The translations under genes and the position numbers were made by a program. Shown here in pieces: positions 1 to 64,000 of a stretch of 64,000 bases of DNA; positions within the stretch are counted from its first letter, which is position 1; each line of letters starts with the position of its first letter. The DNA comes from a virus, in the IMG/VR virus record IMGVR_UViG_3300010005_000040. The stretch is one strand, 5' to 3'. Under the pieces are notes generated by a model. It saw nothing but the letters and a program-made list of their open reading frames with translations, did no database searches and was not told where the DNA came from.

Positions 1-401
1 CAGGTCTTGACCACACCATTGGCTGACAGAAGGCTATCCCATGTCGCATTGTAGACGATGCGATAGCCGTCGTTTTCCTTCCAGAACGTGTAGTTCAGGC
101 CATCCGTGGCCTGCTCGGCCCAGGCGATGTCTTCCTTGCCCACAGGCTCGGCAACGGCCATATGCTCCGAGGCTGTGAACACGCGAATGATGCCGGGAAG
201 CATCCAACCCATGGTGTCGGCGAGATCACGCGACACAGCACTCGACCGGCCTGTTTCGGCCACGATATCAAGCATTTTTCCCTGATAGTATTCCAGGGCC
301 TTGGTCTGCTTCTTGCTCGATGTTGCCCGGTCGGACTGAGCGAGGGCGATTTCGCGCGCAACCAGTGCTTTAAGCTCGTCCTCCCCCATTCGCTTGGCCA
401 T
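1..401 (-). CDS. Portal protein, 5' part (window-truncated copy of 43339-45507)
   Basis: Identical to 45107-45507. Confidence 0.9.
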   Translation of the reverse strand, partial: MAKRMGEDELKALVAREIALAQSDRATSSKKQTKALEYYQGKMLDIVAETGRSSAVSRDLADTMGWMLPGIIRVFTASEHMAVAEPVGKEDIAWAEQATDGLNYTFWKENDGYRIVYNATWDSLLSANGVVKT

Positions 402-1916
402 CTAGACAATGCTCCTTGCGAGCTGCAACGCGCGTGTGTTCTTCGGGGAAGCGGGCGGTGCTGGTTTGTAGCCGTCGCCGAAGGTCATGAACCCGTCAGC
501 GCCATGGCTGTGATCGTCATGGCGCGGCTGGCTTTTCCAAACCGCGTATTTCTCGTCCCAATCGCGGGAATAGCTTTCGAGATGGGCTAGGCCTGCTTCA
601 GTCTCGGCCGCGTCGAACTCACACTCAGGGAGCCTCGTCCTTGCCGTCTGGATGCTGGTGTTCTTGTCGGCGCTGCGCTCGACTATCTCCATCTGGTAGC
701 CAAGGCCTGCGAAGATCGTCTTCAGCGTGGTGATCTCACCCTGGCTTCCGGGCCTGCGAGTGTCGAAGTCATGCGGCGCTATATGACGTCCGAACCGAAC
801 GCTCCGAACAGAGCGCCACTTGTCGAGCCAGTCGGCGTAATGTGCTGGCCCCTCGCCGCTCGCCTCATAATAGCCAACGAAGCGGTTGCGGCCCGCTATC
901 TCCTGATGCAGCCAGATCGTTGTTGAATCGTTTAGGCCCCAATCCCAGAAGGTATTGACCGGGAGCTTGGGATCGTAGGGCAGCGGCCCAATACGCTTCA
1001 ACTGCCTGAGATTGCGGATTTCCTTGGCAAAGTAGGCGCCATCCTTGGCGGCCTTGAACGCTTCTTCGGGCGTTGAGGGGAATTCCTTCCACATATCCTC
1101 GCCCTGCTCTCTCGACTTGGCCGCGTACCACCACTCCTGCTCTTTGCTCAGTGTGACGCCATGCTCATCCTTGAGGGCCTTGAAATAGGCCTTGTCCTCA
1201 GGTGTGAGTGCGAACTCTTGGCTGGTGCGGTAGGCCAGGTCCCTGTACCAGGGGAAGAAATGGAACTTGTATTCCAGGTCAGCGGGCTCTCTGCCGCTAT
1301 CCTTGACCCCTTGCGCCAACTGTGACTTGTCGTAGAAATCTCCGCCCCTACCCTCTGCCGTGCTTTCGATGAAACAAAGCTGCTTGGGAGCCAGTGTATT
1401 CAACGCGCCGGACTTGATCTCTTTCGCCTTGTCGGGATATTTGGCGCAGATCTTCCCGTATTCAGACACATGGATGAAATTGAATGTTCCAGAGCGGAGC
1501 GACACTCCAACCTGGATGATGGAGCCATTGCCAAGCTCGAACTCATAGGCATTGTCTGACTTCAGCGGCACAACGCGCTTGATGTCTTCAGGCAATCGCT
1601 CATACGCAAACTTGACGCGCTTCAATAGGTTCTTGGCATTGTCGATCGTATCGGCGACCAGGCCAGCCGCGAAATGGTCGTTGAACAGGACGCAATCAAG
1701 AGCCAGAAGCAGGATGAATGTTGAGAACCCAAGCTGGCGGGCTTTCAGCACGATATTGAGATAGTGCAGATCGTCCAGCAGCGTCTTTTGCGCAGGGTTC
1801 AGCTTGAACTTAACGACCTGGCCGTGCTTGTCCTCAATCCAGTACAGGTTGTTGAGACGCCATTCCCTGCTGGACCAGAGATCGACAAGCTCCTTACTTA
1901 GAGCGGGTGAGCCCAT
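402..1916 (-). CDS. terL: Terminase large subunit
   Basis: Walker A-like KARQLGFST, Walker B-like FIHVSEYG, ESTAEG coupling motif, C-terminal RNase H-like nuclease (FWDWGLND...HDDHSHGADGF); directly upstream of portal. Confidence 0.95.
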   Translation of the reverse strand: MGSPALSKELVDLWSSREWRLNNLYWIEDKHGQVVKFKLNPAQKTLLDDLHYLNIVLKARQLGFSTFILLLALDCVLFNDHFAAGLVADTIDNAKNLLKRVKFAYERLPEDIKRVVPLKSDNAYEFELGNGSIIQVGVSLRSGTFNFIHVSEYGKICAKYPDKAKEIKSGALNTLAPKQLCFIESTAEGRGGDFYDKSQLAQGVKDSGREPADLEYKFHFFPWYRDLAYRTSQEFALTPEDKAYFKALKDEHGVTLSKEQEWWYAAKSREQGEDMWKEFPSTPEEAFKAAKDGAYFAKEIRNLRQLKRIGPLPYDPKLPVNTFWDWGLNDSTTIWLHQEIAGRNRFVGYYEASGEGPAHYADWLDKWRSVRSVRFGRHIAPHDFDTRRPGSQGEITTLKTIFAGLGYQMEIVERSADKNTSIQTARTRLPECEFDAAETEAGLAHLESYSRDWDEKYAVWKSQPRHDDHSHGADGFMTFGDGYKPAPPASPKNTRALQLARSIV

Positions 1917-2157
1917 TTACCGCATCCATGAGGGCTTTGATGCTGTCCCCCGCCTCGTGTGTCATCGTGCCATCGTGCGAAACCGCTGACAGGTCCGGCA
2001 ACACTTTGTTTAGCAAAGTCTTTCCGCAACTGACTTGCTGCGCATCGAGAGAGATGTCACCCATAACACAGCGCTGGAAGCGATTGATGATCTGCGCCGC
2101 CTGGATCTTGGCCCGCGTCTCGTCGTCATGGCGTATTTTTGACACGCGAGCAGCCAT
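1894..2157 (-). CDS. terS: Terminase small subunit (probable)
   Basis: 87 aa, overlaps terL start; IQAAQIINR...LLNKVLPDL pattern typical of podovirus TerS. Confidence 0.7.
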   Translation of the reverse strand: MAARVSKIRHDDETRAKIQAAQIINRFQRCVMGDISLDAQQVSCGKTLLNKVLPDLSAVSHDGTMTHEAGDSIKALMDAVNGLTRSK

Positions 2158-2354
2158 TACGACGCCCGCTTCAAATTTATCTTGCCAATGCGGCAGCGGT
2201 GAACGGCCGGGTTGAGATCAGCCCGCGCCATCGCACGAATTGCATTCGATATCGGCAACTGCTGCCTAGCCCATGCAGCATGCGTCAGAGCCTTGGGCTC
2301 ATCTGGGATGTTCGGCATCGAGCCGAGTACAAAATTCAAGATCGAGTTCAACAT
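2157..2354 (-). CDS. Hypothetical late protein
   Basis: 65-aa ORF coupled to terS start. Confidence 0.55.
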   Translation of the reverse strand: MLNSILNFVLGSMPNIPDEPKALTHAAWARQQLPISNAIRAMARADLNPAVHRCRIGKINLKRAS

Positions 2355-2380
2355 GGCAATCCTTCACAGGTTGTTGCCGG

Positions 2381-2713
2381 TTATCCAAATTCTTTGAGGA
2401 TTTCCGTGTGGTCTTCGAGCAGCCTGATCAATGCCGGGATGCTCATCGAAGTGGCGCAGAGATTGATCGAGCAATCGAGGAACTGCCGTGCCTGCTCTGC
2501 CTTGAATGCGGCTGCGCACTTCTCAGCCATTTCGGTTATCTGGCGAGGTTCAGCCATTGATTGCCCTGTTTTGTTTGTGTCAACCGCGTCAGGCTTCGGC
2601 ATTGCCGCTGCTGGCCTTTGACAGATGCAGCGATGGGCTTTGCCGGCGGCGATCCATGGATCAGCGCTTAACCGAATCTCGATGCGTATCAACGCGACGA
2701 GCGGGGCCGGCAA
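2381..2713 (-). CDS. Hypothetical late protein (start uncertain)
   Basis: First ORF after the putative late promoter. Confidence 0.4.
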   Translation of the reverse strand: MPAPLVALIRIEIRLSADPWIAAGKAHRCICQRPAAAMPKPDAVDTNKTGQSMAEPRQITEMAEKCAAAFKAEQARQFLDCSINLCATSMSIPALIRLLEDHTEILKEFG

Positions 2714-2762
2714 ATTGGTGATTTGATGGGGTCTGGACGCGGTTTCGCATCCTTCATTTCAC

Positions 2763-2791
2763 ACAATCGGTGATTTGCGGCGAAGTGTCAA
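2763..2791 (-). promoter_or_regulatory. Putative late promoter (pR'-like)
   Basis: Minus strand TTGACA-N17-GATTGT between the Q-like gene and the late operon. Confidence 0.55.
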
Positions 2792-2945
2792 TACGGAACG
2801 TGCCGTTTCTATTCTACCCACGCCCAACATTGGCGAGTGACGACATGAGAGACATTGCTGGGCGAAACACCCGCCAGTACCGAAACCTCTTTGTCGGTTT
2901 TCCCAGGCTTTAGCCGGCGAATCTCTCTGACCTTATCCGGGTTCC

Positions 2946-3473
2946 CTAACGGAATTTTCGACGCAGCGCCGCAATGCACTCCTTGACCTGTTCCACGTTA
3001 CCCGAAACCGGATTGTCGTAGAACACCACGCCGTGAAACGTCATCCTGGCTTTGCTCTCACACTCGTTCAGTGGGGCAACCCATTCAGCATAGGATTTGC
3101 GGGCGCGATCGATACTGGCTTGGGAGGGTTCGCCGCCCTCCCCTCGGATTGTGGCTACGTAGTCCATCGCCTTTGGGAATGGATGCTGTGGATTGGTCAG
3201 GCTCATGAACCGCGCAACTGTCTGCACATAGTCATCGCACACCTCGACATCGACCAGATCGATTTGCTTGCGAAGGTATAGGCGGCCGATCTCATAGCCT
3301 GCCAGCCTTTCACCAGCCTGGACCAAGGTCAGGCCGTGTTGCCGCATGCGGGCCTCTACCGTCGCGTGACGGATCTCTGCGACAGACGGACGCTGAAGCT
3401 GCCCGTTGCTCTCGCGCGGTCCTGCCTTGCGTGTTCTGCCACGGCGCTGGGCTTTCGTTCGGGCTTTACCCAC
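2946..3473 (-). CDS. Putative late-gene regulator/antiterminator (Q-position gene)
   Basis: Last early gene before the late promoter; basic N-terminus MGKARTKAQRRGRTRKAG..R..NG common to rhizobiophage genes at this position. Confidence 0.5.
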   Translation of the reverse strand: MGKARTKAQRRGRTRKAGPRESNGQLQRPSVAEIRHATVEARMRQHGLTLVQAGERLAGYEIGRLYLRKQIDLVDVEVCDDYVQTVARFMSLTNPQHPFPKAMDYVATIRGEGGEPSQASIDRARKSYAEWVAPLNECESKARMTFHGVVFYDNPVSGNVEQVKECIAALRRKFR

Positions 3474-3666
3474 GCGGATGCCACCTCCTCAAGATCTGCG
3501 GGGCGTCGACAACAGGGACAGCCCACCAACCGCCGGGAATCGGAAAGTGCTTGGTGAGGAATTCGGCCGCTTCGTGCGGCGACCTGGACTCCAAGCCCTT
3601 CCACTCCTGGACAAGTTCAGGACGGCGTTCAGCTATTACATCCCTGATTTCTTCGAATTCCTTCAT
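3466..3666 (-). CDS. Hypothetical protein
   Basis: 66-aa ORF overlapping its neighbours. Confidence 0.55.
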   Translation of the reverse strand: MKEFEEIRDVIAERRPELVQEWKGLESRSPHEAAEFLTKHFPIPGGWWAVPVVDAPQILRRWHPRG

Positions 3667-3692
3667 CTCGGTCCCTCTGGGGTGTCTGTCAT
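3663..3692 (-). CDS. 9-codon minigene MTDTPEGPR
   Basis: ATGA overlap with both upstream stop (3689-3691) and downstream start (3666). Confidence 0.4.
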   Translation of the reverse strand: MTDTPEGPR

Positions 3693-4036
3693 GAGGATGC
3701 TCCGGAGGCTTTGGAGAGCGCGCTGCGGCCGGGCAAAGGATCCCCGAACATGCGCTGGGTGAGCGTGCGCGTATCGGGCGGGATTTCTGCCAGGCGAGCT
3801 GCTACGTCCTGCTCTGGCGGCCTGCGGTACCGTATCTCAACCACATGGTCTTCATTGCTCGTGCGGATTCGCCTTGCCGTGTTGATGCGATTGCGACAGT
3901 GCGCAGCATACTCCGCGTCGAGCCAGCAGCGAACCGTTGTTGTGGTGCTGCCATACATTGAAGCCAGACGGCTATATGACCAGCCCTTTGCCAGCAATTC
4001 CTGTGCTTCAGTCTTGTCCCAAGGCTTGGGGAACAT
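3689..4036 (-). CDS. HTH protein with C-terminal DTRTLTQRMFGDPLPGRSAL motif
   Basis: N-terminal HTH-like GWSYSRLASMYGSTTTTVRCWL; start moved to ATG 4036. Confidence 0.6.
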   Translation of the reverse strand: MFPKPWDKTEAQELLAKGWSYSRLASMYGSTTTTVRCWLDAEYAAHCRNRINTARRIRTSNEDHVVEIRYRRPPEQDVAARLAEIPPDTRTLTQRMFGDPLPGRSALSKASGASS

Positions 4037-4041
4037 GATAC

Positions 4042-4431
4042 TCACCCTTCTTTCTGCCTCTTGTCCCAGACATCCCGGAGGAATTTGGGCTTGTAGTTTG
4101 TGAGGGGCTTGATCGGCACGACATTCTCTGCGCGCTCTGCAAGCTTGGCCTGGTAGGCGCGCTCCTTCTCGGCGCCGTCTTCGTAGGCGCATCGATTGAG
4201 CCATGTCTGGGCATGGCATTTGTATTCGCCCTGCCCGCCTGCACGGATGAACCACGCCGCACCGTCTACGATGTCCTGTGGCTCTGCACCGCGTTCCTCG
4301 ACATGGCGGAAGAACTCGTCACGAGCTGCGCCGCGTCCGTCGTTCTTGTGCATGTGTGGCGACCAGATTTTCCAGAAGGCCTGGAACTCTGGTGTTTCAT
4401 CTGCTTTCGTTGTTGGTCGTGCGCGCTTCAT
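4042..4431 (-). CDS. Short replication-initiator C-terminal-domain-like protein
   Basis: EFQAFWKIW...AARDEF...IVDGAAWF...HAQTWLNR pattern resembles the C-terminal module of phage replisome organisers; ATGA-coupled start 4431. Confidence 0.5.
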   Translation of the reverse strand: MKRARPTTKADETPEFQAFWKIWSPHMHKNDGRGAARDEFFRHVEERGAEPQDIVDGAAWFIRAGGQGEYKCHAQTWLNRCAYEDGAEKERAYQAKLAERAENVVPIKPLTNYKPKFLRDVWDKRQKEG

Positions 4432-4754
4432 GCGACTTCTCCGATAGTCCGATACTCCACAGGCCGCCCCTCGCGCTCCGCTCGGGCTATGCCGTAGGTC
4501 ATGCCGCTGGAGATGCCGCGATCGGTGTAGACCACTGTCGCATCCGCTTGGCCGCCCCATGCGAGGCCGGCATTGATGCCGAGCTGGCGCTCTACCGGAT
4601 CATTGTCGTCAAGGACGCCGGGTTGGATGTAGAGCAAGTGTGACGCTATCGGCGCCTCATAGCGAAGCAGGCAGTCGCGAAGACAGCGCCGCGCGTATTC
4701 GATATTTGCCTCAACTTCGCCGGCAAATGGGCTTTCAAGGATGACGGTCCTCAT
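4428..4754 (-). CDS. Conserved phage protein, nucleoside-deoxyribosyltransferase-like fold (tentative)
   Basis: VILESPFAG..EANIEYARRCLRD...APIASHLLY...DATVVYTDRGISSGM. Confidence 0.55.
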   Translation of the reverse strand: MRTVILESPFAGEVEANIEYARRCLRDCLLRYEAPIASHLLYIQPGVLDDNDPVERQLGINAGLAWGGQADATVVYTDRGISSGMTYGIARAEREGRPVEYRTIGEVA

Positions 4755-5260
4755 GCTGCCTTCCTCCATAGCTTACGCTGCCAGGGCAGAGTGCAAACCC
4801 CAAGACCGGCCCAGTCGGCTTGCTTGAGGGCCAATTGCGCTTCCTCACCGACCGCAAAAAGAGTGGTTCCGTCCGAAGGGCTTTTCCCTTCGGAGCCATC
4901 GGGCCGGACGAACCTAATCTTCTTCGAAACGTGCAAAACAGCTTCGGAACGCTTAAATGTCGTTTGCCACCATGGCGCGCTGGTTCGGTCTGGTGTCAGG
5001 GCAACCCCGTTACCGTGAGCAAGGAACTTATCCAGCCACGGCTGAAGCGAATTACGACCACCAAATGGGGGGTTCATCCAAATGAAGCCGCACCATGCGC
5101 GCTCTAAAGACCGGCTGTAGATCCATCCATCACAGGGTACATGCAACGGTCCACTCGCGGGTGCTGCGACATCCAGATCGAAATGACACCCAAGCGCGTC
5201 GAAGACGTATTTCGGCGTATACCAATCATCAGATTTTCCCGGCGCCTCCCAGTAACTCAT
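4751..5260 (-). CDS. Phage DNA N6-adenine methyltransferase
   Basis: DDWYTP, FDLDVAA (SAM-binding) and WMNPPF catalytic motif; ATGA-coupled start 5260. Confidence 0.88.
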   Translation of the reverse strand: MSYWEAPGKSDDWYTPKYVFDALGCHFDLDVAAPASGPLHVPCDGWIYSRSLERAWCGFIWMNPPFGGRNSLQPWLDKFLAHGNGVALTPDRTSAPWWQTTFKRSEAVLHVSKKIRFVRPDGSEGKSPSDGTTLFAVGEEAQLALKQADWAGLGVCTLPWQRKLWRKAA

Positions 5261-5640
5261 GCGGCCATTGCCTCCGCGGCTTCGCAAATCAGGACGACAA
5301 CAGCCGGGCCGCCCAAACTATCGGCCCACTTAGCGCTGACCTCTTCCGCAAGACTGTCGTCAGTGACGATACCAGCGGCCACCAGGGCGTCAGAGACGGG
5401 CTTGATGGTGTTGTCGATGTCGCGGGCGCGCTTGCTGCGCCAATCACGCTGTACGGCTATGTAAAGGCGATATGGCCCATTGATCTTGCCAGGCCGAGCC
5501 GCCGCGATTTCCCATGCTGTCGATTTCTTCCATGCCGCATAGGTCTTGCTCTTGACGGAATGTACCTTGCCGCCCGCAATGAAGTGGGCGCGCATGGCAT
5601 TAGCCGAAGGCGGCATGTCTGAAATCTCAATGCGGATCAT
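5257..5640 (-). CDS. rusA: RusA-like Holliday junction resolvase
   Basis: PPSAN, RDIDNTIKPVSDAL and TDDSL motifs. Confidence 0.88.
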   Translation of the reverse strand: MIRIEISDMPPSANAMRAHFIAGGKVHSVKSKTYAAWKKSTAWEIAAARPGKINGPYRLYIAVQRDWRSKRARDIDNTIKPVSDALVAAGIVTDDSLAEEVSAKWADSLGGPAVVVLICEAAEAMAA

Positions 5641-5843
5641 GCGTCTTTTCGCTGCTCGAAATAGCGGCATGACGCCGTGCCCGATGGGACCGCTTTCTTG
5701 TCGTCTCCGGTCATCCTGCGATACTGAGCGCAGACCATCTTCTTGCCGGTCTGGTTCGTGACCCAGTGCTCACATGAAGAGCAGACAGCCCCGGCCGGAC
5801 CCGTCCCGGCGAAGTGTGCCATCCCGACGTGTTCGGTGATCAT
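5637..5843 (-). CDS. Small Cys-rich (Zn-finger-like) protein
   Basis: CSSCEHW...C...C pattern; coupled on both sides. Confidence 0.55.
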   Translation of the reverse strand: MITEHVGMAHFAGTGPAGAVCSSCEHWVTNQTGKKMVCAQYRRMTGDDKKAVPSGTASCRYFEQRKDA

Positions 5844-6259
5844 GGCTGCGCCGGACGCTTTCCGGCTTCAAGGATGGGCAAGCCGGCCTCGGTTGGCACG
5901 TAGATGACATCGCGACCTGTGCGCCCTGTATTCTCCAGCATTTCGATGTAGCGCCACCGCAAGTAACCCTCGGGACCGCCCAAGCCCTCCGCGATGATGC
6001 GATTGGCCTCAGCGACACCCTTGGCGCGCTCTACCTCGGCCTTGGCCGTAAGGGTCGACGCGTCGAAAGCCGCCTGGGCCTCAAGAACCTTCACACGTCG
6101 CGTGCTTTCAGCGCTGGCGAGTTGAGCTTCACCCTCCATGCGCTGCGAGTAGACGTTGTACTGCGGGTAGACGTAGCTGCACCCACCGATGCCAGCCACG
6201 CCAAGAAAGATCATTCCAGTAACCGCACCGAAAATAGCTGCGCCTTCGCTCATGGTCAT
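5840..6259 (-). CDS. Membrane protein resembling the C-terminal part of SPFH/band-7 proteins
   Basis: One N-terminal TM, Ala/Glu-rich coiled coil (AEVERAKGVAEANRII), C-terminal VIYVPTEAGLPILEA. Confidence 0.6.
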   Translation of the reverse strand: MTMSEGAAIFGAVTGMIFLGVAGIGGCSYVYPQYNVYSQRMEGEAQLASAESTRRVKVLEAQAAFDASTLTAKAEVERAKGVAEANRIIAEGLGGPEGYLRWRYIEMLENTGRTGRDVIYVPTEAGLPILEAGKRPAQP

Positions 6260-6283
6260 TCTCCGTTGGGTTGATCTGCGATT

Positions 6284-6490
6284 TCAGGCAGCTTGTCGAA
6301 GCCGGCGAGCGCATTCCCGTTTGCCGTTCGGCGCATAGGTTTTGCCTGTGACGCGAGTGGGCCGGTATCCAATGGTTCCGTCTGGAACTTCCTCCTGACG
6401 CCACAGGGCGATGAATTTGACACTGTTGTCCTTAGCCCAGACCTTCACCCGCTGGCGTTTGGCCGCGCGGTATGTGCTTGCATGTCTCAC
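6284..6490 (-). CDS. Hypothetical protein
   Basis: 68-aa basic ORF with GTG start in operon orientation. Confidence 0.5.
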   Translation of the reverse strand: MRHASTYRAAKRQRVKVWAKDNSVKFIALWRQEEVPDGTIGYRPTRVTGKTYAPNGKRECARRLRQAA

Positions 6491-6493
6491 TGC

Positions 6494-6958
6494 TCACTCT
6501 CCGTCCTTGAGATTAGCTCCGTGCCCCACCGCGACAGCCTGCCCCCGCAAGCGAGCAATCTCCGGCCCGTAAAAATCAGGATCGATTTCCACAAGGCGCG
6601 ATGCCATGGCCGCGTTGACCTTTTGGGCGATGAGAAGTTCGTGTTTGGCACGGCTTAAGCTTTCCTCGTTGTGCTTCTCGACTGCCTCGCGAACCGCGTC
6701 CGCGATGTCTGCCGGAATGCGTTTGATCTTGCGCCACCGAAGCCTCTCGATGACGGTGTGCGGCAACCGAGCCGCGCGGGCCGCCTTGTTGATGGATTCC
6801 TTCGCCGGACCGTCTCCGCCCAAGAGACGAACAGCCGACGCCATTTCCAATTGAATGCACTCAGCACGCATAATTTCTGCTTCGCGCCGTGGATTTTCCC
6901 GGTCGCGCCCCTGGTTTTCCGTCATTGAGAAGTCCTCTTGCTGCATGTTGCTCGTCAT
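6494..6958 (-). CDS. CII-position transcriptional regulator-like protein
   Basis: HTH-like KESINKAARAARLPHTVIERLRW; position downstream of cro. Confidence 0.45.
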   Translation of the reverse strand: MTSNMQQEDFSMTENQGRDRENPRREAEIMRAECIQLEMASAVRLLGGDGPAKESINKAARAARLPHTVIERLRWRKIKRIPADIADAVREAVEKHNEESLSRAKHELLIAQKVNAAMASRLVEIDPDFYGPEIARLRGQAVAVGHGANLKDGE

Positions 6959-7381
6959 GGAGCAACGGCGCAGACGAGAGGACTGGCGAAACGAAGAGAC
7001 AATGGAACAGGCCGCTGCACGGCTCCTGCAAGTGCTTGAGCAGCGATCTGAAAAGCGAAAGGTTGCCGGGCACCTTCAAGCGCCGGCAGAGTTTCACGAT
7101 CCCCGACCACATGTCCCTGCGTGTCGGGAGAAGGTGGCGGAGCCAAGCCGGAGCGATAGAAAAAGGTCCGCCTCGCTCGACGGTTTGGCTCCGCCAGTTG
7201 CCGACGTGGGAGGAGTTTACGTCGGATTGGAAATGAAGGGCGGACGCGCGACTAACAGCCCTGTTGAGACTGGCGATTTGAGGACCAACGGGCGCGCGCG
7301 TCCTACAACTCCAGACGAAGCCGTTGGTGGAGATCGTGACGGGGGTTACCGACACTCTGGAGAATTTGGTTGAAGGGGTCA

Positions 7382-7819
7382 TTAGACGGCCCTCAATTCG
7401 CGGGGACCGTGGACCCGTTTATCGGCGATGTTTTCCTTATGGGTCTTCCAAACCATATGCAGAGGCGACACGCATCCAACGTGTCCATTTCCGCAGGAAT
7501 GTGCCGCCTCGTGCTTTGGGGATGGCGCTGGGCCATTGGCGACCTCGCAGACTATCCTCGAGACGATAACATGGCGATTTTCGTGGAACATTCTCGCGTA
7601 GCCGTCGCGGCATTTTTTGTACGGCCAAAGGAGGCACCTATTCTCATCGTGCTTGAGAATGACATCCCGGAAATAGCGACCAATTTCCCCATCGGCTGTG
7701 CGCCTGAGATCGGTCGAGCCGCTACGCTTGAACCTCTTATAATGGGCACCGCAGAAACCAAGGGCGTCCAAAGGCTTCTGGCATTGCGGGACGGAGCAAC
7801 ATTGGAATGATTGGGTCAT
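7382..7819 (-). CDS. HNH (Zn-binding-loop, His-Me finger) homing endonuclease
   Basis: N-terminal C-x4-C...GFCGAHY Zn finger; CLLWP...EAAHSCGNGHVGCVSPLHMVWKTHKEN. Confidence 0.85.
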   Translation of the reverse strand: MTQSFQCCSVPQCQKPLDALGFCGAHYKRFKRSGSTDLRRTADGEIGRYFRDVILKHDENRCLLWPYKKCRDGYARMFHENRHVIVSRIVCEVANGPAPSPKHEAAHSCGNGHVGCVSPLHMVWKTHKENIADKRVHGPRELRAV

Positions 7820-8088
7820 GCTGGTACCTTCGAACTGGTGAGCATGGAGGTGAAAATGCTGATGTCGGTCTTGCGCTTCTGAATGGGTCGGAAGCCGCTT
7901 ACATGGCCCATATGGCGCGGGTCGCATTCCGCGAACGAGAGAAACAATCCGTACACGTTGTCATCGTGGAAGCCGGCGATCGTATATTTCTCGCCCTTCC
8001 TGAACATGGGAAATCCCAGATCACCAATCTTCTTCTTGGCGTCTTTGATGCATTCGACTTCCATGCCGATGTGCCAGTGCGCGCTCAC
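7816..8088 (-). CDS. Hypothetical protein
   Basis: GTGA-coupled start at 8088 (MSAHWHIGMEVECI...). Confidence 0.6.
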   Translation of the reverse strand: MSAHWHIGMEVECIKDAKKKIGDLGFPMFRKGEKYTIAGFHDDNVYGLFLSFAECDPRHMGHVSGFRPIQKRKTDISIFTSMLTSSKVPA

Positions 8089-8309
8089 TGTGCCGCCCTC
8101 CTGGTTGTGGGGTTGCGGATGGCGGAGGCGATGACTTGGCCGGCACCGAGAGGTAGTCCGAACTTGAATAAGGTCAGCGCGATCTGTGCGCAGCGCTCGC
8201 GTTCTGTAAGGATGGCGAGCGCTATATGTCGAATGCCCGCGCTTTCCTTCGGCAGGGTTCCCCAGCACTCCGCTGCGGCTTGATCGATGTCTTCCGGGAT
8301 GTCTGTCAT
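8085..8309 (-). CDS. Hypothetical protein
   Basis: Coupled ORF; ILTERERCAQI motif common in phage early proteins. Confidence 0.6.
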   Translation of the reverse strand: MTDIPEDIDQAAAECWGTLPKESAGIRHIALAILTERERCAQIALTLFKFGLPLGAGQVIASAIRNPTTRRAAQ

Positions 8310-8566
8310 GATGCGCTCACAGGAGGCTTGGGAAGGGCCGCACGAAGCTTTTCGCTATAGAGCCGGTATGGATCGAAACGGGTCAAAAGAGCGCGGTAAT
8401 GATCCTGATACGTCACCAAATAGTAGTCGTTCCAAAGACGATTGGCGCTGACAACGGGGATCATCTTCATCCGGTGACGATAGGTCACTTCATTGCAATA
8501 AAGGCCCCAGATCAGCCAGACGGTGATTTGGACGAAAAGTGTGATGAACACGCCGGTGAGGATCAT
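8306..8566 (-). CDS. Hypothetical membrane protein
   Basis: Hydrophobic N-terminal segment; coupled ORF. Confidence 0.55.
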   Translation of the reverse strand: MILTGVFITLFVQITVWLIWGLYCNEVTYRHRMKMIPVVSANRLWNDYYLVTYQDHYRALLTRFDPYRLYSEKLRAALPKPPVSAS

Positions 8567-8886
8567 AGGATTGCTCCCGACAAGGTGAGAGGGGCAACAA
8601 ACACGTTGCCGGGAGCGTCCGATGCTGGGAGGGAGGGCAGCATCAGATGGGAAGGGAATTCAGGCCAAGCGAACCACGCGATAGGCTCCTCGCCTTTGCC
8701 AAGCATCTCCCAGCGACCATCGTTTTCGTCGGGGATGAAGTGGCTGAGGACGACTTTGCCGCACTTGGTAGCGAGGATTACTCGAGCAGGAGCGAAGCGA
8801 GATGAGAAACGAGGCCCCTTTGGGGTCATCACCTTTAGCTCAACCATCTTGCCGCGAGGAGCTTGGGAAATGTCAGCGTTCCACAT
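8563..8886 (-). CDS. Hypothetical protein (DUF551-like W..I..AP start)
   Basis: MWNADISQAPRG...PIAWFAWP. Confidence 0.55.
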   Translation of the reverse strand: MWNADISQAPRGKMVELKVMTPKGPRFSSRFAPARVILATKCGKVVLSHFIPDENDGRWEMLGKGEEPIAWFAWPEFPSHLMLPSLPASDAPGNVFVAPLTLSGAIL

Positions 8887-9116
8887 TACAGCGACCCTCC
8901 CAGGTCGAAGTCAGCTATGGTGATCTTCGGGTAGGTGAATTGATCGTTGGCGGGCGTGGATCGGCCTATGGTTGCGCCGGCTTCGTTGCGGCCCGAAACT
9001 TTTCGTGAACTATAAGCAGAACTTACTCTGAAGAGCCCAGAACGCGCCCTTGATGCTGCACTGCGATTTGCCCCAGCCTCGCCTTGAGCCGGCTTCCGGC
9101 CTTGGGGGGAATTGTC

Positions 9117-9383
9117 ATGGAGCATCTGCTGTCCGAACCGGCCATCATACCGGACGTTTTCTGCACCGGCCTTGCCGAGGCAGAGGACCTTGGAGACGGC
9201 AACTTTCGGTTCACCCTCTACGCCAGGCAGAAATCCATGCAGGATTATGCCGGAGCCTTCGATTACGTGATCGTTGCGCGGTTGATCATGCCCACTGTCG
9301 CTGTCCACCAATCCATTCAGATGACCATGAAGGCCATGGGGGTGAGCTGCTGTGGAGCCGAGAGGCTGAGACTGGCGCATTAG
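9117..9383 (+). CDS. Hypothetical protein, opposite strand within the early-left operon
   Basis: GGGGGA SD-like sequence before ATG 9117; globular 88-aa product; convergent 4-bp overlap with the GIY-YIG gene. Confidence 0.55.
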   Translation: MEHLLSEPAIIPDVFCTGLAEAEDLGDGNFRFTLYARQKSMQDYAGAFDYVIVARLIMPTVAVHQSIQMTMKAMGVSCCGAERLRLAH

Positions 9384-9733
9384 GCGGCCCTTCTCATTGC
9401 CAAAGCACCAAGGGCGCCACTGCGGAGTATTTTCACGCCAGACAGATCAACGGCATCTTCGATCGGTACGCCATTGCGAAGCTTCTCGATGAGGCGGGCC
9501 AGCATCAAGGAGCCGAAGAACCATTCCCCATGGGAGTGACTGTGCAAAAAGTAGGCGTGCAACTTCCGCTCAAGGCCGAGGCCGCCGCGAACAAACGCTG
9601 CGACCTCAAGAGGAACCGGAGACGATTTCTCCAATTCCTTCAGGCGCTTCTCAACGTCGATCGTGCAGCCGATCTTGACGGGCCAGTCGGAACCCTTCGG
9701 CTTGATGAAGTAAACGTACTCGTAAGACCTCAT
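9380..9733 (-). CDS. GIY-YIG family (T5orf172/MUG113-like) protein
   Basis: YVYFI...VKIGCT.DVEKRLKEL...ERKLH..F......GEWF. Confidence 0.8.
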   Translation of the reverse strand: MRSYEYVYFIKPKGSDWPVKIGCTIDVEKRLKELEKSSPVPLEVAAFVRGGLGLERKLHAYFLHSHSHGEWFFGSLMLARLIEKLRNGVPIEDAVDLSGVKILRSGALGALAMRRAA

Positions 9734-9939
9734 GACGCCACCTCGACCGATTGGTACCAGTCAGCGGCAGTGACCTTGCCGCCGGTCACTTCTTGGATCT
9801 TTTCCATGTACGCGCGGCGCGGGATGGCGCCGTTTTCCCATTTGTACACCATGCCCTTATGGGCACCGATCTGGCTGGCGAATGCCTCCAGGGAGAGCCT
9901 GCCGGCTTCTTCTCGGTATTGGGTAAGCGCGTGTTTCAT
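9730..9939 (-). CDS. cro: Cro-like repressor
   Basis: 69-aa HTH (LSLEAFASQIGAHKGMVYKWENG..P...M.KI...TGGKVTAADW), divergent from cI. Confidence 0.85.
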   Translation of the reverse strand: MKHALTQYREEAGRLSLEAFASQIGAHKGMVYKWENGAIPRRAYMEKIQEVTGGKVTAADWYQSVEVAS

Positions 9940-9945
9940 GATTTT

Positions 9946-9974
9946 CAGTTTCTATTATAGCAACCGCTACGTCA
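9946..9974 (-). promoter_or_regulatory. pR promoter with overlapping operator GTTTCTATTATAGCAAC (9948-9964)
   Basis: Minus strand TTGACG-N17-GAAACT, same spacing and -10 as pL; 17-bp dyad. Confidence 0.7.
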
Positions 9975-9992
9975 AGGGCCTCGCCCAAAAAA

Positions 9993-10043
9993 GTTTCTCT
10001 TTCAGGTAACGCGTGGATTTTTGCGGTGCACCATAATGGAAAC
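9993..10043 (+). promoter_or_regulatory. Degenerate operator (9993-10010) and pRM-like promoter
   Basis: GTTTCTCTTTCAGGTAAC; CATAAT at 10032-10037 followed 6 nt later by the cI ATG; no good -35. Confidence 0.5.
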
Positions 10044-10382
10044 ATGCCGAAGCCGATTCAGATACGCCATCTCCAGCGCAAGCCCGCAAGGATCTACCTT
10101 GAGGAATGGCTCAAGCATCGCCATCTGACAGCAGAGCAGCTGGCCGGGCGCATGGAGACAAGCAAATCGGTTGTCTCGAAACTGATCAACGGTCGCCAGC
10201 GGTACAACCAGGATTGGCTTGAGCGCATTGCCTATGCTCTGGACTGCGAAGTTGCCGAACTGTACCGCCCGCCAATGGCGCCGACCGCGAATGAGCTTTT
10301 GGCCCGGATGCCGCCCGAAGTTCGCGAGACCGCGATCAATGTGCTGATCGACCTGGCTGGCGTGAGAAAAACCGGCTCTTGA
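10044..10382 (+). CDS. cI: CI-like repressor (HTH_3/XRE, no peptidase domain)
   Basis: LEEWLKHRHLTAEQLAGRMETSKSVVSKLINGRQRYN..WLERIAYAL; divergent from cro. Confidence 0.85.
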   Translation: MPKPIQIRHLQRKPARIYLEEWLKHRHLTAEQLAGRMETSKSVVSKLINGRQRYNQDWLERIAYALDCEVAELYRPPMAPTANELLARMPPEVRETAINVLIDLAGVRKTGS

Positions 10383-10399
10383 GACCTACTTATCTTACT

Positions 10400-10745
10400 T
10401 CCTTTAGGTTCTGACTGCTGGTGAGTTCGTTGTTTCGGGGCATAGGAGGACTAAGCCCCGTGCCCGAAGGCATCCGAGGTTAGCCCTATCCCCTACACGA
10501 TCCTGACTGCCGGAGCCGTCCGCCGCCTAGAGCCAGTTGGTCGTTTGCCAGCGCCAACTATCGACCGCACTATTTCGGCTCCCTGACTGGAACCGGCGAC
10601 ACCCCTTCGGTCTTTCGGAGTGGGGTTGCATCATGTCGCGCCCGGTGGTAATGCATAAGTCGTCACTTATAACGACCCCGGGTCCGCCACCGTCTTCAAC
10701 CGTCCGGCACCCGTATTCAGAGCCCCAGCCTCATCAGCTGGGGTT
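10400..10745 (-). ncRNA. Candidate structured non-coding RNA (about 345 nt)
   Basis: ORF-poor gap with many nested inverted repeats, a UUCG tetraloop hairpin, CTGACTG x3, and an upstream minus-strand promoter. Confidence 0.5.
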
Positions 10746-10750
10746 TCTGC

Positions 10751-10780
10751 TTTATAAGCCCATTCCTCACCCCTTGTCAA
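10751..10780 (-). promoter_or_regulatory. Leftward sigma70-like promoter, back-to-back with pL
   Basis: Minus strand TTGACA (10780-10775)-N17/18-TTATAA/TATAAA. Confidence 0.6.
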
Positions 10781-10785
10781 AATAA

Positions 10786-10838
10786 GTTTCTATTCGAGCA
10801 ACAAAGCGGTTGACAGATTGGTTTCTGTTTGAGAAACT
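10786..10838 (+). promoter_or_regulatory. pL promoter with two operators (10786-10802, 10821-10837)
   Basis: TTGACA (10810-10815)-N17-GAAACT; dyads GTTTCTATTCGAGCAAC and GTTTCTGTTTGAGAAAC. Confidence 0.75.
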
Positions 10839-10867
10839 GCCCTCAACACCAGATGAGGAACACGGGC

Positions 10868-11110
10868 ATGAACGCCAACCACACCAAGATCTCCTGCTTC
10901 GGAAACGACGGCCACGAATACGCCAAGGAATTCACCGGAGAGACGGCCGTCCTCGATGCCCTCAACTACTTCATGGCTCAGATGGACCGCAGCGAATGGG
11001 ATCGCGTTCGTCAGCAGATCATCTTTGCCGGCGAGAACGCAATGAAGGTTGGCGACTGGCGGTCAGGCTTCGGCCCCGTCTTCCAATACCCAAAGGAACT
11101 GGCGGCCTAA
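10868..11110 (+). CDS. First pL gene, hypothetical
   Basis: GAGGA SD before ATG 10868. Confidence 0.65.
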   Translation: MNANHTKISCFGNDGHEYAKEFTGETAVLDALNYFMAQMDRSEWDRVRQQIIFAGENAMKVGDWRSGFGPVFQYPKELAA

Positions 11111-11184
11111 ACCGGGCCAGTCCCGAACGCCGGGGAGCAGCGCGTGACAGCTCGGAGAGACGGCACTGAAACGGGAAAAGTCTC

Positions 11185-11370
11185 ATGTGCAACGCCTGCC
11201 ATAATATGTGCTGCGGTTCAGATGAGTTCGGCGGTTGCGGCTGCGACGGTTGCGATGAACCGGACTGCTGGTCGGATGACGATGACTTCTTCGGCGACGA
11301 TGACAGCGATTACCCCGACTACGACTGCGCCTGTTCGCGGCCTTCGGTATTCGAATGCGTCCAGACCTAA
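11185..11370 (+). CDS. Cys/Asp-rich small protein
   Basis: 61 aa, 11 Cys, 17 Asp/Glu, one Arg; operon orientation; weak SD. Confidence 0.55.
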   Translation: MCNACHNMCCGSDEFGGCGCDGCDEPDCWSDDDDFFGDDDSDYPDYDCACSRPSVFECVQT

Positions 11371-11421
11371 ATCCCCCAACCCAGGAACAGGCATACGCCT
11401 TCCAAACAGAGGACTGAGAAC

Positions 11422-11823
11422 ATGGACGCCACCGCAGAACAGCCAATCCCATTCACGCAGTTCATGCGCCCGACAGGGCGGCCCATGCCAGTCAGCATCA
11501 AGCGACCGGATGATATCGCGACCAAAGCTTCGGCCATCATAGACGCTGGATACCGGTTCGAATGCGAGATGCTTACGACCGGCGATGTCAGCCTGACAGT
11601 TACCGATGACCATGGCGACTTGGAAATCGAAGTCGTTCCGAACGGGACCGATGTTCCTGCCGCAGTCGATCGCTTGGTTGAGCGCGCTTTCAAATCTGCG
11701 CGCGCTCTCGATGTCCAAGCAGACCCAAATTGGGAGCGGTGCAGGGCGGCAACTGATTCATCAGTCGAGGTGAGCGAAGCCTTTGATCTCCTCAACAAGA
11801 TCACCGCAGCATATCGCTCCTAA
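11422..11823 (+). CDS. Hypothetical early protein
   Basis: GAGGA SD; IPFTQFMRPTGR...GYRFECEMLTTGDVSLTV. Confidence 0.7.
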   Translation: MDATAEQPIPFTQFMRPTGRPMPVSIKRPDDIATKASAIIDAGYRFECEMLTTGDVSLTVTDDHGDLEIEVVPNGTDVPAAVDRLVERAFKSARALDVQADPNWERCRAATDSSVEVSEAFDLLNKITAAYRS

Positions 11824-11872
11824 CCCCCTTCCCCGGCAGGCATACGCCTCCCCCTCCATACGGAGTAAGACA

Positions 11873-12097
11873 ATGACACGCAGTTTCGAATGGCTCGAGA
11901 AGGGCGCGACACCTGACCTCGCTGACCTTGGAATGCGCATTGCTGCCTGCATCCGCAAACATGGCTACACCGAGCGTTCGTGGCTGACTGCCAGCATCAA
12001 GAGGCAAATCGCGCAGTTTGGTAGAGCGCGGGCCACGATGAATATCTCGCGCAATGCAGACGGCACATGGGCTTCAACCGAATGGAGGCCTGCATGA
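11873..12097 (+). CDS. Hypothetical early protein
   Basis: GGAG SD before ATG 11873. Confidence 0.55.
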   Translation: MTRSFEWLEKGATPDLADLGMRIAACIRKHGYTERSWLTASIKRQIAQFGRARATMNISRNADGTWASTEWRPA

Positions 12098-12363
12098 CCG
12101 CCCCCTTCCGCCATCCCTACACCAAGACAGCCTCATCCATGGCAACCACGCTGAGCAACATAGGTCGCCAGCGTCCTAAGCAGGAAGTGAGGGTCATCTG
12201 CACGGCATGCAGCGGATCGGTCCTAGGCCCTCGCTACGACGTGTTCGTGGCTGGCGATTACTACACCGTCCGCGAAATCACCCTCCAGCAGCTTCGGCAA
12301 GGCGTCACGCCGGCAGAACTTGAGCTGGAGCCGATCGATCCTGACCATGAGGATTTTGACTGA
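12094..12363 (+). CDS. Hypothetical early protein
   Basis: GGAGG SD, ATGA-coupled start. Confidence 0.6.
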   Translation: MTAPFRHPYTKTASSMATTLSNIGRQRPKQEVRVICTACSGSVLGPRYDVFVAGDYYTVREITLQQLRQGVTPAELELEPIDPDHEDFD

Positions 12364-12464
12364 TGGACGACGCCTTAACCCGCGCAACCAACTGGCTCGC
12401 AGACCACAGGCGCATCACCTGCCTGGGCCTCTATTTCGTTCTCAAGATGGATTTGCCGAGATGA
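12363..12464 (+). CDS. 33-aa small protein MDDALTRATNWLADHRRITCLGLYFVLKMDLPR
   Basis: TGATG overlap upstream and ATGA overlap downstream. Confidence 0.45.
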   Translation: MDDALTRATNWLADHRRITCLGLYFVLKMDLPR

Positions 12465-12784
12465 ACAAGGAACGCATTCTGAAACTGGCCGATGTCATAG
12501 AAAATGCGCCGCATCAGCCCATACCTCCTCGTGGTACGCCCAAGCGCAAATTAGCGGGCTTCAATATGTCAAATTGGCATTGCGGGACGGTCGGTTGCAT
12601 CGCGGGGTGGGCAAGGGAGATTTTTGGCGAGGGGCCATATGATGCTCTAGATCTAGAGTTCTGGCAGGCGGATGCACTTTATGTCCCGCATGGGCCCACG
12701 CATGACATTCAGCCCCACCACGCCGCTGCTGTCCTTCGCCACCTAGCCGAAACCGGCAAAGTCGACTGGACGGTCCAGCCATGA
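12461..12784 (+). CDS. Hypothetical early protein
   Basis: MNKERILKLADVIE...CGTVGCIAGWA...AAAVLRHLAETGKVDW, a recurrent phage family pattern. Confidence 0.7.
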   Translation: MNKERILKLADVIENAPHQPIPPRGTPKRKLAGFNMSNWHCGTVGCIAGWAREIFGEGPYDALDLEFWQADALYVPHGPTHDIQPHHAAAVLRHLAETGKVDWTVQP

Positions 12785-13038
12785 ACTCGGCTCAACCCCT
12801 GCTCGATAGCAAGACAGCCGTGCGCCTGCCGTATCTCAGCCAGGCTCAGGCGGAATTCAGTCTCAGCCAGACCTTGCGCCGGCTTGCTCATGCTGCCCGC
12901 CGCGAAGCGCAAGCTTGGGAAGCGCAGGGCAAATACCAGAAATTCGCGGACGCGATGCTTGAGGGGCGCCGCTTATGGCGTGACGCCAAATGGCATCTGG
13001 AGCGCGCAAAAATGAACCACGAAAGGGCAATTCGATGA
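12781..13038 (+). CDS. Hypothetical early protein
   Basis: Coupled ORF. Confidence 0.55.
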   Translation: MNSAQPLLDSKTAVRLPYLSQAQAEFSLSQTLRRLAHAARREAQAWEAQGKYQKFADAMLEGRRLWRDAKWHLERAKMNHERAIR

Positions 13039-13754
13039 TCGAAACCAGTGAGAGCATTGTAGCCCTGACCGCCGCAATCATCAAGGTTCAGGGCGGCATC
13101 AGCGGCGTCCACAAGAACGCCCAGAACGCCCATTTCCGCAGCAGCTACGCGACGCTGGAGAACGTCATCGACACGGCGCGTCCTGCTCTCCAAGAGGCAG
13201 GGATAGCCTTTGTCCAAGCGCCAGGACAAGTCGTTGACGGCTCTGTCGAAGTGACCACGATGCTGGTGCACTCGTCTGGCGAGTGGATGCGCTCCACATT
13301 GCATGTGCCGCTTGGGAAACGTGACCCGCAAGGCGTTGGCTCAGCGATCACTTATGGGTGCCGATACTCCCTCATGGCCATGCTCGGCCTGCCCCCGACC
13401 GACGACGACGGTGAGGCGGTAATGGAGCGTGAGGAGCCGCCGAAGCGCACGATCGGCATCAACCCCAAGACCGGGATGGCCACGGCCAACGCGCTGAAGA
13501 AGGACACCGGTCCCGACAACTGGAACGCGTTCCAGACCGAACTTGTCGAATGCGAGACGGTGCCAATGCTGACCAAGCTGGCGCTGAGCTGGTCATCGAT
13601 CGCCGAGCGCGACAAGTGGCCATCGCACTGGCGGGAACTCGCAAAAGAGGAACTGAACAAACGCAGAGAAGTCATCCTGAACGGCTTACCAGACGATGAT
13701 ATCTTCCCAGGAGACCGCCCCTCTGGCGCTGTCGCCAACATGATGGCTGGCTGA
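13035..13754 (+). CDS. erf: ERF-family single-strand annealing recombinase
   Basis: NAHFRSSYATLENV...LVHSSGEW...DPQGVGSAITYGCRYSLMAMLGL...DDDG. Confidence 0.9.
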   Translation: MIETSESIVALTAAIIKVQGGISGVHKNAQNAHFRSSYATLENVIDTARPALQEAGIAFVQAPGQVVDGSVEVTTMLVHSSGEWMRSTLHVPLGKRDPQGVGSAITYGCRYSLMAMLGLPPTDDDGEAVMEREEPPKRTIGINPKTGMATANALKKDTGPDNWNAFQTELVECETVPMLTKLALSWSSIAERDKWPSHWRELAKEELNKRREVILNGLPDDDIFPGDRPSGAVANMMAG

Positions 13755-13759
13755 CCATT

Positions 13760-14329
13760 ATGGATGGGATTTGCTCTATCCAAGAATGTGGAACGCCGGC
13801 AGTAGCGCGCGGATGGTGTGAGAACCATTACCGAAGATGGCTACGCAACGGTGATCCACTGAGCGGCAGGGTATCAAACGGCGAGCCAGAGCGGTTTTTG
13901 CGCGAAACGGTGTTCGTTTATGACGGCGATGAATGCCTGATTTGGCCGTTTGCGAAAAGTCATGGGCGACCGCGTATCCGTCGCGAATTTGTAACTCGTG
14001 TTGTTTGTGAAGAGACAAACGGACCGCCGCCTACGCCAGATCATGAAGCCGCGCATTCTTGCGGAAACGGGCATCTGGCCTGCGTGACCAAACGCCATTT
14101 GGCTTGGAAGACACATGCCGAAAATATGGCGGACATGATCCAGCACGGCACCAGCACGCGGGGCGAAAAGCACCCAAACGCAAGGCTGACTGATGGTGAC
14201 GTGTCGGAGATACGGCGGCTGTCCTCCCACAATACGCAGCGCGAGATCGCGAAGCTTTACGGCATTTCACAATCTCACGTCGCCAACATCCAATCCGGCA
14301 CAAAACGAAATTCAGGAGACCAGAAATGA
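13760..14329 (+). CDS. HNH (Zn-binding-loop) homing endonuclease with C-terminal HTH
   Basis: CSIQEC..GWCENHY, ECLIWP, EAAHSCGNGHLAC...HLAWKTHAENMADM, RGEKHPNARLT..DV.EIR. Confidence 0.88.
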   Translation: MDGICSIQECGTPAVARGWCENHYRRWLRNGDPLSGRVSNGEPERFLRETVFVYDGDECLIWPFAKSHGRPRIRREFVTRVVCEETNGPPPTPDHEAAHSCGNGHLACVTKRHLAWKTHAENMADMIQHGTSTRGEKHPNARLTDGDVSEIRRLSSHNTQREIAKLYGISQSHVANIQSGTKRNSGDQK

Positions 14330-14628
14330 GCACTTATCAAAAAAAGGACATGTCCGGCACGCTCTTTCGGAACGAACGGAAAGAGACCGACAGCCATCCT
14401 GATTGGGCCGGCTACATCATCATAAACGGCGTGGAACATTGGTTAAACGGCTGGGAAAAGCACGGCGCCAAAGGGCTGTTTTTCTCCCTCGCAGCCAAGC
14501 CCAAAGAGCAGCGCGCGCAAGAGATCAAGCAGGCCGCGAAACCTCGCTACGGCGATGACGACCAAGACAGGTCAGTTGGCGGCGGCTTCCATGACAAGGA
14601 AATCCCGTTCGCCCCCGAGTTTCGATGA
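14326..14628 (+). CDS. SSB-like protein (OB-fold, acidic D.EIPF tail)
   Basis: GTLFRNERKETDSHPDWAG...WLNGW...FSLA; C-terminal DKEIPF; downstream of the recombinase. Confidence 0.65.
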   Translation: MSTYQKKDMSGTLFRNERKETDSHPDWAGYIIINGVEHWLNGWEKHGAKGLFFSLAAKPKEQRAQEIKQAAKPRYGDDDQDRSVGGGFHDKEIPFAPEFR

Positions 14629-14678
14629 CAGCAAAGGGCGGTGGGGCTTCGGCTCTACCGCCCGGAAAGGCCAGGGAC

Positions 14679-14999
14679 ATGACCATTTCCAATATGCCTA
14701 TCTCAGAACAATTCCGCCTTGTCGCGAAGGAATGGGTTGAGGCCGATAGCGCAGCTCGCCTGCTAGAGGAAACCAAGACCGCAGTCCTTGCTCAACGCAT
14801 GAAGGCACTTGGCGATATGCCAGCGGCTCACTCGGAGCGTGAGGTAAAAGCCTCCCGTGAATGGGCGGATTTCATCGAAAAGATGACGCGGGCGCGGACC
14901 CAAGCCAACCTCAAAAAGGTCCAGCTTGAATACATCCGCATGCAGTTTTCCGAAGCCCAATCTTTCGAGGCCACGAAACGCGCGGAGATGAAGCTATGA
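14679..14999 (+). CDS. Conserved recombination-module protein
   Basis: AKEWVEADSAARLLEETKTAVLAQ; helical. Confidence 0.6.
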   Translation: MTISNMPISEQFRLVAKEWVEADSAARLLEETKTAVLAQRMKALGDMPAAHSEREVKASREWADFIEKMTRARTQANLKKVQLEYIRMQFSEAQSFEATKRAEMKL

Positions 15000-15178
15000 C
15001 CGCCCGCTTTTACTGGCGCCGTGCGCACCCAGTCCGCCTCCCCGACAAGGTAAACACCAAGCCTCATCAAGAACTTTGGGAAGCCTACCGCACAGAAAAG
15101 CTCAACAAGGAAATAGAACAGCTCATTGCGGCTGAACTGGACCGGGATTTTCGGAGAGCGTCAAATGGCGCGCCGTGA
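14996..15178 (+). CDS. Hypothetical protein
   Basis: Coupled 60-aa ORF. Confidence 0.45.
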   Translation: MTARFYWRRAHPVRLPDKVNTKPHQELWEAYRTEKLNKEIEQLIAAELDRDFRRASNGAP

Positions 15179-15521
15179 GTTCACACGCAAGATCCGTCAA
15201 GCTGCAATCGCCAGAGCAGCCGGCAAATGTGAGAAGTGCACCGCCGCGCTCAAGCCTGGCGAGGCAGAGGTAGACCATATCCTGCCCGACATCTTGGGCG
15301 GCGAGCCGGTGCTGGCCAATGCTCGCGTGCTCTGCCGGCCATGCCATGCGGAAAAGACGGCAGACGATATCCGCCGCACCCGCAAGGCTGACAGGCAGCG
15401 CGACAAGGCCAGCGGCGCCGTGAGGCCGAAGCAGTCGATCCCCAGCCCTCCCAAGCAACCAAAGCCAGCGCCGAAGGCAATGCCGCCGCGCCGCAATCTG
15501 TTCATGAGGAGCCAAGCATAA
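15165..15521 (+). CDS. HNH endonuclease
   Basis: CEKC...EVDHILP..LGGE..LANARVLCRPCHAEKT. Confidence 0.88.
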   Translation: MARREFTRKIRQAAIARAAGKCEKCTAALKPGEAEVDHILPDILGGEPVLANARVLCRPCHAEKTADDIRRTRKADRQRDKASGAVRPKQSIPSPPKQPKPAPKAMPPRRNLFMRSQA

Positions 15522-16276
15522 TGTTTTTGAACCGGTATCAAGACAGGCCGTCGACGCTCAAGGTTGACAACGAGATTACCTACAACGACCGCAAGGGCGC
15601 CGTCCATTCGCTCAATGAGTACAACATCACTGTCTGGCAGGACGGTGAGGTCACGGCGCAACGGAAATACTACGCCAAGAGCGACCCGAGCAGCACGTTC
15701 CCGAACATGACGGTCAGCGACGGGTCCATAAATCTGCCGATCGATGACCTCGTTGAGTTCCTCTTGGCTCGCATTACCCCGGCTGAACTTGCCGAGGGCC
15801 TCATGGAGAACGACGAGGCGCGCGAGGCCCTGGTCTACAAGATGTCAGAGCGGTTCTCGTCGCCAACGTTTCTCGACGGAGACCGTCGCACCTTCCTTAC
15901 GAAGGTTCAGCAGCAAGTCTACGCGGAAGCCATTGGCCGTGCCGTCGAGCGGCTGAACAAGGCCGAAGAAGCCCACCGTTCTCGTGATGACTACTACCGT
16001 TGGAAGGCTGTTGAAACCGGCTACTACCGGTCGATCTACGAGTCATCGATGGCGCTTCTCGATGGCGACGAAGGCAGGAAGAAGGCCTTCACCGAGCGGT
16101 ATCTGCACCCAGATAAGCTCGACGCACATATCAAGGACGGTCGAGATCCTGTCGTCAAGGAAAGCGTCGGGCCGCAGTGGCATGAGAGCCGCGATTACTG
16201 GCGCAAGCGCCTTGAGGAGTATTTCCCGGAGCCAACGTCCGATCACGCTTCTCGTCTTCGCAGGAGCGCATCATGA
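15521..16276 (+). CDS. Hypothetical protein (251 aa)
   Basis: Long coupled ORF, no family recognised. Confidence 0.7.
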   Translation: MFLNRYQDRPSTLKVDNEITYNDRKGAVHSLNEYNITVWQDGEVTAQRKYYAKSDPSSTFPNMTVSDGSINLPIDDLVEFLLARITPAELAEGLMENDEAREALVYKMSERFSSPTFLDGDRRTFLTKVQQQVYAEAIGRAVERLNKAEEAHRSRDDYYRWKAVETGYYRSIYESSMALLDGDEGRKKAFTERYLHPDKLDAHIKDGRDPVVKESVGPQWHESRDYWRKRLEEYFPEPTSDHASRLRRSAS

Positions 16277-16485
16277 GTGGAGAGACGAAGCTCACGCCGA
16301 AGCAAGCTTACGATGAACGCAGGCGGCTCCGCAGGGAAAACGACCTCCGCCGCGAACAGCGCGCCGCTTCCCAGATGGATCACGAGGACGATGTTGACCA
16401 GCGTTTAACGCGCCTCCTCGCGGCCTTCGAACGCGTGGCCGATGTCCTCGAACTTTGGGCGGATCGGCAGGAGTCGAGCACATGA
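16273..16485 (+). CDS. Hypothetical protein
   Basis: AGGAG SD, coupled. Confidence 0.55.
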   Translation: MSGETKLTPKQAYDERRRLRRENDLRREQRAASQMDHEDDVDQRLTRLLAAFERVADVLELWADRQESST

Positions 16486-17252
16486 CCCCGGATATGCCAG
16501 CCATGGATGAGAAGGGACTGGATGCGTGCCCGTTTTGCGGTAGCGACGGCAAGCCGAGACTGTTCGACTTCGACGGCGAGCCATACGTCCCTGGCTACGA
16601 GGTGCGCTGTGACGCTTCCGGCTGGGACGGCATGGAAGAGCGAGGCTGCGGTGCAACATCTGGATGGGGCGAGACGCAGGCAGAAGCCATCGCCGCATGG
16701 AACCGTCGCGCTCTCGCGGCCACCGCTCGGGATGGAGACGGAGACACGGCCACTGAACAAGAGCTCCGCGATCTATTTAGCATGGAAGATGAAGACGGCC
16801 CCCTTGAAGATGTGGTTGCGACACACAGCGGGGAATGGCGGCGTGAAGGCGATATTTGGCGGTGGCACCAAGGCGAAGAACTCGCCGTAGTTCGCGTCTC
16901 GTCCGACTGCGCCTCCCTCAAGGCTGTGCCAGAAGTGGAGGTGGTGAAGGCGGACACCCAACTAGTAGATGCCCTTTGCGCTATGCTCCGTCTGTTTGAT
17001 GACAGGCATAACTTTGTCGAAGGGCCAACGCAGACCAAGGTAGCCATAAAGAATGCTCATAAAGCTCTGTGGCCTGATAGCAAAGTAACGGCGCCGAATC
17101 CATATGCCTATGAATATGGTAGGTCCAACGGAGACGGCACGTTCAGTGTTGTCATAGAGCGCGGCGAGCCAAACAGCCCCGTTTCTGATTGGCCGGTAAA
17201 GCCCCTCTTCGCCACCCCACAACCGGCACCAGACGCAGAGGTGAAGCCGTGA
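16482..17252 (+). CDS. Lar-like restriction-alleviation domain protein (mosaic C-terminus)
   Basis: LDACPFCGS...YEVRC...GCGA...TQAEAIAAWNRR. Confidence 0.75.
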   Translation: MTPDMPAMDEKGLDACPFCGSDGKPRLFDFDGEPYVPGYEVRCDASGWDGMEERGCGATSGWGETQAEAIAAWNRRALAATARDGDGDTATEQELRDLFSMEDEDGPLEDVVATHSGEWRREGDIWRWHQGEELAVVRVSSDCASLKAVPEVEVVKADTQLVDALCAMLRLFDDRHNFVEGPTQTKVAIKNAHKALWPDSKVTAPNPYAYEYGRSNGDGTFSVVIERGEPNSPVSDWPVKPLFATPQPAPDAEVKP

Positions 17253-17980
17253 GTGCCTACTATAATGAATTTGACCCGTACGCCGCTGCTTGGCTGCGCA
17301 ATCTCATTTCCGCTGGCCTGATCGCGCCTGGCGATGTTGACGACAGGAGCATCACCGATGTCCGACCGGACGACATCACCGGATACACCCAATGCCATTT
17401 CTTTGCCGGCATCGGCGGATGGTCCTATGCAGCTAGACTTGCTGGATGGCCTGATGAGCAGCCCCTATGGACCGGGAGCTGCCCTTGCCAGCCGTTCTCC
17501 GTCGCGGGGAAGCAGCTTGGGTTCACGGACCATCGCGACCTCTGGCCGGAATTCTGGCGCCTTATCGCCGAGCGAAAGCCTCCAGTTGTCTTTGGAGAGC
17601 AGGTTGCGAGCGCGCCTAAATGGATTGCGCGGTGTAAGCGTGACCTGGAAGCCATGGGCTACGCCGTGGGGGGCAATCCTATCAAGGCCAGAGCCGTTGG
17701 AGCCCATCACAGGCGCCCACGCTTCTGGTTTGTTGCCGACGCCGAGCGGTACGAGCAACCATGGCAAGAACCATGTGGCCGGCCGTCTAGACGAGTGGGG
17801 CGGCTCATCGAATCCTTTCCGTGGGACGAGCCTTGGGAAAGTGCATTGTCCCGCTTTCGAGCTATGGGTGATGGGGTTCCCCGAAGCGTGGGCGCAACAG
17901 ATGCCGCTCGCAATGCCATCGTCCCGCAAGTCGCGGCGGAAGTGATCGGCGCCTACATGGATGCGAGGGCCGCAGCATGA
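17249..17980 (+). CDS. DNA cytosine-5 methyltransferase, main (alpha) polypeptide
   Basis: Motif I FFAGIGG, motif IV GSCPCQPFS, motif VI GEQV, motif VIII AHHRRPRFWFVA, motif X NAIVPQVA; no motif IX in frame; GTGA-coupled start. Confidence 0.9.
   Translation: MSAYYNEFDPYAAAWLRNLISAGLIAPGDVDDRSITDVRPDDITGYTQCHFFAGIGGWSYAARLAGWPDEQPLWTGSCPCQPFSVAGKQLGFTDHRDLWPEFWRLIAERKPPVVFGEQVASAPKWIARCKRDLEAMGYAVGGNPIKARAVGAHHRRPRFWFVADAERYEQPWQEPCGRPSRRVGRLIESFPWDEPWESALSRFRAMGDGVPRSVGATDAARNAIVPQVAAEVIGAYMDARAAA
17358..17945 (+). CDS. Nested +1-frame ORF: probable methyltransferase beta polypeptide (motif IX)
   Basis: AGGAG 8 nt before ATG 17358; 195-aa open frame inside the alpha gene; LLPTP and motif-IX-like CPAFELWVMGFPEAW. 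Confidence 0.72.
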   Translation: MSDRTTSPDTPNAISLPASADGPMQLDLLDGLMSSPYGPGAALASRSPSRGSSLGSRTIATSGRNSGALSPSESLQLSLESRLRARLNGLRGVSVTWKPWATPWGAILSRPEPLEPITGAHASGLLPTPSGTSNHGKNHVAGRLDEWGGSSNPFRGTSLGKVHCPAFELWVMGFPEAWAQQMPLAMPSSRKSRRK

Positions 17981-18771
17981 CCTCAATCTCTCTCCCCTCC
18001 GGTAAGATATCCGAGGCGATGGTCGAGGCGCTTCGGAACATTTCGCGCATTGCCAAGGACCGCACCGAAAATGCCCGGCATCGCGTCGACATCATCATTG
18101 AAATCGCTGACGGCGCTCTCGGAGCACACCTCGCCGCTCTATCGGTACCCGCTCCAGGCACTGGAGGGGCGGACCACTTGATGCTTGAGCGGGCAAGGGA
18201 CTGGATCGCGGACAACATTCGCGAAGGCGACATGGAGGGCTGCACGGTCCTTGGCTACTTGGCACAGTTCCTACACGGATCGGCCACCCCGCCAGCGGGA
18301 GATATGGGGGCGGTGAAGGTCAAGCCACATCTCTGGAAGGAAGACGTTGACACGCTTATCCGCGAACTCGCCGAGATGGATGACCGAACTTCGCCAGAAG
18401 ACCGCCCCGAACACCTGCTCGTCACGACCAACGAGTTGCGGCAATTCGCCAGCGATGTGAGCGCGCTTTCCTCTACCCCTGTGAGGGAGATGGACGGCTG
18501 GCAGCCAATCGAGACGGCGCCAAAGGACCAGGAAGTGCTCATTGCATACTGGCGTTGGCGCAACAGCATGTCGCCCGGCACAATTGTGGTGCAGTCCGCG
18601 AGCCTTACTGAACACCACGGCAAAGGCATTTGGTCGTGGGTTGTCAGCGACAACAAACACGGTCCGTTTCCTATTCGCGGATGGTGTGATGGCGACCTGC
18701 TCGGCTGGCAACCGCTGCCAGAGTTCGAAGAAGGCCGCGCCGCTCTCGCTACTGTGGGAGGTCGGACATGA
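17977..18771 (+). CDS. Mosaic early protein with C-terminal DUF551-like domain
   Basis: GWQPIETAPKDQEVL...LLGWQPLP. Confidence 0.7.
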   Translation: MTSISLPSGKISEAMVEALRNISRIAKDRTENARHRVDIIIEIADGALGAHLAALSVPAPGTGGADHLMLERARDWIADNIREGDMEGCTVLGYLAQFLHGSATPPAGDMGAVKVKPHLWKEDVDTLIRELAEMDDRTSPEDRPEHLLVTTNELRQFASDVSALSSTPVREMDGWQPIETAPKDQEVLIAYWRWRNSMSPGTIVVQSASLTEHHGKGIWSWVVSDNKHGPFPIRGWCDGDLLGWQPLPEFEEGRAALATVGGRT

Positions 18772-18983
18772 GCGACGACCAATTCCCGCAGACCTGGGTA
18801 ACAAATGAAATACCGCCGCGCATGCTCAAGGTTAAGGGCGTGGCGTTGATGGACCGCGATTGCCTAGTGGCTGAGATCATAGGTGAAAAACATGGGCCGC
18901 TTTGGGTCGTAGAACACAGCGGTTATGTCATCGGTATCGGTGCCGAGGTCTACGCCATTCCATGTGGGGAGCCGCGCCCATGA
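18768..18983 (+). CDS. Hypothetical protein
   Basis: GGAGG SD, coupled. Confidence 0.55.
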   Translation: MSDDQFPQTWVTNEIPPRMLKVKGVALMDRDCLVAEIIGEKHGPLWVVEHSGYVIGIGAEVYAIPCGEPRP

Positions 18984-19417
18984 GCGAAGACACTCTGATC
19001 GGCGAACTGTGTGCCTGTGCCTCACGCATCTATAGCGCAAATGGCGGGACAGATACATGGATACCAGGGAATTACACAGCGGGGCTGATCTCTCGCGCCG
19101 CCGACGCCCTCGCCGCCAAGGACACAGCCCTATCCGAGATGAGGGCGGAACTGGAGCGAGCGCAGCGCGTGGAAACCGCCGCCGATAGCACCTATACCCA
19201 TTGGCGAAATCGCGCGACAGCCGCAGACGCCCAACTAGAGCAGGATAGGAAAGCGCTGGAGCGGTTCGCAGCGAAATCAGCCACGGTCGACAGTGGGTAC
19301 GATGACGGCATTGCTGCCGGCGATATGCCGATGGTCCGCGTGTTCGTCAAAGATCTCCGTGCCGCAGCCCGCGCTCTCTCCCAGGATGAGCCCGCATACC
19401 TTGGGGTGGGAGGATGA
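18980..19417 (+). CDS. Hypothetical protein (coiled coil)
   Basis: ATGA-coupled; RAADALAAKD..L.EMRAELE. Confidence 0.6.
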   Translation: MSEDTLIGELCACASRIYSANGGTDTWIPGNYTAGLISRAADALAAKDTALSEMRAELERAQRVETAADSTYTHWRNRATAADAQLEQDRKALERFAAKSATVDSGYDDGIAAGDMPMVRVFVKDLRAAARALSQDEPAYLGVGG

Positions 19418-19827
19418 GAGCCGACCTTCAGGACACCGACCCGATCACCCTGGTTGAGGCGAGCAAGCTCGTTCTGCGGGGGATCATCTCTGTAAGCGCC
19501 TTGCGCGCGGAAATCAGGCGTGGAAACCTGAGCGTCGAGCGGATTGGCAAGAACCTGTACACGACGCCCGCCGCGATACGCGAGATGAGGGACAAATGCC
19601 GCGTCATGCCGAACCACCAAGACTATACCTCAGAAAAGACCGAGGTCAAAGCGTCTGGATCATCCGCGACGGCGGAAAAGACAAGCGAACTGGCTGCACT
19701 GAAGGCGAGCGTTCACGCGCTGAAAACCGGTTCGCTGAGTACCTTGCGGAGAAGCACACCGCCCGACCAGCAAAAGGCGGAAAGTCCGATACCGTTTCGA
19801 TCGCGGAAGTCCTCCGGGTCTACGTGA
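19414..19827 (+). CDS. Excisionase-like winged-HTH protein overlapping int
   Basis: ITLVEAS...SALRAEIRRGNL.VERIGKNLYTTPAAIREM; GGAGG SD. Confidence 0.7.
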   Translation: MRADLQDTDPITLVEASKLVLRGIISVSALRAEIRRGNLSVERIGKNLYTTPAAIREMRDKCRVMPNHQDYTSEKTEVKASGSSATAEKTSELAALKASVHALKTGSLSTLRRSTPPDQQKAESPIPFRSRKSSGST

Positions 19828-20639
19828 TGGAACATGCTCCGACCACGGCCAAGCCGAAGCTCATCGCCGAGCATGTCGAGGGGCTGACGGACTTTTGGGC
19901 GCCGAAGAATGTTTCCAGCATCAAGGGTTCGAGCTGTCGGGCTTTTGCCGCGACCAAGACGGCATCCATGGCGAGGCGCGAACTAGAGACGCTGAGAGCG
20001 GCAGTTAACTACTTCCACAGGGAATACGGGCTGGACCCGGTGCCGGCCTTCACGATGCCACAGAAGCACCGCGCGCGCGACAGGTGGCTGACCCGCGATG
20101 AGGCCGCCGCGCTGCTCTGGAGCGCCCGCAGGACGCCTCACCTCGCACGGTTCATCCTCATCGGCCTTTACACAGGAACGCGCTCAGGCGCCATCCTTGG
20201 CCTATCCTGGCTACCGTCGATCAAGACCGGCTGGCTGGATCTGGAACAGGGCATCATGCACCGCAGCGGCAATGGCCAGCGCGAGACGAAGAAGCGCCAG
20301 CCGCCGGTTGCTTTGCCTGATAGGCTCATGGCCCATATGCGACGGTGGAAACGGCTGGATAAGAGCATCCGCCACGTCATCAATTGGAACGGATCGTCGG
20401 TGATTTCGGTGAAGAAATCCTTCCGTTCCGCGCGGATAAATGCTAAGTTAGATCAACAGGTTATCCCGCATACGTTGCGCCATACGGCGGCGACTTGGCT
20501 CATGCAATCAGGCATCGAGCCATGGCAGGCGGCAGGGTTCCTGGGGATGACGGTCGAGATGCTGGAGCGGACTTACGGGCATCATTCGCCCAAGTTCCAG
20601 AAGGCAGCGTCGACGGCTATAGCGGCAAGGAGAGCGTGA
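19596..20639 (+). CDS. int: Tyrosine integrase
   Basis: YTGTRSGAI (Arg I), PHTLRHTAATW (H-x-x-R), AAGFLG, YGHH (catalytic Tyr). Confidence 0.95.
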   Translation: MPRHAEPPRLYLRKDRGQSVWIIRDGGKDKRTGCTEGERSRAENRFAEYLAEKHTARPAKGGKSDTVSIAEVLRVYVMEHAPTTAKPKLIAEHVEGLTDFWAPKNVSSIKGSSCRAFAATKTASMARRELETLRAAVNYFHREYGLDPVPAFTMPQKHRARDRWLTRDEAAALLWSARRTPHLARFILIGLYTGTRSGAILGLSWLPSIKTGWLDLEQGIMHRSGNGQRETKKRQPPVALPDRLMAHMRRWKRLDKSIRHVINWNGSSVISVKKSFRSARINAKLDQQVIPHTLRHTAATWLMQSGIEPWQAAGFLGMTVEMLERTYGHHSPKFQKAASTAIAARRA

Positions 20640-20839
20640 TGGTCAGATTGCAAATGCCCTACGTGCGGTTTGGCGAGTGGTGGTTCGTCGCCATCCCGCT
20701 ACTGTTCGGGAACCTGATCCTGAAGCATCGCAAGGATATGCTGTTTTCGGAACGCTACGGGAAGAAAAGGACGCCGGGGATTTTCATCGGCCCGCTGCGC
20801 ATATCGTGGGTCAGATACCGCAGACTTGGGCAGCTATGA
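20639..20839 (+). CDS. Small hypothetical protein between int and attP
   Basis: TGATG coupling to the int stop; 66 aa. Confidence 0.5.
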   Translation: MVRLQMPYVRFGEWWFVAIPLLFGNLILKHRKDMLFSERYGKKRTPGIFIGPLRISWVRYRRLGQL

Positions 20840-21102
20840 GCGCGCACACTAATTTTCGGCAAGGTCAGCCCGTCTTTGTGCAGTTAAAGACCGGCGAAAA
20901 ATTTGTAGATCGATTCCACCAGCACCGATCAACCCATATTGTCTTGAGGAACCATGGGCGCATCGACATCGCCGACATCCGGGCGGTTAGCATTAATAGA
21001 TCGACGCGCACAGAAACCGCACTGAAACAACCGATAGTGACTAAAACCAACGTGAACGAACAAGGGACAGAAGGCGACTTGGGAACGAACAAACTGGGCT
21101 GA
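20836..21102 (+). CDS. Hypothetical protein ending at the attP core
   Basis: ATGA-coupled; GQPVFVQLKTGEKFVDRF SH3/KOW-like start. Confidence 0.55.
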   Translation: MSAHTNFRQGQPVFVQLKTGEKFVDRFHQHRSTHIVLRNHGRIDIADIRAVSINRSTRTETALKQPIVTKTNVNEQGTEGDLGTNKLG

Positions 21103-21183
21103 CTCCTCGTTCGGGACGAGGGGGTCGCAGGTTCAAATCCTGCCACTCCGACCAGCCGGCGCACAGATACGCGCACAGAAACC
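21006..21183 (+). repeat. Putative integrase arm-type sites GCGCACAGA(A/T)AC at 21006, 21159, 21171
   Basis: Direct repeats flanking the att core; two are in tandem. Confidence 0.65.
21105..21154 (+). other. attP core = 3' half of tRNA-Pro(CGG)
   Basis: CCTCG-TTCGGGA-CGAGG anticodon arm, GGTTCAAATCC T-arm, acceptor 3' strand ending ACCA; no 5' half upstream. Confidence 0.92.
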
Positions 21184-21239
21184 CCCGAAAATCGCCTTTT
21201 GTTCCTCTGGTGTTCACCCCACCAAGAAGGAGCCTAAGC

Positions 21240-21578
21240 ATGGAAATGGTCGAGAAGATCGCGCGCGCGCTGGCTGACCACTACATGGTCGATCCTGAAA
21301 CATGCTGGCCCTCATATGAAGCCGCTGCCCGCGTCGCCATAGAGGCCATGTCCTTGGAGATTTCGCTTGACGTTCTGATGGCGGGGGCCAAGGCATTGGC
21401 GCTTTACAACATTGAAAAGGATGGTCCCGCCAAGCCCCATGACGAATGCGCAACGCCGGATGACTGGATGGGTCGTGGTGCAAATATAGCCGGCAGAATG
21501 CAGTCGGGGGAAGGCATGAGGCGCGCATTCAAGGCCATGATCGACGCCGCCCTCTCTTCCTCTACCAGAGGGGAATGA
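21240..21578 (+). CDS. Hypothetical protein
   Basis: AGGAG SD; MVEKIARALA...AARVAIEAM pattern. Confidence 0.65.
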   Translation: MEMVEKIARALADHYMVDPETCWPSYEAAARVAIEAMSLEISLDVLMAGAKALALYNIEKDGPAKPHDECATPDDWMGRGANIAGRMQSGEGMRRAFKAMIDAALSSSTRGE

Positions 21579-21581
21579 ACG

Positions 21582-21863
21582 ATGGCTGAGCGGGACGACG
21601 CCATCCGATTGGCGAATAAAGTGCTGGACGAAGCCGGGCGCGACCCCGACGATGACCTGTCGATGCTGAGCCGGCAGTTTCTCCGGTCGCTGGAGGGCTA
21701 TATCGTCACCGTACCGGCGGAGCCGACCGAAGCAATGATCAGCGCTGGGTATGATCGCCTGTCAAAGCTATACGAGCAGAAGGCGACATCAGGGATGGAG
21801 ATCCGAGAAACCGCTGCAAGAGCCTATAGGGCTATGATCGCGGCTCGGCCGCCTCGCCCCTAA
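21582..21863 (+). CDS. Hypothetical protein
   Basis: VPAEPTEAMISAG...YRAMIAARP motif common in phage early proteins. Confidence 0.65.
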   Translation: MAERDDAIRLANKVLDEAGRDPDDDLSMLSRQFLRSLEGYIVTVPAEPTEAMISAGYDRLSKLYEQKATSGMEIRETAARAYRAMIAARPPRP

Positions 21864-21899
21864 CCCTCCGCATATTCGCAGCACCGGTAGGAGAGAAGA

Positions 21900-22124
21900 A
21901 TGCTGGCTACTACGATGCACAAGATTGGTGATGACGGTTGGCCGGGGCCGATCTGGCAAGGCGTCAACGAGCAGAAGATCATTCTTCACCTCGCCCGCGA
22001 CTCCCACAAGAAGACGGTCGGCTATGTCGATGTTGAGACCGCTGACGGGAGGGTGCGTGGTTACGTCGGGGATCTGATCATTCGCACACCGGACGATCAG
22101 TTCCTCGTCGTTCACAAGAGGTAG
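21900..22124 (+). CDS. Hypothetical protein
   Basis: GGAG SD; VETADGRVRGYVGDLII. Confidence 0.6.
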   Translation: MLATTMHKIGDDGWPGPIWQGVNEQKIILHLARDSHKKTVGYVDVETADGRVRGYVGDLIIRTPDDQFLVVHKR

Positions 22125-22126
22125 CC

Positions 22127-22222
22127 ATGACCGTCCGAGCCATGCTCGCTCTGCTCCCTATCGGCGCTGCCATATTGGCGGTGCTGTATGGGTTGAGGTA
22201 TGTCGGATGGATCGATTTCTGA
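22127..22222 (+). CDS. 31-aa single-TM protein MTVRAMLALLPIGAAILAVLYGLRYVGWIDF
   Basis: GAGG SD; hydrophobic; fills the gap between neighbours. Confidence 0.5.
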   Translation: MTVRAMLALLPIGAAILAVLYGLRYVGWIDF

Positions 22223-22228
22223 TAGGAG

Positions 22229-22447
22229 ATGATGATGGGCAGACTGCATCTTTCGCGGAATCAGAACAGCATGATCGAGATGATGGCTCGCGAGGTCGTA
22301 AACTGCGCTGGCGGGAGCTATGGCACTGTCTACGCGGCGATGCGCGATGCCTATTTGTGCGGAAGCCTTCGCATCACCTACCCCGAGTTGCAGGCTCTGC
22401 AAGCAGCCGAACGGGCAAAGTTCAAGGACGTGGAGCCGGCGTTCTAA
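22229..22447 (+). CDS. Hypothetical protein
   Basis: AGGAG SD; last gene of the rightward operon. Confidence 0.55.
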   Translation: MMMGRLHLSRNQNSMIEMMAREVVNCAGGSYGTVYAAMRDAYLCGSLRITYPELQALQAAERAKFKDVEPAF

Positions 22448-22518
22448 GCGTGCTCATGGAGGGGATATAGCGCAGAGTCCGAAATGCGAAAAGGTTCTGA
22501 CATAGCAGCGAGGCATAC

Positions 22519-22543
22519 TTCAGAAATGTATGGGGTTTCTGAA
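22519..22543. terminator. Inverted repeat at convergence of early-right and late operons
   Basis: TTCAGAAA-N9-TTTCTGAA. Confidence 0.4.
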
Positions 22544-22571
22544 ATAGTGCAGGGCTAGGGAGTGGGGAAGA

Positions 22572-22736
22572 TCAGCGCTTCACTTCGAAACGGAGTGAAC
22601 TCGTAGCTTGCATTATGAACTCGATCAGATCGACATAGCTTACATCGCCGACCTTGTAGCCATTGAACATGAGTTCCCGCTTGGGGGTTTTGCCGTCTGG
22701 TTCCAGGGTGACGCGGATGGCGATTTTCTGGCTCAT
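22572..22736 (-). CDS. 54-aa hypothetical protein
   Basis: ATGA-coupled to the phosphoesterase stop (MSQKIAIRVTLEPDGK...). Confidence 0.5.
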   Translation of the reverse strand: MSQKIAIRVTLEPDGKTPKRELMFNGYKVGDVSYVDLIEFIMQATSSLRFEVKR

Positions 22737-23770
22737 GAATAGCGTTCCGCGAGTTCGAGCATCGAAACAAACTGGTCACTCTCAACCCGGCCGCCCCGCA
22801 GTCTCAACAGGTGGACGCCGTATGTGTATCCAGTCGTTGCCCCGTCCGTATATTTCGGCGTGTAGCCATACGGCATGGCAGAGCCGAGGTTGGTGATCGT
22901 GATGGCATTGTTGATGCCGATCTTCGGCACCGTGACATTGTTGTTTCGGTGGGTATGGCCAAAGACGATGGAATGCGTGGCCTGGTTGCCGATGGTGTTT
23001 TCGGGATAGCGCCCGCCGATCGGCTTCTGCATGATGCTCATAGGGACGTGGGTAAAGCCGACGCCTTCGAAAAATAGCCAGTGACGGTATGGGGTCGTGC
23101 GCCAGCGATATCGGGCAAAGAACTGCTGGACCTGTAGCGTTAGGGTCCCGGCGAGGTTAGGCGCCAGTTCCTCCAGTCGGTCAACTCTGTTCTCGTGATT
23201 CCCAAAAACAACATCATGCGGGATTTCCCCTGCCCCGATCTCGGAATGGTAGATGTCGAATGCTTCCTGCCCGGCTTCGATCTCGTCAATGAAGGCCGGT
23301 CGCTTCATCTGGCTAGCAGAGCCGGCGGCGCTGTGCATCTCGCAGGATTCGAAGTCGAAGCAGTCGCCGATCTGGAGAACGTTGTCAGGGCGTGTTTCCG
23401 CCACATAGCGGCCTATCCAGCGCATGTGTTCGAAGTCCATGCCCGGCTTTAGGTGAAGATCCCCAATCGCCACCATGCGCCTTACAGGGAGGTCTTTGGT
23501 GACGGAGAGATTGTAGGCCCGAACGCGGACACGAGGTTTGACCTCCTCAATGCCCTCTATGTCGGGGGTGTAATCGGTCTGGGCTGTTTCCGCGTCTTCA
23601 GCCTTGATCCGCTCGAGATATCGATAGACTGTCTGCCTGTGGAAGCCAGTGGCGGTCGAGAGTCCGGAGCGGTTTATGGACCCATCCGCCCTGGTGAACT
23701 CTGGAAGGTATTGCCGGATGCGCAATAGGGCATCTGGCGAAATGAATGTAACCCCGTCTGGGTTCACCAT
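22733..23770 (-). CDS. Calcineurin-like metallophosphoesterase with N-terminal HTH
   Basis: GDLH, GDCFD, GNHE, THVP, GHTHR motifs; N-terminal INRSGLSTATGFHRQTVYRYL. Confidence 0.88.
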   Translation of the reverse strand: MVNPDGVTFISPDALLRIRQYLPEFTRADGSINRSGLSTATGFHRQTVYRYLERIKAEDAETAQTDYTPDIEGIEEVKPRVRVRAYNLSVTKDLPVRRMVAIGDLHLKPGMDFEHMRWIGRYVAETRPDNVLQIGDCFDFESCEMHSAAGSASQMKRPAFIDEIEAGQEAFDIYHSEIGAGEIPHDVVFGNHENRVDRLEELAPNLAGTLTLQVQQFFARYRWRTTPYRHWLFFEGVGFTHVPMSIMQKPIGGRYPENTIGNQATHSIVFGHTHRNNNVTVPKIGINNAITITNLGSAMPYGYTPKYTDGATTGYTYGVHLLRLRGGRVESDQFVSMLELAERYS

Positions 23771-23803
23771 CTCGGGCTCCGATCTGTTGGAGTATTCGGG
23801 GGA

Positions 23804-24244
23804 TTATGGGAGAGAAATTGCTGGCGTCTCTGGCGTTTTGGCTTCAGAGCCAGTGACGGGCGGCGGGCCGTCATATTCAGCCCCGCCATCGCCATCCAAC
23901 TTGACGTGCGGACCTTGGCCTGTGCCTTGGGCGCCGTCCTGCGCAGCCTGCATCTTGTTCGCGGCTTCGTTTGTATACGGTAGGAGATAGTAGACCGGCG
24001 GGTTGCCGCCCTCTTTCAGAAGCACCCATATTCCCACGTTAGGAACGATGTCTGCCCCGACGAGGGTATAATCACCAGCTGGGGGCGAGGTGAACCTCGG
24101 GGTACCTGTGGGGAGGTAGACGGCGAGAGCGGCGAGGCATACGGCAATTGGCAGAGAAAGGCCGATAACTCGCCGTTTGGCGAACCATGCGAAGGTGCAG
24201 AGTAAGACCGCGAGGCCAAGCCAAGTTGAGGCGAGCAGGGTCAT
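23804..24244 (-). CDS. Two-TM membrane protein with soluble C-terminal domain
   Basis: ATGA-coupled start 24244; two hydrophobic segments then beta-rich domain. Confidence 0.65.
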   Translation of the reverse strand: MTLLASTWLGLAVLLCTFAWFAKRRVIGLSLPIAVCLAALAVYLPTGTPRFTSPPAGDYTLVGADIVPNVGIWVLLKEGGNPPVYYLLPYTNEAANKMQAAQDGAQGTGQGPHVKLDGDGGAEYDGPPPVTGSEAKTPETPAISLP

Positions 24245-24330
24245 TCGTCCCCCAGATACCAAAGGCCCACGGCTGAGAAGATCAGGCATGCAGCGAAGAA
24301 GGTGAGGAAGGCGATGGCGGCCCACATCAT
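24241..24330 (-). CDS. 29-aa single-TM protein MMWAAIAFLTFFAACLIFSAVGLWYLGDE
   Basis: ATGA overlaps at both ends. Confidence 0.6.
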   Translation of the reverse strand: MMWAAIAFLTFFAACLIFSAVGLWYLGDE

Positions 24331-24866
24331 GACGCGGACCTCAGCGGCACATAGACTAGATTGGTCGAGCCGGGAACGATGTCCCCCTTACCGCCCAGCG
24401 TGAAGCGGATTACAGTTCGTTCCTGGCGAGGCTTGAGCGCCATATCCGTGGACACCAACAGGCGCCCATTCAGCGAAACTTCAACATGAACGTTGACAGA
24501 TTCCGTCAGGCTGTATCCATGAATGTTGACGGCGTATTCGCCGGCCGGAGTTGCGCGGGCAAAAGCACTCTCACAATTCACCGGGCTCGCGTCGTTGACG
24601 GTGCCCATGTCATCGCGCAGCAGGGACCATATGAGGCCCGCCTTGCGACTGTAGCCAACTGACTTATCACCGGGCGCGCCTAGCCAGAGATCGACGTCAG
24701 TAGGCCCCGGAGGCCAGCACATAAGCACGGCGATGTTGCCTGGAGGCGGCAAGGCATCGGGATTGTCTTTGGCTACCGGGTTGATCTGCGCAAGGACTAG
24801 AACGACAAGCGCTGTCAGGCCCAGAAGGAAGTTCGACAGGATGTCGCGGATCAGGGTGAAGATCAC
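24327..24866 (-). CDS. MotB/ExbD-like Asp-TM anchor fused to a YfaP/DUF2135-like domain
   Basis: GTGA-coupled; N-terminal TM beginning RD-ILSNFLLGL; W...TDVDLW...DD...E...GEYAVNIHGY beta-sandwich pattern. Confidence 0.6.
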   Translation of the reverse strand: MIFTLIRDILSNFLLGLTALVVLVLAQINPVAKDNPDALPPPGNIAVLMCWPPGPTDVDLWLGAPGDKSVGYSRKAGLIWSLLRDDMGTVNDASPVNCESAFARATPAGEYAVNIHGYSLTESVNVHVEVSLNGRLLVSTDMALKPRQERTVIRFTLGGKGDIVPGSTNLVYVPLRSAS

Positions 24867-25264
24867 TTCCCTACCACCCATGCATTGATGCTTATCCAGA
24901 TCGACGCCACGGCACCTACAAGGCTGCTGCAAAAAGCAACTCCCATGCCGGCTAGCAGATTGGCTGCTACCTTCTGAACGCCCTCTGCGGAGCCTAGAGC
25001 GCCCGTGTCGATGCCGTGCATGGCAAGCACGAAACCGATGAGGTTACCTATTAGACCGAGGGTTACGAGCCAAACCTCCACGCGCTCGATGTGGCCCGTT
25101 TTGCCGAGGAAGATGCCGGCAAGGCTAGCAACGAACAACGCGGTAATCAGGTAACTCAGATGGGAGATATCATGGCTGAAAACGAACTGGACGTATCCCA
25201 GGCAGGCCGCCCAGATAACGAAGCATAGGCCGGCGAAATTCAGGATGAAGAGACGCAGGGTCAT
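24863..25264 (-). CDS. Minimal MotA/TolQ/ExbB-like channel protein
   Basis: 133 aa, four hydrophobic segments; LGLIGNLIGF and GMGVAFCSSLVG match the last two TMs of the family. Confidence 0.65.
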   Translation of the reverse strand: MTLRLFILNFAGLCFVIWAACLGYVQFVFSHDISHLSYLITALFVASLAGIFLGKTGHIERVEVWLVTLGLIGNLIGFVLAMHGIDTGALGSAEGVQKVAANLLAGMGVAFCSSLVGAVASIWISINAWVVGK

Positions 25265-25800
25265 TGTGCCGCCACCGTCACAGGACATTTGGGAAGCAGT
25301 AGCTCAGCGGGGATGACGAGCATGGTGTTCGTCTCATCGCCATCGGTGGGGGATGGCACACGGACACTCTTCAGGTATTTGCGCAGGGGCGCCGGCAGGC
25401 TTTCAAGCTGCATCCGCCATATCTCGCGCGCCGACCTCACGGCCGATTTGGAACGGCGGATTGTCTTGCCATCGGGAAGCATCGCGAAAGGCTTGTGAAA
25501 GCCGAAGATTGCGCCCTCGTCCGCGCATGCCCTGATGCCGGTGAATTCGGTGAACAGGACGAATGTGCAAGCGCTTGCACACATGCCGTGATAGTGGATC
25601 TCGGCCCCGGCGAAGCTCAGTGCCTGATATTTCCGATAGTACTCGGAGACGTTGCCGCCCGGGTCATCGGTGATGTGAATGACTGGCCGCTCCGGTGCGG
25701 CATGGGCCTGGATGGTAAGGGCAACGCTCATAAACATGGCCAGAGCCAACGCTGCCAACAGAATAGAAAAAGCAACCCAGAAGCGACTGTTCTCGCCCAT
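25261..25800 (-). CDS. Secreted ClpP/crotonase-fold (S49-like) protein
   Basis: Signal peptide ending AHA; DDPGG, GMCASAC (nucleophile Ser position), FGFHKP (His position). Confidence 0.6.
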   Translation of the reverse strand: MGENSRFWVAFSILLAALALAMFMSVALTIQAHAAPERPVIHITDDPGGNVSEYYRKYQALSFAGAEIHYHGMCASACTFVLFTEFTGIRACADEGAIFGFHKPFAMLPDGKTIRRSKSAVRSAREIWRMQLESLPAPLRKYLKSVRVPSPTDGDETNTMLVIPAELLLPKCPVTVAAQ

Positions 25801-25830
25801 GGCCGTTTCCTTTCGAGGGAGGAAGATTGA

Positions 25831-26004
25831 TTAGTCGCGGTCGCGATCGGTCAGTTTTGTGATGATCTGGACCAGCAGCCATGCGCAGCCGAGGATCGGG
25901 AGCAGGAGCGCGGCGTTCTGCGAAATGTCGGCCAGAGACGGCATCCACCAAGGGGAAACAGCGGCGCCGGCAGCAATCACGTTTGTCACCTTGTCTATGG
26001 TCAC
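25831..26004 (-). CDS. Small membrane protein (holin/antiholin-like)
   Basis: GTGA-coupled to o-spanin; 57 aa, hydrophobic, charged C-tail TDRDRD. Confidence 0.55.
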   Translation of the reverse strand: MTIDKVTNVIAAGAAVSPWWMPSLADISQNAALLLPILGCAWLLVQIITKLTDRDRD

Positions 26005-26261
26005 TTGCCTGTCTCCAGTACGGAGACGGCTTTCGAAAGAGCGCCGTGACGGCGGGCACAGTTGGTCAGGGCTCGCCGATCCGAGGCCCACAGTCTGGCC
26101 ACGTCAGCCTGGGTGAGATCCCTGTCCGGAATGTTGACAATGCCAGCGCATGCCTGCCGAAGCGATTGCGGGATTTTGGCTGTGACCGGGGGCAGAACCG
26201 AGTGGCGATCGGTGGCACATCCAGAGAGGGCAAGGACCGCGCAAAGGAGGATAGCTTTCAT
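26001..26261 (-). CDS. Rz1: o-spanin lipoprotein
   Basis: Lipobox LSGC after a hydrophobic leader; Pro-rich mature part; follows i-spanin. Confidence 0.75.
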   Translation of the reverse strand: MKAILLCAVLALSGCATDRHSVLPPVTAKIPQSLRQACAGIVNIPDRDLTQADVARLWASDRRALTNCARRHGALSKAVSVLETGK

Positions 26262-26596
26262 CGCCCTGCTCCGTTTATGGCGCGGGCAAGCGATTTCGGC
26301 AGGGCTGGCTTTTGGTCAGCACCCTCCGACTTTATGGCTTCCTCAAGCGCGGTTTGCGTCTCTGCCAGTTGGCCTTGAATGGCGAGGTAATCCGCCTCTA
26401 TCTGATCGATCTGGCGCTGGTCGGAAGCGGCTTTGGCGAGCTGTTTGGCCTGGTCTTCCTCGCGCTGTGCGACCCATGCGGCACGCTCTACGGAGGCACC
26501 CTCTGCCCTGCCCTTGTAGAACTCGCGAGCACCATATCCGAAGAAGAGCGCAACGCAGATCGCGGCGGCGGCCAGATAGGCCAGGATTGTGTTCAT
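26258..26596 (-). CDS. Rz: i-spanin
   Basis: N-terminal TM plus coiled coil; ATGA-coupled start 26596. Confidence 0.72.
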   Translation of the reverse strand: MNTILAYLAAAAICVALFFGYGAREFYKGRAEGASVERAAWVAQREEDQAKQLAKAASDQRQIDQIEADYLAIQGQLAETQTALEEAIKSEGADQKPALPKSLARAINGAGR

Positions 26597-26682
26597 GCGA
26601 GCCACCACACAAGGAAAATGGCCACAACCAGCAGTGAACCGGCTCCGATGATGCGCAGTGCGTAATCAAGGACTTTGACCAT
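26593..26682 (-). CDS. 29-aa single-TM protein MVKVLDYALRIIGAGSLLVVAIFLVWWLA
   Basis: TGATG overlap with the endolysin stop, ATGA overlap with Rz. Confidence 0.55.
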   Translation of the reverse strand: MVKVLDYALRIIGAGSLLVVAIFLVWWLA

Positions 26683-27143
26683 CACAGCCCCCGCAAGCAC
26701 AGTTCGCGCTCTTTGGCGCGGCGCTTGGTCAGACCGGGAAAAGTGATGCCAACAGCCTTGTTCCAGGCCATGAGCGCATCGCAGCCCTCGCGAGTGCGGT
26801 TCTGATTGATCAGCCGGACAACGCTGGATTTGCAGGCCGCGCCTACCCCGACATTGTAGGCAAAGCTGGTGAGGGCAACGAACCGGTCATCCGGTAGGGG
26901 AACCTTGACGCAAGCCTCTATGCCGTTGGCGTATTTCTCAAGGCTCCTGACAAGCATGGCCTTGCATTCAGCGATCGAGTGGTAGTCGCCCTTGTGGACG
27001 TTTTCCGTCTCGCCATAACACACGGTCCAAGGAGGTCCGCCAGTCGCCGGATCTGGGTAGGCATTCTGACGAAGGCCCTCGAACCCGCCGATAAGCGAGA
27101 CAGCCAATGCGGCGGCTACGCCACCCTTTTTAAGACGGCTCAT
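26682..27143 (-). CDS. GH24 lysozyme endolysin, possibly SAR type
   Basis: FEG...YPD...WTVCYGET catalytic pattern, ALTSFAYNVG, GLTKRRAKERELC; Gly/Ala-rich hydrophobic N-terminus. Confidence 0.92.
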   Translation of the reverse strand: MSRLKKGGVAAALAVSLIGGFEGLRQNAYPDPATGGPPWTVCYGETENVHKGDYHSIAECKAMLVRSLEKYANGIEACVKVPLPDDRFVALTSFAYNVGVGAACKSSVVRLINQNRTREGCDALMAWNKAVGITFPGLTKRRAKERELCLRGL

Positions 27144-27363
27144 TGGAACCTCCAGAGATCGGTTTTTGCGCGATGAAGCGGGCATAGATCGCGCCCGCTG
27201 AAACGAAGCCGGACAACGCGGCGAACAGACCGCGTGGGATCGGAAACAGCCCGTCGAGATAGGGCCAAGCCGCTTCAAGGCCGGTCAGGACCACGGCAAG
27301 CACCATGAGCCGAACGCTCCACGCATGGCGAAGTACGGCCCGCCAGTTCGAGACGAGTTGCAT
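27130..27363 (-). CDS. Holin
   Basis: 77 aa, two TMs, immediately upstream of the endolysin; LVSNWRAVLRHAWSVR pattern. Confidence 0.8.
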   Translation of the reverse strand: MQLVSNWRAVLRHAWSVRLMVLAVVLTGLEAAWPYLDGLFPIPRGLFAALSGFVSAGAIYARFIAQKPISGGSNEPS

Positions 27364-27391
27364 GTCAAGGCTCTTTGGCTATGGTCGGCTG

Positions 27392-27583
27392 ATGGGATAC
27401 ACAGTCGAAATGATGCGCGACGGCAAAGCCATCAGGCATGCCGAGGTTCAGGCTCCTAGTGATGCTGAAGCCGCGAAGACCTTTGGACCGGTGAAGGATG
27501 GGCTAGGCAGAGAGCCTGTATCTGGTGAATGGATACGGGTGACGCAGGCTGGTGTCAGGACGAGCTGGTTTCAGCCAGGATGA
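27392..27583 (+). CDS. Opposite-strand hypothetical protein (moron-like)
   Basis: 63-aa ORF YTVEMMRDG...WIRVT between holin and tailspike; start uncertain. Confidence 0.45.
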   Translation: MGYTVEMMRDGKAIRHAEVQAPSDAEAAKTFGPVKDGLGREPVSGEWIRVTQAGVRTSWFQPG

Positions 27584-27592
27584 TTGATGTTC

Positions 27593-27617
27593 GGCTCTTG
27601 GGTTGAGCCAGTTTTTT
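27593..27617 (+). terminator. Possible intrinsic terminator
   Basis: GGCTC-N7-GAGCC followed by AGTTTTTT. Confidence 0.4.
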
Positions 27618-27632
27618 GGTTAGGACAACACA

Positions 27633-27938
27633 ATGCGAAATATTGCTCAGACACAGACCGTCAAAATCTACAAGCTGCTGCGGGTCGAAGGTCAGCCCTG
27701 GGTGGCTTCAGTTGATATTCACGGCAAATTCATCAAGGCCGAGGGCAAGACGCAGGCCGAAGCGCTGATCGCGCTGGCTCAGATCTGGCCGGAACCGACC
27801 GAACAGGCTCCTGAACCAGAACAGCAGAGCTATATAAGCAGTGATTTTGCCATGCTGGCTGCGGTGCCCCCGCAGAAGCGGGCCGCCCTTGAGCGGATGT
27901 ACGCTACTTCTCACATGGCTATTCCCAAAGAGGATTAG
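27633..27938 (+). CDS. Opposite-strand hypothetical protein (moron-like)
   Basis: AGGA SD; 101 aa; convergent 4-bp overlap with the tailspike stop. Confidence 0.55.
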   Translation: MRNIAQTQTVKIYKLLRVEGQPWVASVDIHGKFIKAEGKTQAEALIALAQIWPEPTEQAPEPEQQSYISSDFAMLAAVPPQKRAALERMYATSHMAIPKED

Positions 27939-30031
27939 GCCACCTCGTATTCGAGAAAGCCAACCAACCTCTGCGTATTCGCCACAGGGAATGGTGTTAT
28001 ATTTGCCGTTGTTCCGGTCGCTATGACCCGGATGACGCCCGATGCGTTTGTGGCCGTATTGATCCAAGAACCTACGGCCGGCGAAACTGCCGCCGCACCG
28101 GTAGGAAGCGTGGCTGTCAGGCCTACGGTTCCTGTTCCGATGTTTGTGATCGTGATGTCGAATGACACCCTAACGGTCTTCCCCTTGCGTTGATAGCGAC
28201 AAGCAAGCGTTCCAACGGTGGTCAGAGTACCAGTAATAGCGGTGACTGTCGGGGTGAAGCTGAGCCACTCCTCACTCTCGAAGATGCCGGCACCCGTAAC
28301 GATAGGCGCTGCCGTGGAGTCTTTTGTCAGGACTCCGACGTTTAGTCGATTACCTGTAGTGACATTGAAGGCCGGAACCGTCCCCGTAGCATTTCCGTCC
28401 CACCGGGATATCTTCGTCCGATCAACCTTAATCTCACCGCCTGTCCCGTCCATGTAAACAAGCTCGGCCATGTTCAAGTCAAGATCGAGATGGCCGATCG
28501 AAACGCGGCTGTTGGTCCCACTGTCGCGTAGGAGATAACTGTTGGCGGCCCAGGTAAGTCCGGATTGACCGTATATTTTGTCAAAAACCAGCTCGGGAGA
28601 TGCCCCAGATTCGATCTGTAGCGTTGTAGCGGCGCTGTCCCCGCCCACGCTATCGAAATAGCCTCTCAAGCATGATCCACCGGGAAGAGACGCGGGGAAA
28701 TTGACGCCCGCCGCCCCCAAACTGAATGCCAGGTTTCTAAGATATCCGATGGAGAATATGCGCCCGACCTTTGGATTATCGGCGCGGTAGAAGCGGAAAG
28801 CCGTCGCAGCCGCCCTCTGGTACGCCCGCACATTGCTATCGTTCGACCAATACGGCCAAAATCCGATCTCATCCATCCATATGACATCGTAGCAGTTGCG
28901 AAGCTCAATGCCCGTAGTCATAGGCTGGCCGCCGATGTGACGGAGGTGAACTCGACCGCAGCCGGCGCCAGTTCCGCCCACGCTGTCGTCGCCAATCAGT
29001 TGAATGCCCTTGGTCCCGTTCAGGATCGTGATGTCTTCAACGACAACATCTGCCGACCCTACGATCTTAATATCGAAGTCGTGCGCGGTTGGCGCCCAGC
29101 CCGCCCCCGGTGCCGGCTGCGTCCGGTAAGTGGTAAGGCCGCGCATTTCTGCACCGAAAGCAGACGACGCGAGAAGACCGACGCCGGTATGCCCGAAGTG
29201 CAGAACGGTCTTTTTTTGGCTGGCCATCGCGAGCCCGCCGTAGATAGAGCCCATCGCGCCCTCGCCCTGGACCTTCGCCTGAGCGGGGATATTGACCGTG
29301 CTGCCCAGCGCCATGGTACCGGCTGGGATCCACAAGGTGTCGCCTGTCCCGGCAACTGCCGTTAGGGCGGAGGAGAGAAGCGACGACATGTCATTGGTAT
29401 CGGTCATGTCCAGACCGTTCCAGTCGCGCAGATCGGCGCGATCGGATGCTTTGGCGTTCCATGTCCTAATGGCAGGGCTTCCGCTCAACGGCTGGGAAAA
29501 CCCGGCCCATGTCGGATCTGTGGAGGCGCCGTTCGTCTGGAGGTGATAGCCAGAAGTCGAAGCCGCCAACCTGGTGTTGGTAGTTGCGTTGCGAAAAATA
29601 AGGTCGCCACGCGTCGTGGTCGGAGCAAGAGAGTCGAAGCCAGCCGCAGCGTTGGCGATAGTGAGGAGCGATCGCCCCGTCGAGGTCGTTGTCAGGGCCG
29701 CAATGGCTGTCAGATCAGCGTCCAGGGGCTGGTATGCAGCAGCAATACCGGCGGTGTTTAGATAGGCAGATGGATTAACAGCCGACCATGCCGCCAGATT
29801 GGCTGAATATGCCTGGATATCGGTGCCGATCACCAGGCCAAGGTTGGTGCGGGCGCCTGATGCCGTAGAAGCGCCTGTGCCACCATCAGCCACAACGACA
29901 TCAGTACCGCCTGGGATATAATATGCGGAAGTAGGAGCGGAGCGGCTATTGCCTCCCTGAACCACGTAGGTCAGTTCTGTTCCGGCGAGCGGAAGGGTGG
30001 CGGCCGTGAGCGCAGAGGTGGTTTTGCTCAT
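27935..30031 (-). CDS. Tailspike/tail fibre with pectate-lyase-like beta-helix (putative depolymerase)
   Basis: N-terminal VADGGTGASTASGARTNLGL and QPLDADLTAIAAL fibre motifs; D...L.SAL.A...TG.TLWIPAG beta-helix start. Confidence 0.8.
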   Translation of the reverse strand: MSKTTSALTAATLPLAGTELTYVVQGGNSRSAPTSAYYIPGGTDVVVADGGTGASTASGARTNLGLVIGTDIQAYSANLAAWSAVNPSAYLNTAGIAAAYQPLDADLTAIAALTTTSTGRSLLTIANAAAGFDSLAPTTTRGDLIFRNATTNTRLAASTSGYHLQTNGASTDPTWAGFSQPLSGSPAIRTWNAKASDRADLRDWNGLDMTDTNDMSSLLSSALTAVAGTGDTLWIPAGTMALGSTVNIPAQAKVQGEGAMGSIYGGLAMASQKKTVLHFGHTGVGLLASSAFGAEMRGLTTYRTQPAPGAGWAPTAHDFDIKIVGSADVVVEDITILNGTKGIQLIGDDSVGGTGAGCGRVHLRHIGGQPMTTGIELRNCYDVIWMDEIGFWPYWSNDSNVRAYQRAAATAFRFYRADNPKVGRIFSIGYLRNLAFSLGAAGVNFPASLPGGSCLRGYFDSVGGDSAATTLQIESGASPELVFDKIYGQSGLTWAANSYLLRDSGTNSRVSIGHLDLDLNMAELVYMDGTGGEIKVDRTKISRWDGNATGTVPAFNVTTGNRLNVGVLTKDSTAAPIVTGAGIFESEEWLSFTPTVTAITGTLTTVGTLACRYQRKGKTVRVSFDITITNIGTGTVGLTATLPTGAAAVSPAVGSWINTATNASGVIRVIATGTTANITPFPVANTQRLVGFLEYEVA

Positions 30032-30040
30032 GAAAGGTCC

Positions 30041-30286
30041 TTATTCGAGCAGCAAAATGCCGCTCTCTGTTCCTTCGAGGAGAAGGAAAGTCAGGCCGAG
30101 GCCATATTCGTCGCCCTCAAGCAAAAGGCCTTGGCCAACAATGTCCCCGATAACATCTGCAATAGCGTCGATAATCTGCTGAAGCGGGGTATGGACGAGG
30201 CGGCCCGATTGGTAGAGGACGAGCCGCGTATCTTTGGCATTGGAGATGCCATCAACTGCCGGGATGTTGACGAGATCGACCATCAA
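30041..30286 (-). CDS. Small tail-associated protein
   Basis: Between fibre genes; three LLLE(G) repeats. Confidence 0.55.
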   Translation of the reverse strand: MMVDLVNIPAVDGISNAKDTRLVLYQSGRLVHTPLQQIIDAIADVIGDIVGQGLLLEGDEYGLGLTFLLLEGTESGILLLE

Positions 30287-31335
30287 GTGGCCAGCGCCTT
30301 GATGATCTTGTTGAGGATCAGAGTGGGCTGCACGTTGTTGTGTGCCGAGCCAGAACCGTTGCTGTCACTGGTAAACGTGTGGGTGTGATCTCCCCCAGCG
30401 GTCGTGGTCTTTGTTGAGCCGGTGGATGAGAAATTCGGGGTGCCAAATCCGCCCGTACCGTTCTGAACGTTGGCATAGGAGATATCATGGGTATGAGTGC
30501 CGGAAGCCGAGGTCGTACCGGTATGGGTATGCGCAGCAAGCTGAGCCGTGGTCAGCGTATGGGTTTCAACGCCGCCTGAGCCACCCAAAGTCGTTCCGGT
30601 AACGCCGCCGCTCTGCCCGGTGAGCCGGCTCGCAGCCGAACCGCCCATGTTGTCCTTGCCAGCGATGACGCGGCCCCTGGCGTCGGGCAGATTGAACGTT
30701 GTGGAACCGTCGCCCGCACCATAAGTCGTGCCCAGAATTGCAAAGAGTGCCGCGTAGGTGGTGCGCGACACGGCTTGGCCATACAAGAAAAGCCAGTTCG
30801 TTGGCGCCGTCGCTCCCGCATAGTCCACGACCATTCCGACTGGGACCGAGACATCAACAGCGGCAATCGTTGCAAACGACGATAGATCGATCGTCGGGTT
30901 GAGCAGCAGCCAGCCCCCGGCTGCTGCGTTCAACGCCGTGGAGTACAAAAACAGGTAGATACCATCCTGTTGGAGTTCCCCTCCAGCTAGCGCAGATTCA
31001 CCCGCCGCAACCATTTTACGGATGGATTTGGCACCAAGACCATTGACGTTCAGGGTGGCTGCGGTCGTGTTATCGGTGGCTATACGAAGGGCCAGCGTTA
31101 GCCCGTTCTGAAACGCCGTAAAGGCTGAATTGGCCGTCACCGTGAGCGCGTTTGCAGTGCCGCCGGCTGTGAGCGCACCGCCTTGGTCGGCGATATATTC
31201 GGCTACCCGCCCCATGCCCTGACGATTTGAGTTGTTTAGCGTGCTCGGGGGTTGGCCTTCGGCGAAATTGATGTCGCCATCAGAGTTGGCGTTGGACGCT
31301 GCGGTCGTGGACCATGAATAGATGCTGCCGGTCAT
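30283..31335 (-). CDS. Tail fibre protein with tail-collar domain
   Basis: PVGMVVDYAGATAPTNWLFLYGQAVSRTTYAALFAILGTTYGAGDGSTTFNLPDARGR; HTHT metal-knot repeats; HNNVQP end. Confidence 0.88.
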   Translation of the reverse strand: MTGSIYSWSTTAASNANSDGDINFAEGQPPSTLNNSNRQGMGRVAEYIADQGGALTAGGTANALTVTANSAFTAFQNGLTLALRIATDNTTAATLNVNGLGAKSIRKMVAAGESALAGGELQQDGIYLFLYSTALNAAAGGWLLLNPTIDLSSFATIAAVDVSVPVGMVVDYAGATAPTNWLFLYGQAVSRTTYAALFAILGTTYGAGDGSTTFNLPDARGRVIAGKDNMGGSAASRLTGQSGGVTGTTLGGSGGVETHTLTTAQLAAHTHTGTTSASGTHTHDISYANVQNGTGGFGTPNFSSTGSTKTTTAGGDHTHTFTSDSNGSGSAHNNVQPTLILNKIIKALAT

Positions 31336-32079
31336 TTAGCCCACCAGTCGCTTTTTTGAGAGAAGATCGGAGAGGGTTGGTGCGTTCATCGCCTTCAACA
31401 GCGCATCACCAGACTGGCGAGCATCGCCTATCGGGCCGAAGCGGATGGCTGGCGCGTCTGGTGTTTTTGCAAGATTGCCGAATACACTCTGAAGCCATTG
31501 AGCTGGAGTTTTCTGTTGGCTTCCGTCTTCCGCCATGGCGTTGAAATCATTCGCGACTTGTACTGGAATGCCAGGGGGGGCTAACGGGCTCGGTTGCGAA
31601 GACGGGCCAAGAACAGGCTGCGCATAGGCTTCTTGGCCCTTGGGGCCGTCTGGCATGCCTGCATATGCGCTTCCTGCGAATGGCTGGCCCTTGGCGTTGT
31701 CTGTGAAATAGTGGTTTCCGATCTTCAAGGCGTTCTGGTCATTGAGCCGCCGCGCCCACGATGCCGTTGAATCGCCGGGGTTGGCGTAATAGACAGCGCC
31801 CTTGGTGACGCTGGGGAGATTGCCGGTCTTGAGCTGCTCGGCCACTGCGATAGCCTCAGGGCTGACCTTTGAAGATTGCCCCTGGAACTGATTGCGGGCG
31901 AGCGCTTGGGAAAGCGGGTCACTTCCGTAGCCGGAGAAATTCTGACTTGCGCGATTGCGGATGACATCGGCTACCGCCTGCATTCCAAGCAGGCCTTCGC
32001 CCCCGGCCTCGCCCTGAATGATGGAGGCGAGCGTCTGAATGTCATCGCCGAGCGGGCGCGGTGTGCCGACATAGGCCAT
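31336..32079 (-). CDS. SleB/Hydrolase_2-type cell-wall hydrolase (virion-associated)
   Basis: IIQGEAGGEG..GM.AVADVIRNR...NQF...GAVYYANP...KIGNHYF. Confidence 0.85.
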   Translation of the reverse strand: MAYVGTPRPLGDDIQTLASIIQGEAGGEGLLGMQAVADVIRNRASQNFSGYGSDPLSQALARNQFQGQSSKVSPEAIAVAEQLKTGNLPSVTKGAVYYANPGDSTASWARRLNDQNALKIGNHYFTDNAKGQPFAGSAYAGMPDGPKGQEAYAQPVLGPSSQPSPLAPPGIPVQVANDFNAMAEDGSQQKTPAQWLQSVFGNLAKTPDAPAIRFGPIGDARQSGDALLKAMNAPTLSDLLSKKRLVG

Positions 32080-32118
32080 GGGATTGCCTCAACGCTTGTT
32101 CGTCGCTATTTTGTGCGG

Positions 32119-32283
32119 ATGCAGATCGATCACGACCCCAAGGAACCATCCAGAGCGGTGATAATGAGTGTTGGTCTGGTCCAGATGGCGGTGTTCGCCA
32201 TTGGAATTGGCCTGATAGGCTGGCTTAGAGCCAACTACGCCCATCAAGTTGGGGACTGGATATTCTCATTGTTTGGCGGGTGA
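32119..32283 (+). CDS. Opposite-strand small membrane protein
   Basis: 54 aa with TM AVIMSVGLVQMAVFAIGIGLIGW; start uncertain. Confidence 0.4.
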   Translation: MQIDHDPKEPSRAVIMSVGLVQMAVFAIGIGLIGWLRANYAHQVGDWIFSLFGG

Positions 32284-34206
32284 ACTTAGCGAGTAGGTCT
32301 CAAGGCCGCTGATACCCATCACCGTCAATGCTTTCGCGAGAGCTTGTTTCTTCGACTCCGCAAGAAGCTGGACAGCATTCTTGACTACCGGCAACGTGGT
32401 CGCGTCCCCGCCTTGCGCTATGAGGTTGACCAACTCACCAACGCTCTTTCGGGACAGGTATTCCGAGGTTTTCTTGGCGCCGTAGCCTGCAACCATTGCC
32501 GGGATGCCGACACCCGGCGCCGCGACCGATCCAGCGCCGCCAAGCATGGCCGAAAGACCACCGCTGGTGGGCGATACCTTGCCGATGAGGCGCAGTGCGT
32601 TCTGCGTATTTGAGCCAAGAACAGCCCGTTCGGTGGCCGCCATTTCGTCAGGCGTGAGGCCGCGCCTCAACTTGGGGTCAGTCAACAGGCGCTTCAGTTG
32701 TTGGCGCGTTGCGTTCTCGACATTCCCACCGGAACCGGAAGATCCGGCATTGAGCCCTGCCCTGTCGAGCAAATCGTTCACGGTGCTGAGCTTCGAAAGC
32801 CTGGTGTTCATGTCGCGCGCATGGGTAATCGCCTGCGCGGCCTGTTCGGCATCCCCCGCAACGACCTCCCCAGGGCCAGCCTTGGCAATGAAATTGTCAA
32901 TCGCCTTGATCATCTTCTGGCCAAAGAACGATTCCGCGCTATCGGACGAATTGGCGACATCGCGGCGCACGACTTGGCGTAGCTGGTCGAGTTGCGTTAG
33001 CGTTGGCGAAGAGTCCTTCAGCGCCTGTATTTCCGCTATCATCGACGCGGCTTTGGGGTGGCGCATAGGGCTGATATTGGCGCTCTTAACATCGTTGGTC
33101 ATGTCCTGCACAAGCCCGTTGAAGGCCTGCGGGGAATACCTGACGCCTGAACTGTCTACCGCTTGATACGCGCTGTCCTTGGCGGCGCGAAGGGTATCTT
33201 CCGTCATCGCGGGTGCGGCACGGTTGAACGCGCCAGCCGCCTTGCCAAGCAGCCATGATGCACCATCGGCAACGGGCGGCATCGCCGTCCCCACTCCGGC
33301 GCCTATGGCGGTCGATCCGACAACATCACGAAGACTGCCACCGCGAGCGGCTGTATCCGCCCCGCTGATAGCGCCATTTGTCAGGCCAGAAGCAGCCATG
33401 CGAGAGGGGAGAGACATGCCGGGGGCAAGGCCGAAGAGCTTCGCACCCGTCGCGCTGGCAGCTACAGGGGCGGTCGCGATAGCGGCACCAGCCATATTCC
33501 CTGCCATATGGGCATAGGGATGCGATTCCCTGCTTTGGTCACGCAAGGTCTGCATCTGGTCCTTGACCTGGGAGAAGGGCTCTCCAGAAATCATTGAGCC
33601 AAGGCCAGCAGACGCGTTCAGCACCCCTTTGTCGAGCAAACCTCCGAGAATTGGAACGCCTTCCGCGCCTGAGGTCAGGAAGGTGCCCTTTGCTCCCATC
33701 GTGACATTGCCCGACTGTGGGTCGTAGCCATCAACGCCGGGAGGCTGGTATTCGGGAACTCCGGGAGGCTGCATGGTCGAGGGGTCGACCTGAACCGGCG
33801 GTTGTGCAGCCTGCTCGGCCTGCATCTTGGCCTGCGCAATGGCCAGAGCGCGCTGCTGTTCGAGGGTCATTGATTTTCCTTGCCCGCTCTGAGCCGAATA
33901 GTACTGGTCCTGAGCCTTATGGAGCGCCTGGGCGTACATGTCGGCGTGATCTGGCGTATCGAAAACGCCAAGATTTTGCCCGGTGTGCGCATAAAGGCTT
34001 TCGGCGCCCTGATCCGTTAGGATTTGCCCGCTTGGCGACACTGTGGGGACGAGAATTTCGCCATTGTCCCCACCGAATGACATGGAGCGGACAGTACTAT
34101 AGGAGCCATCCGCATTTTTTACGATCGGGCGCTTTGCCAGATCGATGTTGCCCATCTGAAGCAGGCCCGGGAACGGCCCGATAGGGCTAGCCTGCCTCAT
34201 TGCCAT
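32266..34206 (-). CDS. Internal virion/DNA ejection protein (646 aa)
   Basis: Ala/Gly-rich helical protein in the ejection-gene position; N-terminal GNIDLAKRPIVKNADGSYSTVRSMS domain. Confidence 0.7.
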   Translation of the reverse strand: MAMRQASPIGPFPGLLQMGNIDLAKRPIVKNADGSYSTVRSMSFGGDNGEILVPTVSPSGQILTDQGAESLYAHTGQNLGVFDTPDHADMYAQALHKAQDQYYSAQSGQGKSMTLEQQRALAIAQAKMQAEQAAQPPVQVDPSTMQPPGVPEYQPPGVDGYDPQSGNVTMGAKGTFLTSGAEGVPILGGLLDKGVLNASAGLGSMISGEPFSQVKDQMQTLRDQSRESHPYAHMAGNMAGAAIATAPVAASATGAKLFGLAPGMSLPSRMAASGLTNGAISGADTAARGGSLRDVVGSTAIGAGVGTAMPPVADGASWLLGKAAGAFNRAAPAMTEDTLRAAKDSAYQAVDSSGVRYSPQAFNGLVQDMTNDVKSANISPMRHPKAASMIAEIQALKDSSPTLTQLDQLRQVVRRDVANSSDSAESFFGQKMIKAIDNFIAKAGPGEVVAGDAEQAAQAITHARDMNTRLSKLSTVNDLLDRAGLNAGSSGSGGNVENATRQQLKRLLTDPKLRRGLTPDEMAATERAVLGSNTQNALRLIGKVSPTSGGLSAMLGGAGSVAAPGVGIPAMVAGYGAKKTSEYLSRKSVGELVNLIAQGGDATTLPVVKNAVQLLAESKKQALAKALTVMGISGLETYSLSSPAKQ

Positions 34207-35579
34207 AGCTTGCGCTGCTCCGGGGTCATGTACTTCCAGAGTTTCGGGTCGCCATTATAGGTTGGCGGAGGGGCTTCCGTAGGATCTGCCGATGAAGGTA
34301 CGACGGGAGCAGGAGCCTGCGAGGGCACGGGGTCAGCGGACTGGTGGAGGCTTTCGACCGCCAGTTGACGGTTCCTTGCCTTCTGATCCAGCACGTCGGG
34401 CCCGTCTCCCGGTTGCGGGAAATACTGCTTGCGTGCGTTTTCAAATTCCGATGCGCTGATGGCGGCACCGGATTCGCGACGGAGCACCGCATTGACGAAA
34501 TCGCGCTGTGCCTGGTCATACTTTTGGTAGTCATTGCTGACCAGATAATTGCCAAGGCCCAACGGAGCGCTGGCCTTCAGGTTTTCTTTCAGGGAAGCGC
34601 CGGCCGCCGAAACATTGGGATCAGATACGATCTTGTCAGCCTCAGCCGCCCGGAGAGCGAAACCACCAGCCTTGCGCATGTCCTCGCTATATTTCGGCCC
34701 GGTGATCGGGATATTGCCGTTAACCGGTTGCGGAGATCCACCCGCCGCTGGCTGCTGAAAGATGCCCTGCGGAGTCATGAAGATGATTTCGCCGTTCGGT
34801 CCAGTGACCTGTTTGCCAGCGGCAACGTTGGCCGCCTGCTCCTTGGTCAGGACCTTCTGGTCCAGGAGGTAGTTTAGGCCCTGCGCCTCGACACTCTTGC
34901 CAGAGAAGAACTGAGTCCCGCCGCTGGCGTTCTGATCGCTCGGGAAGACAGCCGCGCCGTTGTCCGTGTAGCGCGGCACGCCATTGGCATCAGCCCTGAT
35001 TTCGCGCTTGGTGTCTTCTCCCAGCTTGCCGGTCAGGATGAATGACTTGCCTTCTGGCGTTGCAGGATCTCCACCATACTGTTTGAGGGCAGCGGCGCGC
35101 TGATCGAACTCGGTTGCACCGCCACCCTTTGCCCGCTGGAGCATGTAGGTACGCAGAGCGCCTTTATCCGAAGCAAGGACGGTTGCGGTGCCGGGATCAA
35201 GGCCCTGTTCCTGAAGCCAACCGATCGTGCGTGTCTTCGCTGCCTGCTTGGGTGCGAACAGGTTGGTCAGGAAGTCGCCCACACCACCACCAGAGGCCAC
35301 AGGGGCGGCCTGTGGAGCGCTCTGGGGCATGGGTTGGCCTTGCGGGGCCTGCGGAGGCATCAGTGACGGCGCTTGGCCTGGATTCTGGGTCGGCACCAAG
35401 CCGGGGTTCTGCGTCGGCTGCTGTATCTGTGGCGGCTGGGCAAACCGCGCCATCTGCGCTTGGAGCAACGCCGGATTGGCATGATCGCCAACGGCTGTCG
35501 CGGCCTGAGTGGGCGCGCCAAGGATGGACTGCGACCCATTCGGGTTCAGCAATTGGGCAAGAAGCGCGGTAATGTCCAT
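34197..35579 (-). CDS. Internal virion/DNA ejection protein (460 aa)
   Basis: Gln/Pro-rich N-terminus; FVNAVLRRESGAAIS.SEF....KQYFPQPGD motif seen in podovirus ejection proteins. Confidence 0.7.
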   Translation of the reverse strand: MDITALLAQLLNPNGSQSILGAPTQAATAVGDHANPALLQAQMARFAQPPQIQQPTQNPGLVPTQNPGQAPSLMPPQAPQGQPMPQSAPQAAPVASGGGVGDFLTNLFAPKQAAKTRTIGWLQEQGLDPGTATVLASDKGALRTYMLQRAKGGGATEFDQRAAALKQYGGDPATPEGKSFILTGKLGEDTKREIRADANGVPRYTDNGAAVFPSDQNASGGTQFFSGKSVEAQGLNYLLDQKVLTKEQAANVAAGKQVTGPNGEIIFMTPQGIFQQPAAGGSPQPVNGNIPITGPKYSEDMRKAGGFALRAAEADKIVSDPNVSAAGASLKENLKASAPLGLGNYLVSNDYQKYDQAQRDFVNAVLRRESGAAISASEFENARKQYFPQPGDGPDVLDQKARNRQLAVESLHQSADPVPSQAPAPVVPSSADPTEAPPPTYNGDPKLWKYMTPEQRKLWQ

Positions 35580-35601
35580 CTATGGACCCCTCAAATTCAA
35601 G

Positions 35602-35931
35602 TCAGTGACCGCCCCAGCCATTGCCATTGCCGCCGCTGGAAGCGCCTCGGGCACCGCCGCCTTCGCCACCACGACCGCCAACAAATGCCTGCTGTTTCTG
35701 CTGGACAACGGGAGGAGCGAGGGGCGTGCGGGCCAGCATTCGCGCCCGCGTCGCCTGAGCGGCCTGTTCCGGTGTCAAAGCCGGCATGCCATATCCGGGT
35801 TGCTGAATGGCGGGCGGTGGGGGCGCCATAGCAGATGGAGCCTGTGGCTGTTGATAGCCTTGGCTTCCCGCAAAGAGCGACGCCAGAGGATTGCCGTTCG
35901 GCTGAACAGTCGAGGGTGAGTTTCCGCCCAT
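35602..35931 (-). CDS. Small low-complexity virion protein, starts MGGNSPST
   Basis: GAGG SD before ATG 35931; Gly-rich tail. Confidence 0.55.
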   Translation of the reverse strand: MGGNSPSTVQPNGNPLASLFAGSQGYQQPQAPSAMAPPPPAIQQPGYGMPALTPEQAAQATRARMLARTPLAPPVVQQKQQAFVGGRGGEGGGARGASSGGNGNGWGGH

Positions 35932-35935
35932 TATA

Positions 35936-36145
35936 TCACCTCTTTGGTGGGGTTGGTGGCGTAGGGCCGTACCCAAAAAGGCCGACAACACTCTTAATGG
36001 CCTCTATTAGAGGGTCGGGGGTGGTTGTCGGATCACTGTAACTCAATGGGTCGACACGCGGTGGTCCACTGATGGACTGCATCATCTGAGGAGTGATGAC
36101 AGGCGAAGGGCCGCTTTCTGGTGTGCTTGGTGAGTTCCCGCCCAT
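35936..36145 (-). CDS. Small virion protein, starts MGGNSPST
   Basis: GGAGG SD; Pro-rich. Confidence 0.6.
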   Translation of the reverse strand: MGGNSPSTPESGPSPVITPQMMQSISGPPRVDPLSYSDPTTTPDPLIEAIKSVVGLFGYGPTPPTPPKR

Positions 36146-36993
36146 TATTTACCTCCGAACAAGCCGCCGAGGGCGCCAAGAGCAGCCATCGGGTTGGATG
36201 AGGATGAATTCCCGGTTTGCGTGCCGTAGTTACCGGCAGCTCCCGCTGCCGCCTGCTGGAGCATTCCAAGGCGGGTCCAGTCTTGGTTGTCAGCCGCATA
36301 GAACTGGTTGATCTGGTCGTTGAGCTGCTTCTGCGCTTGGCTATCGAGCAAACCGCCGGCCTGGAGCGTTGCACCTGCCCCGGTCAATGCGTTCTGAAAC
36401 TGCTGCTGGTCTTGGGCGCCCATCGCGTTTGTCGCGCTGAGAGCCCTGTCGAGGCCGGCATTGCGTGAGGAATCCATTTGGCCGTTAGCAGCCAACATGT
36501 TTTGCGTATCGCGGTTAAACTGGTCCGAAAGAGCCGAGGAACGGATATTGCCAAGCGAGTTGGTCAGCACACCGGTATTCGCACCCGAACCATAGCGCCC
36601 TGCCCCGGAAAACTGGCTCTGAACCTGAGCAGCGGTTGAGTCCAATTGTCCCTTGAGGGCATCATTGAAATAGGGATTGCCGTTCTGGAGGTACGTTCCA
36701 TTGGCCATGTCGCCAAGGTTCTGCTCTGCATAGGATGGCCCCGTGGAAGCGGCGCCGATGCCCTGCAAGAGAGGTCGCGTACCAGCCGTGTTGGTATTGG
36801 CGCCAGCCGTGGCAAGCTGGTTGATGCCGCCCATCGTCGTGCCGGAAAGATTCGATACGGTCGGACCGCTGTAGGTGTTTCCACCCGAACCGGAATTGTA
36901 GAGGTTTTGCGCCTCCGTTGCCGACTGCGTGAATAGCGGTTTGGCCCAGCCAGGCGGTTCGCTTGTCTGGGTCGAAGATGTTGACGAGCCCAT
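36145..36993 (-). CDS. DNA pilot/ejection protein (P22 gp7-like position)
   Basis: MGSSTSSTQT start; NPY...GRYGSG motif; Gly/Ala-rich C-terminus. Confidence 0.65.
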   Translation of the reverse strand: MGSSTSSTQTSEPPGWAKPLFTQSATEAQNLYNSGSGGNTYSGPTVSNLSGTTMGGINQLATAGANTNTAGTRPLLQGIGAASTGPSYAEQNLGDMANGTYLQNGNPYFNDALKGQLDSTAAQVQSQFSGAGRYGSGANTGVLTNSLGNIRSSALSDQFNRDTQNMLAANGQMDSSRNAGLDRALSATNAMGAQDQQQFQNALTGAGATLQAGGLLDSQAQKQLNDQINQFYAADNQDWTRLGMLQQAAAGAAGNYGTQTGNSSSSNPMAALGALGGLFGGK

Positions 36994-36995
36994 GG

Positions 36996-37427
36996 CTACC
37001 TCGATTTTCGATAGAGAACGGCGTGCTGGCGATAGCCCCGAGGCTTCAGGAACTTGTCCCAGCCTGCTCGGCCTTCAACGGCGATCACATTGCAGTTGTT
37101 CTGTGCCGCGCTGTCTTCCAGAGCGACTGTCAGTTCGTCGGCGAATTTTGCCACGTCGCGCCCCGCCAGATCACAGAGCGTGAATATCCTTGAAGCCGTG
37201 GCATCAACCGTGCGGATTGTCGTCAAGGCCATGGCTACGAACGCTTCGCCATCCCTGACCAGCCAGAGCGTCTTTCTCCCCGCCAGGAATTCCTGGAACA
37301 GGGCTGTTGTCGTCACGTCTCCGGGGTACCTCTTGGCCAGTCTGCCCATCTCCCGGAGGACATCGCTCATGTATGGTGCCAGACGATCCAGCGGCCATTG
37401 AGAGGCGTTCTCTACGGTATAGGTCAA
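36996..37427 (-). CDS. GNAT-fold acetyltransferase-like protein
   Basis: LWLVRDG...AMALT...LAGRD...AAQNNCNVIAVEGRAGWDKFL..GY; conserved position in podovirus tail modules. Confidence 0.65.
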   Translation of the reverse strand: MTYTVENASQWPLDRLAPYMSDVLREMGRLAKRYPGDVTTTALFQEFLAGRKTLWLVRDGEAFVAMALTTIRTVDATASRIFTLCDLAGRDVAKFADELTVALEDSAAQNNCNVIAVEGRAGWDKFLKPRGYRQHAVLYRKSR

Positions 37428-38884
37428 TGCTTGCCTGCCGGCTGGGAAGGTATCTCAAGGCCCTGTGCGTGCGTCCACACCGTACCAGCTGGGATCTTAA
37501 GCCTCAGGCTTAGGAACCGGGAGGCGAGCATCTTGGTCACGCGGCCAGTCAATGGGTGGGGCGATAGTTCATCCGTCCAGGATTTGGCCGCGCCACGCGT
37601 CATCCTAGAGCCTATGGCGACCGTGTAACTATCGGTATCCACGACGCCATAGAAAGACGAAAGCATGGTGATCGTGCCCCCTAGCTCGCCCTGCTCCTGA
37701 GTGGTTAGCGTGGCCTCTTTCGGCGTTCCATTGAAGAAGCCAAGGCGATAGTCTGTCGTCCATCCCGCCAAAATAGGGGCTCCGCCCTGCCAGACCTTGC
37801 TATCGAGGGAGAATGGCAGCGTGTCGATATTGGTTGACACCGTGTCGAGGGTTTCGAGGGTGTAGCCGGCGGTTGCTGCCGGGAAGATCCCCACATTGCT
37901 CTGAGAGGCGATCGTCCAACGCTGCTGGAGCCAGTCATAGACCAGAACGAAGTTGAAATTACCCGCGCCAGTCAGGTCGAACGTCCAATACACTCGCGAA
38001 TAGAACGGATCGATCGCGCCAACCATCGTTGCAATGTTGGAAGCCGCGATCTGGCCGAAAAACGTCCTATCCACCTTTTCGAAGCCAATTCCCGCGATCG
38101 AGCCATCGGCGCCGATCTGGAAGAACCCGCCCTCATCGGCGAAAAAGGTGTTTTCACCCCGAGAAGCGATGGAATAAGGCGATTTTGCCCCTCTTCCATC
38201 GTGGATTTTCACGAAGGAGAAGATAATCGAAGAGCCGGGGACGAAAGTACCGAGATAAATGGCCCGCTCTAGGATGATGATCGGGTTTGTTGCGCGGGAC
38301 GAGCCTTGGACGACGCCGCCTTCCGGGAAGTCCTGGAAATCCGAGTTGTTCGTTCCTGGCGTCCAGCCGGTGATGTCATTTAGAGCGGACCACTGCGCCC
38401 GGTTGGGGTTGGTGGCGAGCTGCATTAGGCAGAGGAAATCACCCCAAGCCCTGACGAAAGCTGCTCTTGGAGGAGAGCCCGGTAGATCCGTGAACGTTGT
38501 CGACACGCCCAACTGAAAATATTGCGGGTTGTCGTTGATATCGACCGCGACAACGTACTCGCCAAACTGCTCAAAGCACCACGGCGTAACATCCGTGGCT
38601 CCATAGGTCGTGGCTGGCTTGGATATGTCCGTCCAGGCCAAGGTGGTGTTGTCGAGCTTGTAGAGTTTGGTAGCCGTCCCTGCAAAGATTGTGACCGCGC
38701 CACTCAGGCTGCGTGCCGTGAAATACCCCAAGGGTTTCGCCGCCAATGCCGAGGTAAATGGCAGCAGATCAGGGAACGGAAGGTATGAATCGCTAGAGCA
38801 AAGGACATTGCTGATGTCGCCCGTCGCCTGGGTGTTCAATTCTGCGGTGTCTGGCGTCCAAGGCGTGAAGGCTACCAGCGTCAT
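37424..38884 (-). CDS. Tail/head-closure (nozzle, P22 gp10-like) protein
   Basis: About 486 aa beta-rich protein after the adaptor; ATGA-coupled start 38884. Confidence 0.7.
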   Translation of the reverse strand: MTLVAFTPWTPDTAELNTQATGDISNVLCSSDSYLPFPDLLPFTSALAAKPLGYFTARSLSGAVTIFAGTATKLYKLDNTTLAWTDISKPATTYGATDVTPWCFEQFGEYVVAVDINDNPQYFQLGVSTTFTDLPGSPPRAAFVRAWGDFLCLMQLATNPNRAQWSALNDITGWTPGTNNSDFQDFPEGGVVQGSSRATNPIIILERAIYLGTFVPGSSIIFSFVKIHDGRGAKSPYSIASRGENTFFADEGGFFQIGADGSIAGIGFEKVDRTFFGQIAASNIATMVGAIDPFYSRVYWTFDLTGAGNFNFVLVYDWLQQRWTIASQSNVGIFPAATAGYTLETLDTVSTNIDTLPFSLDSKVWQGGAPILAGWTTDYRLGFFNGTPKEATLTTQEQGELGGTITMLSSFYGVVDTDSYTVAIGSRMTRGAAKSWTDELSPHPLTGRVTKMLASRFLSLRLKIPAGTVWTHAQGLEIPSQPAGKH

Positions 38885-39045
38885 GGCTTCTTGCCTGCCG
38901 CCCATGCGCGAGCATCTTCTTCCGAAGACAGGCGCTCATACGCCCAGCCTTTGTCGGTCTTGACCCTCACCAGCGTCTTGCCGTCTTTGGAGCCGAGATC
39001 CGCGACTTCAAACCCAAGGCCGGTCAGCGTTTCAATGACGGTCAT
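38881..39045 (-). CDS. 54-aa hypothetical protein
   Basis: ATGA overlaps at both ends (MTVIETLTGLGFEV...). Confidence 0.55.
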   Translation of the reverse strand: MTVIETLTGLGFEVADLGSKDGKTLVRVKTDKGWAYERLSSEEDARAWAAGKKP

Positions 39046-39668
39046 GGCGTGGGCGTCCTGATCCAGACGCCGGCACGATGGTATTTGCCCATCAGGTCGG
39101 AACGGTTCAATCCAGCCACCAGCGAGGCTGCGAGTTGGCTTTGCTTGACCAGTTCGGGGTCGTTCTTGGCGTAATCGGCGGCCTGCATCAGAGAGGCGCG
39201 GAGATAGACGCTAGGGGACTTTGCCAGCAGCCAGTTTGAAGGATTGGCGTCGGATAGCGACGGGATGGCCTGATAATAAACCAGGTTGATGTTGTTCTGT
39301 GCTAGTGGGTAGGTGTAGAGGCTCGTTCCGATGATGGTGAACTTCTCGGCAAGACCCGAAGCCCCATCGGGATAGTCGCGCTCTGCCTGGTCCAGCGTCA
39401 CATAGTTCAGGGTGCGCTTGTACGAGGTGTTTTCCGAAACGCGGGTGTATTCCAGATAATCAGCCGGCAGCGCGCAGACGCCGCTTGTGGGCACCAGGGA
39501 CACCATTGCTTCCATCTCCCTGCACCGAAGCGGGGAAACGCCGTCTGAACCGTAGTTGAGCCAGTCCTCGGCCATGGTGATGAAGTCGGGGATGAATGGC
39601 CCGAGATCGGTACGCGCGAGATAGTCTGAGATTGCCGTCTGCAACTCGGCATAGGTCGTAATCGCCAT
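39042..39668 (-). CDS. Head-tail adaptor protein
   Basis: MAITTYAELQTAISDYLARTDL...FITMAE...LSDANPSNWLL...VYLRASL. Confidence 0.8.
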   Translation of the reverse strand: MAITTYAELQTAISDYLARTDLGPFIPDFITMAEDWLNYGSDGVSPLRCREMEAMVSLVPTSGVCALPADYLEYTRVSENTSYKRTLNYVTLDQAERDYPDGASGLAEKFTIIGTSLYTYPLAQNNINLVYYQAIPSLSDANPSNWLLAKSPSVYLRASLMQAADYAKNDPELVKQSQLAASLVAGLNRSDLMGKYHRAGVWIRTPTP

Positions 39669-40006
39669 CAGACCCTGCCCCGCGACGTTCGAAACTTCTT
39701 GTTGTCGCTGTCATTCATCCAACGGTTGATGAACTTCTGATCGCCCTGCTTGAGAGCGTCAGCCAAGCCGTTTTTGTAGACGAGATGATGCGGGATCGAG
39801 GCAATTCGGTTGTAGTCGCCGAACTTCTCGCCTTGGGAAGCGCTCTCAAAGGCATGATTGACAGCAAAGATGTCTTCAAGCTTGTCCTGGGGCATGTCGA
39901 TACGGGCGATGGTCTTCCCATCTTCGATGGCGATCCACACTGACCGGCCCGTTACAGGGTCATGATCGGCCAGTCTGAAATTGCCGTCCCAGATCTCCTG
40001 TTCCAT
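39668..40006 (-). CDS. Conserved virion-module protein
   Basis: RIASIP...WMNDSDNKKFRT pattern. Confidence 0.65.
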   Translation of the reverse strand: MEQEIWDGNFRLADHDPVTGRSVWIAIEDGKTIARIDMPQDKLEDIFAVNHAFESASQGEKFGDYNRIASIPHHLVYKNGLADALKQGDQKFINRWMNDSDNKKFRTSRGRV

Positions 40007-40009
40007 GGG

Positions 40010-40198
40010 TTATTCCCCAGGCAGCGGATCGCAACGCTCGGCAACGCCGGCTTCGATGAGGGCGCGGGCGTCCTTGGCAGGCATATTGATGATTTTACCA
40101 TCAGCCTTGACGCGATCTTCGCCGACCCATGTATCGCGGATCAGTTTGACCGGGGCGAGGATTTCCTTGTCAGCCATTACGGGCTCCTTTGGGTTCAT
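40010..40198 (-). CDS. Small hypothetical protein
   Basis: ARALIEAGVAE motif, after the capsid terminator. Confidence 0.55.
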   Translation of the reverse strand: MNPKEPVMADKEILAPVKLIRDTWVGEDRVKADGKIINMPAKDARALIEAGVAERCDPLPGE

Positions 40199-40200
40199 GG

Positions 40201-40230
40201 AAAAAAGGGGCCAGCGGTGAGCCAGCCCCT
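40201..40230 (-). terminator. Intrinsic terminator after capsid and decoration genes
   Basis: Minus strand AGGGGC-N13-GCCCCT-TTTTT. Confidence 0.8.
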
Positions 40231-40249
40231 TCGTTTGATGTATCGGCTA

Positions 40250-40588
40250 TCAGGCGCCGAAGACTGCGTAGGTGACAACCAGAGTGCCGTTGACAGCCGC
40301 AGCGGCCGCAACATTCTTCACAGTGATGGTCACTGTGTCGGTCGCGCAGACCATCTGGGCAACAATCGGCTCGCCGGTCGTTGCCGTGCCCAGGGTCACC
40401 GAGCCAAGCGCGAGGTCGCCGGCCTTGACGCCAACGCAGGTCAAGGTGATGACATGCGTTGCCGCAGCAGCCGTGGTCAGGGCCGCCGTGGTGAGCTTGC
40501 CGAAGCGATTGGCAAGCGTGGCTGTCGAGGTGCCGCCGGTGCCGGTGCAGGAAGCCGAGCCGGAGTTCAGTCGGAAAATAGTGCTCAT
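40250..40588 (-). CDS. Capsid decoration/cement-like protein
   Basis: Ala/Thr-rich beta protein directly after the major capsid gene. Confidence 0.55.
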   Translation of the reverse strand: MSTIFRLNSGSASCTGTGGTSTATLANRFGKLTTAALTTAAAATHVITLTCVGVKAGDLALGSVTLGTATTGEPIVAQMVCATDTVTITVKNVAAAAAVNGTLVVTYAVFGA

Positions 40589-40599
40589 GACATTTCTCC

Positions 40600-41589
40600 T
40601 TACGAGGCCGAGGTCAGGCCGAACACGTCGGCAACCACGCCCAAGGCGGCTTCGTTCTTCACCTTCAGGGAAAGCTCCCCGATGATGACGCCCTTCTTGC
40701 TATCGCCGGTCTTGGCCAGGTCCGGGTCTTCCTGGATTGGACGCAGAGACACCATTTCGATGTATTCCGGGTCGAGGAAGTACACGCGGCGAGCCACGGC
40801 GGCCGAAGCAGCCATGACGCGGTTCGGCTGAACCATGACCTTGCCGAACGGGCCTTCGTACCAGTCGGCAGTGCCGATGATGGTAGCGCCTTTGCCCCTC
40901 TCGATGGCGTGGCGCTGGACTGCCACGTTCGTGTCGGACATGAAGGTCACGAAGACAGACTTGCAGTACGGCGAGCAGACGACATCCGAGACATTGGCAC
41001 CAGACTGATAAGCCTGCTGCATCACGTTGTCGGTGAGCGCCTTGGTCCAGGCACGCTGGGTGCCGGGGGTTTCCGCGACAGTCAGGCCGGTGCCGGTGTT
41101 GAAGCCGCCATTCGAGCCGGAGTTGCGCGAAACGTTGGTGGTCAGCCAGGACGGCAGGCCGCCGAAGAGGCGGGTAGCGCCCGCGACAGACGCCGTGTTG
41201 GAGACGATGGCAAGCTCAACGTCCTTGCGGACTTCGATGCCAGCCTTGATCTTCTTCGTGGCGACCTTGACGACGTTGCCGGCGTTTTCAACCGCCTGCT
41301 GCGTGCCAGAGAACACCCAGCCCTGCGAAAAGATCTGGGTATAGTTGCCAACGCGGGTGGGCTGCGCCAGAGCATCGAACACGTAGTCGTCACCTTCCGT
41401 CTGCGCGTTGGCCTGCGGAGCGCGGAGAGTGTCGATTTCCCATTCAGGGTGGGTGCCCTTGGTCTTGTCCTTGCCCGCCATCGTGTAGATGGGGGTATCT
41501 TCCGGGGTGATGCGGGAGACAATATCGCTGAGCTGTTCGCGATTGCCGACCGCGACCGTCGACAGGACGGTATTGGTAGGAGCCGACAT
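40600..41589 (-). CDS. Major capsid protein (DUF5309/SU10-like)
   Basis: GNREQLSDIVSRITPEDTPIY...HEWEIDTL...NYTQIF...ELSLKVKNEAA. Confidence 0.9.
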   Translation of the reverse strand: MSAPTNTVLSTVAVGNREQLSDIVSRITPEDTPIYTMAGKDKTKGTHPEWEIDTLRAPQANAQTEGDDYVFDALAQPTRVGNYTQIFSQGWVFSGTQQAVENAGNVVKVATKKIKAGIEVRKDVELAIVSNTASVAGATRLFGGLPSWLTTNVSRNSGSNGGFNTGTGLTVAETPGTQRAWTKALTDNVMQQAYQSGANVSDVVCSPYCKSVFVTFMSDTNVAVQRHAIERGKGATIIGTADWYEGPFGKVMVQPNRVMAASAAVARRVYFLDPEYIEMVSLRPIQEDPDLAKTGDSKKGVIIGELSLKVKNEAALGVVADVFGLTSAS

Positions 41590-41595
41590 GGTGGC

Positions 41596-42594
41596 TTATC
41601 CTTTTTCGAGAGCGAGGAGGGCGGCAACACCCGCCTGGATGCTGCCGGATGATTTCAGGCGATCCATCGCAACCTTCACATCCCTGGCTTTCTGCATGTC
41701 GGGCGATTGACGAGTGCCACCACGCTGTACGGGTGGGCGTCCTTCGACCTTTGCGGGAACCTTGGACTTGCTTGCCTGCAAGTTCCTCCACTTGATGGCG
41801 TCCGCCAGTACCCTCACCTGTCGGTGATCAAGACCGACATTCTGGATTTCCTGCGGGGAATAGCCGTACTCGCCCGCCACCTTCTGGATCTCGCCGACGA
41901 ACGAACTCAGTCGGGTTGCATCCTTGAGTTCAGGCAGGTGATCGAGCGTGGCTTGCCATTCACGAGCCCGGATTTCCTTGATGCTCTCGGCCTGCTCATG
42001 CTGCTTTCGCTGGGAAAGCTGCTGCTGCATGCCTACGAGGTAATCGAGGTGTTCCTTACGGGCTTCGTACTGCGCCTTCTGCTCGGCATAGCCGATGGGA
42101 TCGACGCTAACCATGGAGTAGTCAGGCTTTTGCGGCATCAGCGATTGAGTAAGCTGGATCAGGAAATCCCGATCGGCCGCAAGCTGCTGTTCGAATTGCT
42201 GGACTTCAGAAGCCTTGGCCTTGAACGTCTCCCTTTCGGAAGCGAGGGCCTGGGTCTTCTGCCTGTAGTCACGATCGCGCAGGTTGCCCTTGATGAGGTC
42301 GTCAACAGTCGCCTCGGAACCATCGGGGAGCTTTACCTTGGCCTCTGGAGGGACATAGGCGGGCTTCTCGGGTTCTGGCGCCGCGTCTTCCTCGGCTTGA
42401 CCTTCGTCTTCGTCGGAGGCTTCCTCGGGTTCGTCCGTTGCGGACTCGTCCGTGAAAGCATCATCCTCCGCTGGCTGCTCGGATTCGGATTGGCCTTCAG
42501 GGGCTTCCTTCTCTTCGACAGGCGAGGCGTAGGCTGCTGCGGCTTCTGCAAGCGACAGCGAACCACCGATCCCTTCCGGGGTGTCGTTGGGCAT
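41596..42594 (-). CDS. Scaffolding protein
   Basis: Acidic N-terminus, DDLIKGNLRDRDYRQKTQALA, coiled coil; upstream of the capsid gene. Confidence 0.82.
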   Translation of the reverse strand: MPNDTPEGIGGSLSLAEAAAAYASPVEEKEAPEGQSESEQPAEDDAFTDESATDEPEEASDEDEGQAEEDAAPEPEKPAYVPPEAKVKLPDGSEATVDDLIKGNLRDRDYRQKTQALASERETFKAKASEVQQFEQQLAADRDFLIQLTQSLMPQKPDYSMVSVDPIGYAEQKAQYEARKEHLDYLVGMQQQLSQRKQHEQAESIKEIRAREWQATLDHLPELKDATRLSSFVGEIQKVAGEYGYSPQEIQNVGLDHRQVRVLADAIKWRNLQASKSKVPAKVEGRPPVQRGGTRQSPDMQKARDVKVAMDRLKSSGSIQAGVAALLALEKG

Positions 42595-42672
42595 GTTCGG
42601 TCCTTTTGGGATAGAGCTTCGCCAGTAGGATGGCCTTGCGGCTCCGTGGCGAGGTGGCTCGGGGTTTAGCGG

Positions 42673-42957
42673 TTAAGCAACCGCCATAGGCTTGCGAGGG
42701 GCGCGAAGGATTGCGTTCGCGACCTCCTGGCAGATTCCGTCAATGGCCTTGATCTCGGCCTTGAGTGTGCGAACCGTCTCGATGTTGGCCGGCTGGCCAT
42801 TGAGCATAGATGTGATTACAGAGGCTTGTTCCCGCTCCATTTCAGCGAGTTTTGTCTCACGAAGCGACCGAATGGCAGCTTGGAACGCAGGATCGTTGCG
42901 CAGCCGGTTGGCGTCTTCCGCCGCTACTGCAATCGCCTGCTTTTCTGCCTCGGTCAT
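42673..42957 (-). CDS. Conserved head-module protein
   Basis: Helical; AEDANRLRNDPAFQ pattern between portal and scaffold. Confidence 0.65.
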   Translation of the reverse strand: MTEAEKQAIAVAAEDANRLRNDPAFQAAIRSLRETKLAEMEREQASVITSMLNGQPANIETVRTLKAEIKAIDGICQEVANAILRAPRKPMAVA

Positions 42958-43328
42958 GCGTAATACCCGTGCGCGACAACCGTGTTGTTGGTCCCGCCAG
43001 CACCGGAGGCCGGGCAGGTCACGACAATGGCCGTATTGACCGCTGATGCCGGGAGCGGAGGAGCAAACTGCACGATAAGCGGCTGATTGGGAACCAGAGC
43101 ACCTACCGCGTACGTATAGGTGTAAGTCTGGGTACCACCCTTCAAGCCCGCGACAGTCACAGCAACGGGCAAACCGGCCGTCGCGCCCGAGCCGGTGACT
43201 TCAAAGCCAGTGATGAACATGGTCGTAGTGGCTGTGGGCGTCAGTGTTGCCACTGCCGAAGCATTGGCCACGTTGCCAGAGCCAGCAATGATCGGTGTTG
43301 CCGCCGCCGGATAGTCGCTGTTGTACAT
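42954..43328 (-). CDS. Hypothetical virion protein (beta-sandwich)
   Basis: Ala/Thr/Val-rich 124 aa immediately after portal. Confidence 0.6.
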   Translation of the reverse strand: MYNSDYPAAATPIIAGSGNVANASAVATLTPTATTTMFITGFEVTGSGATAGLPVAVTVAGLKGGTQTYTYTYAVGALVPNQPLIVQFAPPLPASAVNTAIVVTCPASGAGGTNNTVVAHGYYA

Positions 43329-43338
43329 GGTGTGATCC

Positions 43339-45507
43339 TTATCCGGGCTCGCCGCCCATATGGACTGCCGACGTTGCTACCTCGGCTTTCGAAGCAATGG
43401 CTGCATGGCCAAGCTCACGCTGTTGCGCCATGTCGGCATAGGCCAGTTCACGCTTGAGTTGCATTTCAGCCACAAGCTGCGATTGCTTCAGTTGCAACTC
43501 GGCCGCCATCTGTTCGCGCTTCAGTTGATGCTCCTGGGCAGCGTTCGCGGCGTCCTGTTCCAGCTTCGCCTGCTGCATCAGCATGTCCGATTGCATCTTT
43601 GCGGCGTTGGCCTGCTGATCGGACTGCATTTTCGCCGTCTGGATTTGCATATCCGACTGAGCCTTGGCCTGCTCAAGCTGGATTTTCGGGTCGGGCTGCT
43701 GCGCCTGCTGTTGAATGCGCTGCTTGCCGGCCTGAATGTCGTCTTCGGACACGTCAGGATAGAAAATCTCCGGGTTCTTGATACCGGCCGATTCCGCCTG
43801 CTTCTTCAGCGTGGTCAGAATGTACGGTAGCATCTCCAAAGCCTTGTCGGGGAAGCCACTTTCCTGCAATTTCTGGGTCAGGCCGGTCTGGTTGGCCAAA
43901 ACCTGCTGCAACATGGCCAAATCGCGATCCCTGGAGCCTGTGCCGAGGCCAACATTGATCGTGATGTCCATGTCCGCGTTCCAATAACGCGGGTCGATAG
44001 TGATAGCCTTGCCACGCATACGGATATCGCGCGGCTTGTCCTGGTGCTTCACCTCAAGCTTGAGGATCTTGCGGAAGACCTTCTTCCAGCCCAATTCAGC
44101 CTGGTTGCGGGCGACTAGCTCGATCTGCGAATAGGCCGCGTCGTGCTGGTTCTGGTTGGCCGTTGCAGACTGGTTCTGGAGCGCTTCGGGGTCCAACGCC
44201 ATCGTCTGGCGAGAAACGCCAGTACGGCGCTCTATGACCTGATCCTGATAGTTGATCGCATCATAGGCATGATTGGCAACGAACGGGATTGCGAGCGCTT
44301 CTACGGTCGAGCCCTGCTTGCCGAAGATCGCCCCACCAAACGAAGGGCTGAACAACTCTTCAGGGTTGGTGATCTCGCCCACGACAAACCGCTGCGGGTT
44401 GTTGGTGGCATATGTGTTGTCGAGAGCTTGGCGCAGCAGAACGGTCTTGATTTGCTGAACATCCATCGTCTCGTCGGCGATCGACTGCGCTTCCCAGCGG
44501 TGAGGCATGGGATTGCAGGGAATGTCATCGAACGGGGTTTCGTCCTCCCATTCTTCCCAATCGAGGATTGTCCCACCATCTTTGGAGCCGGCATAGATGA
44601 CGCGACAAGTTTCCGCGATGCCGTCGCCGTCGATATCGACCTTGATATAGCACTCGTACTTGTCGATGATATCCATCGACGCATCGCCGTCTTCCATTGT
44701 CTGCTGATCGCGGCGTGCGATTTCTTCGGCGGTGCGGTTGTCTGATGCCTTGCCCAGACTGTCGACCTTCTGGCGGTCGAACCCTTCCTTTACGAGGTCG
44801 GAGCGTGTCGGCGTGGAATGGTGGTACTGAAACCGTGCATCGTCGCAGGTCTTTGAATCCGAGTCCTTGCCGTAATCCTCTGGCGGGATTGCTTCGACGC
44901 GGGTCTTGCCGTCATCGACCTTGCGCTTGATCTTGACCGAATGCACCTTGATTGGCGTCGTCTGGCCAGTTGCGGGGTCTGTCAGTTCCTCGGTGTCTTC
45001 CGAGTGCTGCATTACCTCAACATCGTCATCCGAGACGAGCAGTGTGTATTCGTCGTCTGTCAGGCCGCTGTGGAAGGAAATCTTGGTGGTCGGCGTATCG
45101 TCCCACCAGGTCTTGACCACACCATTGGCTGACAGAAGGCTATCCCATGTCGCATTGTAGACGATGCGATAGCCGTCGTTTTCCTTCCAGAACGTGTAGT
45201 TCAGGCCATCCGTGGCCTGCTCGGCCCAGGCGATGTCTTCCTTGCCCACAGGCTCGGCAACGGCCATATGCTCCGAGGCTGTGAACACGCGAATGATGCC
45301 GGGAAGCATCCAACCCATGGTGTCGGCGAGATCACGCGACACAGCACTCGACCGGCCTGTTTCGGCCACGATATCAAGCATTTTTCCCTGATAGTATTCC
45401 AGGGCCTTGGTCTGCTTCTTGCTCGATGTTGCCCGGTCGGACTGAGCGAGGGCGATTTCGCGCGCAACCAGTGCTTTAAGCTCGTCCTCCCCCATTCGCT
45501 TGGCCAT
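43339..45507 (-). CDS. Portal protein (P22-like, with long C-terminal barrel)
   Basis: 722 aa; ALEYYQG, VSRDLADT, INVGLGTG; Gln/Ala-rich C-terminal coiled coil; adjacent to terL. Confidence 0.92.
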   Translation of the reverse strand: MAKRMGEDELKALVAREIALAQSDRATSSKKQTKALEYYQGKMLDIVAETGRSSAVSRDLADTMGWMLPGIIRVFTASEHMAVAEPVGKEDIAWAEQATDGLNYTFWKENDGYRIVYNATWDSLLSANGVVKTWWDDTPTTKISFHSGLTDDEYTLLVSDDDVEVMQHSEDTEELTDPATGQTTPIKVHSVKIKRKVDDGKTRVEAIPPEDYGKDSDSKTCDDARFQYHHSTPTRSDLVKEGFDRQKVDSLGKASDNRTAEEIARRDQQTMEDGDASMDIIDKYECYIKVDIDGDGIAETCRVIYAGSKDGGTILDWEEWEDETPFDDIPCNPMPHRWEAQSIADETMDVQQIKTVLLRQALDNTYATNNPQRFVVGEITNPEELFSPSFGGAIFGKQGSTVEALAIPFVANHAYDAINYQDQVIERRTGVSRQTMALDPEALQNQSATANQNQHDAAYSQIELVARNQAELGWKKVFRKILKLEVKHQDKPRDIRMRGKAITIDPRYWNADMDITINVGLGTGSRDRDLAMLQQVLANQTGLTQKLQESGFPDKALEMLPYILTTLKKQAESAGIKNPEIFYPDVSEDDIQAGKQRIQQQAQQPDPKIQLEQAKAQSDMQIQTAKMQSDQQANAAKMQSDMLMQQAKLEQDAANAAQEHQLKREQMAAELQLKQSQLVAEMQLKRELAYADMAQQRELGHAAIASKAEVATSAVHMGGEPG

Positions 45508-47022
45508 CTAGACAATGCTCCTTGCGAGCTGCAACGCGCGTGTGTTCTTCGGGGAAGCGGGCGGTGCTGGTTTGTAGCCGTCGCCGAAGGTCATGAACCC
45601 GTCAGCGCCATGGCTGTGATCGTCATGGCGCGGCTGGCTTTTCCAAACCGCGTATTTCTCGTCCCAATCGCGGGAATAGCTTTCGAGATGGGCTAGGCCT
45701 GCTTCAGTCTCGGCCGCGTCGAACTCACACTCAGGGAGCCTCGTCCTTGCCGTCTGGATGCTGGTGTTCTTGTCGGCGCTGCGCTCGACTATCTCCATCT
45801 GGTAGCCAAGGCCTGCGAAGATCGTCTTCAGCGTGGTGATCTCACCCTGGCTTCCGGGCCTGCGAGTGTCGAAGTCATGCGGCGCTATATGACGTCCGAA
45901 CCGAACGCTCCGAACAGAGCGCCACTTGTCGAGCCAGTCGGCGTAATGTGCTGGCCCCTCGCCGCTCGCCTCATAATAGCCAACGAAGCGGTTGCGGCCC
46001 GCTATCTCCTGATGCAGCCAGATCGTTGTTGAATCGTTTAGGCCCCAATCCCAGAAGGTATTGACCGGGAGCTTGGGATCGTAGGGCAGCGGCCCAATAC
46101 GCTTCAACTGCCTGAGATTGCGGATTTCCTTGGCAAAGTAGGCGCCATCCTTGGCGGCCTTGAACGCTTCTTCGGGCGTTGAGGGGAATTCCTTCCACAT
46201 ATCCTCGCCCTGCTCTCTCGACTTGGCCGCGTACCACCACTCCTGCTCTTTGCTCAGTGTGACGCCATGCTCATCCTTGAGGGCCTTGAAATAGGCCTTG
46301 TCCTCAGGTGTGAGTGCGAACTCTTGGCTGGTGCGGTAGGCCAGGTCCCTGTACCAGGGGAAGAAATGGAACTTGTATTCCAGGTCAGCGGGCTCTCTGC
46401 CGCTATCCTTGACCCCTTGCGCCAACTGTGACTTGTCGTAGAAATCTCCGCCCCTACCCTCTGCCGTGCTTTCGATGAAACAAAGCTGCTTGGGAGCCAG
46501 TGTATTCAACGCGCCGGACTTGATCTCTTTCGCCTTGTCGGGATATTTGGCGCAGATCTTCCCGTATTCAGACACATGGATGAAATTGAATGTTCCAGAG
46601 CGGAGCGACACTCCAACCTGGATGATGGAGCCATTGCCAAGCTCGAACTCATAGGCATTGTCTGACTTCAGCGGCACAACGCGCTTGATGTCTTCAGGCA
46701 ATCGCTCATACGCAAACTTGACGCGCTTCAATAGGTTCTTGGCATTGTCGATCGTATCGGCGACCAGGCCAGCCGCGAAATGGTCGTTGAACAGGACGCA
46801 ATCAAGAGCCAGAAGCAGGATGAATGTTGAGAACCCAAGCTGGCGGGCTTTCAGCACGATATTGAGATAGTGCAGATCGTCCAGCAGCGTCTTTTGCGCA
46901 GGGTTCAGCTTGAACTTAACGACCTGGCCGTGCTTGTCCTCAATCCAGTACAGGTTGTTGAGACGCCATTCCCTGCTGGACCAGAGATCGACAAGCTCCT
47001 TACTTAGAGCGGGTGAGCCCAT
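45508..47022 (-). CDS. terL: Terminase large subunit (copy 2)
   Basis: Identical to 402-1916. Confidence 0.95.
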   Translation of the reverse strand: MGSPALSKELVDLWSSREWRLNNLYWIEDKHGQVVKFKLNPAQKTLLDDLHYLNIVLKARQLGFSTFILLLALDCVLFNDHFAAGLVADTIDNAKNLLKRVKFAYERLPEDIKRVVPLKSDNAYEFELGNGSIIQVGVSLRSGTFNFIHVSEYGKICAKYPDKAKEIKSGALNTLAPKQLCFIESTAEGRGGDFYDKSQLAQGVKDSGREPADLEYKFHFFPWYRDLAYRTSQEFALTPEDKAYFKALKDEHGVTLSKEQEWWYAAKSREQGEDMWKEFPSTPEEAFKAAKDGAYFAKEIRNLRQLKRIGPLPYDPKLPVNTFWDWGLNDSTTIWLHQEIAGRNRFVGYYEASGEGPAHYADWLDKWRSVRSVRFGRHIAPHDFDTRRPGSQGEITTLKTIFAGLGYQMEIVERSADKNTSIQTARTRLPECEFDAAETEAGLAHLESYSRDWDEKYAVWKSQPRHDDHSHGADGFMTFGDGYKPAPPASPKNTRALQLARSIV

Positions 47023-47263
47023 TTACCGCATCCATGAGGGCTTTGATGCTGTCCCCCGCCTCGTGTGTCATCGTGCCATCGTGCGAAACCGCTGACAGGT
47101 CCGGCAACACTTTGTTTAGCAAAGTCTTTCCGCAACTGACTTGCTGCGCATCGAGAGAGATGTCACCCATAACACAGCGCTGGAAGCGATTGATGATCTG
47201 CGCCGCCTGGATCTTGGCCCGCGTCTCGTCGTCATGGCGTATTTTTGACACGCGAGCAGCCAT
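47000..47263 (-). CDS. terS: Terminase small subunit (copy 2)
   Basis: Identical to 1894-2157. Confidence 0.7.
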   Translation of the reverse strand: MAARVSKIRHDDETRAKIQAAQIINRFQRCVMGDISLDAQQVSCGKTLLNKVLPDLSAVSHDGTMTHEAGDSIKALMDAVNGLTRSK

Positions 47264-48051
47264 TACGACGCCCGCTTCAAATTTATCTTGCCAATGCGGC
47301 AGCGGTGAACGGCCGGGTTGAGATCAGCCCGCGCCATCGCACGAATTGCATTCGATATCGGCAACTGCTGCCTAGCCCATGCAGCATGCGTCAGAGCCTT
47401 GGGCTCATCTGGGATGTTCGGCATCGAGCCGAGTACAAAATTCAAGATCGAGTTCAACATGGCAATCCTTCACAGGTTGTTGCCGGTTATCCAAATTCTT
47501 TGAGGATTTCCGTGTGGTCTTCGAGCAGCCTGATCAATGCCGGGATGCTCATCGAAGTGGCGCAGAGATTGATCGAGCAATCGAGGAACTGCCGTGCCTG
47601 CTCTGCCTTGAATGCGGCTGCGCACTTCTCAGCCATTTCGGTTATCTGGCGAGGTTCAGCCATTGATTGCCCTGTTTTGTTTGTGTCAACCGCGTCAGGC
47701 TTCGGCATTGCCGCTGCTGGCCTTTGACAGATGCAGCGATGGGCTTTGCCGGCGGCGATCCATGGATCAGCGCTTAACCGAATCTCGATGCGTATCAACG
47801 CGACGAGCGGGGCCGGCAAATTGGTGATTTGATGGGGTCTGGACGCGGTTTCGCATCCTTCATTTCACACAATCGGTGATTTGCGGCGAAGTGTCAATAC
47901 GGAACGTGCCGTTTCTATTCTACCCACGCCCAACATTGGCGAGTGACGACATGAGAGACATTGCTGGGCGAAACACCCGCCAGTACCGAAACCTCTTTGT
48001 CGGTTTTCCCAGGCTTTAGCCGGCGAATCTCTCTGACCTTATCCGGGTTCC

Positions 48052-48579
48052 CTAACGGAATTTTCGACGCAGCGCCGCAATGCACTCCTTGACCTGTTCC
48101 ACGTTACCCGAAACCGGATTGTCGTAGAACACCACGCCGTGAAACGTCATCCTGGCTTTGCTCTCACACTCGTTCAGTGGGGCAACCCATTCAGCATAGG
48201 ATTTGCGGGCGCGATCGATACTGGCTTGGGAGGGTTCGCCGCCCTCCCCTCGGATTGTGGCTACGTAGTCCATCGCCTTTGGGAATGGATGCTGTGGATT
48301 GGTCAGGCTCATGAACCGCGCAACTGTCTGCACATAGTCATCGCACACCTCGACATCGACCAGATCGATTTGCTTGCGAAGGTATAGGCGGCCGATCTCA
48401 TAGCCTGCCAGCCTTTCACCAGCCTGGACCAAGGTCAGGCCGTGTTGCCGCATGCGGGCCTCTACCGTCGCGTGACGGATCTCTGCGACAGACGGACGCT
48501 GAAGCTGCCCGTTGCTCTCGCGCGGTCCTGCCTTGCGTGTTCTGCCACGGCGCTGGGCTTTCGTTCGGGCTTTACCCAC
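48052..48579 (-). CDS. Q-position regulator (copy 2)
   Basis: Identical to 2946-3473. Confidence 0.5.
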   Translation of the reverse strand: MGKARTKAQRRGRTRKAGPRESNGQLQRPSVAEIRHATVEARMRQHGLTLVQAGERLAGYEIGRLYLRKQIDLVDVEVCDDYVQTVARFMSLTNPQHPFPKAMDYVATIRGEGGEPSQASIDRARKSYAEWVAPLNECESKARMTFHGVVFYDNPVSGNVEQVKECIAALRRKFR

Positions 48580-49147
48580 GCGGATGCCACCTCCTCAAGA
48601 TCTGCGGGGCGTCGACAACAGGGACAGCCCACCAACCGCCGGGAATCGGAAAGTGCTTGGTGAGGAATTCGGCCGCTTCGTGCGGCGACCTGGACTCCAA
48701 GCCCTTCCACTCCTGGACAAGTTCAGGACGGCGTTCAGCTATTACATCCCTGATTTCTTCGAATTCCTTCATCTCGGTCCCTCTGGGGTGTCTGTCATGA
48801 GGATGCTCCGGAGGCTTTGGAGAGCGCGCTGCGGCCGGGCAAAGGATCCCCGAACATGCGCTGGGTGAGCGTGCGCGTATCGGGCGGGATTTCTGCCAGG
48901 CGAGCTGCTACGTCCTGCTCTGGCGGCCTGCGGTACCGTATCTCAACCACATGGTCTTCATTGCTCGTGCGGATTCGCCTTGCCGTGTTGATGCGATTGC
49001 GACAGTGCGCAGCATACTCCGCGTCGAGCCAGCAGCGAACCGTTGTTGTGGTGCTGCCATACATTGAAGCCAGACGGCTATATGACCAGCCCTTTGCCAG
49101 CAATTCCTGTGCTTCAGTCTTGTCCCAAGGCTTGGGGAACATGATAC

Positions 49148-49537
49148 TCACCCTTCTTTCTGCCTCTTGTCCCAGACATCCCGGAGGAATTTGGGCTTGT
49201 AGTTTGTGAGGGGCTTGATCGGCACGACATTCTCTGCGCGCTCTGCAAGCTTGGCCTGGTAGGCGCGCTCCTTCTCGGCGCCGTCTTCGTAGGCGCATCG
49301 ATTGAGCCATGTCTGGGCATGGCATTTGTATTCGCCCTGCCCGCCTGCACGGATGAACCACGCCGCACCGTCTACGATGTCCTGTGGCTCTGCACCGCGT
49401 TCCTCGACATGGCGGAAGAACTCGTCACGAGCTGCGCCGCGTCCGTCGTTCTTGTGCATGTGTGGCGACCAGATTTTCCAGAAGGCCTGGAACTCTGGTG
49501 TTTCATCTGCTTTCGTTGTTGGTCGTGCGCGCTTCAT
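49148..49537 (-). CDS. Short initiator-like protein (copy 2)
   Basis: Identical to 4042-4431. Confidence 0.5.
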   Translation of the reverse strand: MKRARPTTKADETPEFQAFWKIWSPHMHKNDGRGAARDEFFRHVEERGAEPQDIVDGAAWFIRAGGQGEYKCHAQTWLNRCAYEDGAEKERAYQAKLAERAENVVPIKPLTNYKPKFLRDVWDKRQKEG

Positions 49538-49856
49538 GCGACTTCTCCGATAGTCCGATACTCCACAGGCCGCCCCTCGCGCTCCGCTCGGGCTATGCCG
49601 TAGGTCATGCCGCTGGAGATGCCGCGATCGGTGTAGACCACTGTCGCATCCGCTTGGCCGCCCCATGCGAGGCCGGCATTGATGCCGAGCTGGCGCTCTA
49701 CCGGATCATTGTCGTCAAGGACGCCGGGTTGGATGTAGAGCAAGTGTGACGCTATCGGCGCCTCATAGCGAAGCAGGCAGTCGCGAAGACAGCGCCGCGC
49801 GTATTCGATATTTGCCTCAACTTCGCCGGCAAATGGGCTTTCAAGGATGACGGTCC

Positions 49857-50366
49857 TCATGCTGCCTTCCTCCATAGCTTACGCTGCCAGGGCAGAGTGC
49901 AAACCCCAAGACCGGCCCAGTCGGCTTGCTTGAGGGCCAATTGCGCTTCCTCACCGACCGCAAAAAGAGTGGTTCCGTCCGAAGGGCTTTTCCCTTCGGA
50001 GCCATCGGGCCGGACGAACCTAATCTTCTTCGAAACGTGCAAAACAGCTTCGGAACGCTTAAATGTCGTTTGCCACCATGGCGCGCTGGTTCGGTCTGGT
50101 GTCAGGGCAACCCCGTTACCGTGAGCAAGGAACTTATCCAGCCACGGCTGAAGCGAATTACGACCACCAAATGGGGGGTTCATCCAAATGAAGCCGCACC
50201 ATGCGCGCTCTAAAGACCGGCTGTAGATCCATCCATCACAGGGTACATGCAACGGTCCACTCGCGGGTGCTGCGACATCCAGATCGAAATGACACCCAAG
50301 CGCGTCGAAGACGTATTTCGGCGTATACCAATCATCAGATTTTCCCGGCGCCTCCCAGTAACTCAT
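49857..50366 (-). CDS. N6-adenine methyltransferase (copy 2)
   Basis: Identical to 4751-5260. Confidence 0.88.
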   Translation of the reverse strand: MSYWEAPGKSDDWYTPKYVFDALGCHFDLDVAAPASGPLHVPCDGWIYSRSLERAWCGFIWMNPPFGGRNSLQPWLDKFLAHGNGVALTPDRTSAPWWQTTFKRSEAVLHVSKKIRFVRPDGSEGKSPSDGTTLFAVGEEAQLALKQADWAGLGVCTLPWQRKLWRKAA

Positions 50367-50746
50367 GCGGCCATTGCCTCCGCGGCTTCGCAAATCAGGA
50401 CGACAACAGCCGGGCCGCCCAAACTATCGGCCCACTTAGCGCTGACCTCTTCCGCAAGACTGTCGTCAGTGACGATACCAGCGGCCACCAGGGCGTCAGA
50501 GACGGGCTTGATGGTGTTGTCGATGTCGCGGGCGCGCTTGCTGCGCCAATCACGCTGTACGGCTATGTAAAGGCGATATGGCCCATTGATCTTGCCAGGC
50601 CGAGCCGCCGCGATTTCCCATGCTGTCGATTTCTTCCATGCCGCATAGGTCTTGCTCTTGACGGAATGTACCTTGCCGCCCGCAATGAAGTGGGCGCGCA
50701 TGGCATTAGCCGAAGGCGGCATGTCTGAAATCTCAATGCGGATCAT
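50363..50746 (-). CDS. rusA: RusA-like resolvase (copy 2)
   Basis: Identical to 5257-5640. Confidence 0.88.
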   Translation of the reverse strand: MIRIEISDMPPSANAMRAHFIAGGKVHSVKSKTYAAWKKSTAWEIAAARPGKINGPYRLYIAVQRDWRSKRARDIDNTIKPVSDALVAAGIVTDDSLAEEVSAKWADSLGGPAVVVLICEAAEAMAA

Positions 50747-50945
50747 GCGTCTTTTCGCTGCTCGAAATAGCGGCATGACGCCGTGCCCGATGGGACCGCT
50801 TTCTTGTCGTCTCCGGTCATCCTGCGATACTGAGCGCAGACCATCTTCTTGCCGGTCTGGTTCGTGACCCAGTGCTCACATGAAGAGCAGACAGCCCCGG
50901 CCGGACCCGTCCCGGCGAAGTGTGCCATCCCGACGTGTTCGGTGA

Positions 50946-51365
50946 TCATGGCTGCGCCGGACGCTTTCCGGCTTCAAGGATGGGCAAGCCGGCCTCGGTT
51001 GGCACGTAGATGACATCGCGACCTGTGCGCCCTGTATTCTCCAGCATTTCGATGTAGCGCCACCGCAAGTAACCCTCGGGACCGCCCAAGCCCTCCGCGA
51101 TGATGCGATTGGCCTCAGCGACACCCTTGGCGCGCTCTACCTCGGCCTTGGCCGTAAGGGTCGACGCGTCGAAAGCCGCCTGGGCCTCAAGAACCTTCAC
51201 ACGTCGCGTGCTTTCAGCGCTGGCGAGTTGAGCTTCACCCTCCATGCGCTGCGAGTAGACGTTGTACTGCGGGTAGACGTAGCTGCACCCACCGATGCCA
51301 GCCACGCCAAGAAAGATCATTCCAGTAACCGCACCGAAAATAGCTGCGCCTTCGCTCATGGTCAT
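50946..51365 (-). CDS. SPFH-C-terminal-like membrane protein (copy 2)
   Basis: Identical to 5840-6259. Confidence 0.6.
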   Translation of the reverse strand: MTMSEGAAIFGAVTGMIFLGVAGIGGCSYVYPQYNVYSQRMEGEAQLASAESTRRVKVLEAQAAFDASTLTAKAEVERAKGVAEANRIIAEGLGGPEGYLRWRYIEMLENTGRTGRDVIYVPTEAGLPILEAGKRPAQP

Positions 51366-52487
51366 TCTCCGTTGGGTTGATCTGCGATTTCAGGCAGCTT
51401 GTCGAAGCCGGCGAGCGCATTCCCGTTTGCCGTTCGGCGCATAGGTTTTGCCTGTGACGCGAGTGGGCCGGTATCCAATGGTTCCGTCTGGAACTTCCTC
51501 CTGACGCCACAGGGCGATGAATTTGACACTGTTGTCCTTAGCCCAGACCTTCACCCGCTGGCGTTTGGCCGCGCGGTATGTGCTTGCATGTCTCACTGCT
51601 CACTCTCCGTCCTTGAGATTAGCTCCGTGCCCCACCGCGACAGCCTGCCCCCGCAAGCGAGCAATCTCCGGCCCGTAAAAATCAGGATCGATTTCCACAA
51701 GGCGCGATGCCATGGCCGCGTTGACCTTTTGGGCGATGAGAAGTTCGTGTTTGGCACGGCTTAAGCTTTCCTCGTTGTGCTTCTCGACTGCCTCGCGAAC
51801 CGCGTCCGCGATGTCTGCCGGAATGCGTTTGATCTTGCGCCACCGAAGCCTCTCGATGACGGTGTGCGGCAACCGAGCCGCGCGGGCCGCCTTGTTGATG
51901 GATTCCTTCGCCGGACCGTCTCCGCCCAAGAGACGAACAGCCGACGCCATTTCCAATTGAATGCACTCAGCACGCATAATTTCTGCTTCGCGCCGTGGAT
52001 TTTCCCGGTCGCGCCCCTGGTTTTCCGTCATTGAGAAGTCCTCTTGCTGCATGTTGCTCGTCATGGAGCAACGGCGCAGACGAGAGGACTGGCGAAACGA
52101 AGAGACAATGGAACAGGCCGCTGCACGGCTCCTGCAAGTGCTTGAGCAGCGATCTGAAAAGCGAAAGGTTGCCGGGCACCTTCAAGCGCCGGCAGAGTTT
52201 CACGATCCCCGACCACATGTCCCTGCGTGTCGGGAGAAGGTGGCGGAGCCAAGCCGGAGCGATAGAAAAAGGTCCGCCTCGCTCGACGGTTTGGCTCCGC
52301 CAGTTGCCGACGTGGGAGGAGTTTACGTCGGATTGGAAATGAAGGGCGGACGCGCGACTAACAGCCCTGTTGAGACTGGCGATTTGAGGACCAACGGGCG
52401 CGCGCGTCCTACAACTCCAGACGAAGCCGTTGGTGGAGATCGTGACGGGGGTTACCGACACTCTGGAGAATTTGGTTGAAGGGGTCA

Positions 52488-52925
52488 TTAGACGGCCCTC
52501 AATTCGCGGGGACCGTGGACCCGTTTATCGGCGATGTTTTCCTTATGGGTCTTCCAAACCATATGCAGAGGCGACACGCATCCAACGTGTCCATTTCCGC
52601 AGGAATGTGCCGCCTCGTGCTTTGGGGATGGCGCTGGGCCATTGGCGACCTCGCAGACTATCCTCGAGACGATAACATGGCGATTTTCGTGGAACATTCT
52701 CGCGTAGCCGTCGCGGCATTTTTTGTACGGCCAAAGGAGGCACCTATTCTCATCGTGCTTGAGAATGACATCCCGGAAATAGCGACCAATTTCCCCATCG
52801 GCTGTGCGCCTGAGATCGGTCGAGCCGCTACGCTTGAACCTCTTATAATGGGCACCGCAGAAACCAAGGGCGTCCAAAGGCTTCTGGCATTGCGGGACGG
52901 AGCAACATTGGAATGATTGGGTCAT
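52488..52925 (-). CDS. HNH homing endonuclease (copy 2)
   Basis: Identical to 7382-7819. Confidence 0.85.
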   Translation of the reverse strand: MTQSFQCCSVPQCQKPLDALGFCGAHYKRFKRSGSTDLRRTADGEIGRYFRDVILKHDENRCLLWPYKKCRDGYARMFHENRHVIVSRIVCEVANGPAPSPKHEAAHSCGNGHVGCVSPLHMVWKTHKENIADKRVHGPRELRAV

Positions 52926-54485
52926 GCTGGTACCTTCGAACTGGTGAGCATGGAGGTGAAAATGCTGATGTCGGTCTTGCGCTTCTGAATGGGTCGGAAG
53001 CCGCTTACATGGCCCATATGGCGCGGGTCGCATTCCGCGAACGAGAGAAACAATCCGTACACGTTGTCATCGTGGAAGCCGGCGATCGTATATTTCTCGC
53101 CCTTCCTGAACATGGGAAATCCCAGATCACCAATCTTCTTCTTGGCGTCTTTGATGCATTCGACTTCCATGCCGATGTGCCAGTGCGCGCTCACTGTGCC
53201 GCCCTCCTGGTTGTGGGGTTGCGGATGGCGGAGGCGATGACTTGGCCGGCACCGAGAGGTAGTCCGAACTTGAATAAGGTCAGCGCGATCTGTGCGCAGC
53301 GCTCGCGTTCTGTAAGGATGGCGAGCGCTATATGTCGAATGCCCGCGCTTTCCTTCGGCAGGGTTCCCCAGCACTCCGCTGCGGCTTGATCGATGTCTTC
53401 CGGGATGTCTGTCATGATGCGCTCACAGGAGGCTTGGGAAGGGCCGCACGAAGCTTTTCGCTATAGAGCCGGTATGGATCGAAACGGGTCAAAAGAGCGC
53501 GGTAATGATCCTGATACGTCACCAAATAGTAGTCGTTCCAAAGACGATTGGCGCTGACAACGGGGATCATCTTCATCCGGTGACGATAGGTCACTTCATT
53601 GCAATAAAGGCCCCAGATCAGCCAGACGGTGATTTGGACGAAAAGTGTGATGAACACGCCGGTGAGGATCATAGGATTGCTCCCGACAAGGTGAGAGGGG
53701 CAACAAACACGTTGCCGGGAGCGTCCGATGCTGGGAGGGAGGGCAGCATCAGATGGGAAGGGAATTCAGGCCAAGCGAACCACGCGATAGGCTCCTCGCC
53801 TTTGCCAAGCATCTCCCAGCGACCATCGTTTTCGTCGGGGATGAAGTGGCTGAGGACGACTTTGCCGCACTTGGTAGCGAGGATTACTCGAGCAGGAGCG
53901 AAGCGAGATGAGAAACGAGGCCCCTTTGGGGTCATCACCTTTAGCTCAACCATCTTGCCGCGAGGAGCTTGGGAAATGTCAGCGTTCCACATTACAGCGA
54001 CCCTCCCAGGTCGAAGTCAGCTATGGTGATCTTCGGGTAGGTGAATTGATCGTTGGCGGGCGTGGATCGGCCTATGGTTGCGCCGGCTTCGTTGCGGCCC
54101 GAAACTTTTCGTGAACTATAAGCAGAACTTACTCTGAAGAGCCCAGAACGCGCCCTTGATGCTGCACTGCGATTTGCCCCAGCCTCGCCTTGAGCCGGCT
54201 TCCGGCCTTGGGGGGAATTGTCATGGAGCATCTGCTGTCCGAACCGGCCATCATACCGGACGTTTTCTGCACCGGCCTTGCCGAGGCAGAGGACCTTGGA
54301 GACGGCAACTTTCGGTTCACCCTCTACGCCAGGCAGAAATCCATGCAGGATTATGCCGGAGCCTTCGATTACGTGATCGTTGCGCGGTTGATCATGCCCA
54401 CTGTCGCTGTCCACCAATCCATTCAGATGACCATGAAGGCCATGGGGGTGAGCTGCTGTGGAGCCGAGAGGCTGAGACTGGCGCA

Positions 54486-54839
54486 TTAGGCGGCCCTTCT
54501 CATTGCCAAAGCACCAAGGGCGCCACTGCGGAGTATTTTCACGCCAGACAGATCAACGGCATCTTCGATCGGTACGCCATTGCGAAGCTTCTCGATGAGG
54601 CGGGCCAGCATCAAGGAGCCGAAGAACCATTCCCCATGGGAGTGACTGTGCAAAAAGTAGGCGTGCAACTTCCGCTCAAGGCCGAGGCCGCCGCGAACAA
54701 ACGCTGCGACCTCAAGAGGAACCGGAGACGATTTCTCCAATTCCTTCAGGCGCTTCTCAACGTCGATCGTGCAGCCGATCTTGACGGGCCAGTCGGAACC
54801 CTTCGGCTTGATGAAGTAAACGTACTCGTAAGACCTCAT
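54486..54839 (-). CDS. GIY-YIG/T5orf172 protein (copy 2)
   Basis: Identical to 9380-9733. Confidence 0.8.
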   Translation of the reverse strand: MRSYEYVYFIKPKGSDWPVKIGCTIDVEKRLKELEKSSPVPLEVAAFVRGGLGLERKLHAYFLHSHSHGEWFFGSLMLARLIEKLRNGVPIEDAVDLSGVKILRSGALGALAMRRAA

Positions 54840-55045
54840 GACGCCACCTCGACCGATTGGTACCAGTCAGCGGCAGTGACCTTGCCGCCGGTCACTTCTT
54901 GGATCTTTTCCATGTACGCGCGGCGCGGGATGGCGCCGTTTTCCCATTTGTACACCATGCCCTTATGGGCACCGATCTGGCTGGCGAATGCCTCCAGGGA
55001 GAGCCTGCCGGCTTCTTCTCGGTATTGGGTAAGCGCGTGTTTCAT
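54836..55045 (-). CDS. cro: Cro-like repressor (copy 2)
   Basis: Identical to 9730-9939. Confidence 0.85.
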   Translation of the reverse strand: MKHALTQYREEAGRLSLEAFASQIGAHKGMVYKWENGAIPRRAYMEKIQEVTGGKVTAADWYQSVEVAS

Positions 55046-55149
55046 GATTTTCAGTTTCTATTATAGCAACCGCTACGTCAAGGGCCTCGCCCAAAAAAGT
55101 TTCTCTTTCAGGTAACGCGTGGATTTTTGCGGTGCACCATAATGGAAAC

Positions 55150-55488
55150 ATGCCGAAGCCGATTCAGATACGCCATCTCCAGCGCAAGCCCGCAAGGATC
55201 TACCTTGAGGAATGGCTCAAGCATCGCCATCTGACAGCAGAGCAGCTGGCCGGGCGCATGGAGACAAGCAAATCGGTTGTCTCGAAACTGATCAACGGTC
55301 GCCAGCGGTACAACCAGGATTGGCTTGAGCGCATTGCCTATGCTCTGGACTGCGAAGTTGCCGAACTGTACCGCCCGCCAATGGCGCCGACCGCGAATGA
55401 GCTTTTGGCCCGGATGCCGCCCGAAGTTCGCGAGACCGCGATCAATGTGCTGATCGACCTGGCTGGCGTGAGAAAAACCGGCTCTTGA
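55150..55488 (+). CDS. cI: CI-like repressor (copy 2)
   Basis: Identical to 10044-10382. Confidence 0.85.
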   Translation: MPKPIQIRHLQRKPARIYLEEWLKHRHLTAEQLAGRMETSKSVVSKLINGRQRYNQDWLERIAYALDCEVAELYRPPMAPTANELLARMPPEVRETAINVLIDLAGVRKTGS

Positions 55489-55505
55489 GACCTACTTATC
55501 TTACT

Positions 55506-55851
55506 TCCTTTAGGTTCTGACTGCTGGTGAGTTCGTTGTTTCGGGGCATAGGAGGACTAAGCCCCGTGCCCGAAGGCATCCGAGGTTAGCCCTATCCCCT
55601 ACACGATCCTGACTGCCGGAGCCGTCCGCCGCCTAGAGCCAGTTGGTCGTTTGCCAGCGCCAACTATCGACCGCACTATTTCGGCTCCCTGACTGGAACC
55701 GGCGACACCCCTTCGGTCTTTCGGAGTGGGGTTGCATCATGTCGCGCCCGGTGGTAATGCATAAGTCGTCACTTATAACGACCCCGGGTCCGCCACCGTC
55801 TTCAACCGTCCGGCACCCGTATTCAGAGCCCCAGCCTCATCAGCTGGGGTT
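55506..55851 (-). ncRNA. Candidate structured ncRNA (copy 2)
   Basis: Same as 10400-10745. Confidence 0.5.
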
Positions 55852-58140
55852 TCTGCTTTATAAGCCCATTCCTCACCCCTTGTCAAAATAAGTTTCTATT
55901 CGAGCAACAAAGCGGTTGACAGATTGGTTTCTGTTTGAGAAACTGCCCTCAACACCAGATGAGGAACACGGGCATGAACGCCAACCACACCAAGATCTCC
56001 TGCTTCGGAAACGACGGCCACGAATACGCCAAGGAATTCACCGGAGAGACGGCCGTCCTCGATGCCCTCAACTACTTCATGGCTCAGATGGACCGCAGCG
56101 AATGGGATCGCGTTCGTCAGCAGATCATCTTTGCCGGCGAGAACGCAATGAAGGTTGGCGACTGGCGGTCAGGCTTCGGCCCCGTCTTCCAATACCCAAA
56201 GGAACTGGCGGCCTAAACCGGGCCAGTCCCGAACGCCGGGGAGCAGCGCGTGACAGCTCGGAGAGACGGCACTGAAACGGGAAAAGTCTCATGTGCAACG
56301 CCTGCCATAATATGTGCTGCGGTTCAGATGAGTTCGGCGGTTGCGGCTGCGACGGTTGCGATGAACCGGACTGCTGGTCGGATGACGATGACTTCTTCGG
56401 CGACGATGACAGCGATTACCCCGACTACGACTGCGCCTGTTCGCGGCCTTCGGTATTCGAATGCGTCCAGACCTAAATCCCCCAACCCAGGAACAGGCAT
56501 ACGCCTTCCAAACAGAGGACTGAGAACATGGACGCCACCGCAGAACAGCCAATCCCATTCACGCAGTTCATGCGCCCGACAGGGCGGCCCATGCCAGTCA
56601 GCATCAAGCGACCGGATGATATCGCGACCAAAGCTTCGGCCATCATAGACGCTGGATACCGGTTCGAATGCGAGATGCTTACGACCGGCGATGTCAGCCT
56701 GACAGTTACCGATGACCATGGCGACTTGGAAATCGAAGTCGTTCCGAACGGGACCGATGTTCCTGCCGCAGTCGATCGCTTGGTTGAGCGCGCTTTCAAA
56801 TCTGCGCGCGCTCTCGATGTCCAAGCAGACCCAAATTGGGAGCGGTGCAGGGCGGCAACTGATTCATCAGTCGAGGTGAGCGAAGCCTTTGATCTCCTCA
56901 ACAAGATCACCGCAGCATATCGCTCCTAACCCCCTTCCCCGGCAGGCATACGCCTCCCCCTCCATACGGAGTAAGACAATGACACGCAGTTTCGAATGGC
57001 TCGAGAAGGGCGCGACACCTGACCTCGCTGACCTTGGAATGCGCATTGCTGCCTGCATCCGCAAACATGGCTACACCGAGCGTTCGTGGCTGACTGCCAG
57101 CATCAAGAGGCAAATCGCGCAGTTTGGTAGAGCGCGGGCCACGATGAATATCTCGCGCAATGCAGACGGCACATGGGCTTCAACCGAATGGAGGCCTGCA
57201 TGACCGCCCCCTTCCGCCATCCCTACACCAAGACAGCCTCATCCATGGCAACCACGCTGAGCAACATAGGTCGCCAGCGTCCTAAGCAGGAAGTGAGGGT
57301 CATCTGCACGGCATGCAGCGGATCGGTCCTAGGCCCTCGCTACGACGTGTTCGTGGCTGGCGATTACTACACCGTCCGCGAAATCACCCTCCAGCAGCTT
57401 CGGCAAGGCGTCACGCCGGCAGAACTTGAGCTGGAGCCGATCGATCCTGACCATGAGGATTTTGACTGATGGACGACGCCTTAACCCGCGCAACCAACTG
57501 GCTCGCAGACCACAGGCGCATCACCTGCCTGGGCCTCTATTTCGTTCTCAAGATGGATTTGCCGAGATGAACAAGGAACGCATTCTGAAACTGGCCGATG
57601 TCATAGAAAATGCGCCGCATCAGCCCATACCTCCTCGTGGTACGCCCAAGCGCAAATTAGCGGGCTTCAATATGTCAAATTGGCATTGCGGGACGGTCGG
57701 TTGCATCGCGGGGTGGGCAAGGGAGATTTTTGGCGAGGGGCCATATGATGCTCTAGATCTAGAGTTCTGGCAGGCGGATGCACTTTATGTCCCGCATGGG
57801 CCCACGCATGACATTCAGCCCCACCACGCCGCTGCTGTCCTTCGCCACCTAGCCGAAACCGGCAAAGTCGACTGGACGGTCCAGCCATGAACTCGGCTCA
57901 ACCCCTGCTCGATAGCAAGACAGCCGTGCGCCTGCCGTATCTCAGCCAGGCTCAGGCGGAATTCAGTCTCAGCCAGACCTTGCGCCGGCTTGCTCATGCT
58001 GCCCGCCGCGAAGCGCAAGCTTGGGAAGCGCAGGGCAAATACCAGAAATTCGCGGACGCGATGCTTGAGGGGCGCCGCTTATGGCGTGACGCCAAATGGC
58101 ATCTGGAGCGCGCAAAAATGAACCACGAAAGGGCAATTCG

Positions 58141-58860
58141 ATGATCGAAACCAGTGAGAGCATTGTAGCCCTGACCGCCGCAATCATCAAGGTTCAGGGC
58201 GGCATCAGCGGCGTCCACAAGAACGCCCAGAACGCCCATTTCCGCAGCAGCTACGCGACGCTGGAGAACGTCATCGACACGGCGCGTCCTGCTCTCCAAG
58301 AGGCAGGGATAGCCTTTGTCCAAGCGCCAGGACAAGTCGTTGACGGCTCTGTCGAAGTGACCACGATGCTGGTGCACTCGTCTGGCGAGTGGATGCGCTC
58401 CACATTGCATGTGCCGCTTGGGAAACGTGACCCGCAAGGCGTTGGCTCAGCGATCACTTATGGGTGCCGATACTCCCTCATGGCCATGCTCGGCCTGCCC
58501 CCGACCGACGACGACGGTGAGGCGGTAATGGAGCGTGAGGAGCCGCCGAAGCGCACGATCGGCATCAACCCCAAGACCGGGATGGCCACGGCCAACGCGC
58601 TGAAGAAGGACACCGGTCCCGACAACTGGAACGCGTTCCAGACCGAACTTGTCGAATGCGAGACGGTGCCAATGCTGACCAAGCTGGCGCTGAGCTGGTC
58701 ATCGATCGCCGAGCGCGACAAGTGGCCATCGCACTGGCGGGAACTCGCAAAAGAGGAACTGAACAAACGCAGAGAAGTCATCCTGAACGGCTTACCAGAC
58801 GATGATATCTTCCCAGGAGACCGCCCCTCTGGCGCTGTCGCCAACATGATGGCTGGCTGA
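58141..58860 (+). CDS. erf: ERF recombinase (copy 2)
   Basis: Identical to 13035-13754. Confidence 0.9.
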   Translation: MIETSESIVALTAAIIKVQGGISGVHKNAQNAHFRSSYATLENVIDTARPALQEAGIAFVQAPGQVVDGSVEVTTMLVHSSGEWMRSTLHVPLGKRDPQGVGSAITYGCRYSLMAMLGLPPTDDDGEAVMEREEPPKRTIGINPKTGMATANALKKDTGPDNWNAFQTELVECETVPMLTKLALSWSSIAERDKWPSHWRELAKEELNKRREVILNGLPDDDIFPGDRPSGAVANMMAG

Positions 58861-58865
58861 CCATT

Positions 58866-59435
58866 ATGGATGGGATTTGCTCTATCCAAGAATGTGGAAC
58901 GCCGGCAGTAGCGCGCGGATGGTGTGAGAACCATTACCGAAGATGGCTACGCAACGGTGATCCACTGAGCGGCAGGGTATCAAACGGCGAGCCAGAGCGG
59001 TTTTTGCGCGAAACGGTGTTCGTTTATGACGGCGATGAATGCCTGATTTGGCCGTTTGCGAAAAGTCATGGGCGACCGCGTATCCGTCGCGAATTTGTAA
59101 CTCGTGTTGTTTGTGAAGAGACAAACGGACCGCCGCCTACGCCAGATCATGAAGCCGCGCATTCTTGCGGAAACGGGCATCTGGCCTGCGTGACCAAACG
59201 CCATTTGGCTTGGAAGACACATGCCGAAAATATGGCGGACATGATCCAGCACGGCACCAGCACGCGGGGCGAAAAGCACCCAAACGCAAGGCTGACTGAT
59301 GGTGACGTGTCGGAGATACGGCGGCTGTCCTCCCACAATACGCAGCGCGAGATCGCGAAGCTTTACGGCATTTCACAATCTCACGTCGCCAACATCCAAT
59401 CCGGCACAAAACGAAATTCAGGAGACCAGAAATGA
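58866..59435 (+). CDS. HNH homing endonuclease (copy 2)
   Basis: Identical to 13760-14329. Confidence 0.88.
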   Translation: MDGICSIQECGTPAVARGWCENHYRRWLRNGDPLSGRVSNGEPERFLRETVFVYDGDECLIWPFAKSHGRPRIRREFVTRVVCEETNGPPPTPDHEAAHSCGNGHLACVTKRHLAWKTHAENMADMIQHGTSTRGEKHPNARLTDGDVSEIRRLSSHNTQREIAKLYGISQSHVANIQSGTKRNSGDQK

Positions 59436-59734
59436 GCACTTATCAAAAAAAGGACATGTCCGGCACGCTCTTTCGGAACGAACGGAAAGAGACCGACAGC
59501 CATCCTGATTGGGCCGGCTACATCATCATAAACGGCGTGGAACATTGGTTAAACGGCTGGGAAAAGCACGGCGCCAAAGGGCTGTTTTTCTCCCTCGCAG
59601 CCAAGCCCAAAGAGCAGCGCGCGCAAGAGATCAAGCAGGCCGCGAAACCTCGCTACGGCGATGACGACCAAGACAGGTCAGTTGGCGGCGGCTTCCATGA
59701 CAAGGAAATCCCGTTCGCCCCCGAGTTTCGATGA
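59432..59734 (+). CDS. SSB-like protein (copy 2)
   Basis: Identical to 14326-14628. Confidence 0.65.
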   Translation: MSTYQKKDMSGTLFRNERKETDSHPDWAGYIIINGVEHWLNGWEKHGAKGLFFSLAAKPKEQRAQEIKQAAKPRYGDDDQDRSVGGGFHDKEIPFAPEFR

Positions 59735-60270
59735 CAGCAAAGGGCGGTGGGGCTTCGGCTCTACCGCCCGGAAAGGCCAGGGACATGACCATTTCCAATA
59801 TGCCTATCTCAGAACAATTCCGCCTTGTCGCGAAGGAATGGGTTGAGGCCGATAGCGCAGCTCGCCTGCTAGAGGAAACCAAGACCGCAGTCCTTGCTCA
59901 ACGCATGAAGGCACTTGGCGATATGCCAGCGGCTCACTCGGAGCGTGAGGTAAAAGCCTCCCGTGAATGGGCGGATTTCATCGAAAAGATGACGCGGGCG
60001 CGGACCCAAGCCAACCTCAAAAAGGTCCAGCTTGAATACATCCGCATGCAGTTTTCCGAAGCCCAATCTTTCGAGGCCACGAAACGCGCGGAGATGAAGC
60101 TATGACCGCCCGCTTTTACTGGCGCCGTGCGCACCCAGTCCGCCTCCCCGACAAGGTAAACACCAAGCCTCATCAAGAACTTTGGGAAGCCTACCGCACA
60201 GAAAAGCTCAACAAGGAAATAGAACAGCTCATTGCGGCTGAACTGGACCGGGATTTTCGGAGAGCGTCAA

Positions 60271-60627
60271 ATGGCGCGCCGTGAGTTCACACGCAAGATC
60301 CGTCAAGCTGCAATCGCCAGAGCAGCCGGCAAATGTGAGAAGTGCACCGCCGCGCTCAAGCCTGGCGAGGCAGAGGTAGACCATATCCTGCCCGACATCT
60401 TGGGCGGCGAGCCGGTGCTGGCCAATGCTCGCGTGCTCTGCCGGCCATGCCATGCGGAAAAGACGGCAGACGATATCCGCCGCACCCGCAAGGCTGACAG
60501 GCAGCGCGACAAGGCCAGCGGCGCCGTGAGGCCGAAGCAGTCGATCCCCAGCCCTCCCAAGCAACCAAAGCCAGCGCCGAAGGCAATGCCGCCGCGCCGC
60601 AATCTGTTCATGAGGAGCCAAGCATAA
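60271..60627 (+). CDS. HNH endonuclease (copy 2)
   Basis: Identical to 15165-15521. Confidence 0.88.
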   Translation: MARREFTRKIRQAAIARAAGKCEKCTAALKPGEAEVDHILPDILGGEPVLANARVLCRPCHAEKTADDIRRTRKADRQRDKASGAVRPKQSIPSPPKQPKPAPKAMPPRRNLFMRSQA

Positions 60628-61587
60628 TGTTTTTGAACCGGTATCAAGACAGGCCGTCGACGCTCAAGGTTGACAACGAGATTACCTACAACGACCGCAA
60701 GGGCGCCGTCCATTCGCTCAATGAGTACAACATCACTGTCTGGCAGGACGGTGAGGTCACGGCGCAACGGAAATACTACGCCAAGAGCGACCCGAGCAGC
60801 ACGTTCCCGAACATGACGGTCAGCGACGGGTCCATAAATCTGCCGATCGATGACCTCGTTGAGTTCCTCTTGGCTCGCATTACCCCGGCTGAACTTGCCG
60901 AGGGCCTCATGGAGAACGACGAGGCGCGCGAGGCCCTGGTCTACAAGATGTCAGAGCGGTTCTCGTCGCCAACGTTTCTCGACGGAGACCGTCGCACCTT
61001 CCTTACGAAGGTTCAGCAGCAAGTCTACGCGGAAGCCATTGGCCGTGCCGTCGAGCGGCTGAACAAGGCCGAAGAAGCCCACCGTTCTCGTGATGACTAC
61101 TACCGTTGGAAGGCTGTTGAAACCGGCTACTACCGGTCGATCTACGAGTCATCGATGGCGCTTCTCGATGGCGACGAAGGCAGGAAGAAGGCCTTCACCG
61201 AGCGGTATCTGCACCCAGATAAGCTCGACGCACATATCAAGGACGGTCGAGATCCTGTCGTCAAGGAAAGCGTCGGGCCGCAGTGGCATGAGAGCCGCGA
61301 TTACTGGCGCAAGCGCCTTGAGGAGTATTTCCCGGAGCCAACGTCCGATCACGCTTCTCGTCTTCGCAGGAGCGCATCATGAGTGGAGAGACGAAGCTCA
61401 CGCCGAAGCAAGCTTACGATGAACGCAGGCGGCTCCGCAGGGAAAACGACCTCCGCCGCGAACAGCGCGCCGCTTCCCAGATGGATCACGAGGACGATGT
61501 TGACCAGCGTTTAACGCGCCTCCTCGCGGCCTTCGAACGCGTGGCCGATGTCCTCGAACTTTGGGCGGATCGGCAGGAGTCGAGCAC

Positions 61588-62358
61588 ATGACCCCGGATA
61601 TGCCAGCCATGGATGAGAAGGGACTGGATGCGTGCCCGTTTTGCGGTAGCGACGGCAAGCCGAGACTGTTCGACTTCGACGGCGAGCCATACGTCCCTGG
61701 CTACGAGGTGCGCTGTGACGCTTCCGGCTGGGACGGCATGGAAGAGCGAGGCTGCGGTGCAACATCTGGATGGGGCGAGACGCAGGCAGAAGCCATCGCC
61801 GCATGGAACCGTCGCGCTCTCGCGGCCACCGCTCGGGATGGAGACGGAGACACGGCCACTGAACAAGAGCTCCGCGATCTATTTAGCATGGAAGATGAAG
61901 ACGGCCCCCTTGAAGATGTGGTTGCGACACACAGCGGGGAATGGCGGCGTGAAGGCGATATTTGGCGGTGGCACCAAGGCGAAGAACTCGCCGTAGTTCG
62001 CGTCTCGTCCGACTGCGCCTCCCTCAAGGCTGTGCCAGAAGTGGAGGTGGTGAAGGCGGACACCCAACTAGTAGATGCCCTTTGCGCTATGCTCCGTCTG
62101 TTTGATGACAGGCATAACTTTGTCGAAGGGCCAACGCAGACCAAGGTAGCCATAAAGAATGCTCATAAAGCTCTGTGGCCTGATAGCAAAGTAACGGCGC
62201 CGAATCCATATGCCTATGAATATGGTAGGTCCAACGGAGACGGCACGTTCAGTGTTGTCATAGAGCGCGGCGAGCCAAACAGCCCCGTTTCTGATTGGCC
62301 GGTAAAGCCCCTCTTCGCCACCCCACAACCGGCACCAGACGCAGAGGTGAAGCCGTGA
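61588..62358 (+). CDS. Lar-like protein (copy 2)
   Basis: Identical to 16482-17252. Confidence 0.75.
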   Translation: MTPDMPAMDEKGLDACPFCGSDGKPRLFDFDGEPYVPGYEVRCDASGWDGMEERGCGATSGWGETQAEAIAAWNRRALAATARDGDGDTATEQELRDLFSMEDEDGPLEDVVATHSGEWRREGDIWRWHQGEELAVVRVSSDCASLKAVPEVEVVKADTQLVDALCAMLRLFDDRHNFVEGPTQTKVAIKNAHKALWPDSKVTAPNPYAYEYGRSNGDGTFSVVIERGEPNSPVSDWPVKPLFATPQPAPDAEVKP

Positions 62359-63086
62359 GTGCCTACTATAATGAATTTGACCCGTACGCCGCTGCTTGGC
62401 TGCGCAATCTCATTTCCGCTGGCCTGATCGCGCCTGGCGATGTTGACGACAGGAGCATCACCGATGTCCGACCGGACGACATCACCGGATACACCCAATG
62501 CCATTTCTTTGCCGGCATCGGCGGATGGTCCTATGCAGCTAGACTTGCTGGATGGCCTGATGAGCAGCCCCTATGGACCGGGAGCTGCCCTTGCCAGCCG
62601 TTCTCCGTCGCGGGGAAGCAGCTTGGGTTCACGGACCATCGCGACCTCTGGCCGGAATTCTGGCGCCTTATCGCCGAGCGAAAGCCTCCAGTTGTCTTTG
62701 GAGAGCAGGTTGCGAGCGCGCCTAAATGGATTGCGCGGTGTAAGCGTGACCTGGAAGCCATGGGCTACGCCGTGGGGGGCAATCCTATCAAGGCCAGAGC
62801 CGTTGGAGCCCATCACAGGCGCCCACGCTTCTGGTTTGTTGCCGACGCCGAGCGGTACGAGCAACCATGGCAAGAACCATGTGGCCGGCCGTCTAGACGA
62901 GTGGGGCGGCTCATCGAATCCTTTCCGTGGGACGAGCCTTGGGAAAGTGCATTGTCCCGCTTTCGAGCTATGGGTGATGGGGTTCCCCGAAGCGTGGGCG
63001 CAACAGATGCCGCTCGCAATGCCATCGTCCCGCAAGTCGCGGCGGAAGTGATCGGCGCCTACATGGATGCGAGGGCCGCAGCATGA
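62355..63086 (+). CDS. C5 methyltransferase alpha (copy 2)
   Basis: Identical to 17249-17980. Confidence 0.9.
   Translation: MSAYYNEFDPYAAAWLRNLISAGLIAPGDVDDRSITDVRPDDITGYTQCHFFAGIGGWSYAARLAGWPDEQPLWTGSCPCQPFSVAGKQLGFTDHRDLWPEFWRLIAERKPPVVFGEQVASAPKWIARCKRDLEAMGYAVGGNPIKARAVGAHHRRPRFWFVADAERYEQPWQEPCGRPSRRVGRLIESFPWDEPWESALSRFRAMGDGVPRSVGATDAARNAIVPQVAAEVIGAYMDARAAA
62464..63051 (+). CDS. Nested methyltransferase beta ORF (copy 2)
   Basis: Identical to 17358-17945. Confidence 0.72.
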   Translation: MSDRTTSPDTPNAISLPASADGPMQLDLLDGLMSSPYGPGAALASRSPSRGSSLGSRTIATSGRNSGALSPSESLQLSLESRLRARLNGLRGVSVTWKPWATPWGAILSRPEPLEPITGAHASGLLPTPSGTSNHGKNHVAGRLDEWGGSSNPFRGTSLGKVHCPAFELWVMGFPEAWAQQMPLAMPSSRKSRRK

Positions 63087-63877
63087 CCTCAATCTCTCTC
63101 CCCTCCGGTAAGATATCCGAGGCGATGGTCGAGGCGCTTCGGAACATTTCGCGCATTGCCAAGGACCGCACCGAAAATGCCCGGCATCGCGTCGACATCA
63201 TCATTGAAATCGCTGACGGCGCTCTCGGAGCACACCTCGCCGCTCTATCGGTACCCGCTCCAGGCACTGGAGGGGCGGACCACTTGATGCTTGAGCGGGC
63301 AAGGGACTGGATCGCGGACAACATTCGCGAAGGCGACATGGAGGGCTGCACGGTCCTTGGCTACTTGGCACAGTTCCTACACGGATCGGCCACCCCGCCA
63401 GCGGGAGATATGGGGGCGGTGAAGGTCAAGCCACATCTCTGGAAGGAAGACGTTGACACGCTTATCCGCGAACTCGCCGAGATGGATGACCGAACTTCGC
63501 CAGAAGACCGCCCCGAACACCTGCTCGTCACGACCAACGAGTTGCGGCAATTCGCCAGCGATGTGAGCGCGCTTTCCTCTACCCCTGTGAGGGAGATGGA
63601 CGGCTGGCAGCCAATCGAGACGGCGCCAAAGGACCAGGAAGTGCTCATTGCATACTGGCGTTGGCGCAACAGCATGTCGCCCGGCACAATTGTGGTGCAG
63701 TCCGCGAGCCTTACTGAACACCACGGCAAAGGCATTTGGTCGTGGGTTGTCAGCGACAACAAACACGGTCCGTTTCCTATTCGCGGATGGTGTGATGGCG
63801 ACCTGCTCGGCTGGCAACCGCTGCCAGAGTTCGAAGAAGGCCGCGCCGCTCTCGCTACTGTGGGAGGTCGGACATGA
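63083..63877 (+). CDS. DUF551-like mosaic protein (copy 2)
   Basis: Identical to 17977-18771. Confidence 0.7.
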   Translation: MTSISLPSGKISEAMVEALRNISRIAKDRTENARHRVDIIIEIADGALGAHLAALSVPAPGTGGADHLMLERARDWIADNIREGDMEGCTVLGYLAQFLHGSATPPAGDMGAVKVKPHLWKEDVDTLIRELAEMDDRTSPEDRPEHLLVTTNELRQFASDVSALSSTPVREMDGWQPIETAPKDQEVLIAYWRWRNSMSPGTIVVQSASLTEHHGKGIWSWVVSDNKHGPFPIRGWCDGDLLGWQPLPEFEEGRAALATVGGRT

Positions 63878-64000
63878 GCGACGACCAATTCCCGCAGACC
63901 TGGGTAACAAATGAAATACCGCCGCGCATGCTCAAGGTTAAGGGCGTGGCGTTGATGGACCGCGATTGCCTAGTGGCTGAGATCATAGGTGAAAAACATG

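Follow-up and report, generated by a model that had tools for sequence, protein, structure and literature searches.

Organization of the locus

The window analyzed here is a stretch of 64,000 nt. It corresponds to a circular phage genome of 45,106 bp with wrap-around, bases 1-18894 being the same as 45107-64000. The source is a temperate phage of the Mesorhizobium type. When its DNA was compared with that of known phages, a distant search returned a match of 167 bp and a near search returned 0.

The locus comprises seven genes, designated A to G, on the late strand following the lysis genes (Table 1). Reading of the sequence base by base placed these genes, and all five of their 4-bp start/stop overlaps, exactly where the initial annotation had them. 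Specifically, the overlap is ATGA for A/B (25264-25261), C/D (24330-24327), D/E (24244-24241) and F/G (22736-22733), and GTGA for B/C (24866-24863), in which the GTG start codon of C sits on the stop codon of B. D is thus coupled at both ends. E and F are separated by a gap of 33 nt that contains GGAG.

The gene run had been described as following Rz/Rz1. A 57-aa ORF with a C-terminal transmembrane (TM) helix between Rz1 and A had been missed. Its GTG start overlaps the Rz1 stop as GTGA (26004-26001), its own stop lies 30 nt before A, and it matched no family. A small TM protein is likewise encoded at this position in related phages.

Abutting or overlapping gene junctions are common in the ORF list throughout the late strand. 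Accordingly, coupling does not delimit a module. Simple scans, not tuned to Alphaproteobacteria, detected no sigma-70-like promoter around the cassette, and terminator-like sites occurred at chance level.

Table 1. Genes at the locus and in the adjoining lysis region.
Feature	Position	Strand	Remarks
Tail fibre	27935-30031	(-)	Upstream of lysis genes
Lysis cassette (holin-like, endolysin, Rz, Rz1)	26001..27363	(-)	Context, upstream of A
Holin-like	27130-27363	(-)	Lysis cassette
Endolysin	26682-27146	(-)	Phage_lysozyme 1.6e-38
Rz	26258-26608	(-)	Rz-like spanin phrogs
Rz1/LysC	26001-26261	(-)	LysC/Rz1 1.6e-8
57-aa ORF, C-terminal TM helix	25831..26004	(-)	Between Rz1 and A
A, 179 aa, predicted secreted, candidate ClpP/S14-fold serine peptidase	25261..25800	(-)	Variable accessory
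B, 133 aa, 4 TM, MotA/ExbB/TolQ-family by homology	24863..25264	(-)	Core of trio
C, 179 aa, 1 TM with Asp8, predicted TerD/DUF2135-like beta-sandwich	24327..24866	(-)	Core of trio
D, 29-aa TM peptide	24241..24330	(-)	Lineage-specific accessory just before E
E, 146 aa, 2 TM and small beta-barrel, predicted periplasmic	23804..24244	(-)	Third trio member
F, 345 aa, HTH and calcineurin-like metallophosphoesterase	22733..23770	(-)	Neighbour
G, 54 aa, coupled to F	22572..22736	(-)	Neighbour

Distribution and conservation of the trio B-C-E

Viral loci were collected using a profile of B, which yielded 52. B and C occur together in all of them, and E follows C in 47. The trio-bearing phages range in GC content from 0.36 to 0.69, and the genes found around the trio include those for DNA metabolism, terminase, PhoH and a GH108 endolysin; it adjoins lysis genes in rhizobial phages only. 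Divergent phages contain B-C-E alone. The same holds for bacterial chromosomes: in Azospirillum, Thalassobaculum and Alphaproteobacteria with genomes of 1.1-2.1 Mb, the trio is a stand-alone operon with housekeeping genes around it, and E follows C in every chromosomal operon examined. A C-family gene was present in 55 of 401 sampled genomes. Phage and chromosomal sequences interleave in the C tree, which needs at least 4 label changes.

The arrangement around the trio is less constant. Relatives have inserts of up to 919 bp between B and C and of up to 1257 bp between C and E, and translational coupling within the trio is not conserved among them. Copies of D, identical or related, lie directly upstream of E in loci L006, L007 and L009, D being detected in only 4 of the 52 B-anchored loci. 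The cassette is itself optional, one close relative running straight from the lysis genes (Rz1) to F. The conserved unit is the trio B-C-E, with D added in a few close relatives. The neighborhood survey thus recovered the conserved membrane module that had been anticipated, reduced from seven genes to these. Literature searches turned up nothing on DUF2135 or on phage-encoded ExbB/ExbD, and a 2025 survey of MotAB homologues did not include the trio, which is widespread in phages and some bacterial chromosomes and is undescribed. A natural B-C fusion protein, P0262, was considered as Rosetta-stone support for the B-C pairing and downgraded, as it is one protein on a single contig and may be a frameshift artefact.

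Genes A, F and G

A had been described as a secreted ClpP-fold protein. Its N-terminus indeed has a signal-like hydrophobic segment ending in AHA/AP, consistent with secretion. The ClpP assignment is sub-threshold: Pfam gave 13 bits (cut-off 20.2, E 0.093), NCBIfam an E of 0.035 and PDB profiles an E of 0.7-1.4. The PDB matches of the A profile are nevertheless all ClpP in one register, and the invariant S76 and H102 fall at the ClpP Ser/His positions. The protein belongs to phrog_19619 (5e-23), a family of unknown function. A was found in 8 of the 52 loci; of the others, 20 have a trypsin-like protease in its place, 7 have a small secreted protein, and the remainder have nothing. A is an accessory, secreted and lineage-specific, and lies outside the core.

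The description of F as an HTH-metallophosphoesterase is borne out by a match to the metallophosphoesterases of phrog_221 (4.9e-33) and by GDLH, GDCFD, GNHE and GHTH in its translation, corresponding to the DxH / GDxxD / GNH(E/D) / GHxH motifs. The Pfam Metallophos score, 20.1 bits, is just under the cut-off of 21.5, and the HTH matches are weak (HTH_29). The trio accompanies F in only two of six close F loci and is absent from the other four. Moreover, the F family has 383 phage records, mostly from Pseudomonas and Acinetobacter phages, versus 8 for C. G has a weak PurS-like match (TIGR00302, E 2e-4, under its cut-off), and in a few relatives it is found behind F or an F-like gene. Like F, G also occurs in close relatives that lack the trio; both are neighbors unrelated to it. 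Because F occurs independently of the trio, the proposal that it provides a cytoplasmic hydrolase output is not supported.

These data bear on the claim that the seven coupled genes, A to G, jointly encode a single stoichiometric system of the envelope, in which a protease/sensor in the periplasm and a motor are combined with a phosphoesterase output in the cytoplasm. We regard this claim as very improbable. The genes lie side by side on the same strand, with overlaps of 4 bp; among the rhizobial phages, a secreted protein is encoded ahead of B in approximately 35 of the 52 loci, and a metallophosphoesterase, from any of three subfamilies, after E in approximately 30. Likewise, the order in phage 16-3 is protease, trio, 'DNA repair exonuclease'. 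However, F is found without the trio in the close relatives noted above and in hundreds of unrelated phages, chromosomal operons and divergent phages hold B-C-E only, and A is swapped for non-homologous proteins. Tight packing is the rule over the whole late strand, and B has no cytoplasmic domain able to signal to F.

Gene B

Against PF01618, which has a cut-off of 22.9 bits, B from the window scored only 11.4, so its family membership rests on close orthologues. These share 74-79% identity with B; PF01618 is present in them, and their NCBI names are MotA/TolQ/ExbB. Chromosomal homologues 25-29% identical to B score 33.7-40.7 bits against the same cut-off. The channel region of the PADLOC ZorA model matched B at 7.5e-6, the match being confined to positions ~110-175 of ZorA models that are 420-1063 positions long. 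Further, the B family profile matched PDB chains of solved ZorA/MotA, including 8vvn and 8qyy, with a best E of 1.3e-4. Based on this close homology, B is assigned to the MotA/TolQ/ExbB family (PF01618), in agreement with its initial annotation as a MotA/ExbB-like channel. As a candidate holin, B was rejected: the only match, to Phage_holin_7_1, came from a homologue and had an E of 0.36.

In an alignment of 56 sequences, L69, G70, G73 and G77 were conserved in 100%, and G23, D32 and G117 in 98%. The cytoplasmic loop between TM2 and TM3 is ~10 residues long versus 25-60 in longer homologues, and the protein terminates 5 residues past TM4. ExbB, TolQ and MotA have ~230-295 aa, and B is far smaller. 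With four TM helices and a nearly absent cytoplasmic loop, it is about at the lower size limit for such a protein, and it would offer a compact model for how motors of this kind convert ion flow into work.

Gene C

C had been proposed to be a YfaP-like partner with a TM aspartate, and both parts of this description hold. Asp8 opens the TM helix and is invariant in 58 of 58 sequences, as are W51, D57, D59, D85, G88, E99 and T151. The remainder of the protein, residues ~41-177, is predicted to be a TerD/DUF2135-like beta-sandwich in the AF2 model (pLDDT 84). In structure searches, the best matches of this model were to TerD (2qz7, Z 10.6; 2kxt, Z 10.0) over 130-131 residues, the next match having a Z of 6.0. 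DUF2135 proteins in AFDB were matched down to 6.2e-11, and the PDB, using Foldseek, at 4.6e-4. Identity to the TerD/DUF2135 matches is only 8-24%. Sequence searches were less informative. The Pfam DUF2135 model (PF09906, 48 positions) matched a Thalassobaculum homologue only, at a non-significant E of 0.23, and not C from the window, and the C profile had no match among PDB sequences. Neither C nor its chromosomal homologues matched ExbD/TolR (PF02472) at E<=1. Pfam and PADLOC searches of C gave no MotB, OmpA or other peptidoglycan-binding domain, and the structure search gave TerD/DUF2135. The C family has 2123 representatives at 50% identity (E<=1e-3) and no Pfam family of its own.

Genes D and E

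The descriptions of D as a 29-aa TM peptide and of E as a two-TM protein are correct, as are their coordinates. The AF2 model of E (pLDDT 80) has two TM helices, a small beta-barrel with a helix, and a Pro-rich tail. The basic KRR between the two helices suggests that the C-terminal domain is periplasmic. Searches of Pfam, NCBIfam, PHROG, PADLOC, the PDB and AFDB gave no informative match to E, and those obtained were to uncharacterized proteins only, among them an Atlas cluster that has 3912 members and is 80% viral. Structurally, E matched neither TonB nor TolA, and it lacks a TonB_C/TolA domain. As E has no known matches, any TonB/TolA-like role is assigned to it by analogy.

Comparison with known systems

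The trio resembles ExbB-ExbD-TonB and TolQ-TolR-TolA in consisting of three inner-membrane genes in one operon. In each case, a channel protein, which for B is of the MotA/ExbB/TolQ family, is combined with a single-TM partner whose helix bears an Asp of the essential type close to its cytoplasmic end, as in C, and with a third membrane-anchored protein that is periplasmic and contains a Pro-rich stretch, as in E. The differences are considerable. B is approximately half the size of ExbB/TolQ, with four TM helices and no cytoplasmic domain. C lacks the ExbD/TolR domain and has the predicted TerD/DUF2135-like sandwich instead. E has two TM helices and a small beta-barrel as opposed to the single N-terminal TM of TonB/TolA, with neither a TonB_C/TolA domain nor an SHLS-type motif. 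Finally, the B-C-E cassette is mostly phage-borne, unlike Ton/Tol.

Similarities to other motors are confined to the membrane. B is like MotA and PomA in having four TM helices with the N and C termini inside, and C is like MotB and PomB in its TM Asp; the genes overlap in both cases. However, B has no torque-generating cytoplasmic loop, and C has no plug/OmpA-like domain. The putative fold of C and its conserved acidic clusters are as in YfaP-like TerD/DUF2135 proteins, including Ca2+-binding TerD. In C this domain is joined to a TM helix of the stator type; no description of such an architecture was found.

The initial annotation also saw an echo of Zorya. This stands for the two channel helices of B: the TM3-TM4 region is nearest ZorA, and C, like ZorB, carries a TM Asp. 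It does not extend to the long cytoplasmic tail of ZorA, the peptidoglycan-binding domain of ZorB or the ZorC/D/E effectors, all of which are missing. A, C, D, E, F and G had no PADLOC match. In contrast to Zorya, the trio occurs in phages and in core chromosomal loci, not in defence islands.

Proposed mechanism and roles

B-C-E, with D in this lineage, is probably a self-contained mobile cassette for a motor in the inner membrane that is driven by ions and belongs to the MotA/ExbB/TolQ (5:2) type. In such a motor, five B subunits would ring two C helices, and proton flow through Asp8 would turn or stroke the B ring. The absence of a cytoplasmic domain from B means that the membrane and periplasm would be where work is delivered. 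The output would pass through the C sandwich, which possibly binds Ca2+, and through E, which may dock on the B ring in the manner of TonB or TolA. A complex prediction using the TM segments of four B and two C(1-45), thus 4:2 and not 5:2, scored 0.04, a value that counts neither for nor against the ring. Since the cassette forms the last part of the late operon and the scans showed no promoter or terminator around it, it is probably made late, alongside the lysis proteins.

As to the benefit for the phage, exclusion of superinfecting phages or protection of the envelope is a plausible but tentative reading. It is also possible, with some doubt, that the cassette works with the secreted protease to remodel the envelope and thereby assist lysis or egress; other roles account for the remainder.

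A more specific form of exclusion is unlikely, namely that the trio is a prophage-borne anti-phage or superinfection-exclusion system that senses envelope perturbation as Zorya does, without a cytoplasmic effector. It would fit the proximity of the B channel helices to ZorA in sequence, the optional nature of the cassette in close relatives, and its position at the prophage end near a candidate attP and int, a frequent site of conversion genes. The ter operon, which contains TerD, is moreover linked to phage inhibition and colicin resistance. Nevertheless, B has only 133 aa and stops 5 residues after TM4, which leaves no room for the tail of ZorA. Searches gave neither a peptidoglycan-binding domain nor a match to ZorC/D or to anything else in PADLOC, and the scans detected no promoter or terminator belonging to the cassette. 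The trio also occurs amid DNA-metabolism genes in phages without lysogeny hallmarks, and its chromosomal copies are in core positions, not in defence islands.

We consider it quite improbable that the trio is a regulated proton leak that times lysis, in which B-C would open late, drop the membrane potential and trigger the holin, with E or D as the gate. Protons leak through MotAB when it is unplugged, and depolarization triggers holins; the absence of a cytoplasmic output domain in B and the location of the cassette directly after the holin-endolysin-spanin genes, here and in many rhizobial phages, agree with such a role. However, the housekeeping surroundings of the chromosomal homologues, and the phage copies that lie at a distance from lysis genes, suggest that the function is not bound to lysis. 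A leak could do without the periplasmic domains of C and E, which are elaborate and highly conserved, and a close relative lyses without the cassette.

Extending the motor reading, the trio might represent a distinct, ancient branch of Ton/Tol/Mot-type systems, a possibility we put forward with reservation. This branch would have a stator with a Ca2+-binding TerD-like domain and its own two-TM transducer, would serve as a core envelope machine in some Alphaproteobacteria, including genome-streamlined ones, and would have been repeatedly captured and miniaturized by phages, in rhizobiophages with a secreted protease. Phages would use it during infection to act on the envelope of the host, for instance by shutting out competitors or by making the outer membrane ready for release.

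In joining a putative motor to a TerD-like partner domain and a new two-TM protein, the trio would have an output that is not known from Ton, Tol, flagellar, gliding or Zorya systems. The C family, with over 2,000 clusters at 50% identity, is common in phages, from those of soil rhizobia to low-GC marine ones, and in some small bacterial genomes it is core-like. The same gene order is found in Sinorhizobium phage 16-3, as p036 (trypsin-like), p038, p040 and p042. This phage is classic and genetically tractable, and as it carries the trio as p038/p040/p042, the function is directly testable.

Genome and late operon of the phage

Bases 1-18,894 of the window are identical to bases 45,107-64,000. 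The window thus represents one circular 45,106-bp genome with a wrap-around, and each feature below 18,894 therefore occurs in it twice. The phage is temperate. A partial tRNA-like match approximately 450 bp downstream of the integrase gene is the candidate attP core; analysis with ARAGORN did not find a complete tRNA at this site. The nearest protein relatives of the phage were in Mesorhizobium genomes and prophage-like contigs, and no DNA-level similarity to known phages was found.

The late operon is long, lies on the minus strand, and runs from terminase through tail fibre. It continues with the lysis genes and with seven genes here called A to G (see the table). Between Rz1 and A, we identified a 57-aa ORF that the initial annotation had missed. 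It encodes a C-terminal TM helix, is GTGA-coupled to the Rz1 stop, and ends 30 nt before A. The ORF had no family match; related phages also carry a small TM protein at this position. Four small ORFs (122, 93, 74 and 72 aa) between the candidate attP and G converge on the late operon. They yielded no informative family matches and may be conversion genes that are transcribed separately in the lysogen.

Coordinates of the features in the window
Feature	Coordinates	Strand	Remarks
Integrase	19596-20639	+	
Partial tRNA-like match, candidate attP core	21095-21151	+	21.6 bits, E 0.23, under Rfam threshold
Four small ORFs	21210-22447	+	
G	22572-22736	-	
F/G overlap	22736-22733	-	ATGA
F	22733-23770	-	
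E	23804-24244	-	
D/E overlap	24244-24241	-	ATGA
D	24241-24330	-	
C/D overlap	24330-24327	-	ATGA
C	24327-24866	-	
C start/B stop overlap	24866-24863	-	GTGA
B	24863-25264	-	
B start/A stop overlap	25264-25261	-	ATGA
A	25261-25800	-	
57-aa ORF	25831-26004	-	
Rz1/LysC	26001-26261	-	
Rz	26258-26608	-	
Endolysin	26682-27146	-	Phage_lysozyme, 1.6e-38
Holin-like gene	27130-27363	-	next after tail fibre

Delimitation of a three-gene cassette

The initial annotation had proposed that A to G constitute a single membrane module. The genes were indeed located where it had placed them, downstream of the lysis genes, and base-by-base reading of the strand bore out all of the 4-bp overlaps it had claimed. However, abutting or overlapping junctions are common over the entire late strand; the coupling is real but does not delimit a system. 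In relatives, the B-C overlap is frequent without being conserved, and insertions of up to 919 bp separate B from C and of up to 1257 bp separate C from E. At one phage locus (L008:8530-9309), C and E are separated by an ORF that is HNH-like as judged from its motif alone, and in Rhizobium phage RHph_TM3_3_14B (MN988496.1, near 10543-11061), the match to C is overlapped by a gene annotated as a Seg-like homing endonuclease. Homing-endonuclease genes in or beside the cassette may explain the many insertions.

The gene-neighbourhood survey suggested by the initial annotation used C and a B profile as anchors and covered 60 viral loci and several genomic loci. Of the 52 loci retrieved by the B profile, all had C after B and 47 had E after C. 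Among the five in which no E was detected, some break off shortly beyond C or are very divergent. The slot upstream of B was occupied by A in 8 of the 52 loci, by a genuine trypsin-like peptidase in 20 (Trypsin_2, 6.8e-21), by a small, secreted protein with two Cys in 7, and by unrelated genes elsewhere. Downstream of E, a metallophosphoesterase from one of three subfamilies was present in approximately 30 loci, all of them in related temperate phages of rhizobia. Divergent phages (GC 0.36-0.69) carry B-C-E alone, beside SbcCD, helicase, PhoH or a GH108 endolysin, or between two halves of the terminase large subunit. Thus, B-C-E is strictly linked whereas A, F and G are not, and the proposal of one seven-gene system is not supported: F is found without the trio, A is replaced, and the divergent phages lack the remainder. 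Based on this linkage, the variable A slot and the occurrence of F without the trio, the unit is B-C-E, and comparison of these loci provides good support for a widespread three-gene cassette. D is a lineage-specific accessory to E, and A occupies a variable "secreted protein" slot.

In phage 16-3 of Sinorhizobium meliloti, the cassette corresponds to the unannotated p038, p040 and p042, behind the "trypsin-like serine protease" p036. In a phage contig of GC 0.52 (L065:538-4011), a small secreted protein, B, C and E form a cassette flanked on one side by an ORF that reads like the N-terminal half of the terminase ATPase and on the other by an ORF with a match to Terminase_6C; the cassette appears to divide the terminase large subunit in two. 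In a PhoH-encoding phage of GC 0.36, B is preceded at a distance of 2 bp by an ORF (L081:1303-2349) that is vWA-like, as judged by motif only. DUF2135 domains often accompany vWA proteins.

Properties of B, C, D and E

B comprises 133 aa and four hydrophobic helices. Its score against PF01618 was 11.4 bits, which is below the cut-off of 22.9. Orthologues with 74-79% identity contain PF01618 and are annotated as MotA/TolQ/ExbB, and longer chromosomal homologues scored 33.7-40.7 bits against the same cut-off. Further, ZorA models matched the TM3-TM4 region (7.5e-6), and the B-family profile found solved ZorA and MotA chains. These matches uphold the original description of B as a MotA/ExbB-like channel and assign it, by homology, to the MotA/ExbB family. 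Alignment revealed that the TM2-TM3 cytoplasmic loop, 25-60 residues in the longer forms, is absent from the short phage forms.

C comprises 179 aa and has the N-terminal stretch ...IRD(8)ILSNFLLGL.... All 58 family members compared share Asp8, and W51, D57, D59, D85, G88, E99 and T151 are likewise invariant. The AF2 model (pLDDT 84) contains a TM helix and a beta-sandwich. The sandwich matched TerD structures with Z scores of 10.6 and 10.0, the next match being 6.0, and AFDB "DUF2135" proteins down to 6e-11; the fold therefore supports the earlier "YfaP-like" guess. Family searches did not detect ExbD or OmpA-type domains. C accordingly combines an invariant membrane Asp with a TerD-like fold.

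D is a 29-aa TM peptide. E comprises 146 aa, with two TM helices parted by KRR, a small beta-barrel and a Pro-rich tail. Its AF2 model (pLDDT 80) shows a barrel with one helix, predicted to be periplasmic. E matched uncharacterised proteins only, among them an ESM-Atlas cluster with 3912 members, 80% of them viral.

The neighbours A, F and G

A had been described as a secreted ClpP-fold protein. The signal-peptide-like N-terminus agrees with secretion. Matches to ClpP were consistently sub-threshold but fell in one register, which places two invariant residues, S76 and H102, in the region of the catalytic Ser/His. A, a member of phrog_19619, a family of unknown function, is thus a candidate secreted ClpP-fold peptidase.

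The designation of F as an HTH-metallophosphoesterase was confirmed by its match to phrog_221 (4.9e-33) and the presence of four of four motifs; the N-terminal HTH match is weak. G (54 aa) has a weak PurS-like match. Members of the F family were found in 383 phage records, most of them from phages of Pseudomonas and Acinetobacter; C was found in 8 records, every one from a phage of Rhizobium or Sinorhizobium. A close F homologue was present at 6 loci, only 2 of which contain the trio. At one of the six (L025), F lies approximately 700 bp after Rz1, and no trio gene was detected. Judged by this distribution, F and G are neighbours on the phage backbone. At a further locus (L058:7693-9585), a 630-aa metallophosphoesterase carries a LAGLIDADG_3 domain mid-protein, resembling an intein or homing-endonuclease insertion; its gene start overlaps a small ORF after E.

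Comparison with known systems and proposed function

As working analogues, Ton (ExbB-ExbD-TonB) and Tol (TolQ-TolR-TolA) come closest, each having three membrane genes that follow the same logic. In contrast to these, C is not of the ExbD/TolR or MotB family and E is not of the TonB/TolA family. The loose resemblance to Zorya noted initially holds for the channel helices of B, which are nearest in sequence to ZorA, but not beyond: the ZorA tail, a peptidoglycan-binding ZorB and the effectors were each sought in the cassette and not found. A survey of MotAB homologues published in 2025 covers "generic ion transporters" that bear assorted DUF appendages, and describes neither the B-C-E trio nor phage-borne forms (PMC12505986). 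Literature searches on DUF2135 and on phage-encoded ExbB/ExbD returned nothing relevant. B-C-E is probably a variant of MotA/ExbB-type motors, one for which we found no description.

By analogy with MotAB, ExbBD and TolQR, B and C would assemble as B5C2, and protons passing via Asp8 would move the B ring around the C dimer. Because B lacks a domain in the cytoplasm, the complex would direct its output to the periplasm, through the C sandwich and an E docked on the ring as TonB and TolA are on ExbB and TolQ. We saw no sign in the window of separate transcription signals around the cassette; this weak test suggests that it is expressed late, along with the lysis genes. The repeated swap of one secreted protease for another right upstream of B, limited to related rhizobiophages, hints at a functional link between protease and trio. 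Parts of the evidence are compatible with exclusion or envelope protection, parts with a contribution, alongside the secreted protease, to lysis or egress, and parts with a proton-leak lysis timer.

Cellular relatives and phylogeny

Azospirillum and Thalassobaculum have an operon of three genes, which encode a MotA_ExbB protein of 227-229 aa and homologues of C (202 aa) and E (160-170 aa). Its neighbours are ordinary metabolic and signalling genes, and no phage genes were found nearby. The C profile matched 55 of 401 sampled Alphaproteobacteria, including genomes of 0.8-2 Mb. All of B, C and E were present in three of the four small-genome loci examined, next to thrB, cysDN, or spoT and rpoZ as judged by reading of ORFs; at one bacterial locus (L089), E is a 175-aa ORF recognized by eye only.

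The C family contains 2123 representatives at 50% identity (E<=1e-3), nearly all of 180-215 aa. A maximum-likelihood tree of C does not separate phage from chromosomal sequences; the two are interleaved, with a minimum of four label changes, and the window copy falls in an all-phage clade made up of 28 rows from rhizobial phages. One metagenome protein of 342 aa (P0262) is a B-C fusion; known from just one sequence on one contig, it was given little weight and could be a frameshift artefact. Finally, a conserved 262-263-aa ORF without a Pfam match follows the chromosomal trio at two loci of small-genome Alphaproteobacteria (L089:7328-8116 and L091:7192-7983). It has a lipoprotein-like N-terminus and is possibly a fourth component of the cellular system.

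Follow-up and report, generated by a model that had tools for sequence, protein, structure and literature searches.

A MotA/ExbB/TolQ-related subunit and two conserved partners encoded behind the lysis genes of a rhizobial phage

Introduction

Why should phages carry what appears to be a proton-driven machine of their own beside their lysis genes? The question was raised by two adjoining minus-strand genes, A and B, located at 24327–25264 in a 64,000-nucleotide stretch of viral DNA (the window; IMG/VR record IMGVR_UViG_3300010005_000040), and by a third gene, C, found downstream of them (see below). The first-pass annotation had read A and B as a minimal MotAB/ExbBD-type stator pair; both genes were present as it had claimed, and its sequence quotations were exact.

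Results and discussion

Genome organization and the coupled gene chain

The window ran once around a single circular genome (45,106 bases) and beyond, so that bases 1–18894 recurred as 45107–64000, and this genome was identified as that of a temperate tailed phage of rhizobia. It contained an integrase gene on the plus strand (19596–20639) and an ORF of 698 aa (27935–30031) called as a putative tail fiber from its position alone, and a tRNA scan found no tRNA. The lysis cassette (26001–27363, minus strand) was located directly upstream of the module of interest and was composed of four minus-strand genes: a holin-like gene (family F11; 27130–27363), an endolysin ORF (26682–27278; Phage_lysozyme, 3.3e-38), Rz (26258–26608; Rz-like spanin PHROGs), and Rz1 (26001–26261; LysC/Rz1, 1.6e-8).

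The minus-strand genes behind the spanins were arranged as a chain, in which stops and starts overlapped or almost touched: (i) a small membrane protein of 57 aa (25831–26004; family f36, likewise 57 aa in locus L010), whose GTG overlapped the Rz1 stop and thereby linked the lysis cassette to the module; (ii) an exported protein of 179 aa (25261–25800; phrog_19619, with a weak ClpP-like match), whose stop overlapped the start of A; (iii) A (24863–25264; 133 aa), with its ATG in an ATGA overlap; (iv) B (24327–24866; 179 aa), whose GTG overlapped the A stop (GTGA) and was preceded by a purine-rich stretch; (v) a one-helix peptide of 29 aa (24241–24330), an optional part with ATGA at both ends (B stop and C start); and (vi) C (23804–24244; 146 aa), the third conserved subunit. 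A metallophosphoesterase gene (345 aa, 22733–23770, minus strand; phrog_221, 4.9e-33) began 33 bases after C and was treated as context only. These overlaps fit a seven-gene coupled module in the window, which includes two very small membrane ORFs besides A, B, and C, and only A, B, and C were conserved across loci.

No sigma-70-like promoter was found in a scan of 22400–27600 with a consensus not suited to Alphaproteobacteria, and terminator-like sites in the same region were no commoner than in shuffled sequence. Root metatranscriptome contigs from relatives of ~90% identity covered the lysis genes and the module alike, giving no timing information and being open to DNA carry-over. Spurious ORFs were rejected as an explanation of the module genes, as protein-level conservation spanned more than 100 loci.

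Subunit A

A was predicted to contain four membrane helices, with a TM2–TM3 loop of about nine residues and an end two residues past the last helix. Because this loop was so short, A was essentially devoid of a cytoplasmic domain, in agreement with the first-pass annotation; some relatives had ~40 extra residues in the loop. To our knowledge, a large partner takes over the work in every well-studied 5:2 motor (the MotA cytoplasmic loop, the long ZorA tail, or periplasmic TonB/TolA). With little beyond four membrane helices in A, this family could define a minimal proton-conducting core with a purely periplasmic output.

The search for A homologues gave 107 sequences of 33–92% identity, which came from Mesorhizobium, Rhizobium, Sinorhizobium, and metagenomes, and many of them carried PF01618 or the NCBI name MotA/TolQ/ExbB. 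Judged by sequence, A is a member of the MotA/ExbB/TolQ family, as had been proposed at first; this placement was reached through its relatives and ZorA profiles, while its own Pfam score was below threshold. The PF01618 check gave a split outcome: 20 of the 22 homologues scanned singly (38–84% identical) matched the profile, the best at 1.8e-7, but A itself scored 11.4 bits (E 0.27) and did not reach the gathering cut-off of 22.9. A matched 19 ZorA profiles in PADLOC (best ZorA1, 7.5e-6) and ZorA_4 in NCBIfam (6.5e-5). The A family profile, when compared to PDB, matched ZorA-like 8vvn_C (1.8e-4), ZorA 8qyy (1.5e-3), and MotA 6ysl (0.017), and these matches always spanned the last two helices. 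A language-model look-up of A agreed with this family placement.

The two channel-helix stretches, LGLIGNLIGF (residues 69–78) and GMGVAFCSSLVG (residues 106–117), were compared in a census of 98 distinct A sequences. G73 and G77 were present in 98/98, and A110 and G117 in 91/98 each. Position 74 was T in 54, N in 43, and S in 1 sequence (N74 in the window copy), position 113 was S in 52, T in 35, and A in 10 (S113), and position 114 was T in 80 and S in 17 (S114). The family thus kept the motifs G-x-x-G-T, with T or N at the last position, and A-x-x-[ST]-[ST]-x-x-G. The first description of Asn and Ser-Ser where Thr is usual was accurate, and since position 74 varied between T and N and positions 113/114 between S and T across the family, these residues were ordinary variants of polar positions.

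Subunit B

B was composed of one membrane helix and a predicted periplasmic β-sandwich resembling DUF2135 and PPC domains. In the numbering from its GTG start, with which the N terminus of B matched those of ATG-starting homologues (e.g., P0226), Asp8 stood at the start of the sole membrane helix, as first described. A search found 193 B homologues, and representative clusters at E ≤ 1e-3 numbered 1650. Asp8 was kept in 96 of 100 distinct B sequences from the fetched loci (the other four being alignment or start-codon gaps) and in 34 of 36 diverse representatives, and it was almost invariant among 20 close homologues. The first-pass annotation had itself named non-conservation of Asp8 as an objection to its reading, and this objection falls because Asp8 was conserved. 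The features of A and B together were far beyond chance.

The AlphaFold2 model of B (mean pLDDT 83) displayed a helix (residues 2–28), a short linker, and a nine-strand sandwich. Foldseek against AlphaFold-DB clusters gave 11 entries named DUF2135 among the best 30 matches (E 7.8e-12 to 1e-6); the top one, of 234 aa, had a TM score of 0.64 by query and was aligned from the membrane helix onward, with B residues 43–160 making up the shared sandwich fold. TerD-like calcium-binding sandwiches were the best matches among solved structures (4e-4), PPC-type domains also resembled the B sandwich, and the D-x-D-L-W motif of B resembled the DLDLY motif found in the C-terminal domain of a protease (E 0.41). 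By contrast, the DUF2135 sequence profile (PF09906; E. coli YfaP type) had no match at E ≤ 1 in B and 19 homologues, so that the YfaP/DUF2135-like sandwich claimed at the outset stood by fold but not by sequence profile. Pfam, NCBIfam, and PADLOC assigned no family to these 20 proteins. Neither an OmpA-type nor an ExbD-type domain was detected in B, and the claim that it had no OmpA-type peptidoglycan-binding domain was borne out; profiles of ExbD, MotB, TonB, and TolA were matched by neither B nor C.

Seven residues of B (D57, D59, D85, D86, G88, E99, and G109), five of them acidic, were present in 100/100 sequences. Because these residues were invariant, the sandwich probably provides a metal or ligand site, instead of being a passive spacer.

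No recognizable plug helix was found in B, whose linker was short and Pro-rich with conserved N-P and P-P-G. MotB variants without a plug let protons leak through, and the module adjoins lysis genes, which would suit the regulated ion leak raised in the first-pass annotation; here, a plugless A/B channel would depolarize the membrane and help to trigger holin or the release of a membrane-tethered endolysin with no mechanical output. Such a leak would have no use for the strictly conserved sandwich or for a folded third subunit, the phage already has a holin-like gene, and leaking chromosomal copies (see below) would be harmful; we consider this reading very improbable.

Subunit C and the A-B-C trio

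The gene neighborhood of B was compared in loci fetched with B as query (63 viral and 14 genomic). In every one of the 79 loci that extended far enough to contain it, A immediately preceded B in the same orientation, and the same adjacency was found in further genomic loci (24 of 25 by profile search and the 25th by BLAST). The start–stop overlap of A and B seen in the window was apparently present in many other loci, as deduced from ORF coordinates. Clustering of neighbor ORFs placed C after B in 78 of 80 loci, and C also followed B in 22 of 25 further genomes. Besides A and C, no neighbor family of B was universal; homologues of the 29-aa peptide were found in 11 other loci, always between B and C. 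The conserved unit was therefore the trio A-B-C, and the term "stator pair" undersold the system.

In C, a hairpin of two membrane helices, joined by a positively charged turn, led into an OB-like barrel in the periplasm (b1-b2-b3-helix-b4-b5), which was followed by a conserved Pro/Lys/Glu tail. The barrel resembled OB folds (eIF5A, SSB, and RuvB-like) with only middling Z scores of 5.7–7.3. Neither Pfam nor PHROG provided a family for C, and Foldseek against PDB gave nothing below E 0.07. A weak match to the N-terminal DUF4131 of ComEC, covering residues 6–95, was found in 7 of 22 C members, the window copy not being one of them, and the best of these was below threshold (E 0.0013; 18.9 bits vs a cut-off of 31.6). 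A shape search with C recovered viral clusters of equal size and a 297-aa viral cluster with Phage_lysozyme in every member. The soluble parts of the trio were predicted to be wholly periplasmic. A complex prediction with four copies of A and two of B residues 1–45, a copy number different from the expected 5:2, gave a score of 0.01, which weighs neither for nor against such an assembly.

Gene neighborhood across phage loci

The trio followed a lysis cassette in most phage loci, and the usual order was holin, endolysin, Rz, Rz1, a small gene, a variable gene, A, B, C, an SbcD-like exonuclease gene (past C in 55 loci), and nucleotide-metabolism genes. Ahead of A, the slot of the variable gene contained (i) a trypsin-like peptidase in 43 loci, (ii) the 179-aa protein of the window in 17 other loci (18 with the window), or (iii) a 116-aa protein in about seven loci. 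The order of lysis genes and then the trio recurred with two unrelated endolysin types, lysozyme and GH19, and in loci L071 and L072 a GH19 endolysin gene directly followed C instead. Homing endonucleases interrupted the trio in several phages, at the A–B or the B–C junction.

Six matching phage records, corresponding to five distinct phages, were all from Rhizobium or Sinorhizobium. Phage 16-3 and phage AP-16-3 are described as temperate in the titles of the respective papers, NV1.1.1 was listed among prophages, and phage RHph_TM3_3_14B had an annotated attachment site, located between its lysis genes and the protease/module. In phage 16-3 of Sinorhizobium meliloti, p038, p040, and p042 corresponded to A (6.6e-39), B (1.4e-62; about 46% identical), and C (1.6e-49), respectively, these three being annotated only under their gene numbers, and p036 encoded a trypsin-like protease. 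Phage 16-3 and the window shared the same cassette, which in 16-3 was located behind a GH19 endolysin gene and ahead of a DNA repair exonuclease gene and additionally contained the interleaved small genes p037, p039, and p041.

Distribution in bacterial chromosomes

Of 401 alphaproteobacterial species genomes that were sampled, 56 contained B relatives. In small genomes (1.1–2.5 Mb), the trio was flanked by CtaA/COX15 (two genomes), an NYN-domain gene, or an ABC transporter, and seven such loci had a further conserved gene, the fourth, after the trio; its product of ~263 aa gave a weak DUF3108-like match. No recognizable phage genes lay beside the trio in the few contexts inspected in small alphaproteobacterial chromosomes. 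The trio is thus widespread in phages and chromosomes of Alphaproteobacteria, non-phage settings included; if the chromosomal versions are housekeeping genes, they would make up a novel envelope system of a major class of bacteria.

This distribution and the chromosomal gene contexts with their fourth gene speak for a module that originated in cells and maintains the envelope, a fourth system of the Ton/Tol kind in Alphaproteobacteria, which phages would carry as auxiliary genes so that the host envelope stays intact or energized up to lysis. We regard this origin as unlikely, given that the few chromosomal contexts inspected may contain degraded prophages, that the phage copies were smaller and had no fourth gene, and that the recurring protease partner would be left unexplained.

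Comparison with known systems

The trio was compared with the known ion-driven systems of this superfamily. ExbB-ExbD-TonB and TolQ-TolR-TolA shared with it the gene order of a channel subunit, a one-helix Asp subunit, and a third membrane-anchored periplasmic protein, as well as a periplasm-directed output. The A motif G-x-x-G-[T/N] lined up with G-x-x-G-T of TolQ/ExbB, and Asp8 of B lined up with Asp25 of ExbD in a local alignment, neither alignment being significant; hhalign of the A and B family profiles against single E. coli TolQ, ExbB, TolR, and ExbD sequences gave probabilities of 1–11%, at which only the motif register was informative. The trio differed from Ton/Tol in all three subunits: (i) A had four helices and no cytoplasmic domain; (ii) the periplasmic domain of B was a DUF2135-like sandwich, a fold other than that of ExbD/TolR; and (iii) C had two helices and an OB-like barrel, with no SHLS-type motif, long linker, or Pfam match of the TonB/TolA kind, and no conserved His or Ser in its helix 1.

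MotA-MotB and PomA-PomB shared with the trio a four-helix A subunit, an Asp in the B helix, and adjacent coupled genes, but the trio had no cytoplasmic torque-generating loop, plug helix, OmpA-type domain, or flagellar context. In Zorya, ZorA was the best statistical match for A, and the N terminus of B aligned with the Asp region of ZorB at E 1.3, which was not significant; A was 133 aa in length, compared to 400–730 aa for ZorA with its long cytoplasmic tail, and the phage-encoded trio contained neither the peptidoglycan-binding ZorB domain nor ZorC/D effector genes. PADLOC gave no match in B, C, or the neighboring genes. The trio would work in the manner of a three-part Ton/Tol-type motor, with A statistically closest to ZorA, but it lacks what defines each of the systems named above; it was filed as a putative new variant within the 5:2 motor superfamily.

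The Zorya likeness bears on another possible role, in which A-B-C would be expressed from the prophage as a superinfection-exclusion or defense module, a tail-less, periplasm-only Zorya counterpart that would sense or block the penetration of the envelope or the entry of DNA by other phages, possibly with the upstream protease. The ZorA models as best profile matches of A and the subthreshold resemblance of C to a DNA-uptake protein are in line with this role. The end of the late region near an integrase gene is a typical place for lysogenic-conversion genes, and the module occupied just such a place, closing the late region with the integrase gene no more than about 3.2 kb away; the matching phages were rhizobial throughout, temperate ones and one listed among prophages included, and the attachment site of RHph_TM3_3_14B parted the module from the lysis genes. 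The missing ZorA-type tail and ZorC/ZorD-like effector, the empty PADLOC results for B, C, and neighbors, the translational chaining to spanins (which argues for late expression), and the chromosomal copies beside housekeeping genes all weigh on the other side, and a defense role appears rather unlikely, though less so than cellular maintenance.

Surveys of the MotAB/Ton/Tol superfamily did not mention the trio (PMC12505986, PMC12204202), and a literature search, with subscription journals outside its range, found no paper on the cassette. The phage 16-3 paper that was checked did not discuss the cassette genes p036–p042. A full-text search for DUF2135 returned nothing, and no paper tying DUF2135 to MotA-type partners was found; the trio would give this domain its first functional setting.

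Proposed mechanism

The preferred reading, to which we give a probability of about 0.5, is that A-B-C constitutes a proton-driven, periplasm-facing inner-membrane machine, which is made late and acts on the envelope at the end of infection. In this machine, A would be a stripped-down MotA/ExbB/TolQ-type subunit and B the matching axle-type subunit, in which Asp8 in the membrane would be protonated and deprotonated in turn. The solved family members MotAB, ExbBD, TolQR, and ZorAB (PMC9389320, PMC12204202) serve as the basis for the assembly: by analogy with them, five copies of A probably surround two of B, and protons passing through the interface between A and B may drive a conformational or rotary cycle with A moving around B. 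Since A has no cytoplasmic domain, all output would be periplasmic, through the B sandwich and C. The strongly acidic B sandwich, probably calcium-binding, would transmit this output, while the C hairpin may dock on the A ring, with the C barrel and tail contacting a periplasmic or cell-wall target. The subthreshold Pfam score of A and the missing ExbD, MotB, TonB, and TolA profile matches of B and C count against this machine.

The weakest step is the last one, in which the trio would be made late with the lysis genes and help or time envelope breakdown. This late envelope role is suggested by the translational coupling of the trio to the spanin genes and by the exported, protease-like protein encoded ahead of it, and it was taken as first choice because the endolysin link persisted across endolysin types and gene orders and because a C-like fold occurred fused to lysozyme. 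A role specific to lysis is opposed by the separation of module and lysis genes at the RHph_TM3_3_14B attachment site and by the chromosomal relatives of the trio beside housekeeping genes. Accessory "moron" genes, moreover, are classically found where a late operon ends, which counts in the same direction.

A broader proposal is tentative and on balance doubtful: the trio might be an unrecognized fourth branch of Ton/Tol/Mot and the smallest ion-driven motor known, devoid of any cytoplasmic part and bearing a calcium-binding sandwich on its axle. It would then work on the envelope of many Alphaproteobacteria, those with streamlined genomes among them, and would have been captured by temperate phages for a PMF-dependent step in envelope breakdown or in the exclusion of rival phages. 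The presence of the cassette in phage 16-3, a classical and genetically tractable phage, makes these functions testable.

Organization of the A-B-C cassette behind the phage lysis genes

The genes from Rz to C formed a chain without break at 23804-26608 (-), all of them overlapping or almost touching, in the order Rz, Rz1 (the two spanin genes), a 57-aa membrane protein, a 179-aa exported protein, A (MotA/ExbB/TolQ-type subunit; 24863-25264), B (Asp8 plus DUF2135-like sandwich; 24327-24866), a 29-aa peptide, and C (helix hairpin plus OB-like barrel; 23804-24244). The junctions in this chain were ATGA or GTGA overlaps, the single internal gap was 30 bases, and C was separated from the next gene (metallophosphoesterase) by 33 bases. 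The endolysin ORF (26682-27278, -) had a long N-terminal extension and displayed a Gly/Ala-rich, weakly hydrophobic stretch after an internal Met; these features resemble those of a signal-anchor-release (SAR) endolysin, whose partner would be the holin-like gene with two helices at 27130-27363.

The slot directly upstream of A carried exported proteins that differed between phages and were mutually unrelated: (i) a weakly ClpP-like 179-aa protein at 25261-25800 (-) in this phage; (ii) a trypsin-like peptidase (Trypsin_2, 5.4e-17) in 43 loci; and (iii) a 116-aa protein in some loci. The slot was also located in L015 (2584-3282), L001 (EVB67_010), and L112 (p036, trypsin-like protease gene of phage 16-3). 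A periplasmic protease may be a functional partner of the A-B-C trio.

Several relatives carried insertions of Seg-like or HNH homing endonuclease genes, either in the A-B or in the B-C interval (L001, 4165-4923; L008, 4530-5309; L009, 4637-5221; and L012, 4646-5341); these insertions divided the cassette, with A, B, and C all retained.

Structural likeness and conserved tail of C

Helix 2 plus the barrel of C superposed on part of an ESM Atlas cluster of 297-aa viral proteins (TM 0.58, 103 residues), and since Phage_lysozyme was found in all members of this cluster, there is a hint that the shared domain acts at the cell wall. The C tail (residues 127-146; 23804-23866) was disordered and contained a conserved Lys-x-x-Glu-x-Pro motif, of which K136, E139, and P141 were each kept in at least 90% of sequences; this motif may be a docking peptide.

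Chromosomal versions

The small alphaproteobacterial genomes L097-L102 and L105 harbored a four-gene chromosomal arrangement A-B-C-D, in which the D product (about 263 aa) gave a weak, DUF3108-like match; CtaA/COX15 adjoined this arrangement in two genomes. In L106-L109, B was followed by another gene, encoding a 339-aa protein, and C was not found.

Genome form and attachment region

The regions 1-18894 and 45107-64000 were identical, and the window is a circular phage genome of 45,106 bases written beyond its own end. ARAGORN detected no complete tRNA in the whole phage genome. Just beyond the integrase, the ORF translation at 20865-21176 included GFEPAT, a typical tRNA 3'-end motif, which suggests a putative attachment site overlapping a tRNA fragment.
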